Part shown: positions 1-64,000 of the stretch, piece after piece
Layout: every line of letters starts with the position of its first letter
How positions within the stretch are numbered: position 1 is the first letter of the stretch
Assembly (NCBI GenBank): GCA_018383815.1
Contig: JAHAWU010000002.1
Coordinates: 2,650 to 66,649, forward strand
Reading direction: 5' to 3'
DNA length: 64,000 nucleotides
Source: Candidatus Jordarchaeia archaeon
GTDB taxonomy: Archaea; Asgardarchaeota; Jordiarchaeia; Jordiarchaeales; Jordiarchaeaceae
Position numbers and translations under genes: made by a program
Notes under the pieces: model-generated
What the model saw: the letters and a program-made list of their open reading frames with translations, nothing else
Told to the model about the DNA's origin: nothing
Database searches by the model: none

Positions 1-393
1 CCCAGCTTGGCACCCCAGGGTAAACAGTTAATTATAGCGGGGACAGCTGTACCTCGGGAAAGTTTTGACAAAAACAGGGAGAAATGGATAAACAATGCCA
101 TGGAGAATCTGGAGAGAATGTTTCCAGGGCTCTCAAAGAATTTATTGTGGCAAGACATTACCACCCCCAAAGACATCGAATTATTGGGTGGGAAAGAAGC
201 GACAGTGGTGGGAATCGCACAAACCGCAGAGCAGTCAGGAGTCAACAGACCCAAATCAGTACTACCCATAAAGGGATTGTACCTGGTGGGCGGAGACGCT
301 GGAGGCTGGGGAATAGGAACAGAACTAGCTGCGGAGAGCGCAATTAATTGTTCAGAAATAATTCTTAGAGAAGTGAAAAAAGTAAAGGGGTGA
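1..393 (+). CDS. FAD-dependent oxidoreductase, phytoene-desaturase/amine-oxidase-like; C-terminal fragment whose 5' end lies outside the window
   Basis: The frame is open from base 1. The C-terminal 'GLYLVGGDAGGWGIGTELAAESA' resembles the C-terminal FAD-binding motif of the CrtI/amine oxidase family. Confidence 0.55.
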   Translation, partial: PSLAPQGKQLIIAGTAVPRESFDKNREKWINNAMENLERMFPGLSKNLLWQDITTPKDIELLGGKEATVVGIAQTAEQSGVNRPKSVLPIKGLYLVGGDAGGWGIGTELAAESAINCSEIILREVKKVKG

Positions 394-419
394 ACCACGA
401 CCTAGAATTTTGGCGGAAC

Positions 420-1487
420 CTATTTGGAGTAGCGTTCCACAATTTTCAAAACGTTTTGGGCTTCTTTTCTCGACATACAGAAGGTGCACAGAAGCAGTCC
501 CCCGTGTTTAAGTTTGGATAGGAGTAATTCTACTTCGTGGGGCTCACAGTCAATTTGGAGACATTTCCCAGCGTCTTGAATGCGTGTACACACATCTAGC
601 CACTCTGACATGGGTTTTGAACCCGCTCCAGGAACCCACTGGATACCATCTAAAGAGTCTATTTCCAAGAGAGAATCCAAGTTTCCAAGGGCCATGGGTC
701 CATCTAAGTGGTAAATGGAGTTGTTAAGCTGCTTGGAGATTTTTTCCTGCTGTTTGAGGAAAAATTCTCGGAACATTTTTGGGGAAACCAGACCCGAAAA
801 GTCATCCTGTAAAGCGAAATACTTCCCCCTGGAATACGCTGGAATCCAGGTGATGGAGCCCTTCTGCACCCGCGAAATTTTCTCGTAGTAGGTGTTGAAA
901 ACAGTGAGACATATGTCCGCCAGTTTTTCAACTAGCCTGCGCACCACTTCTGGCTCAGTAAAAAGGCTTTTCACCAGCTTCTGAGCGCCAATCGTGGCAA
1001 CTAGAGAGTCCCCTCCATAGTGAAGGTCTGGGATTCCCACCAGAAAATTTCCCTCCGCAACCTCGCAAATCCTGTCAATTAGTTCACACATAAACCTCCA
1101 CCACTCATTATCCTCCCTCAAAACAGGTTCATAGCCTGACAAATCCTCAAGGAAGGGTTCCGCCCAGGAGGTTCCCTCATCCATAAATACCAGTTTCCCT
1201 CCCAGAAAAGCGGTGAAGGAATCCGGCCCAATATTGGGCATATAGTAGGGGATTGCGTCACCCATATAGAGAGTGTTTTCAAAGCCCAACTCCACCTTGT
1301 ATAGAACATAATCTATGTTTGTCCACTTTTCCTCCACACTTTGGGGAGCCGGAAAATCCCAAAAGTTAGGAGTATCTTTGGGAGCAGTTAAATAAATCAT
1401 GGGCCTATCAAGAATTTCCCTATCCCAAAAAGCATCGAAGCGCTGCTTTATGGTTTCAAAATCAACCTCATCAAGATAAGATCTCAT
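420..1487 (-). CDS. UroD-like (uroporphyrinogen decarboxylase/MtaA superfamily) protein, distant member
   Basis: Long ORF with its likely start at the internal ATG (MRSYLDEVDF...). The C-terminal half ('LQDDFSGLVSP..FREF', 'YHLDGPM', 'GIQWVPGAG') parallels the clearer URO-D family gene at 58871-60040. The family call is tentative. Confidence 0.4.
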   Translation of the reverse strand: MRSYLDEVDFETIKQRFDAFWDREILDRPMIYLTAPKDTPNFWDFPAPQSVEEKWTNIDYVLYKVELGFENTLYMGDAIPYYMPNIGPDSFTAFLGGKLVFMDEGTSWAEPFLEDLSGYEPVLREDNEWWRFMCELIDRICEVAEGNFLVGIPDLHYGGDSLVATIGAQKLVKSLFTEPEVVRRLVEKLADICLTVFNTYYEKISRVQKGSITWIPAYSRGKYFALQDDFSGLVSPKMFREFFLKQQEKISKQLNNSIYHLDGPMALGNLDSLLEIDSLDGIQWVPGAGSKPMSEWLDVCTRIQDAGKCLQIDCEPHEVELLLSKLKHGGLLLCTFCMSRKEAQNVLKIVERYSK

Positions 1488-1559
1488 CCACAAAACCTCC
1501 AAAACCAACCAGTGGTGGAATAGTGTCGGCAAATTAATTCATAGGACATAATGGCAACT

Positions 1560-2078
1560 CTAGAGTTTGAAGTCGTCCCGGTCAAAAATGGATTCGTGTT
1601 TAATGCCATGTGATGCCAGCCTTTCTTTGGCTCCCTCTAACAAGTCAACAATGGTTATGCTGTGTTCCACCTGGCACCCCGCTTCCCTTATAGTTCTGGC
1701 AACGTGGAGAAGGGACTCTCCGCTTGTGGCCACATCGTCCACCAAGACTGCAACGTTCCCCAAGTTACCTTCAATTAGCTCCCTTAAACCATACTTTTGA
1801 GTTTGCTTCCGCACATAGAAACCGGGAATCCCACCCAGGGCACAAATGATTGAAATAATGGGAAGTGAACTGTCCTCGGTGCCGCCCACACAATCGGCCT
1901 CATACTGTTTAATTCTGGGAATCATAATGTCAGCAATCATTTTGCAGCCCACAGGATCCAAGGCTATGGGCCTCAAGTTGAAGTAATAGGTGCTCATGCG
2001 GGTACTTGAAAGAATTATGGGTTTACCAGTAACAACTCCCTTCTTCAAAATCAGCTTTTTAAGCTCCTCTCTAGTCAC
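1560..2078 (-). CDS. Type I phosphoribosyltransferase, orotate PRTase-like
   Basis: PRPP-binding motif 'VAVLVDDVATSGES'; about 172 aa; GTG start. Confidence 0.7.
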   Translation of the reverse strand: MTREELKKLILKKGVVTGKPIILSSTRMSTYYFNLRPIALDPVGCKMIADIMIPRIKQYEADCVGGTEDSSLPIISIICALGGIPGFYVRKQTQKYGLRELIEGNLGNVAVLVDDVATSGESLLHVARTIREAGCQVEHSITIVDLLEGAKERLASHGIKHESIFDRDDFKL

Positions 2079-2363
2079 AAAACCGCCTCAAAAACACTAT
2101 ATTTGCAAAACCTGAACAGTTAAATGACAATACTCAGACAATACTTCTCTTAGAAATCTCTTAAAAAACTTTTTACAAAAGCAAGCTCAGTGGCGATGCA
2201 GATTAGTCTGATTCTAATCCTTTTTTAGGGCTCTAAATGGAAAAAGAAGCTCTATTAAACGCTTCTCTTGGAGGCGAAATCGGACGAATCCACATAACCG
2301 AAGTAATGATTTAAACAAATAAAAATTAAAGTTGATAAAAAAGAGGAGGGAAGGGTGAGGTTT

Positions 2364-4352
2364 TTACTTTCCTTTGAATTTGGGAAACCTTTTTTCTAGG
2401 AATGCGGTGGTGCCCTCTACCATGTCTTCTGTTCCGAAGAGAACGCCGAAGACCCCTGACTCTACCATTAGTCCTATGTCCAGAGGCACCTCTGCTCCAT
2501 AGTTTATGGCGTACTTGGCCATCTTCAAGGCGATTGGTGGACCTGCGGCAAGCCTGTTTGCAAAGTTTTTGACTTCCTCTTCAAACTTGTCTGGCGGGAA
2601 TACCTTGTTTATTAGGCCCATTTTCTGAGCCTCCTCCACGCTCACCCGGTCTCCCAGCATAACCATTTCTTTTGCTCTGCCCAAGCCCACATATCTGGAA
2701 AGCCTCTGGGTTCCGCCGGCTCCGGGTATTATTCCCAAGAGTATTTCGGGTTGTCCCACAAATGTTCCCTCTTTTGCGAGTCTAAAGTCGCAAGCCATAG
2801 CAATTTCCAGTCCCCCGCCTAGAGCAAAACCATTGAGGGCTGCTATTATGGGTTTTGGAAACTTCTCCATGCGGGTTGTGACCATTTGCAGTCTTCGAGT
2901 GGCCTCAAAACCCAGGTTTGGTGTTCCACCCTTGAATCCCGTAATGTCCGCTCCTGCGCAAAATGCTCTATCACCAGCACCAGTAATTATGAGAACCCTT
3001 ACTTCTTCATCGTCCCACAGCTCGGTTAAACAGTGGTCCAAATCTGCTGTGAGATCAGCGTTTATAGCATTTAGCCTCTGCGGCCGATTAAAGATTAGCC
3101 ACGCCAGTGGAGGCTCCCTCTTAAAGATTGTAGCCTTGTATGTATATCCCGCACCTGCATAATCATAGAAGCCCTTTCCCGCCTTAACACCAGTATGTCC
3201 TTTTTCTACCATCTCGGTCAGTAAGGGGTCTACCTTGTAGTAGTCTCCATACTTGGCTTCCTTTTCCTTTAGTATGTTGACTATGCGGTCGATTCCCCAC
3301 TCGTCGGCCAACTCGCAGAGACCCTTGGGATAGCCTAGTCCCAGCTTGACTCCCATATCTATGTCCTGGGGATCTGCAACATCGTTCCTAATGAGCCACG
3401 CTGCGGCGTTAACTACGGGGGCGAATAGTGGTACGGGGTCAACCTTTTCTCCCACACCAGCGGGTATTGATGGGCGGCCCTTGCTCCAGTCGTAGAATCC
3501 TTTCCCAGCCTTCCATCCATACTCTCCTTTACTGGCTTTTTCCACGAAGAGTTTCTGGGGTCCAGGAGCCATGGGGTCTCTCTTCTTTGTTTCCTCTGAA
3601 GCCTTAACTATGGTGTCTATGCCGCTATAGTCCGCCACTAGGAAGACGCCCATTGGTAATCCAACCTTGTAGGCTAGGGCGGAGTCTATTTCCTCCACGG
3701 TGGCTTCTCCCCGCTCCACGGTTCTTGCGGCTTCCGCGAGCAGTGGTCCCAGGAGTCTGTTCACTATGAATCCTGGAACATCCTTTCTGCACACTACCAC
3801 CATTTTGCCCATTTTCTTTGCCATTTCCACCGTGGTCTGAGTGGTTTCATCGTCAGTTTTGTCTCCCCGAATTATCTCCACCAATGGCATAAGTGGCGGG
3901 GGATTGAAGAAGTGCATCCCAATAACTTTCTCGGGTCTCTTGGTTGCACTGGCTATTTCCGATATGGGAAGCGTGCTGGTGTTAGTTGCAAGTATGGCGT
4001 GTTTAGGCGTCTTCTCATCGAGTTCTTTAAAGGTCTTTTTCTTGAGATCCATAACCTCCGGTATGGCTTCAATTACAAAGTCTGCGTCTCTAACAGCCTC
4101 GTCAAAATCTACAACGCCGTGTAATCTTTTCCAGCTCTGATCCATCATCTCCGGGGTGATTCTCTTTTTTTCGGCGAATTTTTCTAGGCTTTTTTTGATC
4201 ATGCTCATTCCTTTGTCGACGAGCTCCTGGTTTATGTCTCTCAGGTAAGTCTCAAAGCCGGCTAGGGCTGCGAGTTCCGCGATTCCGTGGCCCATAACTC
4301 CAGCGCCCAACACGGCTACTTTCTTAATCTCATCTATTTTGACCAAATTCAT
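2364..4352 (-). CDS. Bifunctional 3-hydroxyacyl-CoA dehydrogenase (N-terminal) / enoyl-CoA hydratase (C-terminal) fusion
   Basis: N-terminal Rossmann motif 'VAVLGAGVMGHGIA' and HCDH core. The C-terminal crotonase fold shows 'ITGAGDRAFCAGADI' and 'NGFALGGGLEIAMACD'. Confidence 0.9.
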   Translation of the reverse strand: MNLVKIDEIKKVAVLGAGVMGHGIAELAALAGFETYLRDINQELVDKGMSMIKKSLEKFAEKKRITPEMMDQSWKRLHGVVDFDEAVRDADFVIEAIPEVMDLKKKTFKELDEKTPKHAILATNTSTLPISEIASATKRPEKVIGMHFFNPPPLMPLVEIIRGDKTDDETTQTTVEMAKKMGKMVVVCRKDVPGFIVNRLLGPLLAEAARTVERGEATVEEIDSALAYKVGLPMGVFLVADYSGIDTIVKASEETKKRDPMAPGPQKLFVEKASKGEYGWKAGKGFYDWSKGRPSIPAGVGEKVDPVPLFAPVVNAAAWLIRNDVADPQDIDMGVKLGLGYPKGLCELADEWGIDRIVNILKEKEAKYGDYYKVDPLLTEMVEKGHTGVKAGKGFYDYAGAGYTYKATIFKREPPLAWLIFNRPQRLNAINADLTADLDHCLTELWDDEEVRVLIITGAGDRAFCAGADITGFKGGTPNLGFEATRRLQMVTTRMEKFPKPIIAALNGFALGGGLEIAMACDFRLAKEGTFVGQPEILLGIIPGAGGTQRLSRYVGLGRAKEMVMLGDRVSVEEAQKMGLINKVFPPDKFEEEVKNFANRLAAGPPIALKMAKYAINYGAEVPLDIGLMVESGVFGVLFGTEDMVEGTTAFLEKRFPKFKGK

Positions 4353-4743
4353 TCTCCCCTAAAATCCTTTGAATCTAAGAAGATTCGCTCCAGATATAAA
4401 ACTTTTCGCCAAAAAAGTTCGCTGGCTCTCTACAATCTTTTTACTGGCTTACAAAATTTGAGAAATGGTGGTAGCTGATCTCTGGTTACTTCCTCTATTT
4501 ATCTTCACTTGTGATTGCCATTAGTGCCACTTATTGAGGATTTATTCAATACTTACAATGTGTTCAGGCTGGCTCTCTTCCCAGAGTTACCAAAAAACAG
4601 CGGGGAAGTCATCTCCCTAGGGATAAAGAAGGGGAAGCAGGGATAAATGGCTAGAACAAATTTAACATTGTAGGTGTGATTTGTCGAATAGAAGACACAG
4701 GCACATCTTTTATGTTGTCTTGTTCCCGGCTTTCCTATAAAGG

Positions 4744-4750
4744 TTTATAA
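4744..4750 (+). promoter_or_regulatory. Candidate TATA box for the MNT/HEPN operon
   Basis: 'TTTATAA' lies about 37 nt upstream of the ATG at 4787, with a 'GGGAG' SD-like element at 4775-4779. Confidence 0.3.
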
Positions 4751-4786
4751 TTGTTGCATTCCAAATTGTAAATTGGGAGTGTTTTT

Positions 4787-5296
4787 ATGGGCACTGACAG
4801 GGTTTCTGTAGAGTACCGGCGGCTTTTAAACGATTATGTTTCATACATTTATTCACACTTTGGGAATAGGTTAAGGTCAGTGTGCCTATTCGGCTCGGTG
4901 GCTCGGGGAGAGGCTACCCCCACAAGTGATATAGATGTTTTGGTAGTTGCTGAGGATCTTCCACGAGATGTGGGTTTGAGGACTAGAGAGACGAACTGGA
5001 TTCACATCAAGCTTAGAGAGACCGAATCCTACCAGGCGCTTAAAAAACTGGGAAGAAACTGCTTAATTTCAGACATATTCCTTACACCCCAAGAAGTGGA
5101 AACACACCCCCCCATACTTTTAGACATGATAGACGACGGAGTAATCTTTTACGATAAAGACAACTTCCTCAAGAACGCACTAGAAAAACTGTCCGAAAAA
5201 CTGAAACAGTTGGGAGCTAAAAAAATCAAAACGGAAAAAGGCCATTACTGGATTCTTAAACCCGACGCTAAGCCCTCAGAGGTAGTTGAGATTTGA
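4787..5296 (+). CDS. Minimal nucleotidyltransferase (MNT) domain protein, antitoxin-type partner of the downstream HEPN gene
   Basis: NTase motif 'GSVARGEATPTSDIDVLV'. It is paralogous to the ORF at 29289-29795. Confidence 0.8.
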   Translation: MGTDRVSVEYRRLLNDYVSYIYSHFGNRLRSVCLFGSVARGEATPTSDIDVLVVAEDLPRDVGLRTRETNWIHIKLRETESYQALKKLGRNCLISDIFLTPQEVETHPPILLDMIDDGVIFYDKDNFLKNALEKLSEKLKQLGAKKIKTEKGHYWILKPDAKPSEVVEI

Positions 5297-5307
5297 GAAA
5301 CACAAAA

Positions 5308-5727
5308 ATGGCTTCCGACCACATTTTCAGAGCACAAAGATGCTTAAAGGAAGCCGAATTAGCCTTATCGGAGAAGGACTATGCGGGAGTGGTGAGAAGA
5401 TCGCAGGAAGCCCTAGAGCTTGCAATAAAGGCCGTTTTAAGATATCTGACAATTGAGTACCCAAGGGAACATGATGTAAGCGGCGTTCTCGTGCAAGCCG
5501 GAGACCGTCTGCCCAAATATTTGAGAGAGAGGCTTCAAGATATCGTAGAACTTTCAGCAGAGCTAGCCAGGGTTAGGGGGCCTGCGCTCTACGGCTACGA
5601 AATAGAGGGAATACCTGCCAGAGAATCCTTTGGAAGAGACTATGCAGAAAACATTTATCACGGGGTAAAGGAGATTGTGAATCTCTGCTCCGAGTTCCTT
5701 AAAACCAGTATAAATTTTAGAAAATAG
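5308..5727 (+). CDS. HEPN domain protein, toxin-type partner of the MNT gene
   Basis: Helical HEPN layout with 'YPREHDV' (R-x-H region). The ATG at 5308 follows the MNT stop. It aligns with the HEPN gene at 28854-29292. Confidence 0.75.
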   Translation: MASDHIFRAQRCLKEAELALSEKDYAGVVRRSQEALELAIKAVLRYLTIEYPREHDVSGVLVQAGDRLPKYLRERLQDIVELSAELARVRGPALYGYEIEGIPARESFGRDYAENIYHGVKEIVNLCSEFLKTSINFRK

Positions 5728-5942
5728 TAACCCCTCCGGTCCATGTGTTCGAGTGGCACTCCTGTTTGTGGGATTCCTTTTTTGTGGCTGGGTTCTTGAG
5801 GCAAACTCTCCCAGTTTTTAACACAAACATGTATAAAATGGGGGCTGGAAGGCATACAGAGGCAAAGGGCCAGGGCAGGAAGGACACAAAAAATCAAACG
5901 TAAGGAGTCCTGTCTAAACATATGGCTCCGGGGACTATAGTT

Positions 5943-7226
5943 TTATGTTAGGGGTTTGGAGTGTTTCCAGACCTCTAGAAATTTTTCTCTTAGTTTGGAG
6001 ACATATTTTTTGTGGGTTGTCCAGAATCCGGCGTCTAGAGCAGGTGAGTCGGGGAGGTCTTCAAGCATTACCACAGCGGTGTTTGCATCGTATACTACCA
6101 TTCGGGGTAAGGGGTGGTCTTCGGGCAGATACCACTTGTTTGGGGTGTCTATTTGACGAATGTTTATTTTTAGGTCTAGAATCCTTTCCATTAATTCTGT
6201 TTCATAGTAATTGGGGGGCAAGAGTAGATATATTATTTCGCCTGGTATGTTTTCTTCGGTTATAAAATTGAGGAATCTTAGTGCATATGTGGACAAATAT
6301 TTAACCGAGAAGAATGCTAGGGTCTCATCTTTGGAGTCTTTCAGGAATTCTGCCATCTTTTTTATTAGGTTTCTTTCTCCTATTAGGGGTTGTATTTGGT
6401 ACTCTTCTCCCAGCTTCACTTCAGCTAGTCTAGTTTTTGCGTCTAGGGCGTTTTCCCAGAAATAGTTGAAAATTTTGCCCTGGTAAGCGATGAATGTGTT
6501 AGAAGTTGTGAAGAATGCGGAGTCTGCTTTTGACTTCATCTTTCTAACGTCGTCAATTTTGATAAATGTTAGAGAGCGTTTTTCGTCAACAATTAAAATA
6601 TTCTGATCAGGGTGAAATCCATGCTTTACACGAATTTTTGGATTGATACGCTCTACAATGCCAGAGTTTTTTGGTGTGATCTTCGTGAGAAGCCTCACGT
6701 AAACGTCGTTCTCAGAAATTTGGTTAAAAATGTCGGTTAACCCGAAAAGGGAGCAGAGATACAAACCATTCTCATCTGTTAAAAGGTCTACGCGTTTCCT
6801 TGCACGTAGGACCATGTCAGCCATAGCACTGTAAATGTTCTGTCGATGGTGGATTAAACGAAACTCAGGATTCTCAATTTCATAATTTTCAATGCAGGAG
6901 AGAAGCTTCTCTAAATTAGGCTTGATTTTCTCTAGTTGGGTAATTTGCTGCCTTTTCACATTAATCAATGAATCCAACACATCCAATGGATTAATGGCTC
7001 TGTATTTTCTGGGCCTCTCAAGAGTTTGGATAATAAACCCCTTCTGAATCAGTTCTCCAAGAAGCCTGTAGGTCATCTGTCTGGAAAAATCTAAAACGTT
7101 ACAAATTTCCCTAGCAGACATGCCACCCTTCTTTGACCCCAGAACACAAAGGTATAACTCCGCCTCCTTCTCTGTTAAGCCACAATTAATTAGGGAATCC
7201 AAAGTTTCCAAAACAAAAACACCCAT
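5943..7226 (-). CDS. TrmB-family transcriptional regulator
   Basis: N-terminal wHTH 'LTEKEAELYLCVLGSKKGGMSAREICNVLDFSRQMTYRLLGELIQKGFI', typical of TrmB. The start is placed at the internal ATG (MGVFVLETL); the upstream part of the track ORF is AT-rich leader. Confidence 0.7.
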   Translation of the reverse strand: MGVFVLETLDSLINCGLTEKEAELYLCVLGSKKGGMSAREICNVLDFSRQMTYRLLGELIQKGFIIQTLERPRKYRAINPLDVLDSLINVKRQQITQLEKIKPNLEKLLSCIENYEIENPEFRLIHHRQNIYSAMADMVLRARKRVDLLTDENGLYLCSLFGLTDIFNQISENDVYVRLLTKITPKNSGIVERINPKIRVKHGFHPDQNILIVDEKRSLTFIKIDDVRKMKSKADSAFFTTSNTFIAYQGKIFNYFWENALDAKTRLAEVKLGEEYQIQPLIGERNLIKKMAEFLKDSKDETLAFFSVKYLSTYALRFLNFITEENIPGEIIYLLLPPNYYETELMERILDLKINIRQIDTPNKWYLPEDHPLPRMVVYDANTAVVMLEDLPDSPALDAGFWTTHKKYVSKLREKFLEVWKHSKPLT

Positions 7227-7413
7227 CCTTTGACAATCTATAGAAACATAAATACATAAATTTATAAAGCTTGTAGTGAAAAATTCAAGCCTAGAACCCA
7301 AACAGCCGACAGTACCCTTTAAGCAGAGGATTAAACAATTTTTGTCCAAGCTTAGAAATACAAACATTTAACTGATATTGAGAACACCATTTTAGAGATT
7401 TGAGGTGAACTAA

Positions 7414-8586
7414 TTGGGGCCACTCGATGGCGTGAGAGTCCTGGATTTTTCGAGGCTTCTGCCCTTCAACTATGCCACTCTGCTCTTAGCGGATATGGGG
7501 GCTGAAGTTCTGAAGATAGAAGAGCCAATTTTGGGAGATTATATGCGTTGGGCTCCCCCAATTCTCAAAAAAGAGAATGCAGTTTTTCTTATTTTGAATA
7601 GAAATAAGAAAAGTATGAAGCTGAACCTGAAGGCGGAAAAAGGTAGGGAAATAGTGAGGAAACTGGTTAAGAAATACGACGTAGTTTTTGAAACATTTAG
7701 ACCCGGAGTCATGGAAAAATTAGGCCTGGGCTATAGTGATCTTAAAAAGATTAATCCAAAAATAATATACTGTTCCACTACGGGCTACGGGCAGGATGGC
7801 CCCTATGTTGACAAACCGGGACATGACATAAATTATATAAGTATAGCGGGAATTCTGGGTGTTACAGGCAGACATACGGGAGCACCTGTAATTCCGGGGA
7901 TTCCAATAGCCGATATGAGTTCAGGTGTCTTCTCTGCTCTGGCAATTGTATCTGCACTATTAGCCAGGGAAAGAACGGGGAAGGGACAATACATCGATGT
8001 GTCAATGACTGATACGGTGCTAACCTTTAATGTCCTACACATTGGAACCCATATCTCGGGGTATAGTTTAGGCGAAGAGGGAACACTCAGCACACTAGGA
8101 GAATCTGCATATTATAATGTCTACGAAACCAAAGACCGAGAATTCATAGCCTTCGGAAACATTGAGGGAAAGTTCTGGGCCAACTTCTGTAAAGTAATTG
8201 GTAGAGAGGACTTAATAGGCAAACAATTTGTCTCAAAAAAAGAGGAAAAGAAAGTACTGTCAGAAGTAAGGGAAATTATTCGCACCAAAACCAGAGATGA
8301 GTGGCTAAAAATAATGGAAGGCCAAGACATCTGCGTAACACCAGTTTACTCCATTAGGGAAGTAATCCAGGATCCACAGCTCAGACACCGCAAAATGTTC
8401 ACTGAAGTGGAACACCCAGTCGAAGGTAAAACACTCCACGTAGCCTTTCCCCTAAAATTCTCCGAAACCCCAGCCACCATTAGAACACCCGCACCACTAT
8501 TCGGACAACACACAAACGAAGTACTAAAAGAACTAGGATACAACGAAGAAGAAATAAAAAGCCTAGAAAAAGAAGGGGTAATCTAA
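7414..8586 (+). CDS. Family III CoA-transferase (CaiB/BaiF, alpha-methylacyl-CoA racemase-like)
   Basis: N-terminal 'LDGVRVLDFSRLLPFNYATLLLADMGAEVLKIEEP' signature. TTG start preceded by a GAGGTGA SD. Confidence 0.85.
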   Translation: MGPLDGVRVLDFSRLLPFNYATLLLADMGAEVLKIEEPILGDYMRWAPPILKKENAVFLILNRNKKSMKLNLKAEKGREIVRKLVKKYDVVFETFRPGVMEKLGLGYSDLKKINPKIIYCSTTGYGQDGPYVDKPGHDINYISIAGILGVTGRHTGAPVIPGIPIADMSSGVFSALAIVSALLARERTGKGQYIDVSMTDTVLTFNVLHIGTHISGYSLGEEGTLSTLGESAYYNVYETKDREFIAFGNIEGKFWANFCKVIGREDLIGKQFVSKKEEKKVLSEVREIIRTKTRDEWLKIMEGQDICVTPVYSIREVIQDPQLRHRKMFTEVEHPVEGKTLHVAFPLKFSETPATIRTPAPLFGQHTNEVLKELGYNEEEIKSLEKEGVI

Positions 8587-8650
8587 CCACATTTTTACTC
8601 CTTTAATTAAAAGTGGAAAAAAGAAAAAGGAATGTTGAATATATGGTTTT

Positions 8651-9985
8651 TTAGCCCTTTGTTAGGTCTACGAATTTGGCAATCTTGTGTGGAACCGGCC
8701 TAGGTATCTCTTCTTCTTTTACCCAGTTTATCTCGACCTTTACTCCCAGCTCCCTCTCCATCTCTTTTGTCAGTTCTGTCTTCAACTTGTCGGGATCCTT
8801 GGTCACAGCGGGGTCATAAGCCACATTAACCCTCAATCTATCCATAGCAGATGAGTACTTGACTAGACTGAACATTGCCTTTATGGTTTCAGGATGTTTC
8901 TGAAGAATAACCTCAACATCAAACGGGATGAACGTTTTATCTCCAACCTTTACTCGCCACCCCGTTCTTGCAAGAATACGTCCATAGGGATGTGTTATTC
9001 CCCGCTCACAGGGTTCAGTGTACAATTCAAGGAAGTCCTCTGTGCTGAATCGGATGTAAGGCAACCCCTTAACCCTCAAATTCGTCGCCACCAGCTCACC
9101 CCGCTCACCGGGAGCCACAGTTTCATGCGTATCTGGATCAAGAATCTCTGGAAGACCCATGTCCGCCCAAATATGCCCAGTTACATGCTCTTCACATATT
9201 TCAACAGGCCAACACCAAGACTCACCCGCACCGCCAGCATCCATAATTCTTACGTTAGGCCAATTCTTTTTGGCATTTTCACGAGCTACGGGGGACAGGG
9301 GCTCACCCATAGATACCGCAAACTTCACACATGAGAGAACCTTGCTGGGTTCGTAACCCAACTGCTTCAAGGCAAGCGGAAGGAAGGAGGCAAAGACCTC
9401 TGTTGTAATAGCAGAAATGCACTCAGGCTGATGGATGATCATCCACTTCGCCCACCTATCCACGAAGAGGGGATGTGGGAAATCGAAGCCAAAAGTTCTG
9501 AGCCCTAACCTATGACAGGCATTAAGCACAGAAGGCATCACCCAGTGCCAATTTATGGCTGCACTAAATACTTTCATTCCTGGTCTAACTCCTCCATCCC
9601 AGAGGTTTCGGCACATTATTTCTGTGCCTAGGTAGATGTCGTTTCTGGTGGCGGCTCCTAGGGTGGGCATTCCAGTGGTGCCAGAAGAAGTCCATATATT
9701 TATTAGTTCTTCTCTTGGAACACAGCAAAGTCCAGAGAATGGGTCTCCCGTTCTTCTCTGTTCTTCCCTTAGATGGTCTTTATTGTATATTGGGATTTTT
9801 TGTTTGAAGTCATCCAGGGTTTTTATGTCTTCGGGTTTTATGTTTGCTTCGTCGTAGAGTTTGTGGTGCCATGAGGAGTTTGTGTATACGTAGTTTATTT
9901 GTGATTTTATGAATTTTAGTTGCAGCTCTCGTAACTCGTCTTGGGGCATAGTTTCTATTTTGGGGTTCCATAATTCATGTCTCAT
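8651..9985 (-). CDS. Phenylacetate-CoA ligase-like adenylate-forming enzyme (PaaK / F390 synthetase family)
   Basis: P-loop 'SSGTTGMPT', 'GELVATNL', 'YIRFSTEDF', and a C-terminal small domain is present. Confidence 0.8.
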   Translation of the reverse strand: MRHELWNPKIETMPQDELRELQLKFIKSQINYVYTNSSWHHKLYDEANIKPEDIKTLDDFKQKIPIYNKDHLREEQRRTGDPFSGLCCVPREELINIWTSSGTTGMPTLGAATRNDIYLGTEIMCRNLWDGGVRPGMKVFSAAINWHWVMPSVLNACHRLGLRTFGFDFPHPLFVDRWAKWMIIHQPECISAITTEVFASFLPLALKQLGYEPSKVLSCVKFAVSMGEPLSPVARENAKKNWPNVRIMDAGGAGESWCWPVEICEEHVTGHIWADMGLPEILDPDTHETVAPGERGELVATNLRVKGLPYIRFSTEDFLELYTEPCERGITHPYGRILARTGWRVKVGDKTFIPFDVEVILQKHPETIKAMFSLVKYSSAMDRLRVNVAYDPAVTKDPDKLKTELTKEMERELGVKVEINWVKEEEIPRPVPHKIAKFVDLTKG

Positions 9986-9997
9986 CTTTTTTCACCT

Positions 9998-11035
9998 CTA
10001 TTGGGGTTTTATTCGGGAGTGTGTGCGTCCACAATCGCAGGGTGTCCTATCCATTTTCGCCGTTACTTTGGTAAGGTATCGGATCATGGGGGTTCCTTTG
10101 GCGAATAGGTTTGTAATCACGAGTTTGCCTGCTTCACCGTCTCCGACTTTTTCGCCCGTTTTTTCGTCTACTATTTCTGCTATGAAGGCGTCCTCCCAAA
10201 TGTGTAAACCTTTGTGTTTTTCGCAGTCCATCATGTAGAACATGTTGTCTTGCACTTCTAGCATATTGTGTACTTTGGCCTTCCACCTGTCGCCTACTTC
10301 TTTGGTTTCCTTATCGCTGAGAATTCTTTGCTCCTTGAGTATTATGGTTTTGTATCCCAGTTCTTCGGGCAATATTTTGATCTGTTGGCATACTGCGGCC
10401 AGCTGCATCAGGTGGCTTGTGTCTGCTATGATTAGTGAGGGTTTAAGGAGTCTTGCGGTGGAGAAGGTTCTTGGGGCTTCTAGGGTAATTATTTCAAGGG
10501 TTATTGGGATAATGCCCAGTATTTCACTTACGCTAGGGCTTATCAGAAGGTTTGCGGCCATATACAGGCGGTTGAATGGTTCCCAGGCCCAGCATAGGGA
10601 TTGAATAGTATCCCCTGAGTAGACTCCGGCCATCATTAGGTTTCTTGCGAGGTGTTGTACTATGGTGTTGCGGTCGGAGTCGGTTATTCCAGTTATTAAG
10701 GGGTTTTCGGGCATGGGATGCTGATTTGGCCCATATACTGCTAGGAGTTCGTTTTCTGGGACGCAGAGCCTGCCTGAGTATTCGTCCCCGGTTTGCTTCA
10801 TTTCTGCTTGTAAGTCCTTAAGTTTCGTGAGTGGTAGTTTTTCCAGGTCGTTAATGTTTTTTATGTCGTCCAGTTTCACGCCAGATTTTTTGTAGAGTTC
10901 TTTGTAGAAGGGCGCTCTGTGGTAAACATAGTTTAGCTGCTTTTTTAGGAGGTACGTTTTTATTTCTTCTAATTGTTCCCTTTTCATGGATTCTATTTGC
11001 GGACTCCAAATTCTACCCAAAATTTCTCCCTCCAA
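9998..11035 (-). CDS. Degenerate, truncated PaaK-like paralog with no AMP-binding P-loop and no C-terminal domain
   Basis: It shares the N-terminal 'WSPQIESM...LNYVY' region and the core 'KGLHIWEDAFIAEIVDEKTGEKVGDGEAGKLVITNL...PMIRY...CDCGRTHSRI' with PaaK enzymes. The SSGTTG position reads 'YGPNQHPMPENP', and the protein ends right after CGRTH. Confidence 0.6.
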   Translation of the reverse strand: MEGEILGRIWSPQIESMKREQLEEIKTYLLKKQLNYVYHRAPFYKELYKKSGVKLDDIKNINDLEKLPLTKLKDLQAEMKQTGDEYSGRLCVPENELLAVYGPNQHPMPENPLITGITDSDRNTIVQHLARNLMMAGVYSGDTIQSLCWAWEPFNRLYMAANLLISPSVSEILGIIPITLEIITLEAPRTFSTARLLKPSLIIADTSHLMQLAAVCQQIKILPEELGYKTIILKEQRILSDKETKEVGDRWKAKVHNMLEVQDNMFYMMDCEKHKGLHIWEDAFIAEIVDEKTGEKVGDGEAGKLVITNLFAKGTPMIRYLTKVTAKMDRTPCDCGRTHSRIKPQ

Positions 11036-11299
11036 TTTGGTAATGATTCATAAATTTTGTCAATTTAAATATTTGTATAGTAAATTTAAAACATACAATT
11101 CTATATTCCCAGGTTTAGCTACATCGAAGATGAAATGTGAAGGAATCTGGTTCAGTCGAAAAAAAGGCGTTGTCCTCCAATCATTAAAAAAGATAGATAA
11201 AACCATATATACCCTTCATGATGTCGTAATGAAAAAATCTAGCATCTATATATAGAATTTGAATAATAAGGGTTGAAAAAAGGGTAATTCCAGTTTTGG

Positions 11300-12034
11300 G
11301 TGGTGAATGTTTTGGATGTGTTTGAAGCTATCTACACTAGGAGAAGTATGAGATACTTTAAGGAAGGTGAAAAAATTCCGGACTGGAAGCTTGAGCGAAT
11401 ACTGGATGTGGCTCGGTGGGCTCCATCAGGAGAAAACATGCAGTATTGGAAATACATAGTTATCCGTGACCAGGAAGTTAAGAGGTGGATAGCAGACATC
11501 TCAGAAGAAACCGCAATAATGGTTATGGGCAGAGATCCTTGGAGTGTTACTCAGGACAGGCAATGGTTTATGCCCGAAGAACTGAGACCCTACGCGTTTC
11601 AAGGCTTCACCAAGGTGGTGAGATATCCAGAGACTGCCGACGTTGTTCTCATTCCTTGCATCACTCCCGCGGACACCGACTATCCCACAGGTATGGGTGA
11701 GGCGTCGTACCACCCCTATGTGGGAATTGGTGCAGGAATCCAGAACATTTGGTTGGCAGCCACAGCACTTGGCGTAGGCTGCGGCTTTAATGCGGTTGCA
11801 GTGGCGGACACAAGAAGAAGTGAAGAACTCTTCGACTATCTGGGAATCCCAAGGAGTGTTAAGCCCATTACCGCCCTCTGCCTGGGGGTGCCAGCTTTCC
11901 TCAGGGCTGCGGCGCCTTCAAGGTATCCCTTGGAGAGCATAATGTATGAGGAAGTGTGGGGCAATCCCTACCGGAGATTGGATTACCGAGAGAAGAAAAC
12001 TGAGAAAATGGTTTCAACAGTTTCTAGCCCTTAG
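11300..12034 (+). CDS. Nitroreductase family protein
   Basis: N-terminal 'AIYTRRSMRYFKEGEKIPDWKLERILDVARWAPSGENMQYWKYIVI', typical of the NADH/FMN nitroreductase fold. Confidence 0.8.
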   Translation: MVNVLDVFEAIYTRRSMRYFKEGEKIPDWKLERILDVARWAPSGENMQYWKYIVIRDQEVKRWIADISEETAIMVMGRDPWSVTQDRQWFMPEELRPYAFQGFTKVVRYPETADVVLIPCITPADTDYPTGMGEASYHPYVGIGAGIQNIWLAATALGVGCGFNAVAVADTRRSEELFDYLGIPRSVKPITALCLGVPAFLRAAAPSRYPLESIMYEEVWGNPYRRLDYREKKTEKMVSTVSSP

Positions 12035-12045
12035 AGGAGGATTAA

Positions 12046-12315
12046 ATGTTGAGTGAAAATGTTATTTCTGTGAAGCTTTCCCGAGACATATTTGAGGCTT
12101 GGAAGGCTATGGCTGAGAAGCATGGCTGGGAACTATCCAAGCTTCTTAGCTTTGTTTTAACTCAGTTCGTGGTTCAGGATGGTTCAATATACAGTGGGAC
12201 ATGGAAAAGTAAGGGTGTAGACTTGGGGAGGAAGGTAATAATTGAGTGGCCCACCTTTCCTTCCACAATAACTAAGGCCGAGATAATAGATGTAAAGTTT
12301 GAGGAGATGAGGTGA
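12046..12315 (+). CDS. Small hypothetical protein, possibly ribbon-helix-helix-like
   Basis: 89-aa ORF that directly abuts the next ORF. No confident motif. Confidence 0.3.
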   Translation: MLSENVISVKLSRDIFEAWKAMAEKHGWELSKLLSFVLTQFVVQDGSIYSGTWKSKGVDLGRKVIIEWPTFPSTITKAEIIDVKFEEMR

Positions 12316-12561
12316 ATGGCTGAGTGGCGGGGAAAACCTAGAAGAAGTCTAGGTGAATTGTCACCCTACTGGCACAGGAGCCCTTACCTAGCAAAGTTCT
12401 TTGTGCAGGCAGCGATGCCTAAAGTGATGGCAACCCTTTCCTACGAGATGTTTGAAAGACTCACAGAGGCTGTGGAGAGGAGGTTTGGAACGTTTTCGGC
12501 CATCACTTTAAATAAGGCAGTAATTGAGGCTTTGGAGAAATGGATAGCCGAGCAAAGATAG
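12316..12561 (+). CDS. Small hypothetical protein, possibly ribbon-helix-helix-like
   Basis: 81-aa ORF starting on the base after the previous stop. 'ATLSYEMFERLTEAVERRFG...AVIEALEKWIAEQ' is RHH-like. Confidence 0.3.
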   Translation: MAEWRGKPRRSLGELSPYWHRSPYLAKFFVQAAMPKVMATLSYEMFERLTEAVERRFGTFSAITLNKAVIEALEKWIAEQR

Positions 12562-12574
12562 GGAGGCCGCAGAA

Positions 12575-12937
12575 GTGTCTGAGCTTAAAAGAAGATTGAA
12601 GGAAATGGTTGAAAGGATCAACCAATCGCCAAACTTACTTGACATCGTAAAAGAATGGATAGACGGATATGATGGAAAAACTATAGGCTTCAAAATGCCT
12701 AACGAGGCGCTCTACATAGTCTTTGGCAGAGGAGAGGTGAGAATGGTTGAGGGTGAACCCGCATCTTTCGACTTGATGCTTGTCTCAGAAGAGAAAAACC
12801 TAGTCGAAGGCGTTTTTAAAGATCCAACTAGGATGCGCCAATATTTGAAAGATGGCACAGTGACAATCTGGGGCAACCTGCACGAATTACTAAAATTTGC
12901 AGAGATAGCGATTAAAAGTACGCAAACAGATAAGTAA
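12575..12937 (+). CDS. SCP2 (sterol carrier protein 2)-like lipid-binding domain protein
   Basis: About 120 aa. 'DLMLVSEEKNLVEGVFKDPTRMRQYLKDGTVTIWGNLHELLKF' resembles the C-terminal SCP2 signature. Confidence 0.65.
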   Translation: MSELKRRLKEMVERINQSPNLLDIVKEWIDGYDGKTIGFKMPNEALYIVFGRGEVRMVEGEPASFDLMLVSEEKNLVEGVFKDPTRMRQYLKDGTVTIWGNLHELLKFAEIAIKSTQTDK

Positions 12938-13083
12938 ACTTTTACAGACACCAACTACTATATTTATCATAATGTATGTACAGAAAACTAGAAACAAAAA
13001 TTTTTAAGTAGAAATAAAAAGGGTTTAACAGCCTCAAGCCTCAAAATAGTATGGTGCCCATTTGATTTTTACAAGGTGATTGG

Positions 13084-13503
13084 ATGGGTAAGCAGCGTAT
13101 ATTTAAAGAAGGAATATTTAAAGAAGGATCTCTGGAAAGCGGCAATCCCATACTGGTAGGTAGCAAATGTAAATCCTGCGGCCAAATCTTCTTTCCAAAA
13201 AAGAGGGTTTGCCCCAAGTGTATGAGCATAGATGAAATGGGAGAAGTGGAACTCAACCGCAGAGGCAAAATATACTCCTACACAATTGCTTATGTTGGGC
13301 CTCTAGAATACGCGCCCTACGCCTTTGGCTTCGTCGAGTTACCTGAGGGCATAAGTATTTTCACCCATTTCACAGACTGCGAACCCTTTGAAGAAAAATT
13401 GAAAATCGACATGGAAGTGGAACTTACCTCGGGAAAAATTACCACAGACGAGGATGGAACAGAGGTAATCGGTTGGAAGTTTAGACCAGTAAAGGAGGGC
13501 TAA
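13084..13503 (+). CDS. DUF35 family Zn-ribbon/OB-fold protein, thiolase partner
   Basis: Zn ribbon 'CKSCGQIFFPKKRVCPKCMS' followed by an OB-fold segment. It lies immediately upstream of a thiolase. Confidence 0.8.
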   Translation: MGKQRIFKEGIFKEGSLESGNPILVGSKCKSCGQIFFPKKRVCPKCMSIDEMGEVELNRRGKIYSYTIAYVGPLEYAPYAFGFVELPEGISIFTHFTDCEPFEEKLKIDMEVELTSGKITTDEDGTEVIGWKFRPVKEG

Positions 13504-13510
13504 GTAGGGG

Positions 13511-14677
13511 ATGAGAGATGTTTATGTAATTGGAGTTGGCATGACAAAGTTTGGCAACTTCCCAATAAAGCCTGGAGTTAAAGAAATGGGGGAAGAAGCT
13601 TGCTTCAAAGCTATGAAGGATGCAAATGTGTACCCCAAAGATATTGAGGCAGGGTACTGTGGAGTTGTAGCAGGTGCCGGTGGCGCGCAAGGCCCCCTCG
13701 CAGGTAATTTAGCCATGAAGCAGGTGGGAGTAGTTGGTGTTCCGATAACTAGGTGTGAAAATGGGTGCGCTTCATCCTCCACCGCCTTCAGGGAAGCTTG
13801 GATATCAGTAGCAGCGGGTTTATACGATGTGGTTCTCGTTCTAGGTATAGAGAAGATGACTGGGCTTCCTACAAGAGAAATGCTTAAAGCCATGACTCAA
13901 GGAAGCGATTTGGAAATTGAGGGATTCATGGGGATGACTTTCCCCGGCGTATTCGGAATGATAGCAAATAGGCACATGAAGGAGTACGGCACAACTAGGG
14001 AACAAATGGCAATGGTTTCCGTTAAAAATCACCACAATGCCACAATGAACCCCCACGCCCACTACCCAAAAGAAGTATCCTTGGAAAAGGTTCTAAAATC
14101 ACCAATGATAGCTTACCCCCTAGGACTGCTGGACTGCTGCCCAATATCCGACGGCGCAGCAGCAGCGGTAATAGCAAGCCGAGATGTGGCAAAAAAATTC
14201 ACTGACACACCAATCAAAATTTTGGCAGCCGTCCAAAAATCAGGCACATTCCTGGAAAAGCTCAACGCCACAACTTTTGACATAACAGTAAGAACTGCAA
14301 AAGAAGCCTACAGAATGGCGAAAGTGGAGCCAAAAGACATAGACCTTGCGGAGGTTCACGACTGCTTCACGATAGCTGAAATCCTACACAACGAAGACTT
14401 GGGATTCTTCAAAAAAGGTGAAGGGGGAAAAGCGGTGGAAGAAGGAGAGACTCAAATAAACGCCAAAGTTTCAATAAATCCTAGTGGAGGACTACTAGCG
14501 AAGGGACACCCCGTAGGTGCGACCGGCGTGGCTCAGATCTGTGAGCTGGTCTGGCAGTTACGAGGCGAGGCTGGAGCAAGGCAGGTGGACGGCGCACAAA
14601 TCGGCTTAGCCCACTGTATGGGCAACTTTTCTCACGGAGATGGTGGAACCTGCAACGTAACCATCCTGGAAAGATAA
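13511..14677 (+). CDS. Thiolase (archaeal / SCP-x-type acetyl-CoA C-acyltransferase)
   Basis: 'VYVIGVGMTKFG', active-site region 'ENGCASSSTAF', C-terminal 'NPSGGLLAKGHPVGATG' and 'HCMGN..GG'. Confidence 0.85.
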   Translation: MRDVYVIGVGMTKFGNFPIKPGVKEMGEEACFKAMKDANVYPKDIEAGYCGVVAGAGGAQGPLAGNLAMKQVGVVGVPITRCENGCASSSTAFREAWISVAAGLYDVVLVLGIEKMTGLPTREMLKAMTQGSDLEIEGFMGMTFPGVFGMIANRHMKEYGTTREQMAMVSVKNHHNATMNPHAHYPKEVSLEKVLKSPMIAYPLGLLDCCPISDGAAAAVIASRDVAKKFTDTPIKILAAVQKSGTFLEKLNATTFDITVRTAKEAYRMAKVEPKDIDLAEVHDCFTIAEILHNEDLGFFKKGEGGKAVEEGETQINAKVSINPSGGLLAKGHPVGATGVAQICELVWQLRGEAGARQVDGAQIGLAHCMGNFSHGDGGTCNVTILER

Positions 14678-14708
14678 AAACAATTGAGCCAAATATGCTC
14701 TGTTGCAC

Positions 14709-14727
14709 TTATTTCTTTTTTATTTTG
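14709..14727 (+). terminator. Oligo-T tract, candidate archaeal terminator after the thiolase gene
   Basis: 'TTATTTCTTTTTTATTTT' begins about 30 nt after the stop at 14677. Confidence 0.3.
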
Positions 14728-14897
14728 AACCTTATTGGGCGAAATTTTTCTGTTAAATTAGTTCTCCCAGATGCTCGTACCTCTGGAAGTTTACTGGATT
14801 TTTTTCAGGGATCATTTTTGTGAGTTTCTCTTAAGATGATTATCCGTCCTAAGCGCTATTTTATTTTTATTGCTTCTTTATAAACCTCTACTGATAT

Positions 14898-15347
14898 TCA
14901 GAAATTGTTTTCAACCAGTTCATCTATTGATTTAAGGTGCTTTTTCTTGGAAATTAGTTGATTTCTGTATGCCAGCCTTAAGACATGTATTGTTCCATGG
15001 GGAGTTAGTTTTAATGTTTTGGCGGCCTCTCTGGTGTGTGTCTGATCCAAGAGTTGGGATGTCTCATTTTTTGCGAGGAGTAGAGCTTCAGCCTCACCTG
15101 CGTGGATTTTGAACGCTTTGGCTAATTTAGAAGCTTCATCTTCATTTATTTCTTCGAATCTAATCCAGCCTTCATTTATGGCTTCCTCGACAAGGTAAGC
15201 GTCAGGGTGGCCCTCAAGTTTCCCCCTTTCAACAGTCTACTTCCACACTTTATGAGATATAAATACTGTTTTGAATTTCTTCTGTAAAAGGTGAAGCATG
15301 TTAATCTTTGACAGATAAATGAGGGGAGTAGCGTTGGGGACTATCAT
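14898..15347 (-). pseudogene. DUF3368-type PIN-like toxin gene interrupted by an in-frame TAG
   Basis: My translation is MIVPNATPLIYLSKINMLHLLQKKFKTVFISHKVWK-[TAG 15237-15239]-TVERGKLEGHPDAYLVEEAINEGWIRFEEINEDEASKLAKAFKIHAGEAEALLLAKNETSQLLDQTHTREAAKTLKLTPHGTIHVLRLAYRNQLISKKKHLKSIDELVENNF. This is a 150-codon frame with one internal stop. Confidence 0.6.
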
Positions 15348-15520
15348 TGGCTGTCAGCAGCCTCAATGTCTTCCATAAGGTCGCGTAAATTTTACTGGTA
15401 CGGGATTCCCTTTTCTGCAGCCTTCTTAATCATTTCTCTCAGGCTGACATCGCACATTTCTGCAGCTTTTCAGAGGGTTATCTTTCCCTCACTTTGACAC
15501 CCCCCACGAATGAAGTTGGG
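15344..15520 (-). pseudogene. UPF0175-type antitoxin remnant with in-frame TGA and TAA and no start codon
   Basis: My translation is ...EGKITL-[TGA 15470-15472]-KAAEMCDVSLREMIKKAAEKGIPYQ-[TAA 15392-15394]-NLRDLMEDIEAADSQ. Its stop overlaps the ATG of the downstream PIN-like pseudogene (ATGA-type junction). Confidence 0.45.
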
Positions 15521-15596
15521 GGATTCTTGGAAGCTTTTTAAGGCCTCCAATGGTGTGCCACCGCCCAGTTAACGTGCCCTCCATTATAGACGGCAC

Positions 15597-15872
15597 CTAT
15601 CCAACACAAGTATATTTATCAATACGACGGCTTATTAAACTTTTTTTGGCATACATATTACATTGCGCCCGATTCATTCCCACGGCTAGAGTCAGGGGCT
15701 TTCTCGCCAACGCTTTGTAAATTTTTATTGCTTTCTGAGTTTTCCAGTCCCTAATGCCCAAGGATAAAATCATTTTGATAGCAGTGGATCTGTCAACTTT
15801 GAAGTTCTTCATATACTCCTCTATCTCATGAGCCAACTCCTCATCAATCCTGGCAGTTATAACAATAGTCAT
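15597..15872 (-). CDS. Small RHH/UPF0175-like putative antitoxin-type protein
   Basis: 'MTIVITARIDEELAHEIEEYMKNFKVDRSTAIKMILSLGIRDW' is RHH-like. The start is placed at the internal ATG. Weak call. Confidence 0.35.
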   Translation of the reverse strand: MTIVITARIDEELAHEIEEYMKNFKVDRSTAIKMILSLGIRDWKTQKAIKIYKALARKPLTLAVGMNRAQCNMYAKKSLISRRIDKYTCVG

Positions 15873-16166
15873 AAAAACCCACACGTATACAAATATAGGA
15901 AATTGTATATAGCCCTAACCATAACCACAAAAGATGACGTAGAATAGTTTGGTTAAGCCTCAAAAAAGAGCGTCTACAAAGCTCCTTACCTGAAGGCGTT
16001 ACGAGAGGAACCACGCCAAATAAATCCATATCGCCACCCGCAAGAAAGGGTATGAAAACCAATCTTCAAAAACAGTTTTAACCACAAATTTAACTTTTCA
16101 AATGCTAATAACCTCCTTAAGGTTTATCCTTAAGGTTTATATCTGGAGAGTGGTTTTGTATTTCTT

Positions 16167-16877
16167 ATGAGTCTCCGGGAAGAATTCTTGGAACTTTTGA
16201 AGAGGGACGAAGAGTTCAGATACACTGTCTTAGGTTACCTTGGGTTAGATGAGATAACCCGAAGAATGGATGCCTACCAGTCAACACAAACAAAAATCTG
16301 GGGGGACATTAGGGGCATCAAGGAAGACCAGCTCAAAATCTGGGAAGAGATTAAGGGACTCAGAGAGGAGCAGACAAAAATCTGGGAAGAGATTAAGGGA
16401 CTCAGGGAAGATTTTAACAAGATGTTGGGTAGAATGGAGTTGTTGGAGAAGGGCCATGTAGATATTAGGCAGACCGTGGAGGGGTTACGTTCTGAGCTTT
16501 TTGTGGGTTTTGATTCTATGAGAGTGTTTGTAGGGGTGAGTTTAGAGGAGTTTGTGAAGGTTTGGATGAGTGGCGTTCTTAGGGAGCGGGGAATTCTTCC
16601 AGTGGGGACCAGTTTAGATAGGGCGATAATAGATGGGGAGGAGATAAATCTTTTCTGTGAGGAACCCTTGATAGTTGGAGAAGTTACTGCCCACGCGGGG
16701 AGTGTCGAGGAAATATCTAAGCTTTTGAGGAAGGTTGAAGTTGCAAAGAAGAAATACAAGAAGGACCCCCGATACCTGTTTCTACGTGTCTTGACGGCTC
16801 CGAGTAGCGTGGCTAAAGAAATGAAAAGGCTAGCTAGAGTGAAGAACATAGACCTCGTAATAGGAAAGGAATCTTAG
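16167..16877 (+). CDS. Coiled-coil protein with a C-terminal restriction-endonuclease-like (PD-(D/E)XK-like) domain, DUF3782-like architecture
   Basis: The N-terminal half carries a 14-aa repeat (KIWGDIRGIKEDQL / KIWEEIKGLREEQT / KIWEEIKGLREDFN). The C-terminal 'DRAIIDGEEINLFCEEPLIVGEVTAH' resembles a D...E-x-K-type nuclease core. Tentative call. Confidence 0.45.
   Translation: MSLREEFLELLKRDEEFRYTVLGYLGLDEITRRMDAYQSTQTKIWGDIRGIKEDQLKIWEEIKGLREEQTKIWEEIKGLREDFNKMLGRMELLEKGHVDIRQTVEGLRSELFVGFDSMRVFVGVSLEEFVKVWMSGVLRERGILPVGTSLDRAIIDGEEINLFCEEPLIVGEVTAHAGSVEEISKLLRKVEVAKKKYKKDPRYLFLRVLTAPSSVAKEMKRLARVKNIDLVIGKES
16293..16418 (+). repeat. Three tandem 42-nt (14-codon) repeats inside the coiled-coil gene
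   Basis: Copies 2 and 3 (16335-16376 and 16377-16418) share 'AAAATCTGGGAAGAGATTAAGGGACTCAG' exactly. Copy 1 (16293-16334) is diverged. Confidence 0.8.
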
Positions 16878-17344
16878 ACCGCATACAAAAGGAAAAGAAC
16901 TAACATTTTCTAGTCAATATAATAATTATACCTGACCTGTTAATTAGATTCCGCCGATTTCAAATTTCCTTTACGCATCGAACTGTTCTTAAATTCTTTT
17001 TGCGTCCTATTTTGTGAGTTTTTAGTTGTCATTTAGGGTTACAGGAAAGAAGGAGACTTGCTTCTTTAAATGGTTAAAATGTTAGTGAAACTATTTCGGG
17101 GGGGATATTCTTTTCTGACGTTTCTGGAATCGACCCTGAAAATCACATATTTTTAAATTCTGACAACGCAGGGGTTTGACGAGGGATTACTCCTAGAGGC
17201 GACTCGGAAGAGGGAGGATTGTAATTAGACCTTGCAATGAGACTCTGGAGGGGCGAGCTGGAAATGAAGTAAATTTTTTCTGTCAGGGAATGCATCTAAA
17301 GTTTTTGTGGTGTGGGTAGCATGGGATGTATGTGGCGTGGTTGT

Positions 17345-17638
17345 TTACTTGATTTTTTTCGCGTGTTCTATTGCTCTTTTTTGTTGGTTTAGGGTGATGT
17401 TTCCGCGTATTCCTTTGTTTAGGAGTATTTCCAGCATACTTCTCAGGCTAACACCGGCAAGTTGTGCAGATTCTCCGAGGGTGATTTCTCCATCGCTGTA
17501 TAGTTTTGCAGCGTATTCTATTAGTCCTTCTCTTAGAAGTTTTCGTATGGCGGTGGATTCTTCTATGTCTTCCTTCTCTGCTGTGTAGGCTATGCCTTTT
17601 AAAATTTCTTCAGGTAATCTTATGGTTTTAGTTTTCAT
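17345..17638 (-). CDS. UPF0175-family antitoxin-like protein
   Basis: 'MKTKTIRLPEEILKGIAY...AAKLYSDGEITLGESAQLAGVSLRSMLEILLNKGI' matches the UPF0175 pattern. Its ATG overlaps the upstream ORF stop (ATGA). Confidence 0.6.
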   Translation of the reverse strand: MKTKTIRLPEEILKGIAYTAEKEDIEESTAIRKLLREGLIEYAAKLYSDGEITLGESAQLAGVSLRSMLEILLNKGIRGNITLNQQKRAIEHAKKIK

Positions 17639-18372
17639 TTTTCTTCTCCTCCTAATTCTTCCATGGCAAGGTGGTACTCCTCTTCGGAGACAAGATTTTT
17701 CAATTTCTTTATGATTTCTCTGGTCTTCTCCAAGTTTAACGCTCCTTTCCAATAAACATGGAGGATAACTGTAGATGGTGTGAGGTAGGGAATATTAATT
17801 GCGTCAATTATTCTTATGAATTTGGAGTCATCGCTGGACACCGCATCGAAATTTCCAGATTTGAACAGGCGGAAAGCGTCTGCTTCGCCTTCACCTAAGC
17901 CAAGGTTTTTTATGGGCGTAAAAAGTTTTTAGTGCAAGTCGCTGGATGGCTTCTTCAGACTGGGGCTTTGTGTTTTCTTCTGCATATGGTTTAGTTCTCT
18001 TCATTGATTCCCCCTTTTGCCGAAAGGAGCCCTAATAGAGCTTCTTTCCGGATGAAGTCTAACCCCCCTTTTTCTGGGGAACATTTGTCCCCAAACACGC
18101 CCCACATCCCAAAAATGCATTAAAAACTTTTTATGCCCTTTTTTATTTCTCCTTCTATGTCTGGATTCCTAGCTCACTCCTTTTCCTTAATTCTCTTTCT
18201 CTTCAAGTTTTCATCTATTTCAAAAGCGTCGGCAAAACCCTCCTTCTTCGCAACAGTAACGCATTCTTCCCTGACTTTAGGTTGAATGTATACTCAACAT
18301 TATCCAAAATTATATCTTTTACACCTACCTTAGTTACCTTGATGAGGGAGTCTGAGTTAATAACCAGTTTCA
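17635..18372 (-). pseudogene. Disrupted PIN-like toxin gene with N- and C-terminal fragments in different frames
   Basis: The N-terminal fragment from the ATG at 18372 reads 'MKLVINSDSLIKVTKVGVKDIILDNVE'. It then shifts frame to '...YIQPKVREECVTVAKKEGFADAFEIDENL'. The C-terminal fragment '...LGLGEGEADAFRLFKSGNFDAVSSDDSKFIRIIDAINIPYLT...' ends at 17635 and is preceded by an in-frame TAA. Confidence 0.4.
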
Positions 18373-18689
18373 TGTATTCTATTGTAATAATTTTCTTATA
18401 AAAACTTTCTATAAGAACTTTAATGTCTTAGAGAAAACAAATAAGGAATAACTCTAACAAGATTCATCAATTTTTGATTTAAAAAAATCATAACATAATA
18501 AAATAGAACTAGGACGAAAACCGATTTGTTCCTCAAACTCTTCCATTTTAATAGGATGTCTGTGCCCATATATTTAGAGATTTTACAGCCTTTTTCCGGT
18601 GGTTTCGTTTAACACACAGATATGGATAGAGTAGATACAAATCAATTGGCTCTTTTAAAATCGAACTATCCAAAGTAATGACTGTAACG

Positions 18690-20543
18690 CTAGATTTTTT
18701 CCAGAAATTTTTCTATTTCTTCTTCCGCGTTGTCCGCCCTGATGTATATTGGTACGTTTGCTAGTCCTGTGGCGATGTAGCTTGAGAGAAGCCAGTCTCC
18801 GGGCGTGAACTCCAGGGTTTTTTCCAGTATGTTTTTGTCTATCATGAAGGTGTTGCTGATTAGTCCTCGGTCGTAGGGTCGGGGTAGGGTGCTCACAAAG
18901 TAGGTGTGTAGTTGTTGGAGGGCGCTGGTGTTGAGGTGGGCTATTCTTTGGGTGGCTATGCATCCGCCCAACCCGTATTTCCTTCCTTGGCGTAGTAGTC
19001 TTTCGACTTCCTGGGAGCATTGTCGGTCTATTCCGGATACGTTTGCGGGGTTTGCTACGAATTCCTGTGCTTCGTCCCAAACGAAGAGGATGTAGGGTTT
19101 TACTTTGAATTCTCTTTTTCTTTGGGCCAGGATGCTTTGGGTGAGGTCTATGACTATTTGTTTTATGGTTGGTGGGTCACTTATGGTTATGCTGATGAGT
19201 CGTGTTTCTCCTTCTACTAGTTCTTGTATGTCTTCTGTGGTTAGTCCACCGCTGGTGTCGGTCTCTGTTTCGTGGAAGTAGCGTGTCATGCGTTGTCTGG
19301 TTTCAAACCAGCCGTATAGTCCGCTTTTTTCGTGGATTTTGTAGGCTGTGACTATGGCTGGTGCTGCGTTTACCAGTTTGGTTACGAATTCTCGATCTAT
19401 TTCGTCGGTTTCAATGTATCCTTTTTCGGTCATGTATTTTGCGGTTAGTATTTCTACTTCGTTTAGGGCTTCCACATAGTTCAGTCTGCCCTGATTTTCT
19501 GACTTTAGGAGGGCTACACTGTCCAAGAATTCTCTAAAGGTGGGGATTCTCAAAAATTCCTGCACATAGTGAGTAACCCTGTTTTGGGAAAATATTTTTT
19601 CCATTCCCTTAATTACTCGGGGGTCATCTTCGAACATTTTGGGTTTAACAATTGAGTTATAGAATTCTCTGGCATTCCCGGCTTTGTGTTCGAGAATAAT
19701 TTTTGAGGGTATTCTCTTGTCTGCGAACAAGTCCATTAAAAGGAAGGGGTACTCGCAGGATATATCAAAAATCACCACTTTAGTGTCCGGGGTATGTATA
19801 AGAAGCCTTCTCAAAATATTGGAGAGCATGTTACTCTTTCCCCCACCCGTGAAGGCGAAAATTCCGAAGTGGTACCTCACCAGAGAATCATAGTCAACAT
19901 ATATGGGAATATTTTCAGCTGAAGCCTCAAACATCTTAATAGTTCCAAGGCGAGGATCCTCCCAGGGATTACTGCTTGTTTCCTCACAACTGAAGCCCAG
20001 TTTCTCTAACACTTTGCGGTTGTACATGTCTTTAATCATTTCCTTGTTGAGAATGTAGACCCTCTCTCCAACAACAGGGTAGGAAAAGCCTCGCTCATAA
20101 CTAAATACGTGGTTCTCACCTGTCACTAGGTCATAGTTTATGGGTATTGCTGATATTTGAATAATCATTGTGGATTTGTCACTGGTCTCCCAGTCGCCAA
20201 CTGATTGTTCAATGACTTCAAACTGCAGAGGGTAATACTGGTAATCCTTTAAGCCTCTTAAGCCGAAATGTTCGGGCCAGAAACGCAGAATCTCCATTAA
20301 TGTGTATCTTTTTTTATCCGCCTCTTTGGTTCTGAAGTTCCTCACAGCCAGAAGCATTCCTGAGTCGATGAGCCTCATGAGGTCTCGGTCATACTCGGCA
20401 AGAACCCGGCAGGTGTAGGGCGAAGATGTTCCAAATTCTTCGCTGGAGGTTTCACTAGTTGCAATTACTCTTCCTAGCCGGGCCCTGAATTTTCCATCGA
20501 AATCGGTAAAATAAATTTTAAGCTCCTCTTCTGAGCCGCTCAA
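18690..20543 (-). CDS. HerA/FtsK-superfamily (DUF87-type) ATPase
   Basis: Walker A 'FGIFAFTGGGKSNMLSNIL' and Walker B 'YILFVWDEAQEF', with an N-terminal barrel-like region. The likely start is the TTG at 20543, 7 nt after a GGAGG SD; the GTG codons at 20549 and 20561 are alternatives. It overlaps the 3' end of the upstream NurA-like gene. Confidence 0.8.
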   Translation of the reverse strand: MSGSEEELKIYFTDFDGKFRARLGRVIATSETSSEEFGTSSPYTCRVLAEYDRDLMRLIDSGMLLAVRNFRTKEADKKRYTLMEILRFWPEHFGLRGLKDYQYYPLQFEVIEQSVGDWETSDKSTMIIQISAIPINYDLVTGENHVFSYERGFSYPVVGERVYILNKEMIKDMYNRKVLEKLGFSCEETSSNPWEDPRLGTIKMFEASAENIPIYVDYDSLVRYHFGIFAFTGGGKSNMLSNILRRLLIHTPDTKVVIFDISCEYPFLLMDLFADKRIPSKIILEHKAGNAREFYNSIVKPKMFEDDPRVIKGMEKIFSQNRVTHYVQEFLRIPTFREFLDSVALLKSENQGRLNYVEALNEVEILTAKYMTEKGYIETDEIDREFVTKLVNAAPAIVTAYKIHEKSGLYGWFETRQRMTRYFHETETDTSGGLTTEDIQELVEGETRLISITISDPPTIKQIVIDLTQSILAQRKREFKVKPYILFVWDEAQEFVANPANVSGIDRQCSQEVERLLRQGRKYGLGGCIATQRIAHLNTSALQQLHTYFVSTLPRPYDRGLISNTFMIDKNILEKTLEFTPGDWLLSSYIATGLANVPIYIRADNAEEEIEKFLEKI

Positions 20544-22434
20544 ACTCACCCCTCCGTTCACGGAAGCTGGTCATATAGTAAACAAACTTCTTTAAATCCT
20601 TGTTTGTCATAATCCAATCCTTCGTGGTGTCAATAAGATTCTTGAACAGGCTATAGTTCCACTTGGCCACATTATCCGCAATAAAGAGCGGTTTATTGTG
20701 CCCAAAAATCTCGGGGATGGTGGAACTGGTGGTGGCCGCCAAGGTCACCAGGATGAGGTTCTGAAGCTCATTCCGGATTTTCTCATTTCTGAGTATAAAG
20801 ACATTTACGGGTTCTTCTCCCACATAAATCTGGTGGAAACGCTCAATGTTCTCCTCTCTCATGTCATACTCTGCGTAGGCTAGACGGTCTATGAGCAGAA
20901 CATTGCTCCTCACCTTAGGGTCGTGCTCCGCCGCCTGCAGCTGAACATAGGTTTTAAGAAACAACCTCTCCATAGTAATCTTGTTTTTCCTTGCGCCCCT
21001 CACATACCTGGGACCCCTATCTGGATCCGGAACAATGGTGGTGAATGCCGAGTCATACTCAATCAAGCTCCAGGGAGGATGCAGTGTATCACAACAGTTG
21101 AAGGAGTAATGTTGCAGAAGCATGCGGTCAGTGTTGGGAAGATTTGAGAACAATTCAGGCGAAACCACACATCCGAAAATATTACAGTTTGAGCATACTG
21201 GAATGAAGTGGTTTTTAAAATCGCTGGCCGCAGTATCCTTAGTGATTCCCAGAAGGAGAACCCTGCGTTTCCAGCACTCCTCAATGAGCATATAGAAGCA
21301 GAAAAGTGTGAGAAAAGCAATATCCAAAGTAGACAGGTACTGGGATGAGCCGTCCTCACGCTCAATAATCATCCTAATTCCCGTAGTCGACTCCTCAATT
21401 TCCTCCCTAAAAATGCGTTCACCCAAAGTTCTAACCAGTTTTGAAATCCTATCCCAAGATTTCCTGTAACGGGGATTAAGGCGATACTTGGAGTGGCTCT
21501 TAAGGACTACTTCTTCTCGAACCAAACTGTTAAGGTAGCGTCCCACTCTCTCCTCTCGAAGCGCATCCTTAATTCCCAACTCCTCGCAGATCTGTTTCAG
21601 GGTTAGTGGGGAATCCTTCCTTTCCAAGAGGAGAATGAGGCTGTGCCTCAAAAAGTCTCCCCTGGCGGGTGGAAGCATTAATTCGGGATTCGAGACATGG
21701 TAGCGACCAATAAACAAATCATTCTTATCTATGGGTTCGCCATCCACTTTGAATCCCAGAATGGCGCACTTTTTATCCCAGTAGGTTTTCTTTGAGGTTT
21801 CCTTGGCAATGGCCCGCTGAGTACCCGAGAGGGAGCGGTCCATGAAAAGAATTCTTACTGGATCATTGGGGTCTGTTACCAGAAGGTAGGCCAGATAATA
21901 TTCGGCGAAAGTCATAATCCAATCCGCAATCTGTGAATTATCTGCGATTTCTTGCTCAGATAGGGGCTGAGTTAACAAACCCTCCGGGTCGTCTCCCTCG
22001 CTGAAAAAGGTCTGGTCAATTTCGGGAACCTCATTAACATAAACTGGAACACAGCTGGAAATTCCCCTCCCCTCCTCTATATGCTTAGTGTAGTAATCCA
22101 CAGTGGGTCTAGAGTCCTTATGGAACTGGATTTCGCCACTTGCAGCATAGGCTCCACCAAAAAAGAGGATAAAGTCGAAAAGCCTCTTTGAATACTCGGT
22201 TCCATCTACAGCCGCAAACCTAACCCGCTCAGAGCCAAAAAAGTCAACCGCGGTACGGTAAGCCCTTTCAAAGTCTAAATCAGTAACTAGAAGTTTAGAG
22301 ATAAAAGTGTTTAACTCGTCAATTTGGGAGAAGCGATTCTTGTAATCCGTAAGCTGCCTCTCAACACCCTTCAACAAAATATTGCTTATCCTACTAATCT
22401 GAGAACTCAGGAAGGATCTTCCCACTACAATCAC
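20518..22434 (-). CDS. Large NurA-domain-like nuclease with an inserted winged-helix segment
   Basis: NurA-like motifs appear in order: 'RFAAVDGTEY', 'ILFMDRSLSG', 'LLLGITKDTAASDF', 'NTDRMLL' and 'HNKPLFIADNVAK'. The central 'LTLKQICEELGIKDALREERVGRYLNSLVREEVVLKSH' looks like a wHTH. The gene is coupled to a HerA-like ATPase. The assignment rests on motif pattern only. Confidence 0.6.
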   Translation of the reverse strand: MIVVGRSFLSSQISRISNILLKGVERQLTDYKNRFSQIDELNTFISKLLVTDLDFERAYRTAVDFFGSERVRFAAVDGTEYSKRLFDFILFFGGAYAASGEIQFHKDSRPTVDYYTKHIEEGRGISSCVPVYVNEVPEIDQTFFSEGDDPEGLLTQPLSEQEIADNSQIADWIMTFAEYYLAYLLVTDPNDPVRILFMDRSLSGTQRAIAKETSKKTYWDKKCAILGFKVDGEPIDKNDLFIGRYHVSNPELMLPPARGDFLRHSLILLLERKDSPLTLKQICEELGIKDALREERVGRYLNSLVREEVVLKSHSKYRLNPRYRKSWDRISKLVRTLGERIFREEIEESTTGIRMIIEREDGSSQYLSTLDIAFLTLFCFYMLIEECWKRRVLLLGITKDTAASDFKNHFIPVCSNCNIFGCVVSPELFSNLPNTDRMLLQHYSFNCCDTLHPPWSLIEYDSAFTTIVPDPDRGPRYVRGARKNKITMERLFLKTYVQLQAAEHDPKVRSNVLLIDRLAYAEYDMREENIERFHQIYVGEEPVNVFILRNEKIRNELQNLILVTLAATTSSTIPEIFGHNKPLFIADNVAKWNYSLFKNLIDTTKDWIMTNKDLKKFVYYMTSFRERRGEFERLRRGA

Positions 22435-22838
22435 CCAACACCAACAAGACGGATTATCCTAATAATTTAATGGATCAATCTTCAAGAGCGCCTGAATCCC
22501 CAATGCCAACCGTTACAATAGTAATATTGCTCCACCCAATTTAAAGGTTTCATAAATTAATTTACGAAAAATTTTTCGGGAATTTATAGTCTCCAAATTT
22601 GCAAAGAATACTGATGAAGTGGATCCCATTTGAGCTATTTTTGACTATTATTGGGATTTTAAGTATTGATTGTGACTTTTTAATATTGTTCCATGTTATT
22701 TCATATAGTAAACCTTTTTACAATTTTCAGGTAGATGACCCCCTCCAATTAACCATATGTATACATAAGGTAACATATTATTCTCAAATTTCCATATGTA
22801 ACATTTGGATAATCTTATTATACCATAAGGAAGAACCG

Positions 22839-23960
22839 GTGAAACGCCAAAAATTGGCAAAAAATTTGAGAGGATTGAAAAAGTTGTCTTCGTTACTCAC
22901 CAGTAAAGGAATAGCCATACTTCTAATAGCATTGTTGGCAGGAGTTGGTGTGGGCACCTTCATCATTGCCCCAGTCGTGACCAGCAACCAACAACAGCAG
23001 CAAAACCTAATTTTAGCTTATACTTTCGGTCAAGCGTCCGGCTCACTATACATTCCCGGATCCACAACGGTGCTGCCTATAACAACCGAAATGGCCCCCG
23101 CCTTCACAGCGCGCAACCCCTTCATAACCATTCAAGCAGCAGGAGGAGGCTCAGGTGCAGGGTACAGCGCAATAATTAACCAGCAAACAGACATCGCAGC
23201 GGCATCCAGAGAACCCAAGAGCACAGAAATTGCCAGCGCCACCGCAGCTGGTGTAAAACTCATAACATGGATCATCGGCGCAGACGCCATAGTGGTAATA
23301 TACAACAGTCAAGGACTGGGAGTGAGCGCAGTGAACTTAACCAGAGCACAAGTGGGAGAGATATTTAACGCCTCAGCAAAAGGAACCGGGCCAGTCTACT
23401 GGGACGCCTATGTGCCAGGGGCTCCCCATGTACCAATTACCGTCTTCATTAGGGAGGATGGTTCGGGTACCAGAGGCGATTTTGAGAGCGACTTCCAAGT
23501 GGACAAAACTGGCACATGGCCTGGAGTCACCAAAGTAACTTCTAATGGTCTAATGATATCCAGCGTTAAGGGTCAGCAATACTCTATGGGATACGTGGCC
23601 CTATCCTATTACACGGCAGAAGTGGCAGATCCCACCTCACCAATTAGGGGAGTAAACGTTGCCTACAATTCATCCTACGACTATGAAACTCCAGACATTA
23701 ACGGTGTCATATCTTGGGCAAGGGCGCAAATCACCAATCCCGGCGTGTATACTGGGGGCTATTTTGCTTGCAGATGGTTGTACTACATAACTGATGGTTT
23801 TCCAGAGCCGGGGTCTCTAATTGACAGGTACCTGGGATTCGTTTACAGCAGTGCCGGTCAAGCCATAATTGACGAGGTAGGCTACGTAAGCGCAGAGAAA
23901 GCAGGTCTAACTACAGGGAAACCATACTGGTACTACTCCACACCCATAGTATGGAACTAA
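22839..23960 (+). CDS. pstS: Phosphate ABC transporter substrate-binding protein PstS
   Basis: 'GSTTVLPIT...ITIQAAGGGSGAGYSAII..QTDIAAASREP' is a PstS/PBP2 signature. An N-terminal TM/signal segment is followed by a Q-rich linker. The start is placed at the in-frame GTG after an AGGAAG SD; the upstream part of the track ORF is AT-rich leader. Confidence 0.8.
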   Translation: MKRQKLAKNLRGLKKLSSLLTSKGIAILLIALLAGVGVGTFIIAPVVTSNQQQQQNLILAYTFGQASGSLYIPGSTTVLPITTEMAPAFTARNPFITIQAAGGGSGAGYSAIINQQTDIAAASREPKSTEIASATAAGVKLITWIIGADAIVVIYNSQGLGVSAVNLTRAQVGEIFNASAKGTGPVYWDAYVPGAPHVPITVFIREDGSGTRGDFESDFQVDKTGTWPGVTKVTSNGLMISSVKGQQYSMGYVALSYYTAEVADPTSPIRGVNVAYNSSYDYETPDINGVISWARAQITNPGVYTGGYFACRWLYYITDGFPEPGSLIDRYLGFVYSSAGQAIIDEVGYVSAEKAGLTTGKPYWYYSTPIVWN

Positions 23961-25190
23961 ATGACATTCGGAAACCCTCTCTCAATTTTTTTGTTTTGTT
24001 TGAGGCGGTGGAATATGCGGTTTGACGGGAAGTTTAGGGAGATGTTCAAGATTGATTTTGGAAGTGGTGAAGTATCAGGGTCTTTGGAGTATATTTTTAC
24101 GGCTGAGGATTTCAAAAAAGTGGGATTAAAGATTAGGGAATTTTTGAGGAGGTTTTTTTCGCCTGAGGGTTTAACTGCTCTTTGTGCCTTTTCGAGTCTT
24201 GTGATTACTGGTCTCATATTTTTCTTCTTGTTTAGGGAAGCCTTTCCCATGTTTCAAAAGATGAGCTATGGAAGCAGCTTTCTCCACTTCTTGTATGTGT
24301 TGAACCCCGACTTTTTTGGATATGCTATTGACAAATATGGTTTAGTTTGGTTTAGTGGTGGGAACCCTTTTTTGGGTTTTTTGAATTTTGTTTCTGGGGG
24401 CACTTGGGCTCCCAACTCTTATGAGTTTGGGATTCTGCCCCTCATTATAGGTACCTTAATTGTGGTGGGGGGTGCGGTTGCCATCTCGCTTCCCATTGGA
24501 GTTTTATCCGCTGTGCACTTGGCGGAGTACTGTTCTTTGAGGGTTAAAAATGTGCTGAAGCCCGTAATTGAGATGCTGGCCGGGATACCCTCAGTTGTTT
24601 TTGGACTGGTTGGTCTTACTCTTGTGGTACCTTTGATACAGAATGTTTTTCATCTGGATAATGGGCGAACTGCTTTGTCTGCGGCAATAGTTCTAGCCAT
24701 TATGATTCTTCCCACTATAATTAGTGTTAGTGAGGATGCTATTTCCGCTGTTCCTCGGGAATTTAAAGAGGCTTCCTTCGCTCTGGGAGCTACACACTTC
24801 CAAACGGTTCGCAAAGTGATACTGCCAGCCGCCGCTGCGGGTATTGCCGCCGCCGTGGTTCTAGCAGTGGCTCGCGCTATTGGCGAAACCATGGCAGTCC
24901 TGATGATTGCCGGAAATTCGCCCTTCACAGTTTTATATCCTAACTATTTTCCCCTTCTGCCAGTGCTGGATAAATTTGGCTTTTACTTTAAGGAACTGTT
25001 TTTGGATCCCATTATGCCAATGACCGCTACCATAGCTGCGGAAATTGGTGAAACCTCTTGGGGAAGCACACATTACCAAGCATTGCTGGCAGTGGGATTT
25101 GTCCTATTCATAATCACTTACATTATCAACTACATTGCTGAAGTCACAATTTTCAGATTTTCTAAAAAGGTGAAAAGAAGGAGGACCTGA
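23961..25190 (+). CDS. pstC: Phosphate ABC transporter permease PstC
   Basis: Polytopic membrane protein with an EAA-type loop, 'SVSEDAISAVPREFKEASFALGATHFQTVRKVILPAAAAGI'. The ATG lies directly after the pstS stop. Confidence 0.8.
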   Translation: MTFGNPLSIFLFCLRRWNMRFDGKFREMFKIDFGSGEVSGSLEYIFTAEDFKKVGLKIREFLRRFFSPEGLTALCAFSSLVITGLIFFFLFREAFPMFQKMSYGSSFLHFLYVLNPDFFGYAIDKYGLVWFSGGNPFLGFLNFVSGGTWAPNSYEFGILPLIIGTLIVVGGAVAISLPIGVLSAVHLAEYCSLRVKNVLKPVIEMLAGIPSVVFGLVGLTLVVPLIQNVFHLDNGRTALSAAIVLAIMILPTIISVSEDAISAVPREFKEASFALGATHFQTVRKVILPAAAAGIAAAVVLAVARAIGETMAVLMIAGNSPFTVLYPNYFPLLPVLDKFGFYFKELFLDPIMPMTATIAAEIGETSWGSTHYQALLAVGFVLFIITYIINYIAEVTIFRFSKKVKRRRT

Positions 25191-25191
25191 A

Positions 25192-26112
25192 ATGAAGAAA
25201 CTTAAAGAAGAACTAAAAGGCATACCTCTAGGAGAAGCTAAAATAAGAAACATACTGGGAGACGTGCTGATAGGCATCCCAACCTTTCTAGCCGTACTAG
25301 CCTTCCTCATAATTTTAGGAACAGTGGTTTTCTACGGTTGGCCCACACTCACACTCAATTTTCCAAGCTTTCTCACCAGCAGCCCCATCCCCAACACTGA
25401 CCTGAGACTGGGAGGAATAGCGCCCATGATTTTTGGAACCTTCGCCCTGGTTGTGGGAGCCATGATAATAGCAATACCACTGGGGGTCATGTCATCCATT
25501 TACATGTCAGAATACTTGGCCCAAGGAAAACTAAAATCATTCATAAACCAAGTGGTCAACAACTTGGCAGGAGTCCCCTCAATAGTTTTTGGACTATTCG
25601 GCCTATCCTTCCTACTACGCTACTTAAACATAGCGGAGGGAAGCCCAAGTCTGGTTTCGGGCTGGATAGTGCTGGGATTCATGGCCCTACCCATAATAAT
25701 AAAATCCACAAACAATGCACTGGAAGCCGTACCCAGAGAATTCAGGGAAGCCAGCCAAGCACTGGGAGCAACCAAGTGGCAAACAATCACCACAGTAACC
25801 CTCCCCCTAGCCTCACCAGGAATCTCCACAGGAACCATACTGGGAATAGGACGCATAGTGGGAGAAACCGCAGCCATACTATTCATAGCCGTAGTCGTAT
25901 CCCAATCTAACTACTTTCCCACAACAATATTTGATCCAGTCATGGCCCTAACCTACCACATCTACTACATGGCAGTTGAAAGCCCCTACGCGTCACAAAC
26001 CCTGGGAATCCAACACGCAACCGCCCTCGTACTCATGACCCTAGTACTACTATTAAGCGCAGCAGCCATATACATAAGATACAGAGCCCAACAAAGAAAA
26101 AGAGGATGGTAA
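25192..26112 (+). CDS. pstA: Phosphate ABC transporter permease PstA
   Basis: 'NALEAVPREFREASQALGATKWQTITTVTLPLASPGI' is the permease signature. It is the second permease of the cassette. Confidence 0.8.
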   Translation: MKKLKEELKGIPLGEAKIRNILGDVLIGIPTFLAVLAFLIILGTVVFYGWPTLTLNFPSFLTSSPIPNTDLRLGGIAPMIFGTFALVVGAMIIAIPLGVMSSIYMSEYLAQGKLKSFINQVVNNLAGVPSIVFGLFGLSFLLRYLNIAEGSPSLVSGWIVLGFMALPIIIKSTNNALEAVPREFREASQALGATKWQTITTVTLPLASPGISTGTILGIGRIVGETAAILFIAVVVSQSNYFPTTIFDPVMALTYHIYYMAVESPYASQTLGIQHATALVLMTLVLLLSAAAIYIRYRAQQRKRGW

Positions 26113-26479
26113 GAAGCAACTTAGAAATTGGGCAAGCTAGGAAGGAAATGTTTAGTCATACTAGCATCATTAGAGAGAAGAAGGGATTAGAAAATAATTT
26201 ATGAGTATCGAATTGGTCACGGAGAGGACTCATATTTTTAGGTTTGAGGTTGCAGGTGAATCAACTTTTCGCATGAAAGATTTTTCAATTTGCGTGCCCA
26301 ATTGGATAAACATTGCCTGTTTCTTTTTGTTGTCTTCAAATTTTTTGGGAGAAGTTTTTATACCTCATTATATAATTTTTAGCTAGGTTTCAAATACAGG
26401 AGCTGGCTAGCTGAAAGCTGGGTAATTTTATGGTCTGAGGCGATTTTGGTTTCACCTGTTTTGTGGTGGTGTACTTTTG

Positions 26480-26872
26480 ATGAGTGTTGTTGAGAAAGTT
26501 GGAGCGTGTCTGGAATCAAACTGCAATGTTGTTTTTGCCTATGTTTACGGCTCCTATGCGAGAGGGATGGCTGGAAGGTTTAGTGACTTGGATATTGCAG
26601 TTTTCCTTCGAGATAGTGGACATGAGAGGTACATGGAGGTGCTATCAGAGCTTCCAGTGGACATAGATGTAGAGGTTGATGTTAGAGTTTTGAATGACGC
26701 TCCACCCCTTTTCAGATACAATGTTATTAGGGAAGGAAAGCTATTATTTGTTAAGGATAAGGGGGTTCACGAAGAGTTTGTCTACGATACTCTTGTAACG
26801 GCGTTGGAATTAAGGGAGACGCTGGGCAGAATGAGGGAGGAGAGATTGAGGAGGATTCTTGATGCTCTTTGA
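26480..26872 (+). CDS. mntA: MntA-type nucleotidyltransferase (antitoxin of a HepT/MntA type VII TA pair)
   Basis: 'GSYARGMAGRFSDLDIAVF' NTase motif; about 130 aa; overlaps the downstream DUF86 gene. Confidence 0.8.
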   Translation: MSVVEKVGACLESNCNVVFAYVYGSYARGMAGRFSDLDIAVFLRDSGHERYMEVLSELPVDIDVEVDVRVLNDAPPLFRYNVIREGKLLFVKDKGVHEEFVYDTLVTALELRETLGRMREERLRRILDAL

Positions 26873-27282
26873 AACGGTTAGCAGTGCCATTAAAGTTTTT
26901 AGAAGACCTAAAGATGAAGAGTGTTAGGGAATTAGAAGGGGATTCCACTTTGCTTGGAGGTTTTCTGTGGCATCTTTATTTGGCAGTGCAAGGCTGCATA
27001 AATATTGCTCTCAAAACCATTTCGAAACTATCTCTTAGAACACCTGAAAGTTATGCTGATGCATTCACAGTTCTTAGTGAGGAGAAGCTGATACCAGAGG
27101 AGTTAGCCAAGAAACTTACTGCTATGGCGCGCTTCAGACATATCCTGGCACATGTCTACACCAAAATTGATTTAGACCGAGTACACGCCGTATTGCATCA
27201 CAACCTGGCGGACATAAAAGAGTTCCTAAAAGTTTTAGCCACAAAACTCCAAGAAAAGAAAATAGATGTAAGCCAAATCTAG
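26869..27282 (+). CDS. hepT: HepT-type HEPN (DUF86) toxin
   Basis: R-x4-H motif region 'MARFRHILAHVY'. The TTG start overlaps the mntA stop (TTGA). Confidence 0.8.
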   Translation: MKRLAVPLKFLEDLKMKSVRELEGDSTLLGGFLWHLYLAVQGCINIALKTISKLSLRTPESYADAFTVLSEEKLIPEELAKKLTAMARFRHILAHVYTKIDLDRVHAVLHHNLADIKEFLKVLATKLQEKKIDVSQI

Positions 27283-27575
27283 CCAGCCAAAAAAACATAG
27301 TCACACAGACAAAGGATCTGAGACTGCGCCCAGATAGTTCTGTCGGAACTGGTTTTTAGTTTGCTAGGTAGCACGCAAGAAGTAGGAATAATCGTTAAAT
27401 GAATAGAATTTGGCGACCTAGAACATTCTCCACACCTATGTTTCTAACAAGATCCACCTTCACCACGTCCTTTATGAATCTAAAACCCATATAATTATTG
27501 TCTGAGTACATATAGCTCCTCGCTTTCAATAAGACGCTAAACCAAGAAACAACACCTTTGGATATGCGATAAATT

Positions 27576-28049
27576 TCAGAATGCGAGGTTGTAGTTTTTG
27601 TTTTTCAGAAAATCGGTGAATTCTCTAAAATCATCTGTTTCCGCAAGCTCGTAGAAAACGGTTTTAAACCCGCTTTTCTCAAACCCTTTATCTGGGGTGT
27701 ATATTTCTGTTAGATTTAAACGCTTCATGACCGCGGAGCTTATGAGATCCGATAAACCCAGGGGAAGCATTCCATACATATTGCAAGCATTCTCCTGATC
27801 CTCTAGGGTTGGCGGGATTATGTCAAGTGAGTAAAGGGACCTGAGGGCTTTAATGAAGATGGGAAGTGCGTTAGCCTTGTAGTGGGAGAGCCATATTAAC
27901 ACTTCGTCTTTGACAAGAGTTGTTGTGACGGCTGGCTCCATGTTTTCAATCCGGTATAGAATGTATCCACTGATAGCTGCCTCCAGAGATAATCCCTTCT
28001 TAGAGGCAGACATCCACTTTATAAAAACCGGAGCATCAACGAACCTCAC
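27576..28049 (-). CDS. vapC: PIN-domain VapC-type toxin
   Basis: About 157 aa; 'RFVDAPVFIKW' at the N-terminus with a distal acidic region 'YTPDKGFE'. It lies immediately downstream of an AbrB-type antitoxin gene. Confidence 0.7.
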   Translation of the reverse strand: MRFVDAPVFIKWMSASKKGLSLEAAISGYILYRIENMEPAVTTTLVKDEVLIWLSHYKANALPIFIKALRSLYSLDIIPPTLEDQENACNMYGMLPLGLSDLISSAVMKRLNLTEIYTPDKGFEKSGFKTVFYELAETDDFREFTDFLKNKNYNLAF

Positions 28050-28301
28050 TCAATCACCCAGTTTTTCTTTGAGTTCATTTAGGAAGAGTTTGTCACCAGC
28101 GACATCCGAGGACGCCTCCTCCGCTATCCCGGCGAGCATCATAAGTGGGCTTTCCTTCATAAAGGATATGATCAGCTTTCCACCCTTGACTTCTAGGTCC
28201 AGTTCATCACCAATTTTAATGTTAAATCTTGACCTAACCTCTTGCGGAAGGGATACCCTGTAACCGCTCAACACCTTAACTTTGTATTTATAAAAAGACA
28301 T
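28050..28301 (-). CDS. vapB: AbrB/SpoVT-type VapB antitoxin
   Basis: 'YRVSLPQEVRSRFNIKIGDELDLEVKGGKLII' is a swapped-hairpin AbrB motif. Its stop abuts the vapC GTG. Confidence 0.75.
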   Translation of the reverse strand: MSFYKYKVKVLSGYRVSLPQEVRSRFNIKIGDELDLEVKGGKLIISFMKESPLMMLAGIAEEASSDVAGDKLFLNELKEKLGD

Positions 28302-28853
28302 TATACATCACCAAAATACAATAAAATAATACAATTAAAAGGATTTCGTTTATAGTTGATCGGGGATGTAGTTTCGCTCGATTTCGCCTCTGGAAGGAGC
28401 TTTTATGGGCTTCCCTTCCGATTTAGAACCTCCAAATAAGGAGTAGAATCGGACGAATCTATATCACCGTAGTTATTTACGGAAATTTCAGATCTCTTCT
28501 ATAATTGCTGGATGTGCAGAAAGAAGCTTAATGTTTCCTTCTTTTGCTTTGAGCTTGAAAGAAAATGGAATAGACTTCCATTTTAGCAAGAAGAGGGAAT
28601 AATAATACTTTCTTAATTCGCAGAGCTAAATAGGATATGTTCAGGCAACACTCCTATTTTAGTATATGTTCTTGTAGCTTGAAAAAACCATTTTCCCATT
28701 TTTAACAAATTTATGTGGAGGGAGCAAAAGAGAAGCGGACTAACTCAGTGCCACATCTCCAAAAAGCAATGCTTCTGGAGTTTTGTTTAAACAGGCAGGC
28801 AGAGTAAATCCTTCTTTAATTTTTTGGGCCTCTGCTTCTTGTGTTTATATTTT

Positions 28854-29292
28854 TTAGGGTTTTTGTTTTTTCCACCATTCGTAGATTGCTTTGCAAATCT
28901 TTAGAGTGTATTCTGCATTTGTTATACCTTCCTCTGCATCTCTTCTGGTGTATAATTGTTCTGGGGGTTTGAGGGTGGCCTCGTCTCCATAAAATGCGGG
29001 GCCACGTTTTAGAACCAGGTTCAAGCTTATTCTCTTTATTTCGGGCAATGTATTCAGTATTTCTTGTGAGGGGTTCAGTTTTTGGAGGGCTGATTCAAAG
29101 AAGTCTCCTACCTCGTGTCTCCTTGGGTAATCCAGACCAAGCAACCTCAGGGTGGCCTTCAGTGCTAGCTCCACGGATTCTTGTGCCCTTCTCACAGCTC
29201 TGTGGTGGAGTCCCTGCTTTAACGCGTTTTTAGCCTCTCTAAGTGTATTCGCTGTCCCTGAAGTAGGCTTTCGACATTTCCTCGGTGTTCAT
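28854..29292 (-). pseudogene. HEPN domain gene with an N-terminal frame disruption
   Basis: The ATG at 29292 overlaps the MNT stop (ATGA). It reads MNTEEMSKAYFRDSEYT and then TAG (29239-29241). The rest of the HEPN domain, 'LREAKNALKQGLHHRAVRRAQESVELALKATLRLLGLDYPRRHEV...', continues in another frame from 29243. Joined, the two parts align with the intact paralog at 5308-5727. Confidence 0.6.
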
Positions 29293-29795
29293 ATTTCTAG
29301 AATCTCTCCCCTTTTAATTGTGGGTTTAAGTATCCAGTACCAAGTGCCGTCTGGGAGATAAACTTTTTTGGAGCCTAGTTCTTGGAGCCTTTTCTCCAGC
29401 TTTTTTAGTACGTTTTCCATGAAGCCGTTTCTGTCAAGGATTATTACGCTGTCTTCAATCATGTCAAGGTAGATTGGGCGGTTTTTTTCTGCTTCTTCTG
29501 GGCGGAGGGGGTGGAACTGTATCCAAGTGTGTTGCCCCGGTGGTTTCTTCTCCTCAGCCCATAGTTGGAGTACTATGTCCACTAGTTTGTCTGTTCTACT
29601 CATAGATTTCTCAAATTCTTCGCATACTAAGAGTACATCTATGTCGCTGTTTCCCTTTGCTTCCCCCCGGGCTACGGAGCCGAAAATGACAATTGAAACC
29701 AGTTTCTCCCCAAACCTCGCAACTAAAAGTTCGGTGAGCCTCCGTACTATCCACCGATATTCCTTTTGGGGAATGGACTCAATCCCATATTTCAA
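29289..29795 (-). CDS. MNT nucleotidyltransferase, partner of the disrupted HEPN gene
   Basis: 'GSVARGEAKGNSDIDVLLV'. It is paralogous to the ORF at 4787-5296 along its whole length. Confidence 0.8.
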   Translation of the reverse strand: MKYGIESIPQKEYRWIVRRLTELLVARFGEKLVSIVIFGSVARGEAKGNSDIDVLLVCEEFEKSMSRTDKLVDIVLQLWAEEKKPPGQHTWIQFHPLRPEEAEKNRPIYLDMIEDSVIILDRNGFMENVLKKLEKRLQELGSKKVYLPDGTWYWILKPTIKRGEILEI

Positions 29796-29952
29796 CCAAA
29801 ACCACCTATAATATCCGCAAGAGTTGGCTCTAAAAAACTTGTCGGCATCACAAATATAACAAAAAAGTCCTGAATTCTAGTTTTGGATATTGGTGTGGAC
29901 AGAGCTTGGGTTAGTGCCAAATGTTTTTGTGTTTCTATTATCTTTGCTACAA

Positions 29953-31368
29953 TTAGTGGGTTTTTCTGTTACCTGATGGTCTGGTGATGAGTTTCTCTAC
30001 GTCTTCTAAGTCGTATGCTGAGTGGTTTGTGTTTTGGAGTTGGCTTTTGCCTTGTATCTTTTTGGCTATTAGGATGTAGTGTTTCTTTTTTGTGGATCCT
30101 ATCTTTTCTGTTTTTGCTTCTAGCTTCTTTAGGGTTGATTCTGCTTCTTTTTGTGAGAGGTTTGACCAACTAACTTCTGCGGCGATTAATTGGTTGTTGA
30201 TGGCTACTATGTCTATTTCTGTTTCTTTATGCCACCATCTGCCCACTTCTTGTAGTGGTTCTGTGACGAGTTTTCTGAGAATATATTTCCTGCAGATGTT
30301 TTCAAAGGTTTCTCCGAGGTAGTTGTTAAACTCTTTTTTGAATTGGGACATGAATGATTCTAGGTCTTCGCTTTCAAGAATTCCCCTGTTGGGGTATATG
30401 AAGCGGAACCAAAACCTGAAGTAGTTGTCTATTATGGTGTATCTTCCTTTTTTTATTCTTGTTTTAGCTTTTATGCTGGAGAATGTGGGTAGCTCTCTTT
30501 CTACTATGTTTAGATTTTGGAGGACTGACAGATACTTTGAAACCAAGCTTTTATCCAGCTCTGTTTCGTTCACTATTTCACCGAAGGATTCCTTTCCCGC
30601 TGCTATGGCTCTCAAGATGGTGAAGTAGTTCGCGGGCTTCCTCAACTCTTGCTTTAGGAGAATTTCAGCCTCCTCGTAAAGATATCCTCCCTTGGAAAAA
30701 ATGTTCTCAACAAGGTTTTCTTCAAATGTTTTCCTAGCATCGAAGCTTGCAAGGTAGCTCGGCACGCCTCCAACCACACTGTAAGCCTTAACCAGATCTT
30801 CAGTGCTATAATTTGGAAAGAAGCCACCTATACCAAGGAAGTCCATTTCACGCAGCATCCATTGACCGGTTCTCCTACCATAAAGTGGACTCCTATAGCC
30901 CAGAACTTCTGTTTCCATCATTCCGATGCTTGAACCACAAAGAACCAGAAAAACATCTCTACGCTTTGAAAGAAAAGTGTCCCATAGTCTCTGGAATATG
31001 GAAACCACAGGTTTATACCCCTCAATGAGAACCGGAAACTCGTCAATTATCAAAACAATTCTCTCAGACCCCTTACGCTGGAAAAACTCCCTGAACAGCG
31101 TCTCAAAGTCTCTTATCTCCGCAAGCCTGAAGAGTTCGTCCCCCAGGTAGTCAGCAAAAAGCATTTTCAAATCTTTAACAGAGTCCCGATACGGCTTCTC
31201 GGTGGCCAAGAAATATATGTGGGGCTTGTTTTGAGCGAAACGCAGAAGGAGAGCTGTTTTTCCTATCCTCCTCCTTCCATAAATCACAAGGAGCTCCGGC
31301 TCACCTGAAGCGTATCTCTCCTCTAGAAACTTTAACTCTCTCTCCCTATCAACAAAAAGTTGAAACAT
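29953..31368 (-). CDS. Archaeal ATPase (Arch_ATPase AAA+-like) with a DUF234-type C-terminal region
   Basis: 'FVDRERELKFLEERY...LLVIYGRRRIGKTALL' (Walker A) and 'VLIIDEFP' (Walker B). The C-terminal '...EIDIVA...' segment is nuclease-like, typical of DUF234. Confidence 0.8.
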   Translation of the reverse strand: MFQLFVDRERELKFLEERYASGEPELLVIYGRRRIGKTALLLRFAQNKPHIYFLATEKPYRDSVKDLKMLFADYLGDELFRLAEIRDFETLFREFFQRKGSERIVLIIDEFPVLIEGYKPVVSIFQRLWDTFLSKRRDVFLVLCGSSIGMMETEVLGYRSPLYGRRTGQWMLREMDFLGIGGFFPNYSTEDLVKAYSVVGGVPSYLASFDARKTFEENLVENIFSKGGYLYEEAEILLKQELRKPANYFTILRAIAAGKESFGEIVNETELDKSLVSKYLSVLQNLNIVERELPTFSSIKAKTRIKKGRYTIIDNYFRFWFRFIYPNRGILESEDLESFMSQFKKEFNNYLGETFENICRKYILRKLVTEPLQEVGRWWHKETEIDIVAINNQLIAAEVSWSNLSQKEAESTLKKLEAKTEKIGSTKKKHYILIAKKIQGKSQLQNTNHSAYDLEDVEKLITRPSGNRKTH

Positions 31369-31520
31369 GAGTATAATACTCTAGTTTCAACAAATAAACC
31401 TTTCCAAAACTAAACTAATACCCCACCACTTGTTTTTCACTACTCGGCAATAGTTAAACGCCTACCCTCCCTTTCACTGCTCGTTGCCCACAAAGCTATG
31501 GCTCGAAAAAGGGATAAGTG

Positions 31521-32285
31521 TTAGATGATGTATATTCGTGAGATGCAGAATGGTTCATAGAGAGGTTCTAGTCTGTCGTAGTCCCAGAGGTAATTTGTGA
31601 ACATGCCCAAGTACTGGCAGACGGTTGCTATGGGTACACATCTTAGTCTGCCGTCGGGGCGCTTCAAAAGGTTTTCCTGGTATGCTTGGAGGCAGCCATC
31701 CTTGTAGGGACAGTTTGGAAATACAATGTCTACACTTCCATCGTTATTTTTCTTGTATCCCACTTCTGAAGGGCAAAACTTTATGGCAGTGGCAACATCC
31801 CGAATATTCTTCAAAAGCTGGTCAATATTGAACTCCCTTCCCTCGTTTCCTGCGTTTTTTTCGATTTTTAGGCCTTTAGCAAAGGATCTTGCCTCTATGG
31901 TTGTCCCTGCTCCTGTCTGCCCGTGAAAATCGTTTTCAGTTTTGGGTTGAGAATAGGGTATAGCCGCGTAGGGAGTGGGATACCTGTCAGAAATGGACAC
32001 TAGGTATTCTAGCAGCTGGTTCAATGTTTTAATGTCTTCGGGTGGGGGTTCGCCGATTTTTTGGGATATGAACTCTAGGGTGTACTTTACGAATTTTTCC
32101 GTGAATACTGGGCCGTATATTTTAGCCTCTTCCTCAATTCCTTTTAGGAGAAACTCCGTGGAGGTGCGAACGTCTGGCAAGTCATAGGGAGCCTTCTCAA
32201 ACATTACAAACTCAGACAAATCAGACGTTCCAACCATTTCCCTCTTTTGAATAATAAATTTTTCATCGCTGCATGAGCCGCCCAT
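31521..32285 (-). CDS. Hypothetical protein with a Cys-rich C-terminus
   Basis: 254-aa ORF. 'FPNCPYKDGC...RCVPIATVCQ...PFC'. No confident family; a V4R-like fold is only a guess. Confidence 0.4.
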   Translation of the reverse strand: MGGSCSDEKFIIQKREMVGTSDLSEFVMFEKAPYDLPDVRTSTEFLLKGIEEEAKIYGPVFTEKFVKYTLEFISQKIGEPPPEDIKTLNQLLEYLVSISDRYPTPYAAIPYSQPKTENDFHGQTGAGTTIEARSFAKGLKIEKNAGNEGREFNIDQLLKNIRDVATAIKFCPSEVGYKKNNDGSVDIVFPNCPYKDGCLQAYQENLLKRPDGRLRCVPIATVCQYLGMFTNYLWDYDRLEPLYEPFCISRIYII

Positions 32286-32775
32286 TAACCAACTCTCCTA
32301 CGAATGCTTCCATCACAATTTTACACATTCTCTCAAAATTACTAAGATAAACCTGAGTCGAATACCACTCCCACCAAACCCTACCCTCTACGCCCCCATT
32401 TTTGCTGGCTTCAAGTTCAAGGTCTTTAAACTCCACCTCAACCTCCCCACACCGCTCAGATCCATAATTACCCACACACACCATTATTCGCTCAGGTGCC
32501 ACAATCACCCCTGAAGGATCCATTGCGATCATCCCAATTCCTTCAACCTCCAGGGCAAAACTTTCCACCCCCTCTACCATTTCCATTGCCAAATCCAAAT
32601 TATTGCTAGGCACCCTACGGGATATGTACTCTGCCCCACCCTCTCCAAAAAAAATCTGAAAAGAAACCCTGTCCACCTTGTAGAGCAGAGACTTAGCCAT
32701 ACTCTTTAATGCGCCCACCAAGATTTTGGGGGAAGCCTGTGGGAAACATAACCAGAACCTATACATACCAATCAC
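32263..32775 (-). CDS. Hypothetical protein
   Basis: 170-aa ORF whose stop overlaps the start of the downstream gene by 23 nt. No recognisable motif. Confidence 0.35.
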   Translation of the reverse strand: MIGMYRFWLCFPQASPKILVGALKSMAKSLLYKVDRVSFQIFFGEGGAEYISRRVPSNNLDLAMEMVEGVESFALEVEGIGMIAMDPSGVIVAPERIMVCVGNYGSERCGEVEVEFKDLELEASKNGGVEGRVWWEWYSTQVYLSNFERMCKIVMEAFVGELVNGRLMQR

Positions 32776-33155
32776 TAATTTTCTAATTTCTCAATTAATA
32801 AACTCCCCTACTAACTATCTAGGCTTTGCAAAACGTTTAACAATAGGTGCATTTTGAGCAAAGAGGGGGAGCCCCTATTAACATGGAGTGGGTTTATTGT
32901 GGGCAGGTTGTTGGATTTAAGAGAAATCGCGGTTTCAAATAGTTAAGCGTTTGAGAAGGGGAGGGATATTAGCCTAAGGAGTGGAAGATAAAAAAGTTAC
33001 AATACACACCATCCACAGTAGAGAACCGTGAAGAAAACAGGTTCAAAATACTTGAGGGTATTAATTATAAATAGTCTACCAGCTCATTTATATGACAATT
33101 ATTTGCCGGGTTTATTGGGCTGGTATGATTTTAATCTTGTTTGGAGGTGTTACCT

Positions 33156-33848
33156 TTGAGTAGGATGAAATCGGTTCTTGTTGTGGCTGGCCATTCGGAT
33201 GATGCGGATTATGCTTGCGGGGGCACATTGGTGAAATTTGCAAGGGAAGGTACCAACATTGTTTTGGTGGTGGTTACTCGGGGCGAGAAGGGAACCCTTG
33301 ACCCCCACATAGACATGGATGCGTTTGGTAAGATTCGAAGGGAGGAACAGGACAACTCTGCAAAAATACTAGGCATAAATAGGGTGGTCTATCTTGATTA
33401 CTCTGACCATGACGTTTTGCCCACACACGAGTTTCGAGCCAAGCTCATTAAAGAGATCTGCAGGTACAAACCGGACATTGTGATGACCCATGATCCCTGG
33501 AAAAGGTATGAATGTCACCCGGACCACCGGCACACTGGCATGATGGCTATTGAGGCTGCGAGTTTCTCCCTGTATTCCACGGAAATTAAGCCCGCCGACC
33601 CCCTCCTTGAACCACACTTGGTTTCCGAGATATGGTTGTTTAACACCGATAATCCCAATTACTGGGTGGACATAACTGACACCATTGATAAAAAACTGGA
33701 CGCCCTAATACAGCACAAAAGCCAGCTTGGAGAGGAAATGGCCAAGTTTGCTCAGAGGGCGAATGCTAAGACCGGAGCCGCTTACGGTGTAAAATTTGCG
33801 GAAGAGTTCCGAATCCTTAGGCGTGGATTCCCATACCTATACGAGTAA
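33156..33848 (+). CDS. PIG-L/LmbE family deacetylase
   Basis: 'VLVVAGHSDDADYACGGT' (AHPDD-type motif) and 'HPDHRHTG'. The TTG at 33156 lies 6 nt after a GGAGGTG SD; the ATG at 33165 is an alternative start. Confidence 0.8.
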   Translation: MSRMKSVLVVAGHSDDADYACGGTLVKFAREGTNIVLVVVTRGEKGTLDPHIDMDAFGKIRREEQDNSAKILGINRVVYLDYSDHDVLPTHEFRAKLIKEICRYKPDIVMTHDPWKRYECHPDHRHTGMMAIEAASFSLYSTEIKPADPLLEPHLVSEIWLFNTDNPNYWVDITDTIDKKLDALIQHKSQLGEEMAKFAQRANAKTGAAYGVKFAEEFRILRRGFPYLYE

Positions 33849-33929
33849 CTCATTCGCCTTGGCTTTTGCAAAACTATAAAAAGTAGAAACCATCCTAATT
33901 TAGACTAACTTGACTGAGAGGAATCTTTA

Positions 33930-35492
33930 ATGGCGAAGGAAAAAGAAGGGAAACCTATTAAGGAGAAGGGAAAGACTCGTTCATTGATCACCATTGGTTC
34001 TGCCTTCTTCACCTATAATGCTGATGTTCAAGCTTTTCCTGTTTATTATACTTCCATGGGTAGAGATTTGGGTGTTTCTCGGGCTGCTCTGGGATTAATA
34101 GACACCACCAGGGGAGCTCTACAGGCTTTTCTTACGCCCCTCTGGGGGTTTCTCGCCGACAGATATTCTCGCAAGAAGGTTCTAACTATAGGCTGCTTTG
34201 TCTGGGGGATTGCCACCATTCTCCTCTCGCTTGCCGGAAATTATACTACTCTCGCCCTTCTAAGAATAGTCACGGCTCTGGGGCTGGCAACCATGGTTCC
34301 AACCGGTTTCTCGCTTATTGCGGACATGTTTCCCTTGGAAAGCAGAGGAAAATATTATGCAGTTTATGGAGCCATAGGGATAGTGGGCTTAATGTTAATT
34401 ATACCGATACTGGGCTTTTTGGACGCCCCGAGCCTCACTGGGGGATTAGAATCAGACCTCTACAGACTAGCATTATACCAAGCGGTTTACCCCGACACAA
34501 TGCTTATTCTGAGGAACATTTTACAGCTAGATGCGCTTGCAAAAAGCACGCTTTATAATGGGGTGTGGAGAAACGGCTTCATAGTTATGGGGAGTGTAAG
34601 CATTGGGATCGCTGGGCTAGTAGCACTATTCGTGAAGGAGCCCCCCAGAGGAGCAGCAGAAAAGGAGCTTAAAGGCGTTGTCACCGAAGAAACAACCGAA
34701 AAGTACAGAATAAAACGCAGCGCATTTAGGGAAATTTTGAGCACACGCACCATGCTGGTAATCATTGGACAGGGAATAATGGGATACTTTCCCTACGTCG
34801 TTCTCCAATTCTGGTTCATTCACTGGTTTGAAACCGCACGGCAGATTCCACCGTTTCAAGCCACCATCATTTTTGCAATACTGGTGATGGGCTCGGCTCT
34901 GGGTAACCTAGTGGGCGGACTCCTCGGAGACCGCATGGAAAAGAGAAGCCCAGCAAAAGGGAGAATCATGGTTGCGCAGATATCAACCTTCTCAGGAATA
35001 CCTTTGGTGCTCCTGATCCTATTTGTTAGAATGGACTTACTTTTATACATTGGTGTCGCGTTTTTCACCGCAATTATGATGAGCTGGAGCGGAGTGGGCG
35101 CGGTGGAGCCCATAGTATCCGCAGTTAACAAGCCAGAGACACGTAGCACCGCCTGGGCCTTGGAGCAGATGTTTGAACAGGGCTTTGCAGCCTTTGGAGT
35201 GGTCATAACGGGGTGGATCGCTGACAACATAAACTTGGGAGTATCAGGAATCGCCATGCAGTGGATATCACCCTATCTTAGCTATTGGCTCTATTTTGCC
35301 GATGTAGGATTCCTTCTCTATATTCTGTGGCTCTCCGGCGAGTCACTAACCCTAGCCATGGCCCTAACAGTCTCTATTCCCTGGACTTTCTGCGTACTCA
35401 TATGGACACTGGCATACCGAACATACTACAAGGATAGAAGCAGAATACAACAGTTCCTAGAACAGAGAAGAAAAGAAATCACCAAAAAGTAG
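33930..35492 (+). CDS. MFS transporter
   Basis: Multi-pass membrane protein with an MFS loop motif, 'GFLADRYSRKKVL'. Confidence 0.8.
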   Translation: MAKEKEGKPIKEKGKTRSLITIGSAFFTYNADVQAFPVYYTSMGRDLGVSRAALGLIDTTRGALQAFLTPLWGFLADRYSRKKVLTIGCFVWGIATILLSLAGNYTTLALLRIVTALGLATMVPTGFSLIADMFPLESRGKYYAVYGAIGIVGLMLIIPILGFLDAPSLTGGLESDLYRLALYQAVYPDTMLILRNILQLDALAKSTLYNGVWRNGFIVMGSVSIGIAGLVALFVKEPPRGAAEKELKGVVTEETTEKYRIKRSAFREILSTRTMLVIIGQGIMGYFPYVVLQFWFIHWFETARQIPPFQATIIFAILVMGSALGNLVGGLLGDRMEKRSPAKGRIMVAQISTFSGIPLVLLILFVRMDLLLYIGVAFFTAIMMSWSGVGAVEPIVSAVNKPETRSTAWALEQMFEQGFAAFGVVITGWIADNINLGVSGIAMQWISPYLSYWLYFADVGFLLYILWLSGESLTLAMALTVSIPWTFCVLIWTLAYRTYYKDRSRIQQFLEQRRKEITKK

Positions 35493-35912
35493 CTATAGAA
35501 TGAAAAATCCCTACTTTCCCTTTTTCTGTAATTGCATATTGGTGGGAGATCTCTAGTTTTTAGAGATTAGGTGAGAAATAAAATTTTTAGGTACTTTTAG
35601 CGTCTTGTAGAATACCTCAATGCACTAGTAAAAATTAATGAGTTATAGAAAAAATCTTCCTAAAACCTAAGGTTTTAGATATACTATATAAATAATTATT
35701 TATGCAGAAAGTTTACTTGTCATTCTAATCTAAGAGAAGGCTTCTTGTTTGATAAAGGAAATAACTCAAGGAATTGGCAGAAGACCCACTGAGAATGTAT
35801 GCCTTAAAAAGGGCTAGGGGGGAAGTTTTCATCCAGCACAAGTAGATGATCCCATTGTTCATTTATTTAGTTTCCAAAAGGAAACTTTATATTTGCATAT
35901 TGGTATTATTTA

Positions 35913-36809
35913 GTGATTAAAATGGCTGGCATATTAAAGAATGGAGTCTGGAAGGTACTAACTTTTCTTGTTTCGGGTTCTCGTTATCCTAGCGGTATTT
36001 TTGAAGAATTGGGGATGAGTAGAAAAACTGTTTTTCGCACAGTAAAGGTTTTAAAAGAGGCGGGGTTGATAGATGTTTTTTCTTCACGAGAGGAGAGGGT
36101 GGGAAGACCAAGAGAATATTTAAGTGTCACTGAGAGGGGATGGAGGCTCCTTCAATTCGTTGAAGAGTTAAAACTGCATAGAATTAGAAGCCACTTTAAA
36201 AAATTGGTGTTCGGACCGGGTTATTCTCTATTAGAGTACGGCGTTCCCTTGGTAAACTTTAATGTGGAGGTTTTCACCGAAAAGGAATATGAAACTCAAA
36301 AGTCGTTTGAGGAGGATATTAAAGTATTCGTGTGGAGAGATGAGGATGTTTATAGGCGGTGCAAAATATCAAGCTTTGAGCCTAGGATTCCCCTGCTGAG
36401 CATTGAAGACACTATATTGGGTATTCTCCTGTTTATGAGAAACGCTCGGTACGTGGAGGCAATACCCACACTAATCGCCTTGAATAGCGGGAAGATAGAT
36501 TTTGAATATCTGTTTGTAAAGGGTAAGCATTATGATTTGGTTGAAATCATTGGAGCATTTCTGGATATTGCGGACTACCTGAATCCATGCAGGGAAATAA
36601 AGAGGGGAAGCAGCCCCTTCAGGAAGGCTCGAAGCTACAAAACAAAACAGGTTTTTCCAAGCATCAAAACAGGTGGAAGATTCAGTGAAGCACTAAAGGA
36701 AACGCTAGGAAAATTTTTTGACCCCATAGAAGTTTACTCTTGGTACTGGAATGTGGAAGGTTTACCAGCTCTGGACGAATTTATAAAATTTTTTGAAACA
36801 TACAGATAG
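35913..36809 (+). CDS. wHTH protein with a C-terminal extension, AbiEi-like antitoxin/regulator candidate
   Basis: N-terminal 'VWKVLTFLVSGSRYPSGIFEELGMSRKTVFRTVKVLKEAGLI...GRPREY' is a winged helix. It is followed by about 200 aa of unknown domain. Its 3' end overlaps the next ORF. Confidence 0.5.
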   Translation: MIKMAGILKNGVWKVLTFLVSGSRYPSGIFEELGMSRKTVFRTVKVLKEAGLIDVFSSREERVGRPREYLSVTERGWRLLQFVEELKLHRIRSHFKKLVFGPGYSLLEYGVPLVNFNVEVFTEKEYETQKSFEEDIKVFVWRDEDVYRRCKISSFEPRIPLLSIEDTILGILLFMRNARYVEAIPTLIALNSGKIDFEYLFVKGKHYDLVEIIGAFLDIADYLNPCREIKRGSSPFRKARSYKTKQVFPSIKTGGRFSEALKETLGKFFDPIEVYSWYWNVEGLPALDEFIKFFETYR

Positions 36810-36834
36810 CGCAGTGGAGCGGAGCCTAAATTTG

Positions 36835-37434
36835 ATGGTTAAAAAGGATTTATCGAACTATTTGAGCCAGTTTTCCCAACTGTCGATCAGGTTGGTAGCC
36901 ATTGGTGGGACAGCCCTCGTTTTGCGGGGAATAAAAACCGCTACTTTGGACCTGGATTTTGTTGTACAAAACGAAGAAGACTACAGAAAACTATTAGATT
37001 ACTCGGCCAACCTTGGATATATGGCGAAGGCTTATGAGGAGGGGTGGACTAGACTCAAAGGTCCAGTGGTGATAGAAATATTTCTCAAACAGGTTCAAGG
37101 AGTGAGAATCAGTGAACGCATGATTTCTAGGTGCTCCAAAGACCTACTAAAATTTGGAAAATTTGAGATTCTACCCCTACATCCACAAGATGTTTTCATC
37201 CTTAAAGCAGTAGCAGGAAGGGAACCAAAAGATTTAGAGGACATGAAAACCATCATAGAAAAGAAGTGTATTAACTGGGAGCAGCTGGTGGAAGAGATTA
37301 AAATGTTACTGGAGGAGGGGGCTAGCACCAGAGTTGTTCTATCTACTGGGTACTGGCTTGAAAAGCTCAAAAACACTGAAAAATTGGAAATCCCAGACCA
37401 GCTACTTGACAAGTTATGGAATCTTCTACCCTAA
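36835..37434 (+). CDS. Minimal nucleotidyltransferase-fold protein, AbiEii/DUF6036-like candidate toxin
   Basis: 'LVAIGGTALVLRGIKTATLDLDFVV' fits the hG[GS]-x(9-13)-D-h-D NTase motif. The start is ambiguous: TTG 36793, GTG 36814 or ATG 36835. Confidence 0.45.
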   Translation: MVKKDLSNYLSQFSQLSIRLVAIGGTALVLRGIKTATLDLDFVVQNEEDYRKLLDYSANLGYMAKAYEEGWTRLKGPVVIEIFLKQVQGVRISERMISRCSKDLLKFGKFEILPLHPQDVFILKAVAGREPKDLEDMKTIIEKKCINWEQLVEEIKMLLEEGASTRVVLSTGYWLEKLKNTEKLEIPDQLLDKLWNLLP

Positions 37435-37518
37435 GACAAGGGTGCTAAAATGGTATAATGATTATTGCTTTTTGAGAAAAGTATTCTCTATTTTAATAAA
37501 AAGGGGTGAGGGCGGTTG

Positions 37519-38181
37519 TTATTTGATTTCTTTGAGAATCGCTTCTATGTTTTGGCTGTAGGTTCCTTGGGGTACGAATTTTTTGTCAAATATGGCTCCT
37601 CCTATGGTGAAGGCCCATATGTTTAGTTCTTTCATTTTGCGTACTCTTTCGTAACTGTTTATGCTTCCGGCCACAATTAGGGGTATTTTGACCGCTTTTT
37701 GAACCGATACCATAAGTTTTTCCGCGTCTCCATCGTATCTGTAGGCCAGCAGGTTGATTCCTGGTAGTCCCATTTTTTCCACTTTTTTGGCGTCATCCAC
37801 TATTTCGTTTATGGTTCCTCTCAGGAGGCAGGGGTGATCTACTATTTTGCCGATGTAGGGGAAGAATTTTATTTGGGTTTTGTTTACGAGGGGGATTGTA
37901 TCTTGGATGTAGGTTCCCCCAATGAGGTAGTCTACTCCTAATTTAACTGCTATTTTTGCGGATTGAATGGCGGCTTCCCTAGATTCGCTTACCACCTCTA
38001 GGAAGATGGTTCTTTTGTCCTGCCTCATCATTTCTACCAGTTTTTTGAGCTGTTCAAAGGGTAAGCCTATGTCTTTGAATCCAACGAATTTGACTCCCGT
38101 GTCTCGAATTTCCTCATAGACATCGATTGCATTTTTAACCGTCACATCATTGTAGGTTAGCATAAAAATGAATTCGGTCAA
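37519..38181 (-). CDS. TIM-barrel protein (phosphate-binding barrel, NanE/ThiE-like topology), function unknown
   Basis: The alternating beta/alpha pattern ends in 'IPLIVAGSINSYERV...AFTIGGAIF', a typical terminal phosphate-binding motif. The start is uncertain (TTG 38181 or ATG 38163). Confidence 0.4.
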   Translation of the reverse strand: MTEFIFMLTYNDVTVKNAIDVYEEIRDTGVKFVGFKDIGLPFEQLKKLVEMMRQDKRTIFLEVVSESREAAIQSAKIAVKLGVDYLIGGTYIQDTIPLVNKTQIKFFPYIGKIVDHPCLLRGTINEIVDDAKKVEKMGLPGINLLAYRYDGDAEKLMVSVQKAVKIPLIVAGSINSYERVRKMKELNIWAFTIGGAIFDKKFVPQGTYSQNIEAILKEIK

Positions 38182-38201
38182 ATTCCACCTTCTCCTTGAT
38201 A

Positions 38202-38918
38202 TTACTTTTCCCACTCTGTTATGGCGAAAACTCGGGCAGGGGAACCTCCAATTCCCTTTATGGGTAATGGAAGCGCAACTATGAATACCCTGTCTTTGCC
38301 CAGCTTGTCCAAGTTGGTTAACATTTCCACCAGGGGGATACCTGCCTGAAGTAGGTTCATGTGAGCCATGAATGAGTAAATTATTGTGTCATCGTTGGTT
38401 CCCACAAGTTTCACTCCCTTCTCTATTAGGTACCCTGCAGCATCTCCAGATATCACAGGTATGTCGGGAATGTTCATATTGGTATAGAAGAAGACTATAT
38501 CGCCCCTTCTAATCTCCACGTTGTTTTCCTTCTCATACTGTTTGATGTGTTCCCTAGTTACCATGGGGCCAGACACACTGAAACGCTCATACCTTTCAAA
38601 TTTCTTTGCCAGGTCAGGCTCCTGGCCCACAAAGGACATATCAATGGCGAGCCCCTCACCCACAAAAGTATCAATGGGAACATCCCCTATGGTCACGTTA
38701 CTCTTAACTAGGTATCCATGGTAGGGAGCTTCAATATGCGTTCCAGCATGGCTCCATAGACGTATCCACTCACACAAGCAACGGTCGTGCACAAAAATGT
38801 AAGGCTCAATCCTTATTTCCTCCTCAGGAATAGTTGCACCCCACTGCTCATCCTTAGCCCACTTAGGATCAGTAGGATTCAACAACCTGCTCAACTCAAC
38901 AACTCTCTTAGGCTTCAT
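38202..38918 (-). CDS. Putative cyclase family protein (kynurenine formamidase-like fold)
   Basis: 'HAGTHIEAPYH' matches the HxGTHxDAPxH cyclase-family motif. The start is placed at the internal ATG (MKPKRVVEL). Confidence 0.8.
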   Translation of the reverse strand: MKPKRVVELSRLLNPTDPKWAKDEQWGATIPEEEIRIEPYIFVHDRCLCEWIRLWSHAGTHIEAPYHGYLVKSNVTIGDVPIDTFVGEGLAIDMSFVGQEPDLAKKFERYERFSVSGPMVTREHIKQYEKENNVEIRRGDIVFFYTNMNIPDIPVISGDAAGYLIEKGVKLVGTNDDTIIYSFMAHMNLLQAGIPLVEMLTNLDKLGKDRVFIVALPLPIKGIGGSPARVFAITEWEK

Positions 38919-39086
38919 AATAATATTCACCCACCTCAAATTTCTACCAAAATTTTTGAGTATTATTACTTTACAGATTTGATTTTTTAAATGCTCATTA
39001 AATATTAGCCTTCGCATTTAAAACGGTTTTGTCGAAATAGTCCAAAATAAAGAGTAGATACGAGAAAAATTTGTTTCCGATAGGCT

Positions 39087-39875
39087 TTAGCACGTGGTGA
39101 TAATTCCTCCAGTTACATTAATTGCCTGGCCGGTCATAAAGTCAGAATCCTCCGATGCTAGGAACACTGCAACCTTGGCCACATCTTCTGGCTGCCCTAT
39201 TCTTCCCAAAGGTGTGAAGAAGATGTACTCTTGAAGTATACTTTCGGGAGTACTCCCATCGCCCCTGAGCTCAGCGGTCCACTTCAGTTCACGTTCCTGC
39301 ATACTTGTGGAAATCAATCCCGGACAAATGGCGTTTACATTTATCTTGTAGGGAGCCAACTCTAAAGCTATGCTTTTCACATAGGCTATTACACCTGCTT
39401 TACTTGCATTGTAGTGGGCATACATGGGCGCTCCAGTTTTACCCGCCATAGAGGCGGTACAGACTATTTTGCCACCTCCACCCTGTTCAATCATCCTTTT
39501 TGCCACCGCTTGTGTGCAGAGGAACATACCCTTCAGATTGACATCCATGTTCAAGTCCCATTTCTCCTCAGGCATATCTAAAACGAATTCCATGGAGGAT
39601 ACTCCGGCATTGCTCATTAGTATGTCTATCCTGCCGAATTCCTGCACAGTTTCCCTAACCATTTGTTCCACTTGGGATTTTTTTGTTACATCAACTTTGA
39701 CCGCAAGAGACTTTCTTCCAAGCAACTGAATTTCTTTAGCAGTTTGCTTTGCTTCTTCCAAGTTCAGGTCGGCTACAACGACGTGTGCTCCTTCCCTGGC
39801 AAATCTTAGTGCTATGGCTTTACCTATTCCCCTTCCTGCACCTGTGACTATTGCTATTTTTTCTTTTAGCCTAAT
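39087..39875 (-). CDS. Short-chain dehydrogenase/reductase (SDR), apparently starting at a non-canonical ATT
   Basis: The cofactor motif 'IAIVTGAGRGIGKAIA' is encoded upstream of the first canonical start (TTG 39761). ATT 39873-39875 lies 7 nt downstream of GGAGGTG. Also present are 'NAGV' and the catalytic 'YNASKAG'. Confidence 0.75.
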   Translation of the reverse strand: MRLKEKIAIVTGAGRGIGKAIALRFAREGAHVVVADLNLEEAKQTAKEIQLLGRKSLAVKVDVTKKSQVEQMVRETVQEFGRIDILMSNAGVSSMEFVLDMPEEKWDLNMDVNLKGMFLCTQAVAKRMIEQGGGGKIVCTASMAGKTGAPMYAHYNASKAGVIAYVKSIALELAPYKINVNAICPGLISTSMQERELKWTAELRGDGSTPESILQEYIFFTPLGRIGQPEDVAKVAVFLASEDSDFMTGQAINVTGGIITTC

Positions 39876-39896
39876 TTTTACCCACCTCCAATTTGC

Positions 39897-40697
39897 TCAT
39901 AGAGCTTTCTTTGTGACTATGGTCATGTTACGGCTGAATGTTACCTCATCATCCCACAAACGATAGGTTTCACTGCTAAAATAGTCCCCCCTCTCTGAGG
40001 CAAGGAAAACCGCCATTTTGGCTATCGCCTCTGGCTCCCCCTCTATTTGGTGTAGGGGTGAGAAAAGTACAATGGTGTCCTCATCTACTGGCGGACCCGC
40101 TTTTAGTTGGGCTCCCAGTTTTAGCTCAGTATTTTCGATGAAACCAGGACATATTATGTTCACCTTTATGTTTTTGCCAGCCAATTCTAAGCCCAGACTG
40201 CGCGTAAATCCTATCACTGCACCCATCGAAGCCGCATAATGTGATAGTTGTTCCTGCCCCGATACTCCCGCAGTGGAGGAAACTATTATTATCTTGCCCC
40301 TATTGTTCTTAACCATCTCCCTGGCCACGGCTTTGCAGAGAAAGAATACACCCTTGGCATTATAGTCTACCACGGTGTCCCACTGCTCCTCTGATAAGTC
40401 CACCATTTTGACCAGTGAGGCAGCTCTGGTCACATTGACCAATATGTCAATTGTTCCGAAACCCTCCAATGCTTTTTTAACCATATCCTTTATCTCAGCT
40501 TCGCTGCGGATATCGATTTTTAGACCTAGGGCTTTTCCACCCCTAGATTTTATTTCTGAGGCCGTCTTTTCGGCGAATTCCAAATAGAAATCTCCAACTA
40601 CAACCTTTGCTCCTTCACTTGCAAACTCTAGGGCGACCCTTCTTCCTATACCCGAGCCGCCTCCAACTATAACTGCAGTTTTATCAGCCAAACTCAT
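39897..40697 (-). CDS. Short-chain dehydrogenase/reductase (SDR)
   Basis: 'TAVIVGGGSGIGRRVALEF' and the catalytic 'YAASMGAV'. The start is placed at the internal ATG (MSLADK), preceded by GGAG. Confidence 0.85.
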   Translation of the reverse strand: MSLADKTAVIVGGGSGIGRRVALEFASEGAKVVVGDFYLEFAEKTASEIKSRGGKALGLKIDIRSEAEIKDMVKKALEGFGTIDILVNVTRAASLVKMVDLSEEQWDTVVDYNAKGVFFLCKAVAREMVKNNRGKIIIVSSTAGVSGQEQLSHYAASMGAVIGFTRSLGLELAGKNIKVNIICPGFIENTELKLGAQLKAGPPVDEDTIVLFSPLHQIEGEPEAIAKMAVFLASERGDYFSSETYRLWDDEVTFSRNMTIVTKKAL

Positions 40698-40716
40698 TTT
40701 GCTCCAACTCCACACG

Positions 40717-42234
40717 CTAGTCAACCTCAAAGAGGCTACATAGATCTTCATATAGTTTAATGTACTTTTGGTAGGCTTTACCGTATACATCAAAGTTTTT
40801 GGAGTTAGGCTCGTACTTTCTTTTTATGCCCACCATTTTGCTAGCTGCCTCTCTAACGTCCTTATAGATTCCCACTGCCTTCCCGGCTAGTATGGCTGCT
40901 CCTAGGCTGGCGGCTTCCTCTATTTTGGTTTGGTAAACAGTTTTCCGAGTTATGTCCGCCTTAATCTGGTTCCACACCGGGCTTCTGGCCCCTCCACCTA
41001 GTACTCTTATTTCTTTTACTGGGATTTTCATGTCTTCTAGAACATCTATGTTTCTTCTCACAATGAAGGCTATGGCTTCCATTATGGCCCGGGCAAAGTG
41101 GGCCTTGGTGTGTTTCAGAGTGAAGCCAAAGAACACACCTTTCGCCTTGGGGTTAGCCTCTGGTGCCATGGCTCCCTGCAGGTGTGGAAGCATAACTAGG
41201 CCGTCGCTTCCAGGAGGTACTTTCTCCACCTCATCACCTATTACATTGTAGGGGTCAGTCTCCAAGAGTTCGGCTACACTCATCTCTTCTTTTGCAAAGT
41301 TATCTCTGTACCATCTGAGAACCATACCCCCCGTGGTAAAGGTGTGGGCCATATAAGTATCAGGTATTCCATAGTAGTGGATGGGCATTCTACCCTGCTT
41401 GTCAAAAACTGGTTTTTCCAGAACCGCACAGATGGCCAGAGCTGCTCCCGTGTTTTCAGAAAACATTCCCGGCTCCACATTTCCCACCCCTATAGCACCG
41501 CACACCTGGTCTAATGCTCCTGTAGTTACCATGGTTTTGGGGGAGAGGCCCAGTTCCTCAGCCACTTCTGGCTTGAGTTCTGCCACCGGTTCCCCGGACT
41601 CCCTTATGGAGGGCAGTTCATCCTGTGTTATTCCCAGGAAGTCCAGCATTTCGTCCCAGTACTTTTTAGTGATAATGTTCCAGTAGAGTGTGGAGCAAAG
41701 CAGTGAACCTTCAGCTACCAGTTCGCCGGTCATGCGGTATATTAGGTAGTCTTCTATGAGAAGAAACTTGTCTACCTTGTCAAATATGTTCTTCTCGTTT
41801 CTTTTCAGCCAGAAGATTTTTGACGCTGGCCAGGTGGGAACTATTTTCACCTGTCCCGAAATCTTAAATGAGTACTGGTTGGGGTCGAACTTTTGTGATA
41901 GGATGTCCGCCTCTTCCTGTGCGCGGTTATCCAGCCAGATTATGGCGTTTCTCAGGGGCTTTCCTTCTTTATCTATGAAGAATAGTGTTTCTCCCTGGGC
42001 GGATATTCCCAGAGCCTTTATGTTTTCGGGGTTGACCTTCGTTTGTTCCAGAACCTCTCTAACGCCATCCTTGAATGCTTTCCAGAAAGTTTCTGCGGGA
42101 AGCTCAACCGCGAGGGGGGTGGGGGTGAGCAGTTTATACTCTTGAGTGGATATTCCTTGAAGCTCGCCCTGGGTGTTAAAAAGGGCTATTTTTGAGGCTG
42201 TGGTTCCTGCATCCAGAGTGAGAATATAATCCAA
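40717..42234 (-). CDS. FGGY-family carbohydrate kinase (xylulokinase / glycerol kinase-like)
   Basis: 'ILTLDAGTTASKIALF' phosphate-1 motif, 'GISAQGETL', and C-terminal 'GGGARSPVWNQIKADI'. TTG start 9 nt after an AAGGAGG SD. Confidence 0.85.
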   Translation of the reverse strand: MDYILTLDAGTTASKIALFNTQGELQGISTQEYKLLTPTPLAVELPAETFWKAFKDGVREVLEQTKVNPENIKALGISAQGETLFFIDKEGKPLRNAIIWLDNRAQEEADILSQKFDPNQYSFKISGQVKIVPTWPASKIFWLKRNEKNIFDKVDKFLLIEDYLIYRMTGELVAEGSLLCSTLYWNIITKKYWDEMLDFLGITQDELPSIRESGEPVAELKPEVAEELGLSPKTMVTTGALDQVCGAIGVGNVEPGMFSENTGAALAICAVLEKPVFDKQGRMPIHYYGIPDTYMAHTFTTGGMVLRWYRDNFAKEEMSVAELLETDPYNVIGDEVEKVPPGSDGLVMLPHLQGAMAPEANPKAKGVFFGFTLKHTKAHFARAIMEAIAFIVRRNIDVLEDMKIPVKEIRVLGGGARSPVWNQIKADITRKTVYQTKIEEAASLGAAILAGKAVGIYKDVREAASKMVGIKRKYEPNSKNFDVYGKAYQKYIKLYEDLCSLFEVD

Positions 42235-42257
42235 GAGTTGAGGCCTCCTTTTAGCTT

Positions 42258-42590
42258 TTAGTCGTCTGGGGGTGCTAGAGCCCAGCATACCAAGGCGGGT
42301 TCCTCATAGTTGTTTATTAGTTTGTGTGGTTCACCAACGGGTATGATTACACTGTCTCCCTCTTTCAGCTCCCTTTTCTCCTTGGAGAATTCACACAAAA
42401 CTTTTCCCTTGGCCACATAGAAGACCTCTTCACCGTACTTGTGGCCGGGATCCACGGCACCCTCTTTTCCAGGCTCAAGGTAGGAGGTGCCGAAAACTAG
42501 TTTATCCGACTTTAAGTAAAGGTGACACAACTCTTCACCTTCCCAAAACTCTTTAGAATCCTTCAAAGTCACAACTTTAATCCTGCTCAT
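42258..42590 (-). CDS. Cupin domain protein
   Basis: About 110 aa. 'GHKYGEEVFYVAKGK' and 'GDSVIIPVGEPHKLIN' form the two-motif cupin pattern. Confidence 0.7.
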   Translation of the reverse strand: MSRIKVVTLKDSKEFWEGEELCHLYLKSDKLVFGTSYLEPGKEGAVDPGHKYGEEVFYVAKGKVLCEFSKEKRELKEGDSVIIPVGEPHKLINNYEEPALVCWALAPPDD

Positions 42591-42937
42591 TCTACAACCC
42601 TCAACCATTTTAACTTAAATACAATTTTATTTTTACCTTCAATTATTAAAATGTGTCCCCAATAGTGTTTAACTTTAATTTCGTTTCTTCATTTCACTTT
42701 ATCTATTTCTATGAATTTTTGCAACTTTACACTATTAATTTGGAAAATTTTCAGAATACCAAGGGTATTAGAGAAAGTAAAATATTATGCGACAAGCATC
42801 AAGAAAGTATAATATTTGAAATGAACTTTATTAAGCAATCAAATTTAAATCTAGAAAACTATTTTCTTACAGAGCCTACCAGAAAACTGGAGCATATGCT
42901 CTTCACCTTTACGGAAAAATTTTGGAGCGGCCATACT

Positions 42938-44227
42938 ATGGTAAGTCTTTCAAAAATGCCGTCGGAAATAAAGGAATTCATAGAATATTTCTGTGATGAG
43001 GTTGGTCCCCGCCCTCCCTGTAGCGAACAGGAAGCCAAGGCGGCTAGGCTGATGAAGAAGAAATTTGATGAGTACTGTGATAAAACTTCTTTGGAGAATT
43101 TCACCTGCCGCCCCGCTGCTTATAGATGGGTTTTCAGGTTGCCCATCATTCTCTACATATTATCAGTGGCTTTATATGTGGTTTCGACATATTTCAGTCT
43201 GCAAGCGTCCGCCACACCTCTAGGCTTTGCGCTGCCTCCATCGATTTGGGGTGCAGACTTGAGGTTTTACCACTTGTTATTTCTCCTAGCTGCAATCGCT
43301 GTTTCCACGTTTTCCATAGTGATAATTGTGGGGAGCTTAATGTACACCAAGGAGACTGTGGACTTACTTTTCCCCAAGAGAACCTCAACAAACGTCATTG
43401 GAAAAATAAAGCCCCAGGAAAAAGCTAAGAAGTTGGTTTTGATAAGTGGACACCACGATTCCAATTGGGAGTTCCCCCTCATAAAAAAATTTGGAAGTAA
43501 ATATGTTAACATGCAGGCTATACCGGTCATTCTAAATTATGTCCTCCTTCCCATTCTGCTACTCAAAATGGCGACACATTTTTTGGGCGCAACTCCTAGT
43601 TTCCACACAGAAACTACCATACTAGCGGTATTGGTGGCCCCAATTCCGATTATGCTTTACATTTATCCCAATCTTGTCTCGAAAACTCCAGTTATGGGTG
43701 CCAATGATAATCTGACCGGGATGGCTGTTTGCTACGAGGTGGCAAAATACATTTCAAACCCAGAGCTGCGACCAAAAGAAACCGAGGTCTGGCTGGTTTC
43801 CTTCGGATGCGAAGAAATAGGGGATAGAGGAAGCAAACAATTCGTAAAAAGCCACTACGAAGAATTAAAAGAAGCTTACCATGTGAACATAGACATGGTT
43901 GGCGAAAAGGAATCCACACTGTGCATCGTAGAAAAGGAAGTGAGAACCCTAGTCAAACTCTCACCAGAGGTCACCCAAAAACTGAATAGCATATTTGAGA
44001 TGCTGAGAATAAAAGCAAAAAATGTCTCCATAGACGCCTACACAGACGCCATGTCCTTCGCAAAAAAGGGACTAAAATCGGCATCAATAGTCGCCCTAGG
44101 CCCCTCAAAATTTCCCAAATACTACCACACAACCAACGACACCCCAGAAAACCTAGACTACAACCAAGTAGCAAACGTAGTAAAGGTCTGCCTAGAATTC
44201 ATAAAGCAAATAGACCAAAAGGCATAA
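42938..44227 (+). CDS. Membrane-associated M28-family metallopeptidase
   Basis: 'ISGHHDS', 'GANDNLTGMAV' and 'VSFGCEEIGDRGS' are M28 zinc-ligand motifs, with several TM helices in the N-terminal half. The start is uncertain (ATG 42938 chosen; upstream ATGs exist). Confidence 0.65.
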   Translation: MVSLSKMPSEIKEFIEYFCDEVGPRPPCSEQEAKAARLMKKKFDEYCDKTSLENFTCRPAAYRWVFRLPIILYILSVALYVVSTYFSLQASATPLGFALPPSIWGADLRFYHLLFLLAAIAVSTFSIVIIVGSLMYTKETVDLLFPKRTSTNVIGKIKPQEKAKKLVLISGHHDSNWEFPLIKKFGSKYVNMQAIPVILNYVLLPILLLKMATHFLGATPSFHTETTILAVLVAPIPIMLYIYPNLVSKTPVMGANDNLTGMAVCYEVAKYISNPELRPKETEVWLVSFGCEEIGDRGSKQFVKSHYEELKEAYHVNIDMVGEKESTLCIVEKEVRTLVKLSPEVTQKLNSIFEMLRIKAKNVSIDAYTDAMSFAKKGLKSASIVALGPSKFPKYYHTTNDTPENLDYNQVANVVKVCLEFIKQIDQKA

Positions 44228-44386
44228 ACCCACCATTCGGACTTGTTTGAGAAATAGTGGCTGCCACCCCAAGGCCATAATAGAACGTGGGTGACATCAA
44301 CATTTTTATCTCTCCAATCATCCTTTTAAAATTGACCAGACTGCCATACTTATTGGAAATAGTGGTCAAATTGCCAAAAACTTCCA

Positions 44387-46144
44387 ATGGGCCAAGTTTC
44401 CGAAGTTGATGGATTAGGGGTGAAAAAGTTGAAGTTTTCCGTTCTCGCCAAGTGTTTTGAGTTTTTAGAAGGTACTTCCAGCCGGCTTGAAATGACTGAC
44501 ATTCTGGCAAACCTTTTCAAAGACTGCACAACTGAAGAAATTGACAAGGTTGTCTACATGCTTCAGGGAACAGTGGCTCCACCCTTCAGGGGAATAGAGA
44601 TTGGTATGGGGGAAAAGTTTGTTCAGCAAGCAGTATCTAACGCCTCCGGCGTCCCGAAGGAGGAGGTGGTTAAGCAGTACAAAACTCTTGGCGATCTGGG
44701 CGATGTGGCTTCAAACATTCTTCCCAAAAAGGAGGGGGTTCTAACTGTTTCCCAGGTTTATGACGCCTTCATGAAAATTGCCACGGCCTCGGGGAAAGGC
44801 ACACAGGAAGTGAGAATCAATGCCCTAACAGAACTCTTAAAGAATTCTTCACCCGAGGAGGCAAAGTATCTGGTTAGGATACCTTTGGGAAAACTCAGGC
44901 TGGGTGTGGGGGACGCCACCATAATTGACGCCCTATCAGTTAGAACAGTGGGAGACAAGTCCATGAGAGAGGAAATTGAGAGGGCCTACAATCTCTGCTG
45001 CGACATGGGCCTAGTGGCAAAAACACTCTACACCGATAGAGAAGCCATAACCAATTTTCAAATCAAGGTTGGCAACCCCATAAAGCCAGCGCTGGCAGAG
45101 AGACTCTCAAGTGCAGAGGAAATCATTGAAAAAATCGGCGAATGCTACGTGGAAGCCAAGTATGACGGTTTCAGAATACAGCTCCACAAAGAGGGAGACA
45201 AAATAGAATTGTTCTCCAGAAGAATTGAGAGAATGACCCATATGTTCCCAGAAATAGTCCAAGCAGCCAAGGAGCAAATAAAGGGAGACGCCATCATTGA
45301 AGGAGAAACCATAAGCTACGATGAATCTACAGGAGAATTCCTACCATTCCAATTCACCATCCGCAGAAAAAGAAAACACGGAGTAGAAGAAATGGCCGAA
45401 CAGTACCCCGCAATATACTTCGCCTTCGACATACTCTACAACGGAAAAGACCTCACCCAAAAACCCTACCTAGAAAGAAGAAACATCCTTGAACAAACCA
45501 TAACCGAAGGAGAAATCATAAAAATCTCAGAAAAAATCAGAACAGGAGACCCCCAAGAACTAATGAGATTCTTCAACGAAAACATTGGAAGAGGACTAGA
45601 AGGCATAGTGGCAAAAGACCTAAACGCACCCTACATTGCGGGAGCCAGAAAATTCGCCTGGATAAAACTCAAAAGATCCTACAAAGGCGAACTAGCAGAC
45701 ACAGTAGACGTAACCATAGTAGGATACCTGGCAGGCAGAGGCTCAAGAGCAAAAATGGTGGGAGCCCTACTAGGAGCAGTCTACGACGAAGAAACAGAAA
45801 CCTTCAAAACCGTAGCCAAAATAGGCAGCGGAATGACCGAAGAACAAATGATAAACCTAAAGAAAATGCTCGACCAAATAAAAGTCGAAAAAAAGCCCAA
45901 AAACGTAGACTCCCTCATAACCCCAGACGTCTGGACACAACCCCAATACGTAATCACAGTATCCGCAGACGAAATAACCCTCTCACCATCACACACCTGC
46001 GGAAGAACCAAAGACCTAGGATACGCACTCCGATTCCCCAGAATGATAAGCTGGATAAGACAAGACAAAAAACCAGAAGACTCCACCACAGTAAAAGAAA
46101 TAATCCAAATGTACAACATACAAAAACACGCAAAAACAGAATAA
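44387..46144 (+). CDS. lig: ATP-dependent DNA ligase
   Basis: Adenylation motif I 'EAKYDGFRIQLH' (KxDG), 'EGETISYD', 'LEGIVAK' and 'WIKLKRSY'; archaeal size (about 585 aa). Confidence 0.9.
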   Translation: MGQVSEVDGLGVKKLKFSVLAKCFEFLEGTSSRLEMTDILANLFKDCTTEEIDKVVYMLQGTVAPPFRGIEIGMGEKFVQQAVSNASGVPKEEVVKQYKTLGDLGDVASNILPKKEGVLTVSQVYDAFMKIATASGKGTQEVRINALTELLKNSSPEEAKYLVRIPLGKLRLGVGDATIIDALSVRTVGDKSMREEIERAYNLCCDMGLVAKTLYTDREAITNFQIKVGNPIKPALAERLSSAEEIIEKIGECYVEAKYDGFRIQLHKEGDKIELFSRRIERMTHMFPEIVQAAKEQIKGDAIIEGETISYDESTGEFLPFQFTIRRKRKHGVEEMAEQYPAIYFAFDILYNGKDLTQKPYLERRNILEQTITEGEIIKISEKIRTGDPQELMRFFNENIGRGLEGIVAKDLNAPYIAGARKFAWIKLKRSYKGELADTVDVTIVGYLAGRGSRAKMVGALLGAVYDEETETFKTVAKIGSGMTEEQMINLKKMLDQIKVEKKPKNVDSLITPDVWTQPQYVITVSADEITLSPSHTCGRTKDLGYALRFPRMISWIRQDKKPEDSTTVKEIIQMYNIQKHAKTE

Positions 46145-46206
46145 AAAAAGCGGAAGAAGAAACAAACCCTTCTTCCTTTTTGAAACCAGCACGCATTCAA
46201 GAACTA

Positions 46207-48225
46207 TCACGTTCTCTTACCCAGAATAACAGCAGCCCCCACAATGGCGATCAGTAGAAGAACCGCAACCCCACCAAACATCAAATTAGAAGAAGACTGC
46301 TGACCCGCCAACAACTGACCCAAACCAACCAACATGAAATAATCCAAAGGCTCAACTTCCCAAACAGTAATTCTATTCTGACTCGCATTATAAGCAGGAT
46401 CCACTTCTCCACGCTGATCAATCATAAGATACCTCACAAGACCCAGCCACTCTGGAACCGCCGTGTCCGGGTCGCCTTGAACTAGGGTAACTAGGATAAG
46501 GGGAACATACTCACTTGGATCGGTAGGTAGAGGATGTCCTGTTTGGTTCCTCATTGTTACCGCGAACATGGGGTACAGTTTTCCTATCTCTGGAATTAGG
46601 AGCGCTCCTTCTAGGTTTATGCATACTCTGTACAGTTTGCTGTCATCTATGGGGGCATAGGTTCCATTCTGGAAATCTTGCTCAATGCTCACTATCCGAG
46701 AACCGGGGGGTCCAAGAGTAGTATAGGTCACCCTCAGTCCCGAAATTTGCATGAAGTAGTCGCCACCAGCATACAGTGCAAACTCCATTGCCTTCTTAAC
46801 ATCACTGCCAAGGAGGTAGAAGCTGGTCAAAAGCCAACCATAATAAGGCCCCTGGTAGGGTACCCCTCCTAAGGGCACCACGCTCACCGCATCATAAAGC
46901 GTTATGTTCCTACTAGCAGGCTCCAATCCATGCCTTATAACACCGCTCGGCACAAATGCAAAGTCCACATAGGGATCACCCGCAGAAACATTGTTGGCCT
47001 GCCACCTTATGGCATCCGCCACCAAGTCACCAATCGGAGTCTCACCACCTGGAACATAGCCAGCACCCGGAACACCAGTTGTGGTATTAGCAATCACAGT
47101 ACCCGTTGCAGGTATCCCCATATCACCAAGAGTAGCATCTATTCCTGCACGATAAATTCCAATTAGACCCGCTACAGGTGCGTATTCTTGTATTGTGTCA
47201 TTTATATGTATTGGTGTCCAACTTCTCACGGTGACACCCTTGCCAGGGTTGTTATCTGGGTTTACAGTTATTTCGAGTTTACCCAAGTATTCGCCCAGAG
47301 CCAATGCGTCAGCTATGGTTGTGTTTCCCACAATTATTGGGGTTGGCGTCAACTCGTGGTCGTGGCCACTGAGTATTAAGTCGATGCCTGGAACCTGCTG
47401 GGCGAGAACCACATCGCTTTCCCATCCGCTGTGGCTGAGGCATATGATGAGGTCAATGTCTGGGTCAGACTTTAGGTAAGCTACCTGTTGTCGAGCAGTC
47501 TCTATTGGGTCTAAGATATTATAATGTCCCGTGAAGAACATTGTGGCTATTGCGCCGTATCCTATTACCGAGAAGAGGCCAATCTTCACCCCGTTTACTG
47601 TCATCGTGGCGTTAGGCTTTATAAATGCCCCAAGGTTGTAAACATCATTAGTCAAATTCAAGTTTGAACACAGGATAAGTGGCATATTTGCAAGTCCACC
47701 CAAGGTGGAATTGGTATTATTGAGAATCAAAAATAGTCCATGGTCACTGTAGTCAAACTCATGGTTCCCCAAACAAATGGCGGTATAATTCAGGAAGCCA
47801 GGACTCATCAGGTGGAGTTCGGGTGAAGCTTGGATTGGACCTGCGAATGAGAATGGTGTACCCATCAGAAAGTCACCGACTTCAAACACTAGAACCGGTT
47901 CACCAGCACTACCTCTTATGTCATTTATTTTTGTAGCTATGCGTGCCATTCCACCCACGGTGGGATCATCGCCAGTTCCGGTTGCGTTGTAGTCGGCTAG
48001 TGGCCAGGGTAGTAGTTCTGAGTGTAGGTCGCTGTGGAACAGAATTGTCATATTCACTGCGGCATTTTTACTTTGCATTGGGTTGTCTCCCTGTGTTCCC
48101 TGGTTGTAGGCTGCTATGAGTATACCGGAGCTTAGAGTGCCAGAGGTAGAGGTAATAATGGGAGCTGTTAAGGCTAGAATGAATAGTGTTGATACTATGA
48201 GGGCAGTAATTTTTGTTCGCTTCAT
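46207..48225 (-). CDS. Secreted, membrane-anchored 5'-nucleotidase / metallophosphoesterase (UshA-like)
   Basis: N-terminal signal/TM segment, 'ILFHSDLHSEL', 'CLGNHEFD' and 'LSGHDHE' metallophosphatase motifs, a 5'-nucleotidase-type C-domain and a C-terminal TM anchor. Confidence 0.8.
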   Translation of the reverse strand: MKRTKITALIVSTLFILALTAPIITSTSGTLSSGILIAAYNQGTQGDNPMQSKNAAVNMTILFHSDLHSELLPWPLADYNATGTGDDPTVGGMARIATKINDIRGSAGEPVLVFEVGDFLMGTPFSFAGPIQASPELHLMSPGFLNYTAICLGNHEFDYSDHGLFLILNNTNSTLGGLANMPLILCSNLNLTNDVYNLGAFIKPNATMTVNGVKIGLFSVIGYGAIATMFFTGHYNILDPIETARQQVAYLKSDPDIDLIICLSHSGWESDVVLAQQVPGIDLILSGHDHELTPTPIIVGNTTIADALALGEYLGKLEITVNPDNNPGKGVTVRSWTPIHINDTIQEYAPVAGLIGIYRAGIDATLGDMGIPATGTVIANTTTGVPGAGYVPGGETPIGDLVADAIRWQANNVSAGDPYVDFAFVPSGVIRHGLEPASRNITLYDAVSVVPLGGVPYQGPYYGWLLTSFYLLGSDVKKAMEFALYAGGDYFMQISGLRVTYTTLGPPGSRIVSIEQDFQNGTYAPIDDSKLYRVCINLEGALLIPEIGKLYPMFAVTMRNQTGHPLPTDPSEYVPLILVTLVQGDPDTAVPEWLGLVRYLMIDQRGEVDPAYNASQNRITVWEVEPLDYFMLVGLGQLLAGQQSSSNLMFGGVAVLLLIAIVGAAVILGKRT

Positions 48226-48847
48226 TTTCTTCTCTCCCTTACTTTGTTTTTTGGAATTGGAGAGGGCTCACAGGTTTAAACAAGTTTTTATTCAACTTTT
48301 AGGCAAGCACATTTGCGTAAATATTCTTTTAGCCCTTCTCCAACGCTTTATTATCAGTGTATTAGATATATAAAATTTTAGTTTCACTGTGGCGCAATGT
48401 GATATGTATGTTTTTTGCATGGGGGGTGTGTATTTTTTGTTGCGGGCTGCTTTTTAGAGGGAGGCTTTGAAAGCCTTCTTTTCCACATTCCAGCCATATA
48501 ATAGAAGTTTAGGAGGACATTTTTACATACCCCATAAAATCAAAAATACATACATGCTACTATACGCCACTTTAAGATTATGAAATATTGTTTAAACTCA
48601 TTTTTCGCGGATTTGAGAATCCTTTAGCGGGATTTGCGGAGCTTTCCTCCCCCCCACGCCAGTTCTTGAGAGAATAAATATACCGGGCCAGTGAAAACAC
48701 AACAACACCCCAAAACCATCAAGAAAAGCACAATCACCCAAATAACTTCGCAGAATCCGCTAAATACTAGTTTAAAATTAAACTGTTAGTATCTTGCCTA
48801 AAAAGTGGAAAAGGAGTTTTGATTTGGTTAAACTTTGCTAAGTTTTG

Positions 48848-48884
48848 GGAATAAAACGTCACCTGGATTTTTCGGTTTTATTCC
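48848..48884 (-). other. Perfect 10-bp-stem hairpin in the 3' UTR of the TGA-containing redoxin gene; candidate SECIS-like element or terminator hairpin
   Basis: RNA sense is GGAAUAAAAC-CGAAAAAUCCAGGUGAC-GUUUUAUUCC, starting 16 nt after the TAA. The internal part has 5'-GAA and 3'-GA, which could form tandem G.A pairs. No U-tract follows. Confidence 0.5.
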
Positions 48885-48900
48885 TTCCAAATCTCGGGTT

Positions 48901-49359
48901 TTAGGTTTCCAATTTTTTGATGGTTTCCAGTATTTCTTGGGTTTTGGGTATGTCGTGCATGGAGTCGCCGTAGTAGGCGTATTGTATTGTTCCCTGTTTG
49001 TCTATTATCAGTAGTGCGGGCATTCTTCCCAGTTTGCGTAGTATGATTTCTTGTTTTAGTAGTTTGGTGACTTTTTGTTCCTGATCATAGTATATGGGGT
49101 ATTTTCTTTTGGCGTATTTTGTTTCCAGCTTTTTGGCGTTTTCCAGCTTATCTACAGTAATGGGGTATAGGGCGGTGTTTAGCTGGTCGAAATCGTCGAT
49201 ATGGTTTGCCAGTCTGGCGACATGTCCCCTGCAGTAGGGTCAGGAGATTCCCCTCAGCAGGATTAGCACAACGTTTCTTTTTCCCTCGAATTCTCTGATG
49301 TTGACTGTTTCTCCTCTCGAGTTTGGTAGGCTGAATTCTGGTATCCTTGCGCCCACCAT
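48901..49359 (-). CDS. Redoxin/AhpC-TSA (thioredoxin-fold) protein with an in-frame TGA at the first Cys position of CxxC; candidate selenoprotein or very recent pseudogene
   Basis: Manual translation gives 152 codons from ATG 49359 to TAA 48901. The single internal stop is TGA 49240-49242, in 'NVVLILLRGIS-[TGA]-PYCRGHVARL'. Downstream, 'MPALLIIDKQGTIQYAYYG' is typical of the fold. It is absent from the ORF track because it is split by the TGA. An alternative GTG start lies at 49416. Confidence 0.6.
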
Positions 49360-49503
49360 TTGGAACTTATCCTTCGTTCTGCTACCACCTCCTCCACCTA
49401 TTAGAAAAATATCCACATGCTAAAATGTTTTAGACAATTTCTTTTTTAATCACATATAATTTAAAAAAGGGTTGGTTTTAGGTTATAGTGTTTTTTATTT
49501 GCT

Positions 49504-49633
49504 ATGAAAACGTGTTTTCATTCTTTGCCATGAAAAGCTTTTTCATGCTTTATCTGAAACGCTCTAGCGTATGTTGGTTTGCCATGAAAAACTTTTTCAT
49601 ACCTTTATCTGAAATGCTTTCAGCGTATGTTGG
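49504..49633. repeat. About 55-bp tandem repeat (2 copies plus a partial copy) carrying three ATGAAAA-N(1-3)-TTTTCAT palindromes
   Basis: The units are 49524-49577 and 49578-49633. The palindromes are 49504-49521 (ATGAAAAC GT GTTTTCAT), 49529-49547 (CATGAAAA GCT TTTTCATG) and 49584-49600 (ATGAAAAA C TTTTTCAT). Confidence 0.7.
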
Positions 49634-49652
49634 TTTGTCTAAGAAGCGCAGC

Positions 49653-50534
49653 TTATGTAGGTTTCTTGAGGCCGAGTATTTCTCTTGCTTCGTCTGGGGT
49701 TGCTACTGGTCGTTGTAGTTCTTTGGCTATTCTTACTACTTTTGCTACGAGTTCGGCGTTGCTTTTTGCGAGGACGCCTTTTTCCAGGTAGATGTTGTCT
49801 TCCATGCCTACTCTTACGTGTCCCCCTAGGAGTATGGCTCCTGTGGCCATTTCCATTTCGTATCTTCCGGGGGCGCAGACGGACCAGGTCCAGTTTTTAG
49901 GGATTTGGTCTACGCAGTAGATTAGGGTTTTGAGGTCGGGTGACATGCAGGAGAGTCCGCCGAACATTACGAATTGGATGTGTAGGGGTTCTTTTAGTGA
50001 GCCTTCGGCTACCAGCCTTTTGGCTGTGTTTATTTGTCCGGTGTCGTAGATTTCCAGTTCGGGTTTAACGTTGTTTTCATACATCCAGCTTGCCCACTTT
50101 ACAATGGTGCTTACGGGGTTTCCGAAAATAACGTTTCTGAGGACGGGTAGTCCCATGTCTTCCCAGAGGTTGAGTGAGCCCATGTTGAGTGATGAGAGGT
50201 CCTGTTTGAAGGTCATTCTCTCCTTCATTATTTCGTCCATTTTTTCTGGATCAACTCTACCCCCGCCGGTTGTGATGTTTATGATTAGGTCTGAGGCCTC
50301 GCTCTCCCTTATTCTTTTAACGTACTCTTTTAGGACTGGGTTAGGGTCTCTTGCTGACCCCCCTGTTTCCGGGTCTTTGGCGTGTAGGTGAACCACTGAA
50401 GCGCCAGCCTTCCTGCACTTTACGCATTCCTCAACAACCTCGTCTATGGTTGCGGGAACATATGGTGTTTGGGCTCTGGAGATGAATTCTCCGCCAGTGA
50501 GGGCGGCCGTTATTATGAGCTTCTCCCTAGCCAT
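49653..50534 (-). CDS. BKACE (beta-keto acid cleavage enzyme, DUF849; 3-keto-5-aminohexanoate cleavage enzyme-like)
   Basis: 'LIITAALTGG...TPYVPATIDEVVEE...AGASVVHLHAKDPETGG' is the characteristic N-terminal pattern. Confidence 0.85.
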   Translation of the reverse strand: MAREKLIITAALTGGEFISRAQTPYVPATIDEVVEECVKCRKAGASVVHLHAKDPETGGSARDPNPVLKEYVKRIRESEASDLIINITTGGGRVDPEKMDEIMKERMTFKQDLSSLNMGSLNLWEDMGLPVLRNVIFGNPVSTIVKWASWMYENNVKPELEIYDTGQINTAKRLVAEGSLKEPLHIQFVMFGGLSCMSPDLKTLIYCVDQIPKNWTWSVCAPGRYEMEMATGAILLGGHVRVGMEDNIYLEKGVLAKSNAELVAKVVRIAKELQRPVATPDEAREILGLKKPT

Positions 50535-50629
50535 AATTCCACCTCCAAAACTAATTTTATTTATGATATTTTAAGGGTTTAACGCCCTTTAATATTAATT
50601 CCACTTTTTGAGGATTTAAAATTGTTTTT

Positions 50630-51538
50630 CTATTTTTTCGTTTTTGGGTGTGGCTCGTCTAGGAGTGCTATTACTTCTTTGTAATTTTTCAAATCTGCGG
50701 GTACGCTTAGCTGTATTTCTTCTATGAAGTCGGCGTATTTCTGTGGGTCTAAAACTTCGTATAGGAAGTTTTTGATTTTGCGGGCGGTTTCTATGCCTTT
50801 TTGACCGCATTTTTCAACCAGTAGTAGGAAGGCGTCTGCGGAGGAGGCGGTTACCGCGTTTTGGAACTGTTTTCCCCTGTCTGGAATTTTGTCTCTTATT
50901 TTCCAAATGGATTCAAATAGTTTTAGGGCTTCCTCCATTTTCATAATCATTTTTTCGCAGCTCAGGGTGGAGGCTAGGTCTATGAGGGCAATGCCCTTAC
51001 CGTAGAGGGCTAGGGCGTAGTCTGGCGCTATTTTTAGAGCCTCATCATAACTGTTTATCGCTTCCTCATATCTGCCCAAATTTCCTAGGGCCAAGCCCTT
51101 ATTGTAGTGTGTGACAAAATTGTGGGGATTTATGGCTAAAACTTTGTCGAAAAAAGTTAGAGCCTCCCCGTATTTCCCCATTCTTATGAGTAAGCCGCCC
51201 TTATTGTTTAATGCTTCCTCATCCTTAGGATTTATTTCTAGAACCTTATCGAAACACTGCATAGCCTCTTCATGTCTCCCCAACTGGTCTAACGCTGTGC
51301 CCTTATTGGCTAGAGCCACAATATCTTGAGGATCAATCTCTAGGGCCTTATTGTAGAAGTCTATGGCTTCCTCAAATTTACCCTCATCAACCAGGGAATT
51401 GCCTTTATTAACTAGGGCTTCCACGGATTCAGAATTCATAAGCAACCCTCCAATTTGCCCAATATCCTCAACACTATCAAAAAATATCATCTCTCCATAT
51501 ATTTCTCCAGGCGGGATTAAATAAGACTTTCTTGGCAC
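50630..51538 (-). CDS. TPR-repeat protein with a non-TPR C-terminal domain
   Basis: Repeated 34-aa units ('ALVNKGNSLVDEGKFEEAIDFYNKALEIDPQD...'). The start is uncertain (GTG 51538 or ATG 51439). Confidence 0.8.
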   Translation of the reverse strand: MPRKSYLIPPGEIYGEMIFFDSVEDIGQIGGLLMNSESVEALVNKGNSLVDEGKFEEAIDFYNKALEIDPQDIVALANKGTALDQLGRHEEAMQCFDKVLEINPKDEEALNNKGGLLIRMGKYGEALTFFDKVLAINPHNFVTHYNKGLALGNLGRYEEAINSYDEALKIAPDYALALYGKGIALIDLASTLSCEKMIMKMEEALKLFESIWKIRDKIPDRGKQFQNAVTASSADAFLLLVEKCGQKGIETARKIKNFLYEVLDPQKYADFIEEIQLSVPADLKNYKEVIALLDEPHPKTKK

Positions 51539-51546
51539 TAAACCAA

Positions 51547-52476
51547 TTATTTACTCCATGTTGGAAAATTTTCTTGTTTCAGAATGTCTCGATACATTGT
51601 AGAACCGGGATGGATTTCCAGATCTGTCTTTCCCAAGAATTCCCTGTACCCTTTGTCCCCCAATATCTTTGTTAAAAGTTCTTTTATTCTTCTAACGGTT
51701 TTTGAGCCTTGCATGCCGCAAACCTCGGCCAGATTCTGTATCACCTGAATCATAAGGCGGGGAACATCAGTCCTGAACCTCTCCAAAATCTGAGGAGATA
51801 ATTTTTCTTGGCTCCAAACATGTTCCAAGGAGTCAATAACTGAGCCCACCCTAGAGATTGCCTCTTCACAGTTTAAGGGCTTTGTGAAGACCAGAAGAGC
51901 TAAGGCCTTGTTGAGAGAGGCTTCAGCAATTCTGGGGTTTAGGACTAATGCCTCATCAAACATTTTTACTGCTTCTTCGAATCTCCCCAAGCGGAGAAGA
52001 AGATTGCCCCTGTTGTAAAGAGTTTCGGCGTCTCCAGGATTAATTTCTAAGGCTTTGCCATAGCAGTCTAGGGCTTCTTTAAACTCTAAAAGGTTGAAAA
52101 GCACATTACCCTTATTGGTTAAAGCCTCCCAGTCCCTTGGGTTCAACTCTAATACCTTATTAAAATAGTTCAGGGCCTCTCTAAACCTTTGAAGCTCGCA
52201 GAGAGCAACTCCCTTATTAAACAGAGCCTCTAAAAATTCGGGACTCAGCGCTAACGCTTCATCATAAAGTTGGATAGCTTCCCCAAACTTCCCCAAATTG
52301 AAGAACTCGTTGCCCTTATTAACAAGTTCTCTAGCCCTTCTTGAAGCCAAACACGAACCTCCTGCGATAAAAAAGGCCAACCAGCACCTTTTACACTTTT
52401 CTGCATACCCTGATAAGAAAAGGAGTATAATCGGGAATAGCTCTAAAACGAAAATTATAATCAGAAAGCTTCCCAT
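51547..52476 (-). CDS. TPR-repeat protein with an N-terminal TM segment, paralog of the downstream gene
   Basis: N-terminal hydrophobic helix, at least 5 TPR units, and a C-terminal region co-linear with that of 50630-51538. Confidence 0.8.
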   Translation of the reverse strand: MGSFLIIIFVLELFPIILLFLSGYAEKCKRCWLAFFIAGGSCLASRRARELVNKGNEFFNLGKFGEAIQLYDEALALSPEFLEALFNKGVALCELQRFREALNYFNKVLELNPRDWEALTNKGNVLFNLLEFKEALDCYGKALEINPGDAETLYNRGNLLLRLGRFEEAVKMFDEALVLNPRIAEASLNKALALLVFTKPLNCEEAISRVGSVIDSLEHVWSQEKLSPQILERFRTDVPRLMIQVIQNLAEVCGMQGSKTVRRIKELLTKILGDKGYREFLGKTDLEIHPGSTMYRDILKQENFPTWSK

Positions 52477-52737
52477 TCTAAAAAATATATGGACTCCACT
52501 TTGCCAAGTGTGTGCAGCTGTTGTGACTGGAATACGGCTAAATATGGACTTTTGAATTATTTAACCTGTTTTGGTTAGACTCCTTCACGGGGAAAGGAGC
52601 CAAAAACACTTGATGGAAAACAAAAAAATCCAATAGGTTCCCCATAAACCACAAATAATTTTAGTTAATTTTAAATAAAAAGCACGTCTTAGACTGTTTA
52701 AAGACTTGTTTTTTAGAATTAGAAGAGAGGTTTAATA

Positions 52738-54474
52738 ATGAGTAAGAAAAGTGAGGAAAAAAAGGTAGCAAAAGTTGCGAAGCCTAAAGAGAAGAAGTTA
52801 CCGGACTACATTAAGAATAGGATTTGGCTGAAGAAGTACCCTCCAGACCTGCCCAAAGAGGTTAAGATACCTGCTGACAAGTCGATACCCGAACTTGCGG
52901 AAGAAGCAGCAGACAAGTGGCCCGATTCTGTAAACATAATATTCTATGGAAGAGAATTCACACGCAAAGAGTTCAAGGACTACATTGACAGACTCACCAC
53001 GGCATTCCAAAAAAACCTGGGAATTAAGAAGGGAGACAAGATAGCAATATATCTACCAAACTGTCCCCAATTCATCATAGCATACATGGCGGGACTGGCC
53101 GCGGGAGCCACCATGACCTGCATCAGTCCCCTATTTGTACCCCGAGAATTAGCCTACCAGTTAAAGGACAGCGGAGCAGAAACCCTAGTAACCATGGACA
53201 TGTTCTATAACAATGTGGGACAAATAAGAAACGAAGTTAAACTAAAAAACATCATCATCACCAACATAATGGGACAAACACCCAGCGTGCCCGAAAGCGT
53301 GGATCAGGGAATATACCACATGACTAACCTAATCAAAGACACCGCCCCCGACATCACAAGGGTAAAATTCAACCCCAAAAAGGACATTGCAGTAATCCAA
53401 TACACTGGAGGCACAACAGGCATGCCCAAAGGCGCACTCCTCACTCACTACAACCTCATAGCCAACGCCCACCAAATCATACCCATAACAGAAGCACTAA
53501 AAAAGAGGTTCAACGAGGACAGAGTGAGATCCATAAGTGTACTGCCCTGGTACCACATATATGGACAAACCTGCGAAATAATTGCGGGAAACTTGATAGA
53601 TTCAACTGCGGTTCTTTTCGCCCAGTTTGACCCGGGAGCCATTCTTGATGCCATTAATAAGTATAAACCTTGGCTATTTTTAGGAGTTTCAGCTTTGCTC
53701 ATAGCACTCATGAACCACCCCAAGGCCCAAGAAACTGATTTCAGCTGCCTCAAATACGTGAACATGGGAGCCGCCCCAACTCCAGACGAAGTTGCAAGAC
53801 AATGGAAAAAATTGTCTGGACACCCGCTGAGCGAAGGCTACGGGCTAACCGAAACCAGCCCTGTAACCCACACTCGCCCCGCCCAACTTTTCGGCGAAAA
53901 ACTGGGCAGCATCGGCCCACCTGTTCCCAACACGCTGGCAGGCATAGTAGACCCAGAAACCAATGAGTTTCTACCCATAGGGGAACTGGGAGAACTGGTG
54001 ATTAGCGGTCCCCAGGTGATGCTTGGTTACTATAACAGGCCCAAAGATACCGAAGCAGTCTTCTTTGAGGCAGGGGGATACAAGTGGCTCAAAACCGGAG
54101 ACCTAGCCCGAATGGATGAAGACGGGTACTTCTATATCGTTGACCGCACCAAAGACATAATAAAATATAAGGGTCACAGCGTGTATCCCAGAGAAATTGA
54201 GGAGGTCATATTTGAGCACCCCGCAGTATTAGAATGCGCAGTTATAGGCGTACCCGACCCTGAGGCAGGAGAAAACATAAAGGCATACATATCACTAAAA
54301 CCAGATTACAAGGGTAAGATAACCGAAGAGGAGATGAAAAACTGGATTAAGGAACGAGTCGCCGCCTACAAGTACCCCAGATACGTGGAATTCATAGACG
54401 TTATCCCCAAGACCATCGTAGGCAAAGTTCTGAGACGAGCACTGAGAGAAAGAGAAGGCGTAAAATCGGGATAA
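52738..54474 (+). CDS. Long-chain-fatty-acid / acyl-CoA synthetase (AMP-forming, FadD-like)
   Basis: 'IQYTGGTTGMPKGALLTH', 'GYGLTETSP', 'WLKTGDLARMDEDGYFYIVDRTKDIIKYKG'. Confidence 0.9.
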   Translation: MSKKSEEKKVAKVAKPKEKKLPDYIKNRIWLKKYPPDLPKEVKIPADKSIPELAEEAADKWPDSVNIIFYGREFTRKEFKDYIDRLTTAFQKNLGIKKGDKIAIYLPNCPQFIIAYMAGLAAGATMTCISPLFVPRELAYQLKDSGAETLVTMDMFYNNVGQIRNEVKLKNIIITNIMGQTPSVPESVDQGIYHMTNLIKDTAPDITRVKFNPKKDIAVIQYTGGTTGMPKGALLTHYNLIANAHQIIPITEALKKRFNEDRVRSISVLPWYHIYGQTCEIIAGNLIDSTAVLFAQFDPGAILDAINKYKPWLFLGVSALLIALMNHPKAQETDFSCLKYVNMGAAPTPDEVARQWKKLSGHPLSEGYGLTETSPVTHTRPAQLFGEKLGSIGPPVPNTLAGIVDPETNEFLPIGELGELVISGPQVMLGYYNRPKDTEAVFFEAGGYKWLKTGDLARMDEDGYFYIVDRTKDIIKYKGHSVYPREIEEVIFEHPAVLECAVIGVPDPEAGENIKAYISLKPDYKGKITEEEMKNWIKERVAAYKYPRYVEFIDVIPKTIVGKVLRRALREREGVKSG

Positions 54475-54691
54475 CTTTACCATTCCCCTTCTTTTTTGTT
54501 TTTCAAAGGTAATTCAGTTAGAACTAAGATCTTATGAAAAAGGGGGCTGGAAATCCTCTTAGGAGGATGCTGGCGACCTTTTACAGATACCACAACCTAC
54601 ACTTAGGAGCATGTGGGCTGGGTGAAAAAGTTAAAATCCTCACACATTCAAGTTATACCTAAGAACGATTTAGTTAGGGTGGATTTTGTAC

Positions 54692-56392
54692 ATGTTTAGA
54701 TTTAAAAAATCGAAACTTCCAGACTATGTTAAAAAGAAGATATGGTTAAAGAGCTACCCTCCAGATTTCCCCAAGAAGATTAAGATTCCCAAGAAGTCTT
54801 TGCCCGAAGTGTTCAGAGAAGCGGCGGAGAAGTATGGCGACGAGGTTAGCCTCATTTTTTATGGTAAGGAGTATACCCGCAAACAGATTATAGATTGGTC
54901 GGATAGGTTGGCTACTGCCCTCCACAATATGGGTGTAAGAAAGGGTGACGTGGTAGCTATTTATCTACCCAATAGTGTGCAGTTTTTGGTGGCATACTAT
55001 GGCACTCTAGCAGCGGGTGCCACGGTTACTGCCATAAGCCCACTTTTCGTGCCGCGTGAGGTCGCCTTCCAACTAAAAGACAGCGGAGCTGAAACCATAA
55101 TCACAATGGATCTCTTTTATGAAAACGTGAAACAGATAAAAGATGAGACCCCTCTAAAAAATATCATTGTGTGCAACATTATGGGAGAGAAGCTTCGAGT
55201 CGAAAAAGAAGACCCGGAAAAAATAATAAATTTCCATGAGCTAATTGAGAAAACCCCACCCAACCCTCCCAAAATAAAGATAAACCCCACAGAAGACGTG
55301 GCGGTGCTCCAGTATACGGGCGGAACAACTGGTCTACCAAAGGGTGCTATGCTTACACACTACAACATTTTAGCCAACGCCTTACAAGTAGTTCCCATCA
55401 CAGAAACCTTAAACAAAAGGTTAGGCATTGATAGAACTATTGCCATCTCAGTGTTACCCTGGTACCACAGTTATGGGCAAACAGTGGAAATTGTGGCAGG
55501 CGCCCTACTCAACAATCTTGGCATATGCTTCTCTCAGTTTGACCCCGCCCCCATTCTTGAGGCAATCCAGAAATATAGGCCCAACACCTTTATTGCGGTT
55601 CCCGCAATTTTGATTTTATTGCTGAATCACCCCAAGTCCCGTGAAGTCGACTTTACCTGTCTAAAGTACTTTAACATGGGCGCCGCACCCACCCCTGTGG
55701 AGCTAGCTAAACAGTGGAAACAGTTGTCAGGTAATCCCCTGAGCGAAGGTTATGGGTTGACTGAAGCCAGCCCAGTGACCCATAGCCGATGCGCCCAGCT
55801 TTTTGGCGAAATCCTGGGCTCAGTCGGCCCCCCCATTTTGAACACTCTGGCGGGAATAGTGGACCCAGACACCAACGAGTTCCTACCCATTGGGCAGCTG
55901 GGTGAGCTGGTGGTCAGCGGGCCTCAAGTAATGAAGGGCTACTGGAAGCGTCCTGAGGAGACAAAGAAGGTGTTCTTCAAGGCCGGTGGCGTAACTTGGT
56001 TGAAAACCGGTGACCTTGCTCGTATGGATGAGAATGGTCACTTCTACATTTTGGATCGCACCAAAGACATAATAAAGTATAAGGGTCACAGTGTCTATCC
56101 GCGGGAACTCGAAGAAGTACTGTTTACCCATGAAGCAATCATGGATGTTGCAGTGATTGGGGTGCCCGATCCTGATGTAGGTGAGCAAATTAAGGCTTAT
56201 GTGGTCTTGAAGCCGGAATATAAGGGCAAAGTCACGGAGGATGACATATTATACTGGTGTAAAGAACACATGGCAGCCTTCAAGTACCCCAGATACGTAC
56301 AGATTGTAGAGTATCTTCCAAAAAGTATGGTGGGTAAAACTCTAAGAAGGGTACTCAGAGAGCAAGAAACCCAAAGAATGGCACAAGCTTAA
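54692..56392 (+). CDS. Acyl-CoA synthetase (AMP-forming), tandem paralog
   Basis: Co-linear with 52738-54474 ('LQYTGGTTGLPKGAMLTH', 'GYGLTEASP', 'WLKTGDLARMDENGHFYILDRTKDIIKYKG'). ATG 8 nt after a GGGTGGA SD. Confidence 0.9.
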   Translation: MFRFKKSKLPDYVKKKIWLKSYPPDFPKKIKIPKKSLPEVFREAAEKYGDEVSLIFYGKEYTRKQIIDWSDRLATALHNMGVRKGDVVAIYLPNSVQFLVAYYGTLAAGATVTAISPLFVPREVAFQLKDSGAETIITMDLFYENVKQIKDETPLKNIIVCNIMGEKLRVEKEDPEKIINFHELIEKTPPNPPKIKINPTEDVAVLQYTGGTTGLPKGAMLTHYNILANALQVVPITETLNKRLGIDRTIAISVLPWYHSYGQTVEIVAGALLNNLGICFSQFDPAPILEAIQKYRPNTFIAVPAILILLLNHPKSREVDFTCLKYFNMGAAPTPVELAKQWKQLSGNPLSEGYGLTEASPVTHSRCAQLFGEILGSVGPPILNTLAGIVDPDTNEFLPIGQLGELVVSGPQVMKGYWKRPEETKKVFFKAGGVTWLKTGDLARMDENGHFYILDRTKDIIKYKGHSVYPRELEEVLFTHEAIMDVAVIGVPDPDVGEQIKAYVVLKPEYKGKVTEDDILYWCKEHMAAFKYPRYVQIVEYLPKSMVGKTLRRVLREQETQRMAQA

Positions 56393-56586
56393 AGTTCATT
56401 TAGTTCTCCATCTTTTTATTAATTGTAAAAAGTAGTGAAACCATTTTAGGAGTTCAAAGCCATAATTCTAGTATATTTAGTCTTGTGACCGCACTGGTTT
56501 TCAAAGTGGCGTTCTGTTCGGGGTTTACGGCAATTCTTTAATTTAAGGCTGAAAGGAGCAAAGGTGGAGTTTATTCTTTCCCAATT

Positions 56587-56636
56587 AGAATTGGAATCGG
56601 TGCCTGATTGGAGAATTGGAATCGGTGCCTGATTGG
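56587..56636. repeat. Perfect 25-bp tandem duplication in an intergenic region
   Basis: 'AGAATTGGAATCGGTGCCTGATTGG' occurs at 56587-56611 and again at 56612-56636. Confidence 0.9.
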
Positions 56637-56989
56637 GTGCTTCGCCTTAGTGATGTTCGTTGTGGGGCTCTGACCGTTGGTACTAACTTTTTACAATTAA
56701 GTCGACTTCTTTCCAGGCTCTTCTGTATGAATATGCTTGTCTTATTTGAATATTGTTCTTGCTCACCCTTCTAAGAGGTGTGTAATCCTCATCTGTTGGG
56801 TCACCTAGAGCTCTTCTAAGCCTGCTGGGTGCAAGAATGCATGGAGGGATTTTACATGTATCACAGAATATATATTTGGAAACCAGATAGAATAATGTGT
56901 GTGACTAGTTGGCTAGCCTAAAAAATACATTTAAGAAAACTAAATTACCAATCTAAAAGTTTGTTTCCTACATTTAGGTGGTGTGTTTT

Positions 56990-57790
56990 ATGCCCAAGTT
57001 TGAAACTGTGTTGTATGAGAAAAGGGGTGGTGTGGCTGTTATCACACTTAACCGTCCTGAGAAGTTGAATGCTTTGAACTCTCAGATGAATAGGGATTTG
57101 AAGTATGCCCTTAAAGAGGCTAGGGATGATCCTGAGGTTCGGGTGATTGTGCTCACCGGGGCTGGTAGAGGTTTCTGTTCTGGAGCGGATATTTCAGACT
57201 TCGCCGGTGGGGTTACCCTTGAAGATTTTAGGAGGATGACTGAGCAGGGTGTAGTGCCTGAAACCATCATTACCCCCTATGATTTGATTGATGTGCCTAA
57301 ACCCATTATAGCGGCGGTTAACGGTGTGGCTGTGGGTTTCGGTATGAATGTTCTTCTAAACTGTGATATCATTATAGCTTCTGAGGCGGCTAGTTTTGGA
57401 GAATTCTTCATAAGGATGGGGTTAATTCCAGATATGAATGGAAGCTTACTGCTTCCCATGCTGGTGGGGATTCACAAGGCTAAGGAGCTTATTTTCACTG
57501 GTGATAGAATAAGCGCTCATGAAGCCTTGCGAATAGGACTGGTGAACCGGGTGGTACCCCCTGATGAATTGATGCCTACTGCAATGGAGCTGGCAAACAG
57601 GCTAGCTGAGGGGCCTCCACTGGCCCTGGCAATGTCTAAGAAGCTTATCCATGAGGGTTTCAGAAAAATTTTCGACGAAATGATTGTGAAGGAAGTCCAA
57701 TATCAAGCCAAGCTCTACGCCTCAGAGGATCACAGGGAGGCTGCTCTGGCTTTCCTTGAAAAGAGGAAACCTGTTTTTAGAGGTAAATGA
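56990..57790 (+). CDS. Enoyl-CoA hydratase/isomerase (crotonase) family protein
   Basis: 'VAVITLNRPEKLNAL', 'LTGAGRGFCSGADI', 'AAVNGVAVGFGMN'. ATG preceded by an AGGTGGTG SD. Confidence 0.9.
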   Translation: MPKFETVLYEKRGGVAVITLNRPEKLNALNSQMNRDLKYALKEARDDPEVRVIVLTGAGRGFCSGADISDFAGGVTLEDFRRMTEQGVVPETIITPYDLIDVPKPIIAAVNGVAVGFGMNVLLNCDIIIASEAASFGEFFIRMGLIPDMNGSLLLPMLVGIHKAKELIFTGDRISAHEALRIGLVNRVVPPDELMPTAMELANRLAEGPPLALAMSKKLIHEGFRKIFDEMIVKEVQYQAKLYASEDHREAALAFLEKRKPVFRGK

Positions 57791-57840
57791 TTTTCTGATT
57801 CTAACCCTTTTTTTATTTATAGCTATTTTTCTCGTTTGTT

Positions 57841-58608
57841 TTAAGTTTGGTTTTTTATGCCTAGAAACTTGTAGAGGGTTTTTTTGAGTTCGGGGAATCC
57901 TTTGGCCACGGCTTTGGCTCCGTATTTGTTTCCGTTGGGGTTTCCTTGCCAGTCTATCCATATGGCGTCTATTCCGGCGGCCTTGGCTCCTTTTATGTCT
58001 GTTTCTTGGTTGTCTCCCACGTGGACTGCATGTTCCCTTTTGATATTTAGTCTTTTCAGGACTTCTAGGAAGGGTTGGGGGCTGGGTTTGGCTTCGGGAT
58101 TTGTTTCTCCCGCAACTACTAGGATGTCAAAGTAGTCTGCGAGGCCGGAGGCTTTGAACCTTTTTTCCTTCCATCCCGGGGCGAAGTCTGTGTCGCTGAG
58201 TAGGCCCAGCTTGTATCCTTTTTGTTTAAGTTCTCTTAGGAGCTCCTGTGCCCCTTCATAGATTGTGGTGGTGTCTTTTAGTGTTTCCCAATAAATGTTG
58301 GTTAGTTTGGTTATGAAGTCCTGGGGAATGTCAGTTACATTGTACTCTTTTAGGATTTGTTTCCACCATTCGTCTCTGCTCCGTGACAGCCTTTTTTCCC
58401 TCTCCTCCTCGGTTTTTATCACCTTTTTCAGTATGGTTTCATAATCTGCGTCTATTCCTCTACTTTTTAGGAACTCGGTTATGAGTTCCGCCACTTTCCT
58501 GTGGGAATGTATACGGTTGCTAAAGGAGTCTACAAGAGTACCGTCAAAGTCAAATATTACAAGTTTTTTCAATTCATAATCCCCTTCATCTTTTAGCCTT
58601 AAAATCAT
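57841..58608 (-). CDS. HAD-superfamily hydrolase
   Basis: Motif I 'VIFDFDGTLVDS', motif II 'LGLLSDT', motif III/IV 'HVGDNQETDIKGAKAAG'. Confidence 0.8.
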   Translation of the reverse strand: MILRLKDEGDYELKKLVIFDFDGTLVDSFSNRIHSHRKVAELITEFLKSRGIDADYETILKKVIKTEEEREKRLSRSRDEWWKQILKEYNVTDIPQDFITKLTNIYWETLKDTTTIYEGAQELLRELKQKGYKLGLLSDTDFAPGWKEKRFKASGLADYFDILVVAGETNPEAKPSPQPFLEVLKRLNIKREHAVHVGDNQETDIKGAKAAGIDAIWIDWQGNPNGNKYGAKAVAKGFPELKKTLYKFLGIKNQT

Positions 58609-58870
58609 TAATATGCTTTATCAAATGGGAATCGTAACCATTTAAACCTTGCGAGGAGACAAACACCAAAATAATATAAAAAAACGCACTTTCCAATTGA
58701 GGCGCGACTAAATGAAAAGAATCCAAATGTTGAAAAAAAAGAGAAGCAGAAAAATAGGTTTTGCACACCCAAAAAGGATGATGTGGCATTCACTAATTGG
58801 GATGGAATTCAACCATAATACTGTCAGCAGCAGGACACAAGTATCCTTTGGCGCATAGAATATTTTGGAT

Positions 58871-60040
58871 TTACCTGTATTTTCCGTATTTTAGGGCGGC
58901 GTCAAACATGGCCACTATGTTCTGTGGAGGCACATCTCCTTGGAGGTTATGTGAGGGAGCCAATATGTATCCCCCATCCTTTCCCAGTATTTCAATAACT
59001 CTCTTAACTTCGGCCTCAACTTCTTGGGGTGTGCCATTGGGCAAGAGTTTTTGGGCGTCTATTCCTCCACAAAAAGTTATGCGGTTTCCATAGGTTCTTT
59101 TGAGTGCTTCCGCGTCCATTCCTTTAGCGAGGGGCTGTATGGGATTTAGGACTTCCACTCCTATATCAATGAAGTGTTCTATAAGGGGGAATACTGACCC
59201 GCAGCTGTGGAAGTATATTCTGGCATCTGTTACCGACTTAACCCTCTCTATCAACCCTTTATGGTAGGGTTTCATGTATATTTTGTATTCTTCCGGTGAA
59301 ACAAAGGGTGCCTGTTGGGTACCCATGTCGTCTCCTAACAGGGCTAAATCGATGTAGTCTCCACACTCGGAGAAGAAGGCTTCAACTATGGAGCCGTGGA
59401 TGTCCAAGATGGTGCTGGCAAGGTATCGAAAGATTTCAGGATTCTTCTTCATGTCAATAAACATCTGTGAGAAGCCCCGCAGATAGGAGTAGTGGTGAAA
59501 AATGTTTTCAGCCATTGTGGGAACCCCCACTATTGCCCTGCTGGTTTTCCTTCTCAACTCCTTAACTTCGCTCCTCACATTCTCGAGGATCACGGGGTCT
59601 TCAGGGTCGGGGGTCTCAAGACTGTCAATATCTTTAAAAGTAATCTTAGGCTTTCTTAACGGGCCATCAAATATCTCCCAGTAGTAGCCCACCATTTTTG
59701 CCTTTATTCCCCACGCAATGATGACAGTGCCATCACTCAGCATTTTATCCTGACCCCGGGGAGCCCTCATAATGTATGATACGAAGTCCACACCAAAACG
59801 GTCCAAGAGCCGGTCATCAAACAATGTCACGCAGTTTGTGGGCAGCATCTGAGGTTGAGACAAATTCTTAAAGCCCAGATAGTTAACCAGAGCACTGTAA
59901 CCATATTTGGGACTTATGGGCCAATAAAAAGGCTTCTCATAAATAGTATTATTAACCCCTCCAAATTCTATGGGCACCCGATCCGGCTCCTCATGGTTCA
60001 GAGCCATCTCGACGCGTTCTCTATGCGATAATTCACCCAT
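58871..60040 (-). CDS. Uroporphyrinogen decarboxylase (URO-D) family protein, possibly methyltransferase/decarboxylase-like
   Basis: 'EEPDRVPIEFGG', 'LLGDDMGTQQAPFVSPEEY', 'YFHSCGSVFPLIEHFIDIGVEVLNPIQP', 'GGYILAPSHNLQGDVPPQNIVAM'. Confidence 0.85.
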   Translation of the reverse strand: MGELSHRERVEMALNHEEPDRVPIEFGGVNNTIYEKPFYWPISPKYGYSALVNYLGFKNLSQPQMLPTNCVTLFDDRLLDRFGVDFVSYIMRAPRGQDKMLSDGTVIIAWGIKAKMVGYYWEIFDGPLRKPKITFKDIDSLETPDPEDPVILENVRSEVKELRRKTSRAIVGVPTMAENIFHHYSYLRGFSQMFIDMKKNPEIFRYLASTILDIHGSIVEAFFSECGDYIDLALLGDDMGTQQAPFVSPEEYKIYMKPYHKGLIERVKSVTDARIYFHSCGSVFPLIEHFIDIGVEVLNPIQPLAKGMDAEALKRTYGNRITFCGGIDAQKLLPNGTPQEVEAEVKRVIEILGKDGGYILAPSHNLQGDVPPQNIVAMFDAALKYGKYR

Positions 60041-60264
60041 ATTTTAACTACCACTCCCTAACCATCCAGTAACCTTAATAGTAGCATAATGCCTATGTTA
60101 GATATTGTCTTGAAAATACTGTTCATAATGGTAAAAAAACTTTTGGTAAACGCCTCCAAATTTTTTGCTTGCCTACGATTTTCGGGTTAAGTTAAATTTT
60201 AATAATATGCTCATCACTATAATTTTTTAGTTTTTTGTGAGTGTTGGATGCTGGGTGTGGCACA

Positions 60265-62106
60265 ATGTCTATGAAGGATGGTAAAATTCTCCGGGTAAAT
60301 CTCACTACTAAGGACATAGCCACAGAGAAAATTGATTCGGGTGTGGCTAGGAGTTTGTTGGGTTCCAAGGGTTTAGCAGCCTACTACTTGTTTAGAGAGC
60401 TGAGACGGGGAGTTGACCCATTGAGCCCAGAGAATAAGCTTATCTTTATGACTGGCCCCCTAACGGGCACTAAGGCTCCCTCGTCCTGCCGCTTTGTGGT
60501 TTGCACTAAATCTCCATTGACTGGTGCTTGGGTGGATAGCAGTTGCGGTGGGTTCTGGGGGCCGGAGCTCAGATTTGCGGGCTTTGATGGTATCATAATT
60601 GAGGGGAAGGCGGAGAGACCAGTATATATTCATATAAGTGATGGTGAAGCTTCCATAAGGGATGCAGGTTTTCTGTGGGGAATGGGTACAATAGACACCA
60701 TAAGCTACCTTAGGGAGAGACATAGGTCGGATAGAACTGTTAGGGTAGCTACCATTGGGCCCGCTGGTGAGAAGCAGGCTAGGCTGGCGGCAGTTATTGC
60801 AGATATGAGGGCCGCTGGTAGAGGGGGAACTGGGGCGGTTATGGGTTCCAAGAATCTTAAGGCCATATCAGTTGTGGGTCATGGAAAGGTTCCCATTGCC
60901 GACCCCCAAAAATTTAACAGTTTAGCAAAAGAGGCACATAAGGACAATAAGGAAGCCAGTGCAAGAATGGCCGCTATGGGAACCGCTTCAATTGTGAGGC
61001 TGGTGAACTCTACTGGGGGCTGGCCCACCAGAAATTTTAGTGAAAGCCAGTGGGATGAGGCGGCTGAGGAACTAGCCGGAGAAACTTTCCAGAAAACCTT
61101 ATGGGGCGGAGGAAAATACGTGAAGCCCTGCTACAACTGCCCCATAAGATGCGCCCACTTGGCAGTTATAAGAGAGGGAAAATACGCGGGCATTTCTGAT
61201 GAGGGACCAGAGTATGAAACCATTTCCTTATTTGGACCTAACTGTGGAATAAAGAGCAGAGAAGTAATCACGGTCGCAGACAGGATGTGCGACAATTACG
61301 GCATTGACACCATATCTTTGGGAAACACTATTGGTTTCGTGATGGAGTGTGTGGAAAGGGGACTGGTTAGGTTAGAGGAGATTGATGGGGTGGATTTGAG
61401 GTTTGGAAACGAGGAGGCATTCCTCAAAGCGGTAAACATGGCGGGCAACGTTTACGGTAATCTTGGGAGACTCCTCGCCAACGGAGTTAAGCGGGCCGCG
61501 GAAAAAATCGGTAAGGGTTCGGAGAAATTTGCTATGCATGTTAAGGGATTGGAAATTCCGGCTTATGTTCCAAGAGCCGGGCATGGTCACGCCTTAGCCT
61601 ACGCGGTTGCGGATCGTGGAGCCTGTCATCTTAGGCCCTGGCTTTATGGTGCGGAGCACTTTTTCGGCAAGCTGGATCCCAGTACTACTGAGGATAAGCC
61701 GGAAGCGGTGAAGCTGGGACAGCAGAACCGAGCTCTAATCCACAGCAGTGGACTCTGCCAGTTCGCAGTTAGTGAAGATATGCTTTACGACTCTCTGCTT
61801 CAGATGATAAACGCTGCCACCGGTTTTAACTATACTGTGGATGAGTTTCGATTGGTAGGTGAGAGAATAAACAATCTTACCAGAAGTTTTAATTGTCGGG
61901 AAGGATTCACAAGTAAGGATGACACGCTTCCTGAAAGATCCTTAAAAGAGCCCCTGCCCAGTGGGCCTTGGAAGGGACAGGTAATAAGGCTTCAGGAGAT
62001 GCTTCCCAAATACTATGAAGTTTGCGGATGGAATGAAAAGGGTATTCCGAAGAAGGAAAAGTTGGAGGAGCTAGGTTTAGAATTCGTTGCGAATGAAATC
62101 GGCTAG
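60265..62106 (+). CDS. Aldehyde:ferredoxin oxidoreductase (AOR family, tungstopterin enzyme)
   Basis: 'GKILRVNLTT...LLGSKGLAAYYL...DPLSPENKLIFMTGPLTGT.APSSCRFVVCTKSPLTG' is the AOR N-terminal signature. The [4Fe-4S] region 'CYNCPIRC' is present. Confidence 0.9.
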   Translation: MSMKDGKILRVNLTTKDIATEKIDSGVARSLLGSKGLAAYYLFRELRRGVDPLSPENKLIFMTGPLTGTKAPSSCRFVVCTKSPLTGAWVDSSCGGFWGPELRFAGFDGIIIEGKAERPVYIHISDGEASIRDAGFLWGMGTIDTISYLRERHRSDRTVRVATIGPAGEKQARLAAVIADMRAAGRGGTGAVMGSKNLKAISVVGHGKVPIADPQKFNSLAKEAHKDNKEASARMAAMGTASIVRLVNSTGGWPTRNFSESQWDEAAEELAGETFQKTLWGGGKYVKPCYNCPIRCAHLAVIREGKYAGISDEGPEYETISLFGPNCGIKSREVITVADRMCDNYGIDTISLGNTIGFVMECVERGLVRLEEIDGVDLRFGNEEAFLKAVNMAGNVYGNLGRLLANGVKRAAEKIGKGSEKFAMHVKGLEIPAYVPRAGHGHALAYAVADRGACHLRPWLYGAEHFFGKLDPSTTEDKPEAVKLGQQNRALIHSSGLCQFAVSEDMLYDSLLQMINAATGFNYTVDEFRLVGERINNLTRSFNCREGFTSKDDTLPERSLKEPLPSGPWKGQVIRLQEMLPKYYEVCGWNEKGIPKKEKLEELGLEFVANEIG

Positions 62107-62167
62107 CTCAGGTTCAAACTTTTAGGGTTGATAAAATTCAGTATTTAAAAAAAATTGGGTGCGGGGG

Positions 62168-62896
62168 CTACCCGTATTTTTCTTTTACCCATGAGTAGAT
62201 TACTTCTAATTGTTTTTTGAGGCGTTGTTTTTGTTCAGGTGTCTTTCTAGATTTTGGTTTTTCAGAGGGAACCGCATATAGATCTAGTACAGAGCCCTGC
62301 GGTTTGTCTATGAACTTGATGGTTACAGGTGTGTCGCACTCGATGTCTTCTAGTGCGTAGCCCGCTTCTTCCATAGCTACTCGGAGTGCTATCAGAGTGT
62401 TGCAACCATCAATTCTTACGTATCCCAGCACGAATGGTAGCTGTGGTAGAAACGCCTCTGCGGCAAATCCGAGGATTGTGTAGCTGTGCAGGATGCCTTG
62501 GGGCTTTAACTCAATCCATTTTGTTTCTTCCAAGCTGCATTCTGGCCTCCAGCAGTGTGCTCTTGGTGGCAGGAATTTGTCTCCACACCTTGGGCATTGG
62601 GTGCCGTAGATTTTTTTCTCTAGTAAACCCTCAAAAAACTTTGATACTCTTCCGTAACTGTGATTGTACAATACGTCGTATGGCCTGTATACTCTCATGT
62701 ATCTTCTGGTTTCGAGCTTATCGATTCGTGGCCCCTCACTCGCTTCTATTATTCTGTATCCTGCTATCGACATTCTTCCCAAACTTCCCCAATCCTTAAA
62801 CTTGGAGTCTAATGGTTTCTCTTTGATAACCTTAACATTGTGACCTTGTTCGCCTATTTTTGGCCATTTAAAATTCTTTTCTTTTTTACTCATCAT
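62168..62896 (-). CDS. DUF35 family Zn-ribbon/OB-fold protein (long form), thiolase partner
   Basis: 'CPRCGDKFLPPRAHCWRPEC' Zn ribbon plus an OB-fold. It lies 4 nt downstream of a thiolase-like gene. Confidence 0.8.
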   Translation of the reverse strand: MMSKKEKNFKWPKIGEQGHNVKVIKEKPLDSKFKDWGSLGRMSIAGYRIIEASEGPRIDKLETRRYMRVYRPYDVLYNHSYGRVSKFFEGLLEKKIYGTQCPRCGDKFLPPRAHCWRPECSLEETKWIELKPQGILHSYTILGFAAEAFLPQLPFVLGYVRIDGCNTLIALRVAMEEAGYALEDIECDTPVTIKFIDKPQGSVLDLYAVPSEKPKSRKTPEQKQRLKKQLEVIYSWVKEKYG

Positions 62897-62899
62897 TTT

Positions 62900-64000
62900 T
62901 CACCTCATAAGTATTGCTACAGCTATGGCGGTTCCTGTTCCTGCATGGCTATGCAGCAATGCGGTTTCCGCGCCGTCCACCTGGGTTTTGCTGCTGAAAT
63001 GTTTTTCAGGGATCATCTGTTTCAACTGCCATAGTAACTCCACACACTGCCCTATGGCTGTGGAGCCCACCGGATGCCCCATACCTTCTAGTCCCCCACT
63101 AGGGTTTACTGCAACTTCACTGTCAACGTATACCTGGCCCTCACGGATTAGATTTTTTCCTTCTCCCACATTGCAAAGCATTAAATCCTCATAGGTTTGT
63201 AGCTCACTTGAATCGTAGGCATCGTGAATTTCGATTACATCTATTTCTTTAAGTGGGTCTACTATTCCCGCCATTTTATAGGCTGTTTTTGCAGCTACCC
63301 TACAAGCTCCGAAATTTGAAATCTCAGGGTAAGGCTCTCTAGGTCTTATGGCATAATCGGGATAGAGTTTCTTGGAATCTCTATTTATGGCAGCCCAAGT
63401 AGGACTATCAGGCCTGTCACCCGGCCTCATGAAGTCAGTACCTAAACCTATTCCGGCAATCCAAACAGGTTCATCGGTGTAATTTCTAGCAACATCCTCA
63501 GAAGCTAAAACTATACAGGAAGCTCCCTCGGTTAAAAGGCAACAATCCATGGTTTTCAGCGGCCAGGCTAAAAGTCTGGAGTTTAACACATCGTCAACAG
63601 TAATTTCTTTTCCTCCATTTTCCTGTGGCCATTGAGCGTAGGGATTATCTAACGCGTAATTTTTATTCTTCACGGCTATGAGAGCAAAATCCTCCTCAGT
63701 GTCTCCATAAAGGTACATGTGCCTAGCCGCCATAGCCGCATAGTACCCGGTGTAGTATCCACCAGCGGGAAACTCAAAATCAGTGTCTGAGGCTAGGGCT
63801 ATGAATTCATTCGCCTTAGCTGTACCAACTTCACCCTGCTTTTCCACTCCAGTAACCAGACAAACTTCAGAAAGCCCAGAAGCAACCAGCGCAAAACCTG
63901 CTCGTATCGCCGCTAACGGTCCAGCTCCCCCATCTTCAACCCTGAAGACCGGTTTTGGCGTTAAACCCAGATAGTCATTTATTATCCAAGCCATGGCTAA
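62900..64000 (-). CDS. Thiolase-like (SCP-x-type) protein; N-terminus lies beyond the window end
   Basis: The frame is open to base 64000. 'CLVTGVEKQGE', 'NPSGGLEGMGHPVGSTA', 'HSHAGTG'. It is missing the N-terminal ~50-60 aa expected for thiolases. Confidence 0.8.
   Translation of the reverse strand, partial: LAMAWIINDYLGLTPKPVFRVEDGGAGPLAAIRAGFALVASGLSEVCLVTGVEKQGEVGTAKANEFIALASDTDFEFPAGGYYTGYYAAMAARHMYLYGDTEEDFALIAVKNKNYALDNPYAQWPQENGGKEITVDDVLNSRLLAWPLKTMDCCLLTEGASCIVLASEDVARNYTDEPVWIAGIGLGTDFMRPGDRPDSPTWAAINRDSKKLYPDYAIRPREPYPEISNFGACRVAAKTAYKMAGIVDPLKEIDVIEIHDAYDSSELQTYEDLMLCNVGEGKNLIREGQVYVDSEVAVNPSGGLEGMGHPVGSTAIGQCVELLWQLKQMIPEKHFSSKTQVDGAETALLHSHAGTGTAIAVAILMR

Follow-up and report, generated by a model that had tools for sequence, protein, structure and literature searches.

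A winged-helix NurA-family nuclease and a HerA-family ATPase in Jordarchaeia: resident DNA-end processing or defence?

A gene pair for a NurA-like nuclease and a HerA-like ATPase, surrounded by toxin-antitoxin (TA) genes in a Candidatus Jordarchaeia archaeon, raises the question of whether the two proteins form a defence module carried in a TA island, as a preliminary description had proposed, or a DNA-processing machine resident in its host. The window referred to throughout is the whole stretch of DNA analysed, 64,000 nt (64 kb) long. The features of the pair are the following.

18690..20561, minus strand: HerA-family ATPase/translocase gene, 623 aa from GTG 20561 or 617 aa from TTG 20543 (ORF, Pfam and fold)
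19059..19091, minus strand: Walker B ILFVWDEAQEF, aa 491-501, with Asp496 and Glu497 (invariant in both HerA alignments)
19830..19853, minus strand: Walker A FTGGGKSN, aa 237-244, with Lys242 (invariant in both HerA alignments)
20518..20555, minus strand: gene junction, with GGAGG 20555-20551, TTG 20543-20541 and the NurA stop TAA 20520-20518
20518..22434, minus strand: gene for the 638-aa NurA-family nuclease ('long NurA') with a winged-helix insert (ORF, Pfam and Foldseek)
20662..20703, minus strand: GHNKPLFIADNVAK motif, candidate fourth metal ligand Asp587 or His579 (from conservation; compare Pfu His411 and Tm Glu280)
21466..21672, minus strand: winged helix-turn-helix (wHTH) insert inside the NurA fold, aa ~255-323 (Foldseek, profile and weak Pfam matches)
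21823..21909, minus strand: helix of Glu178 and strand of Asp199 (FMDRS) (invariant, spacing as in Pfu NurA)
22198..22212, minus strand: AVDGT motif, predicted catalytic Asp77, corresponding to Pfu NurA Asp51 (invariant residue, motif order and spacing)
22461..22470, minus strand: A/T-rich TTAAATTATT, possible archaeal TATA box 27-36 nt upstream of GTG 22434 (from sequence only)

The operon and its products

The two large overlapping minus-strand genes first described are both confirmed as ORFs (638 aa and 623 aa), with all the quoted nuclease and HerA motifs present. The proposed herA start also holds: TTG 20543 lies 7 nt after the GGAGG and gives a nurA/herA overlap of 26 nt, which becomes 44 nt if GTG 20561 is used, and across 80+ orthologous loci the herA start lies ~29-44 nt before nurA ends. 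The overlap suggests translational coupling, for which the TTG is a plausible start, and transcription from the putative TATA box could produce an operon mRNA that is leaderless or has a short leader. No GC anomaly is seen at the locus. The pair is very probably an intact, co-oriented and overlapping two-gene operon, encoding a 638-aa NurA-family (RNase H/PIWI-fold) nuclease with an inserted winged helix and loop, followed by a HerA-family ring ATPase.

From the perspective of the nuclease, the NurA-like identity ascribed to it is borne out by profile, fold and catalytic residues. The Pfam NurA profile PF09376 matches the protein with 27.5 bits (cut-off 21) across aa 72-591, which corresponds to the whole domain (profile positions 2-253 of 254). 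With its AF2 model (pLDDT 75, pTM 0.81) as a query, Foldseek returns NurA chains at all of ranks 1-10 (3taz, 9x1m, 2ygk; E 1.8e-7 to 2.3e-5, prob 1.0), with TM scores against solved NurAs that stay low (0.3-0.55) because of the inserts in the NurA fold. No match to solved NurAs was found at the sequence level by sequence and profile searches, and none of the PADLOC models matches the protein.

The nuclease motifs run in the order AVDGT (aa 75-79, on the first of the long strands in the AF2 model), FMDRSLSG (197-204), GITKDTAAS (396-404), TDRMLL (435-440) and PLFIADNVAK (within aa 578-591). The 21 aa between Glu178 and Asp199 are identical in number to those between Glu105 and Asp126 of Pfu NurA, whose active-site residues D51/E105/D126 are taken from PMC3300031. 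D77, E178, D199 and D587 are invariant both in the alignment of the window pair's own branch and in the distant-family alignment; His579 is invariant in the own branch only, Asp587 family-wide. Judging by order, secondary-structure placement and spacing, the metal-binding Asp/Glu/Asp and His/acidic set of NurA appears to be conserved. The winged helix that had been read as an insert is confirmed as such, and solved NurAs lack it: the region gives local Foldseek matches to the wHTH regulators MotA, MarR, IclR and ZitR (prob 0.97-1.0), its profile matches the N-terminal wHTH of SloR, and its Pfam matches are weak (PF0610-like_N, Phage_rep_O). Orthologues bear source names such as 'winged helix-turn-helix domain-containing protein' or 'Lrp family regulator', and a disordered loop is also inserted into the nuclease fold.

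The HerA/DUF87 assignment of the downstream protein is likewise supported, by the Pfam DUF87/HerA HMM (58 bits), by the Walker A and B motifs and by an N-terminal barrel plus a RecA-like core. Among PDB entries, its profile scores best with SIR2-HerA (8wiv, 94.6 bits), followed by Sso HerA (85) and Tko HerA (77), while Foldseek searches with its AF2 model (pLDDT 76) place Tko and Sso HerA on top (E 1e-19), then defence HerAs. PADLOC HerA models match it with up to 119.6 bits, the top one being PDLC01055, 'HerA, Type III coevolved'. This match, together with documented CRISPR-linked HerA/NurA pairs (PMC3396285, PMC6546367), would suit an accessory pair of CRISPR type III systems, of the Pyrobaculum nurA-csm6-herA kind. 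However, the match is partial (best stretch aa 442-611) and has no PADLOC counterpart in the nuclease, no CRISPR array was found in the window, no cas or csm6 gene is among its annotated ORFs, and neither recurs in orthologous loci. A CRISPR accessory role is thereby largely refuted by context and is very improbable.

Family distribution and genomic neighbourhoods

The family to which the pair is assigned, 'long NurA + HerA', is uncharacterised, and three of its branches are considered here. The own branch comprises Freyarchaeia/Jordarchaeia/Borrarchaeum and Bathyarchaeia (218 GTDB species genomes), and the sister branch Nitrososphaeria and other Thermoproteota (136 GTDB species genomes); comparison by eye of the 80-locus lists of the two revealed no isolate name in common. 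A third, distant branch is spread patchily over many bacterial and archaeal phyla. In a neighbour-joining tree, the Asgard sequences (n=11) group as sister to those of Bathyarchaeia (n=71). herA lies directly downstream of nurA in ~75/82 own-branch loci, ~75/80 sister-branch loci and essentially all distant-branch loci that extend far enough; most exceptions are loci at a contig end or loci where the HerA match is weaker and truncated. With the patterns used, the viral contigs of IMG/VR yielded no relative.

The following neighbours of the pair in the window were identified by Pfam.

17345-17752: UPF0175
26477-26872 and 26869-27282: MNT and HepT
27576-28049 and 28050-28301: PIN and MazE/AbrB
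28854-29195 and 29289-29795: HEPN and MNT
29953-31368: Arch_ATPase with DUF234

The flanks thus contain the UPF0175, HEPN/MNT, VapBC (PIN-MazE/AbrB) and Arch_ATPase genes listed in the preliminary description; the 'PIN remnants' reported beside UPF0175 find no support, as the adjoining ORF 17635-17841 has no Pfam match. The TA genes vary among close relatives: one genome (L009, 92% nt identity) lacks window positions 23425-29536 and 4536-18635, and another (L012) lacks 27285-28840 (VapBC) and 14676-17295. In these relatives, TA genes are insertions and deletions around a stable nurA-herA anchor.

Across the own and sister branches, the pairs stand alone beside core metabolic genes, in arrangements that are syntenic across species. 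In Bathyarchaeia the pair adjoins a 2-oxoacid:ferredoxin oxidoreductase (POR) operon, with downstream synteny in 39-44 loci; synteny around the pair also holds in Nitrososphaerales, and in Freyarchaeum deiterrae a DNA ligase directly adjoins it. Mean pairwise identity is 73% for the NurA-like protein and 79% for HerA, and the medians of the neighbouring PorB and PorA are 82% and 76%, so that the pair evolves about as slowly as the adjacent pyruvate-oxidoreductase genes. Recurrent defence neighbours with a patchy distribution, expected of defence-island cargo, are found in the distant branch only. Core-genome contexts, slow evolution and TA insertions and deletions all speak against reading the TA surroundings as the mark of a defence module, and the part of the original proposal that rested on them is not supported.

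Resident machine or immune nuclease

A conserved chromosomal position in several hundred archaeal species argues for a resident DNA-end-processing machine rather than TA-island cargo. We regard the pair as most likely a DNA-end translocase-nuclease serving genome maintenance in Freyarchaeia/Jordarchaeia and Bathyarchaeia, although our confidence in this role is only about even; Nitrososphaeria and other Thermoproteota have the sister branch. Held with the same even confidence, and as part of this role, is the view that the TA genes around the window pair are later, variable insertions outside the system. By analogy with solved HerA-NurA complexes, a HerA hexamer would dock onto a NurA dimer and, using ATP (Walker A K242, Walker B D496/E497), would feed duplex DNA, starting at a free end, into the channel of NurA, where the predicted metal site (D77, E178, D199 and D587 or H579) would cut the strands; a contribution to DNA recognition or to gating is probable for the winged helix. 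Like RecBCD in bacteria, the pair may also degrade linear foreign DNA.

Several observations count against resident maintenance. Linkage to mre11-rad50 is absent: no such gene is found among the large ORFs of the window (Pfam scan and crude motif screen), in agreement with the preliminary description, nor in ~240 related loci, bar two isolated Mre11-like hits in a crude motif screen. HerA scores 45.5 and 36 bits against the NCBIfam repair-HerA equivalogs NF040819 and NF040937, far below their cut-offs of 970 and 800, and NCBI names its orthologues only 'ATP-binding protein'. In Freyarchaeia the DNA on either side of the pair is hypervariable, which resembles defence hot spots. Finally, a 1.2-Mb Bathyarchaeota chromosome (L037) carries an in-frame stop in the nurA-like gene and has lost herA, so that at least one genome can do without the pair.

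This pseudogenised copy also fits the originally proposed role, a dedicated anti-virus or anti-plasmid module in which the wHTH-NurA/HerA pair recognises and degrades invading DNA and the TA neighbours form a defence island. The same role is favoured by the TA and HEPN/MNT genes found on its flanks both in the window and in F. deiterrae, by the top PADLOC and PDB matches of HerA (the type III-coevolved model and SIR2-HerA), and by the distant branch. In that branch the pair is part of cassettes that also contain DpdA and a DUF6884/DpdC-like gene (39/80 loci) or a C5 DNA methylase (8 loci); the DpdA is bona fide (PADLOC 407 bits), the HerA of the DpdA-linked branch matches PDLC01055 with 311 bits, and one member (L169) is carried by an element that also has an integrase, HNH, two TGT genes and MazG. 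In these cassettes nurA-herA looks like a restriction arm, and such embedding in DNA-modification cassettes speaks for restriction as an ancestral or a parallel role. The defence idea keeps the support of the distant branch while losing that of its local context. Against it, genes for modification, sensing or any other defence function are absent within 10 kb of the pair, both in the window and in ~160 own- and sister-branch loci, which leaves self/non-self discrimination unexplained. Its distribution is lineage-coherent, syntenic and single-copy, with very conserved sequences, unlike typical defence cargo; TA insertions and deletions occur independently of it, and its nuclease has no PADLOC match. 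A dedicated defence module is possible but rather unlikely.

A related proposal makes the pair the restriction arm of a modification-based system and places the gene for the modification enzyme at another site in the genome. Such an enzyme could be a DNA methylase or an unlinked transglycosylase of the DpdA type that draws on the preQ0 pool of archaea, and the winged helix would read the mark. The exchange of partners (DpdA/DUF6884 or C5 methylase) beside the same nuclease-ATPase core in the distant branch is consistent with this, and TdpABC, described below, is a possible precedent. Searches with HMMs built from the distant-branch neighbours speak against it, since they detect no DpdA, DUF6884 or C5-methylase homologue in any own- or sister-branch locus, with 8-10 kb around each pair covered, or anywhere in the window. 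One Bathyarchaeia MAG, moreover, contains both an own-branch pair (L038) and a separate, complete DpdA-linked pair (L128), which suggests two distinct systems. We consider this proposal doubtful, at long odds.

Broader in scope, and improbable though somewhat less so, is the view that the pair represents, in a stand-alone archaeal version, an undescribed class of wHTH-NurA/HerA restriction machines. The DpdA- or methylase-linked distant branch would be the nuclease arm of compact 7-deazaguanine (DpdA + DUF6884) or 5-methylcytosine modification-restriction systems, and the pair of Freyarchaeia/Bathyarchaeia a fixed, chromosomally anchored immune nuclease that would tell self from foreign via its winged helix, by a mark made by unlinked genes or by DNA-end or topology cues. 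If true, this would be a case of a defence system turned core gene.

Comparison with known systems

Canonical archaeal HerA-NurA (S. solfataricus, P. furiosus, T. kodakarensis; 2ygk, 3tal/3taz, 4d2i, 9x1l-9x1p) shares both folds with the window pair, as well as the Asp/Glu/Asp and His/Asp metal-site residues and the adjoining of nuclease and ATPase genes. It differs in the length of NurA (319-433 aa versus 638 aa), in lacking the winged-helix insert and disordered loop, and in belonging to a repair operon, from which the window pair is set apart by the absence of mre11-rad50 linkage. The stand-alone NurA-HerA of Deinococcus-Thermus is a two-gene nurA-herA unit, as here, and is likewise not known to be accompanied by mre11-rad50; its NurA is of a different subfamily and is not known to carry a wHTH insert. 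PMC9960219 and PMC5448004 connect this bacterial unit with the biology of T. thermophilus and with the resection of double-strand break ends.

CRISPR type III-coevolved HerA/NurA (Pyrobaculum nurA-csm6-herA; clusters 57/58 of Shah et al.) is likewise a paralogous nurA-herA outside the repair operon, but neither CRISPR nor cas or csm6 genes lie near the window pair. In the case of TdpAB (8wfd/8wet), the entry 8wfd contains TdpAB with AMPPNP and DNA; Foldseek aligns its TdpA chains A/C/F with the HerA model at E 3e-16 to 1e-15 and gives, for the NurA-like model, a weak match to chain G (E 0.056). We take TdpA to be a hexameric HerA-like translocase and TdpB a NurA-like nuclease, the two forming the restriction arm of TdpABC. 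The profile match to TdpA is only 31 bits, and the (phosphorothioate) modification chemistry of TdpABC differs. SIR2-HerA/Nezha and DUF4297-HerA resemble the window HerA in fold and in sequence around Walker A (8wiv, as above), whereas the effector here is NurA-like, with neither SIR2 nor DUF4297, and the distribution is conserved and chromosomal.

Finally, likeness to the Dpd 7-deazaguanine system (dpdA-K) is limited to the distant branch, as the window pair has no adjacent DpdA, DUF6884/DpdC-like gene or C5 DNA methylase. Among the genes flanking distant-branch pairs, canonical dpdB and dpdD-K were not noticed; in these cassettes, DpdA and the DpdC-like/DUF6884 gene flank the long NurA-HerA, which occupies the place expected of the restriction arm.

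The nurA-like/herA operon and its products

The pair consists of two overlapping minus-strand genes, as the preliminary description had claimed. Both genes are intact, and the elements of the operon are placed as follows:

20518-22434, minus: nurA-like gene, 638 aa (ORF call)
18690-20561, minus: herA gene, 623 aa from GTG 20561 (ORF call), overlapping the nurA-like ORF
20555-20551, minus: GGAGG, Shine-Dalgarno-like site for herA
20543-20541, minus: TTG start of herA, 7 nt downstream of GGAGG, giving 617 aa
20520-20518, minus: stop codon of the nurA-like gene (sequence read)

The overlap amounts to 26 nt with the TTG start and 44 nt with GTG 20561. Reading of the sequence bears out the GGAGG site, the 7-nt spacing and the shorter overlap proposed earlier, and all the motifs that had been quoted for the pair are present and in the order reported. 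GC content across both genes (0.41-0.46) is like that of the remainder of the window.

The upstream protein had been described as NurA-like with a winged-helix insert, and profile and structure comparisons agree with this. The Pfam NurA profile is matched at 27.5 bits (gathering score 21) and is covered as a whole, stretched across aa 72-591, and therefore the NurA-like fold carries large inserts. In the AlphaFold2 model (37 homologues, pLDDT 75, pTM 0.81) these include a winged helix at approximately aa 255-323 and a second, disordered insert at aa 120-167. Foldseek ranks 1-10 for this model are occupied by NurA structures only (E 2e-7 to 2e-5, probability 1.0), namely those of P. furiosus (3taz, 3tal, 3tai), the T. 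kodakarensis HerA-NurA complex (9x1l-9x1n) and S. solfataricus (2ygk), and other local matches are to the winged-helix regulators MotA, MarR, IclR and ZitR. The family profile finds a weak match to the winged helix-turn-helix of SloR in the PDB, and some database sources name the orthologues "winged helix-turn-helix domain-containing protein". The NurA assignment rests on Pfam and on the fold, because PDB searches with the protein sequence and with its family profile recovered no NurA; NCBIfam and PADLOC gave no match for the protein either.

Asp51, Glu105, Asp126 and His411 make up the metal site of the P. furiosus enzyme NurA (PMC3300031). Four acidic residues of the NurA-like protein are invariant both in close homologues and in relatives at 20-30% identity: D77 (in AVDGT, first long strand), E178 (next helix), D199 (in FMDRS) and D587 (in the IADNV helix). 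D199 lies 21 residues past E178, a spacing equal to that of Glu and Asp in the P. furiosus enzyme, and the four residues are the predicted active site. H579 is invariant in the close branch only.

The downstream protein is a HerA/DUF87-type ATPase with conserved ATPase residues, as previously stated, according to Pfam (DUF87, 58 bits), the PADLOC HerA models (best 119.6 bits) and its family profile against the PDB (SIR2-HerA 94.6, S. solfataricus HerA 85 and T. kodakarensis HerA 77 bits). Foldseek with a structure model built on an alignment of database proteins ranks T. kodakarensis and S. solfataricus HerA at the top (E 1e-19), with HerAs of defence systems from 6e-19 onward, so that repair and defence HerAs are not told apart by similarity of sequence or fold. 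Membership in the NCBIfam equivalog for repair HerA is ruled out by a score of 45 bits against a cut-off of 970.

Branches of the long NurA/HerA family

In a large protein collection, 1,133 homologues of the NurA-like protein were scored. The closest of them (83-97% identity) are proteins of Freyarchaeota, Jordarchaeia and "Ca. Freyarchaeum deiterrae", names that place the window in the Freyarchaeia/Jordarchaeia (Asgard). An exhaustive search of representatives at 50% identity yielded 350 clusters, many of approximately 600 aa and 25-37% identical. Because an alignment of all branches mixed was too diverse for locus scanning, it was split into two, A3 and A4. Scans of one genome per GTDB species, together with a midpoint-rooted NJ tree, resolve three groups: the branch of the window (A1), its sister (A4) and a distant, second major group (A3).

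Branches of the long NurA/HerA family and their genomic settings
A1: 218 species genomes; Bathyarchaeia (n=71 in the tree), sister to Asgard Frey-/Jord-/Borrarchaeum (n=11); pair stands alone, core-genome settings
A4: 136 species genomes; Nitrososphaeria, other Bathyarchaeia, Methanomethylicia, Brockarchaeota, Marsarchaeota; pair stands alone, syntenic in Nitrososphaerales
A3: 82 species genomes confirmed; scattered in bacteria (Cyanobacteria, Chloroflexota, Armatimonadota, Latescibacterota, CPR) and archaea (Methanosarcinales, Thermoplasmatota, DPANN, Nitrosopumilus, Bathyarchaeia, one Asgard genome); often in DNA-modification cassettes

The operon of the window is real and well defined, and represents a distinct and widespread long NurA/HerA subfamily. 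In all three branches herA directly follows the nurA-like gene, with few exceptions, chiefly at contig ends or where the HerA match is weak and truncated, and the longest ORFs typically overlap by approximately 29 nt in Bathyarchaeia and by 44 nt in Freyarchaeia. No isolate name is common to the A1 and A4 lists, compared by eye, and scans of IMG/VR viral contigs with A1 and A3 detected no relative. One Bathyarchaeia MAG (binchicken_co262_240) holds both a stand-alone pair of A1 type (L038) and a separate, DpdA-flanked pair of A3 type (L128). Since both loci belong to the same MAG, the two branches can coexist and are probably not functionally redundant copies.

Four A1 genomes carry approximately 2 kb inserted between the two genes:

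L005, 11909-13940
L013, 9645-11802
L030, 5420-7482
L044, 11917-14033

The protein encoded by the first of these inserts matches the Pfam family Cas12f1-like_TNB (TnpB-type), so that the operon is interrupted by an apparent IS element. At L037 (9809-11902), on a 1.2-Mb Bathyarchaeota chromosome (CP070791.1), the nurA-like gene contains an in-frame stop and no herA was found within the 10 kb read downstream of it, so that the pair appears to be decaying in this small genome. At two further loci (L024 and L034) the nurA-like gene is intact, but no herA adjoins it.

In Bathyarchaeia the pair lies among housekeeping genes. A 2-oxoacid:ferredoxin oxidoreductase operon, accompanied by GltD-like oxidoreductase and GNAT genes, recurs downstream on the opposite strand in 39-44 loci; in pairwise comparisons across 36 of these, the NurA-like proteins are on average 73% identical and the HerAs 79%, and PorB and PorA next to them have median identities of 82% and 76%. 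The absence of mre11-rad50 linkage noted earlier extends to related loci: no Rad50- or Mre11-like gene adjoins the pair, and a crude motif screen of approximately 240 loci gave two isolated matches only.

Variable flanks and the role of the pair

The proposal that the pair is a defence module drew its main contextual argument from the toxin-antitoxin (TA) genes around it. Pfam confirms most of the flanking genes then named, with the exception of the "PIN remnants" near UPF0175, which could not be confirmed:

17345-17752: UPF0175
26477-27282: MNT with HepT
27576-28301: PIN with MazE
28854-29795: HEPN with MNT
29953-31368, minus: Arch_ATPase (PF01637) + HTH + DUF234 protein, adjoining the HEPN/MNT pair

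Ordinary chromosomal genes make up the remaining window: those for beta-oxidation enzymes, acyl-CoA ligases, the pst transporter and aldehyde:ferredoxin oxidoreductase, and a DNA ligase gene at 44387-46144, 22 kb from the pair. Upstream of a BKACE gene (49653-50534), an intergenic array at 49498-49637 consists of tandem repeats 25 and 54 nt long that contain palindromes (TTTGCCATGAAAA...TTTTCATGC).

Closest relatives compared with the window by blastn
L009 (Jordarchaeia RPF2): 92% nucleotide identity; without window 23425-29536 and 4536-18635
L012: 85-88%; collinear; without 27285-28840 (VapBC) and 14676-17295
F. deiterrae (L011): 79%; pair directly adjoined by DNA ligase; PIN-MazE (not the one of the window) and a HEPN pair after herA

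Across these relatives nurA-herA is the constant anchor and the flanks vary. In Jordarchaeia RPF2 the Arch_ATPase region runs directly into the pair, and herA directly into a 3HCDH/ECH gene; the missing 23425-29536 corresponds to most of pst, MNT/HepT, VapBC and HEPN/MNT. Stretches missing from this genome or from L012 also hold UPF0175, thiolase and CoA-transferase genes. The TA genes are an overlay that comes and goes while the pair stays, which removes the main contextual argument for a defence module of a TA island; both flanks do show themselves to be insertion hot spots. Unlike the TA genes beside it, the Arch_ATPase/DUF234 gene is kept in both L009 and L012. A stretch absent from L012 includes a 236-aa ORF on the plus strand (16167-16877) with no Pfam match, in which a 21-nt (7-aa) tandem repeat at 16342-16411 (KIWEEIKGLRE-like) suggests a coiled-coil segment.

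HerA-NurA corresponds in archaea to the bacterial RecBCD/AddAB; to our knowledge, studies of it have dealt only with the short form that is linked to mre11-rad50. The locus represents a separate, well-conserved long form with a DNA-binding insert, which several hundred species of uncultured archaea carry, Asgard lineages, Bathyarchaeia and Nitrososphaeria among them; the searchable literature holds no experimental or comparative description of it. Judging by the solved complexes (PMC12977600, PMC5715905 and PDB entries), a HerA hexamer would dock on a NurA dimer and, starting at an end, pump duplex DNA into the nuclease, and the winged helix may add DNA recognition or gating.

We see an even chance that the pair provides a resident DNA-end-processing function, perhaps of dual use against linear foreign DNA as with RecBCD. 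In favour of such a role are a distribution that follows lineages, conserved gene order, slow evolution and the absence of any partner gene. One published account (PMC9960219) ties stand-alone nurA-herA pairs to DNA end resection in bacteria as well. Dedicated defence is a tentative reading that we consider rather unlikely: the hypervariable flanks, the missing mre11-rad50 linkage, the restriction-like A3 branch and the signs of dispensability at L037, L024 and L034 speak for it, whereas the turnover of TA genes around a constant pair speaks against it. Several nurA-herA paralogue pairs are found per genome in Pyrobaculum, one for repair, one CRISPR-linked and one of unknown role (PMC3396285), so that a second, non-repair pair would have a precedent. 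That the present pair is a CRISPR accessory is most improbable and was rejected on context, since the window holds no CRISPR array; it contains no tRNA or Rfam match either. Assigning the long pair to repair resection, to nuclease-based immunity or to both would inform on genome maintenance in the Asgard, Bathyarchaeia and Nitrososphaeria lineages, and on the exchange of parts between repair and defence machineries.

Modification cassettes of the distant branch and known systems

The reading of the pair as a TA-island defence module is supported only in part: the orthologue neighbourhoods of A1 and A4, with their stand-alone pairs, do not bear it out, and the distant A3 pair has the look of a restriction module. 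In 39 of 80 A3 loci the pair has one or two co-directional flanking genes, which fall into a single BLAST cluster. PADLOC identifies the flanking proteins as DpdA in 27 of 49 cases (best 407 bits, E 1e-122) and as PDC-M57A, a DUF6884 protein with weak DpdC/YaaA similarity, in 29 of 49, some being fusions. The usual order is DUF6884, NurA-like, HerA, DpdA, as in:

L094, 3206-8572
L119, 7482-12823
L157, 4747-10320
L162, 7518-13166
approximately 35 further loci (L088-L167)

The NurA-HerA relatives in these cassettes are 25-31% identical to the pair of the window and patchily distributed across many phyla of bacteria and archaea. A C5 cytosine DNA methylase (PF00145) replaces DpdA beside the pair in eight archaeal loci (L134, L142-L144, L146, L160, L163 and L166; e.g. 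L142, 7953-13519), followed in three of the eight by an HhH-GPD glycosylase. A JGI metagenome contig (L169, 1-17833) carries a 31%-identical pair on an element that also bears an integrase, an HNH nuclease, two TGT-family genes, MazG and many small ORFs, which suggests that this pair lies on a mobile element or provirus.

Exchangeable DNA-modification partners around a constant nuclease-translocase core are the logic of restriction-modification. With HMMs made from the A3 neighbours, homologues of DpdA or of the C5 methylase were found in none of the A1 and A4 loci and nowhere in the window; that the window pair is a restriction arm whose modification gene is unlinked is a reading to which we give little credence.

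The A3 cassette resembles a 7-deazaguanine modification-restriction system of Dpd type in compact form, and would be a new version of the Dpd system. Canonical Dpd systems comprise dpdA-B-C-D plus variable dpdE-K (PMC5699537), and no description linking NurA with DpdA, TGT or DUF6884 in a cassette was found in the searchable literature. The "BRC" system, with HerA/FtsK, TGT, GNAT and PglZ, has been described but is a different assembly (PMC12839542). A tdpABC phosphorothioate cluster also exists (PMC12914056). By Foldseek, chains A, C and F of the TdpAB structure 8wfd match the HerA model of the window (E 3e-16 to 1e-15), and the match of chain G to the NurA-like model is weak (E 0.056). TdpAB, taken as a HerA-like/NurA-like restriction pair, is a possible precedent for a NurA-HerA restriction arm.

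Follow-up and report, generated by a model that had tools for sequence, protein, structure and literature searches.

Can a reading frame be translated in full when its single in-frame TGA falls on the first residue of a CxxC redox box and, if so, which signal in the message would direct the ribosome to do it? This question is posed by a minus-strand redoxin gene in a 64-kb stretch of archaeal DNA (64,000 nucleotides, hereafter the window), for which a reading of the letters alone (the original prediction) had proposed an archaeal selenoprotein followed by a hairpin in its 3' untranslated region (3' UTR) or, alternatively, a nonsense mutation.

The prxL gene and its product

Translation of the minus strand reproduced the hidden open reading frame (ORF), i.e., 152 codons from ATG to TAA with one internal stop, a TGA in the context ...LLRGIS-U-PYCRGH... 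(Table 1). The ATG at 49359 is a possible start of this gene, prxL, but translation could instead begin at 49377, where an ACG codon occupies the position of the family start codon (ATG in locus L006, TTG in L007, and ACG in the window and in L002 to L005) and would add TKDKFQ to the product. The KDKFQ codons upstream of the ATG are conserved among relatives, with synonymous changes. The publicly called product is a 103-aa C-terminal fragment (P0002). A protein database search placed the exact prxL product on contig JAHAWT010000001.1 of assembly GCA_018383875.1, an assembly of which no mention was found in the literature searched.

Table 1. Features of the prxL locus, in positions of the window
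Feature	Position	Strand	Basis or remark
prxL coding sequence	48901..49359	-	ATG 49359 to TAA 48903-48901; thioredoxin-fold Prx-like oxidoreductase
In-frame UGA, codon 40, almost certainly read as selenocysteine	49240..49242	-	TGA in 80/80 loci
Redox box U-P-Y-C, codons 40-43	49231..49242	-	Translation; aligns to 3hdc WCPYC
Shine-Dalgarno-like GGTGGAGGAGGTGG (49398-49385) and ACG codon (49377-49375)	49375..49398	-	Possible true start
Three-helix 3'-UTR element, probable prxL-specific SECIS	48821..48893	-	Minimum-free-energy fold, covariation, covariance model
Helix P1	48893-48887 / 48827-48821	-	Minimum-free-energy fold and covariation
Helix P2	48884-48875 / 48857-48848	-	Minimum-free-energy fold and covariation
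Helix P3	48845-48840 / 48835-48830	-	Minimum-free-energy fold and covariation
Hairpin of the original prediction (helix P2 and its 17-nt loop)	48848..48884	-	Sequence, fold
T-rich tract (TTTT, TTTTT) just past the element	48800..48812	-	Sequence

The gene lies between those of a BKACE-family enzyme (upstream) and a metallophosphatase/5'-nucleotidase (downstream), neither of which has a link to selenium. Within the 64-kb window, ARAGORN predicted no tRNA, hence no tRNASec, and genes of the Sec machinery, i.e., those for PSTK, SepSecS, the Sec elongation factor, and SelD, were likewise absent. A scan of TGA-separated ORF pairs over the same stretch disclosed no further TGA-interrupted genes, selenoproteins, or decayed genes; the pairs that it returned were ordinary adjacent genes (SDR/SDR, nucleotidyltransferase/HEPN, thiolase/DUF35, and AbrB/PIN), which lends no support to the earlier remark that several genes nearby are decaying.

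The AhpC/TSA-redoxin layout read from the letters was borne out by profile searches. With Cys placed at position 40, two Pfam families, AhpC-TSA (E = 1.9e-21) and Redoxin (7.4e-17), match the protein over its full length. Its relatives in the PDB are thioredoxin-family and BCP proteins, the best being the thioredoxin-family structure 3hdc, in which the WCPYC motif aligns with S-U-PYC; the TGA falls on the first Cys of the CxxC box, as had been claimed. The closest NCBIfam model is "SelL-related redox protein," with a match (1.7e-16) that does not reach the cut-off of that model. Cys43, three residues after U40, is the sole cysteine among the 152 residues. The T/S-x-x-Cp signature typical of peroxiredoxins is absent from the product, which reads R-G-I-S-U-P-Y-C and has neither T nor S at position -3 relative to U, consistent with the published observation that PrxL proteins are devoid of typical Prx features. 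The published definition of PrxL (Cys confined to a CxxC-type box; PMC4989117) describes the window protein, which is 82% identical over 151 residues to the PrxL of Jordarchaeia_GCA_019056875 (supplementary data of PMC11227280).

To read the codon directly, we relied on DNA from GTDB species-representative genomes rather than on deposited proteins. TGA occupies the Sec column in all 80 homologous loci recovered (64 from Asgard archaea, with 46 to 95% identity, and 16 from Chloroflexota or Sumerlaeota, with 32 to 41%), and none of them has another in-frame stop before the terminal one. The nearest loci belong to a Freyarchaeota metagenome-assembled genome (MAG; 95%) and a Jordarchaeia MAG (89%), both Asgard, kingdom Promethearchaeati; the host is a Jordarchaeia/Freyarchaeia-type Asgard archaeon. 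Most of the codon differences on the upstream side of the TGA are synonymous (18, against 4 nonsynonymous, in the comparison with L004; 21 against 5 with L006), and the part downstream of it stays in frame with respect to close relatives. Judged by these alignments, both halves of prxL are under purifying selection, and the TGA represents a conserved sense codon rather than a nonsense mutation. A genuinely recoded redoxin, as originally favored, is thus what the homologous loci support.

A search at the protein level returned 72 relatives, comprising 51 with W at the Sec column, 20 C-terminal fragments, and one with Cys, encoded by TGT. The W-bearing proteins are full length and all come from contigs under 3 kb; the fragments (84 to 103 aa, P0002 among them) come from longer contigs. 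This pattern is explained by gene callers meeting an in-frame TGA, and it exposes a general database artifact by which PrxL entries are either truncated or given Trp at the Sec position. For the window itself, the selenoprotein call corrects one misannotated MAG gene.

A three-helix element after the stop codon

The hairpin noted earlier exists as described: 16 nt past the stop codon, GGAAUAAAAC pairs perfectly with GUUUUAUUCC over 10 bp, enclosing a 17-nt loop, CGAAAAAUCCAGGUGAC. It is conserved and covaries. As the description of a regulatory element it is nevertheless incomplete, for it represents only helix P2 of a three-helix junction. The minimum-free-energy fold of the 83 nt analyzed in the window is exactly P1, P2, and P3, with -18.0 kcal/mol versus -9.3 +/- 2.4 for shuffled sequences (z = -3.6; 0 of 200 shuffles as good).

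The element is ~73 nt long here and corresponds to a conserved block of ~75 nt in the Asgard loci aligned after the stop codon. It starts 7 nt after the TAA in the window and 0 to 7 nt after the stop codon in the Asgard relatives. Its 5' part consists of GAUUUGG (the 5' strand of P1), 1 to 3 nt, the P2 hairpin of 9 to 11 bp, and an A-rich linker; its 3' part consists of the short P3 hairpin with a nearly invariant UAGCCA loop, 1 to 2 nt, and CCAAAUC (the 3' strand of P1). Over 55 aligned homologous 3' UTRs, 88.6% of the cells are paired under this structure, and 18 of its 23 pairs have changed on both sides. Compensatory cells number 89, compared with 23 in shuffles, a value that none of 500 shuffles attained, and slid registers of the same structure reach only 34 to 58% pairing. 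Compensations in P1 include UUUAG/CUAAA and GUUUGG/CCAAAC, a G-C to C-G exchange is found in P3, and all three helices are retained, though differing in sequence, in the cultured strain MK-D1. Owing to the AU-rich helices (34% GC), RNAalifold by itself detected P2 but neither P1 nor P3. An alternative helix between the 3' strands of P2 and P1 was rejected, as its pairing (74.7%) and weak covariation fall short of those of P1 (91.9% paired).

When the window and its three closest relatives were compared over the 675-nt 3' intergenic region, conservation was confined to the first ~90 nt past the stop codon until the promoter of the next gene. It falls to zero past the T-rich tract, which likely marks the transcript end; the relatives also show T-runs after the element.

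A covariance model built from the element alignment (R1) matches the 64-kb window once, with 68.8 bits (E = 3.6e-12). The 16 bacterial Sec-prxL loci gave no match, nor did the loci of Sec-containing mvhD genes (in which the mvhD TGA was confirmed) or the sequence after the lone Cys (TGT) homologue, a gene whose 3' end abuts a convergent gene. The model was further applied to metagenome contigs picked by a DNA pattern (P1 plus the P3 loop), among which it scored 36 matches. Of these, 30 lie immediately behind an ORF for PrxL whose redox box contains UGA; 26 such ORFs are of the UPxC/A/S type, and 4 are paralogues with UxxU (di-Sec). The other 6 are too near a contig end for the redox box to be seen, and a PrxL-type ORF ending at the element is visible in 5 of them. 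P2 and P3 covary again in this independent set. Its occurrence is restricted to prxL genes that encode Sec. Since the element is also the sole conserved stretch of the 3' intergenic region, it is the best candidate for the selenocysteine insertion sequence (SECIS), and this association suggests that it probably is the prxL SECIS. The proposed tie between the hairpin and Sec insertion thus probably holds, with the hairpin as one part of this larger structure.

Decoding of the UGA codon

Taken together, we consider it highly probable (roughly 0.9) that the locus represents prxL from a Jordarchaeia/Freyarchaeia-type Asgard archaeon, encoding a Sec-containing peroxiredoxin-like oxidoreductase whose UGA is recoded, most probably by means of the three-helix element. 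By analogy with the Sec machinery published for the class, Sec is almost certainly inserted at this UGA. The archaeal Sec-specific elongation factor would bring in Sec-tRNASec to decode it, while the rest of the genome would read UGA as stop. The ~73-nt element would direct the recoding, with P2 as its central helix, and form the 3' end of the mRNA. Sec would be the attacking residue of a thiol oxidoreductase within U-P-Y-C; fold and motif suggest that it attacks a peroxide or disulfide substrate and that Cys43 resolves the intermediate via a selenenylsulfide.

Two rival readings deny that Sec is inserted at all. The gene might be a pseudogene, i.e., an ordinary CxxC redoxin recently hit by a TGY-to-TGA nonsense mutation, for which one substitution in TGC or TGT suffices and which would fit the 103-aa fragment of the public annotation. 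This second branch of the original prediction has next to no probability left, because the codon is TGA at the same column in 80/80 loci down to 32% identity, bacteria included, the frame is clean with mainly synonymous substitutions upstream of the TGA, and the conserved 3' element accompanies TGA and is missing from the TGT homologue, in line with the check on homologues that had been proposed. Alternatively, the UGA might be read through by a route other than Sec, with near-cognate Trp or Cys or under a reassigned code. Gene callers using code 4 do return full-length proteins with W at this column, and Sec machinery is not seen in the window. Nonetheless, UGA ends 5 of the 32 long ORFs of the window and also several prxL orthologues, so the genetic code is not reassigned and the recoding is specific to this site; moreover, the codon coincides precisely with the catalytic Cys of the redox box, a position at which Trp would eliminate activity, and Sec machinery is published for the class (PMC9723677). 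We thus regard such read-through as very improbable.

A further alternative accepts the selenoprotein but takes the three-helix element for a terminator, a stability determinant, or another regulatory structure, with the Sec signal located elsewhere. The canonical AUGA/GA core is indeed missing from the helix base, T-runs follow the element, and no protein partner of it is known. Against this stand its place as the only conserved sequence of the 3' intergenic region, its start 0 to 7 nt past the stop of every Asgard Sec-prxL gene, its absence after the Cys homologue, and the lack of any canonical lokiSECIS within 300 nt downstream or in the 2-kb flanks; published lokiSECIS elements likewise abut the stop codon. 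We deem this alternative unlikely, though less improbable than either reading without Sec, and we retain the three-helix element as the probable prxL SECIS.

Comparison with known selenoproteins and SECIS elements

At the protein level, nothing substantive separates the window gene from the PrxL of other Asgard archaea (PMC4989117, PMC11227280, PMC9723677), with which it shares the fold, the UxxC box with Sec first, the single Cys, the lineage, and the 3'-UTR element that follows the stop codon directly. The first description of PrxL dates from 2016, when five selenoprotein families of Lokiarchaeota were presented, PrxL among them as a Prx-like protein having UxxC or UxxU as its redox box and Cys nowhere else (PMC4989117). 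Jordarchaeia were defined in 2021 as fatty-acid oxidizers equipped with Sec biosynthesis and insertion genes, tRNASec, and the selenoproteins HdrA, peroxiredoxin, and MvhD (PMC9723677). By 2024, PrxL had been recorded in 43% of Sec-using Asgard archaea, with a Jordarchaeia PrxL included in the supplementary alignment (PMC11227280). That this family exists, uses a Sec codon, and occurs in Jordarchaeia is therefore already published and the window gene is no discovery, contrary to the expectation that a selenoprotein in this acyl-CoA-metabolizing archaeon would be notable. The residual interest, and the only possibly new point, lies in the unusual and well-supported three-helix architecture of the 3' element.

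Among bacterial Prx-like selenoproteins, the homologues from Chloroflexota share the TGA column with the window prxL but are without the 3' element, and SelL has UxxU instead of UPYC. Bacterial Prx-like selenoproteins presumably use a SECIS inside the coding sequence.

The element was not recognized by existing models. Rfam returned no SECIS or other credible family, either at the gathering threshold over the whole window or at E <= 10 on positions 48200-49500. The SECIS of Methanococcus and Methanopyrus, defined by a GAA_A internal bulge flanked by a GC-rich lower helix of 10 bp and a GC upper helix of 3 bp, shares with the prxL element its 3'-UTR site and the occurrence of GAA, which lies in the loop here; the bulge and the GC-rich helices are absent from the prxL element. 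The likeness to this type seen in the original prediction is therefore not supported. As to the GA quartet of Lokiarchaeal and eukaryotic elements, to which a likeness was also drawn, AUGA/GA is lacking at the helix base and GA...GUGA is present in the P2 loop.

The lokiSECIS, or eukaryote-like SECIS, is laid out as AUGA, a 9-bp helix, an 11-nt A-rich loop ending in AG, and GA. A regular expression for this canonical form (AUGA, helix, loop, GA/AA) found essentially nothing in the 300 nt downstream of 76 prxL genes, nor on both strands of all loci with their 2-kb flanks and of the window. Sec-containing mvhD served as the positive control and yielded AUGA (with the stop codon inside), N, a helix of 8 to 9 bp, a loop of 12 to 14 nt, N, and GA; in the mvhD genes of related organisms, a second hairpin follows the canonical element. 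It has been stated that AUGA always precedes the stem (PMC4989117). The prxL loci examined here do not fit this statement.

Two ways of accommodating a canonical core were rejected. A 9-11-9 layout running from the loop AUGA to the nucleotides before P1 pairs in 51.7% of cells, which is the level of shuffles, and a K-turn at the P1/P2 junction is incompatible with the pairing of the G and A that open P2, which join C and U and covary. The prxL element nonetheless shares with lokiSECIS the site right after the stop codon and the presence of a second hairpin. Whereas lokiSECIS has the AUGA/GA quartet at the helix base, P2 is closed at this end by covarying Watson-Crick pairs, and the prxL element adds the outer closing helix P1 and the near-invariant UAGCCA loop of P3. 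Loops of P2 measure 11 to 17 nt over the family (17 nt in the window) and are A-rich at the 5' side; Loki-type members, with a 9-bp P2 and an 11- to 12-nt loop ending in AG, fit the lokiSECIS in helix and loop size, unlike the window with its longer loop.

In the clade of the window, GA and (A/G)UGA reside in the apical loop, so that the element looks like the canonical form turned inside out. The P2 loop of the window carries GA (48873-48872) and GUGA (48862-48859), both at a distance of one nucleotide from the helix, and among 55 family members 24 have both the 5' GA and the 3' UGA, 14 only the UGA, and 12 neither. A 5' GA and a 3' UGA flanking a helix constitute the K-loop arrangement, as in archaeal box C'/D' motifs bound by L7Ae. 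P2 shares with box C'/D' K-loops this pair of motifs, the one-nucleotide distance to the helix, and the short closing loop, but it has no guide sequences, and the motif is restricted to 24/55 members. Because a quarter to half of the family is without the motif, we go no further than to suggest that the GA/GUGA of the P2 loop may be a K-loop-type protein-binding site.

It is conceivable, although we would sooner expect it to be wrong than right, that the prxL element is a distinct and not properly described SECIS, i.e., a three-way junction in which Watson-Crick pairs replace the K-turn quartet and which, in about half of the family including the window, carries GA...(A/G)UGA in the apical loop as a circularly permuted lokiSECIS. 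In strand order, the permuted form would begin with RUGA and N, continue with 10 nt of helix strand, and pass into an A-rich segment; N and GA would come after the partner strand. The entry point of the mRNA would then be the usual apical loop, and a K-loop would cap the K-turn. The K-turn core, of which the prxL element is devoid, stands behind the argument that Lokiarchaeota bridge archaeal and eukaryotic SECIS, and how the element is recognized would bear on what binds SECIS in archaea, be it by way of a K-loop in some lineages or otherwise. If the proposal is true, one Sec machinery would read two topologically different signals in one organism, namely the canonical form on mvhD and a permuted or K-turn-less form on prxL.

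Sec retention and stored sequences across the PrxL family

The TGA at the Sec column of PrxL, the thioredoxin-fold Prx-like selenoprotein of the window, is kept in bacterial homologues from Chloroflexota (Anaerolineae) and Sumerlaeota (L066-L081) that share 32-41% identity with it. The Asgard three-helix 3' element, the probable prxL SECIS, is absent from these bacterial loci. This pattern would fit an ancient Sec state in the family as well as a transfer from one domain to the other. An annotation artefact affects the whole PrxL family: among the protein-database matches (P0001-P0072), 51 have Trp in place of Sec, TGA having been translated as W on short contigs, and another form of storage, as C-terminal fragments, concerns 20 homologues, including the window's own gene product.

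The redox box itself varies. One subfamily reads U-P-Y-A/S/T (codon about 43; L039, L043, L048, L049, L051, L053, L054, L056, L059, L060, L064, L065), i.e., Sec is present without a resolving Cys, and it retains the three-helix element with a different P2 loop. Di-Sec paralogues carry a UxxU box, e.g., U-G-H-U (listed loci L090, L113, L022, L148, L154, L103). In L090, such a paralogue and a UxxC prxL copy lie in tandem (105-584 and 780-1250). L113 and L022 have two three-helix elements apiece, with about 600 nt between copies (1790-1868 and 2455-2534 in L022), which suggests that both loci have the UxxU/UxxC tandem of L090.

Elsewhere in the window, same-frame ORF pairs split by one TGA (Table) were considered as further selenoprotein candidates and rejected, as they are adjacent separate genes. 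These pairs are ordinary neighbours, e.g., SDR/SDR and thiolase/DUF35, and are not decayed genes.

Coordinates of features in the window and in related loci
Feature	Position	Strand	Remark
Shine-Dalgarno-like GGAGGAGGTGG and ACG codon	window 49375-49398	minus	possible non-canonical prxL start
Palindromes ATGAAAA-N3-4-TTTTCAT	window 49504-49521, 49530-49546, 49584-49600		upstream of prxL promoter region
P3 loop	window 48836-48839; columns 60-66 of A3 (alignment of prxL 3' elements)		family motif UAGCCA; UAGCA in the window
Same-frame ORF pairs split by one TGA	window 39090-40823, 28857-29876, 12046-12558, 62171-64000, 27540-28334		respectively SDR/SDR; nucleotidyltransferase/HEPN; unnamed small ORFs; thiolase/DUF35; AbrB/PIN
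Canonical lokiSECIS hairpins	L082 1845-1905, L083 1830-1890, L086 963-1030		downstream of Sec-containing mvhD

Start and upstream region of prxL

The Shine-Dalgarno-like sequence, which lies 8 nt 5' of the ACG codon, is conserved between the window and the close relatives L002-L007 (at about 1940-2000). At the start position, ACG is found in the window and L002-L005, ATG in L006 (Atabeyarchaeia) and TTG in L007; Loki-type prxL genes start with MKDKF at the matching position, and the KDKFQ codons following ACG are kept with synonymous changes. ACG is therefore a possible non-canonical start codon of prxL. Further upstream, a 28-nt direct repeat with 54 nt spacing contains two of the three palindromes, of which there are no further copies in the 64 kb and none upstream of prxL in L002-L007. 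They may form an array of operators, or may be a small repeat that was inserted here.

Dual UGA and the 3' elements

Several prxL orthologues (L010, L011, L014, L019, L020, L022, L033, L034, L040) terminate with UGA, so that a single mRNA would use UGA for Sec (at about codon 40) and also as its stop codon (at about codon 153), which directly adjoins the putative SECIS; in some, this stop supplies the first bases of helix P1. In helix P3, the loop motif UAGCCA is nearly invariant over Asgard classes while the stem covaries, and the loop is one nucleotide shorter (UAGCA) in the window and L002. Canonical lokiSECIS hairpins, as published for Lokiarchaeota, occur downstream of Sec-containing mvhD genes of related organisms. 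Each is followed by a second short hairpin; two of these three second hairpins share the loop GUAAGCG. The mvhD UGA stop codon falls inside the AUGA core in two of the three loci (L083 and L086).
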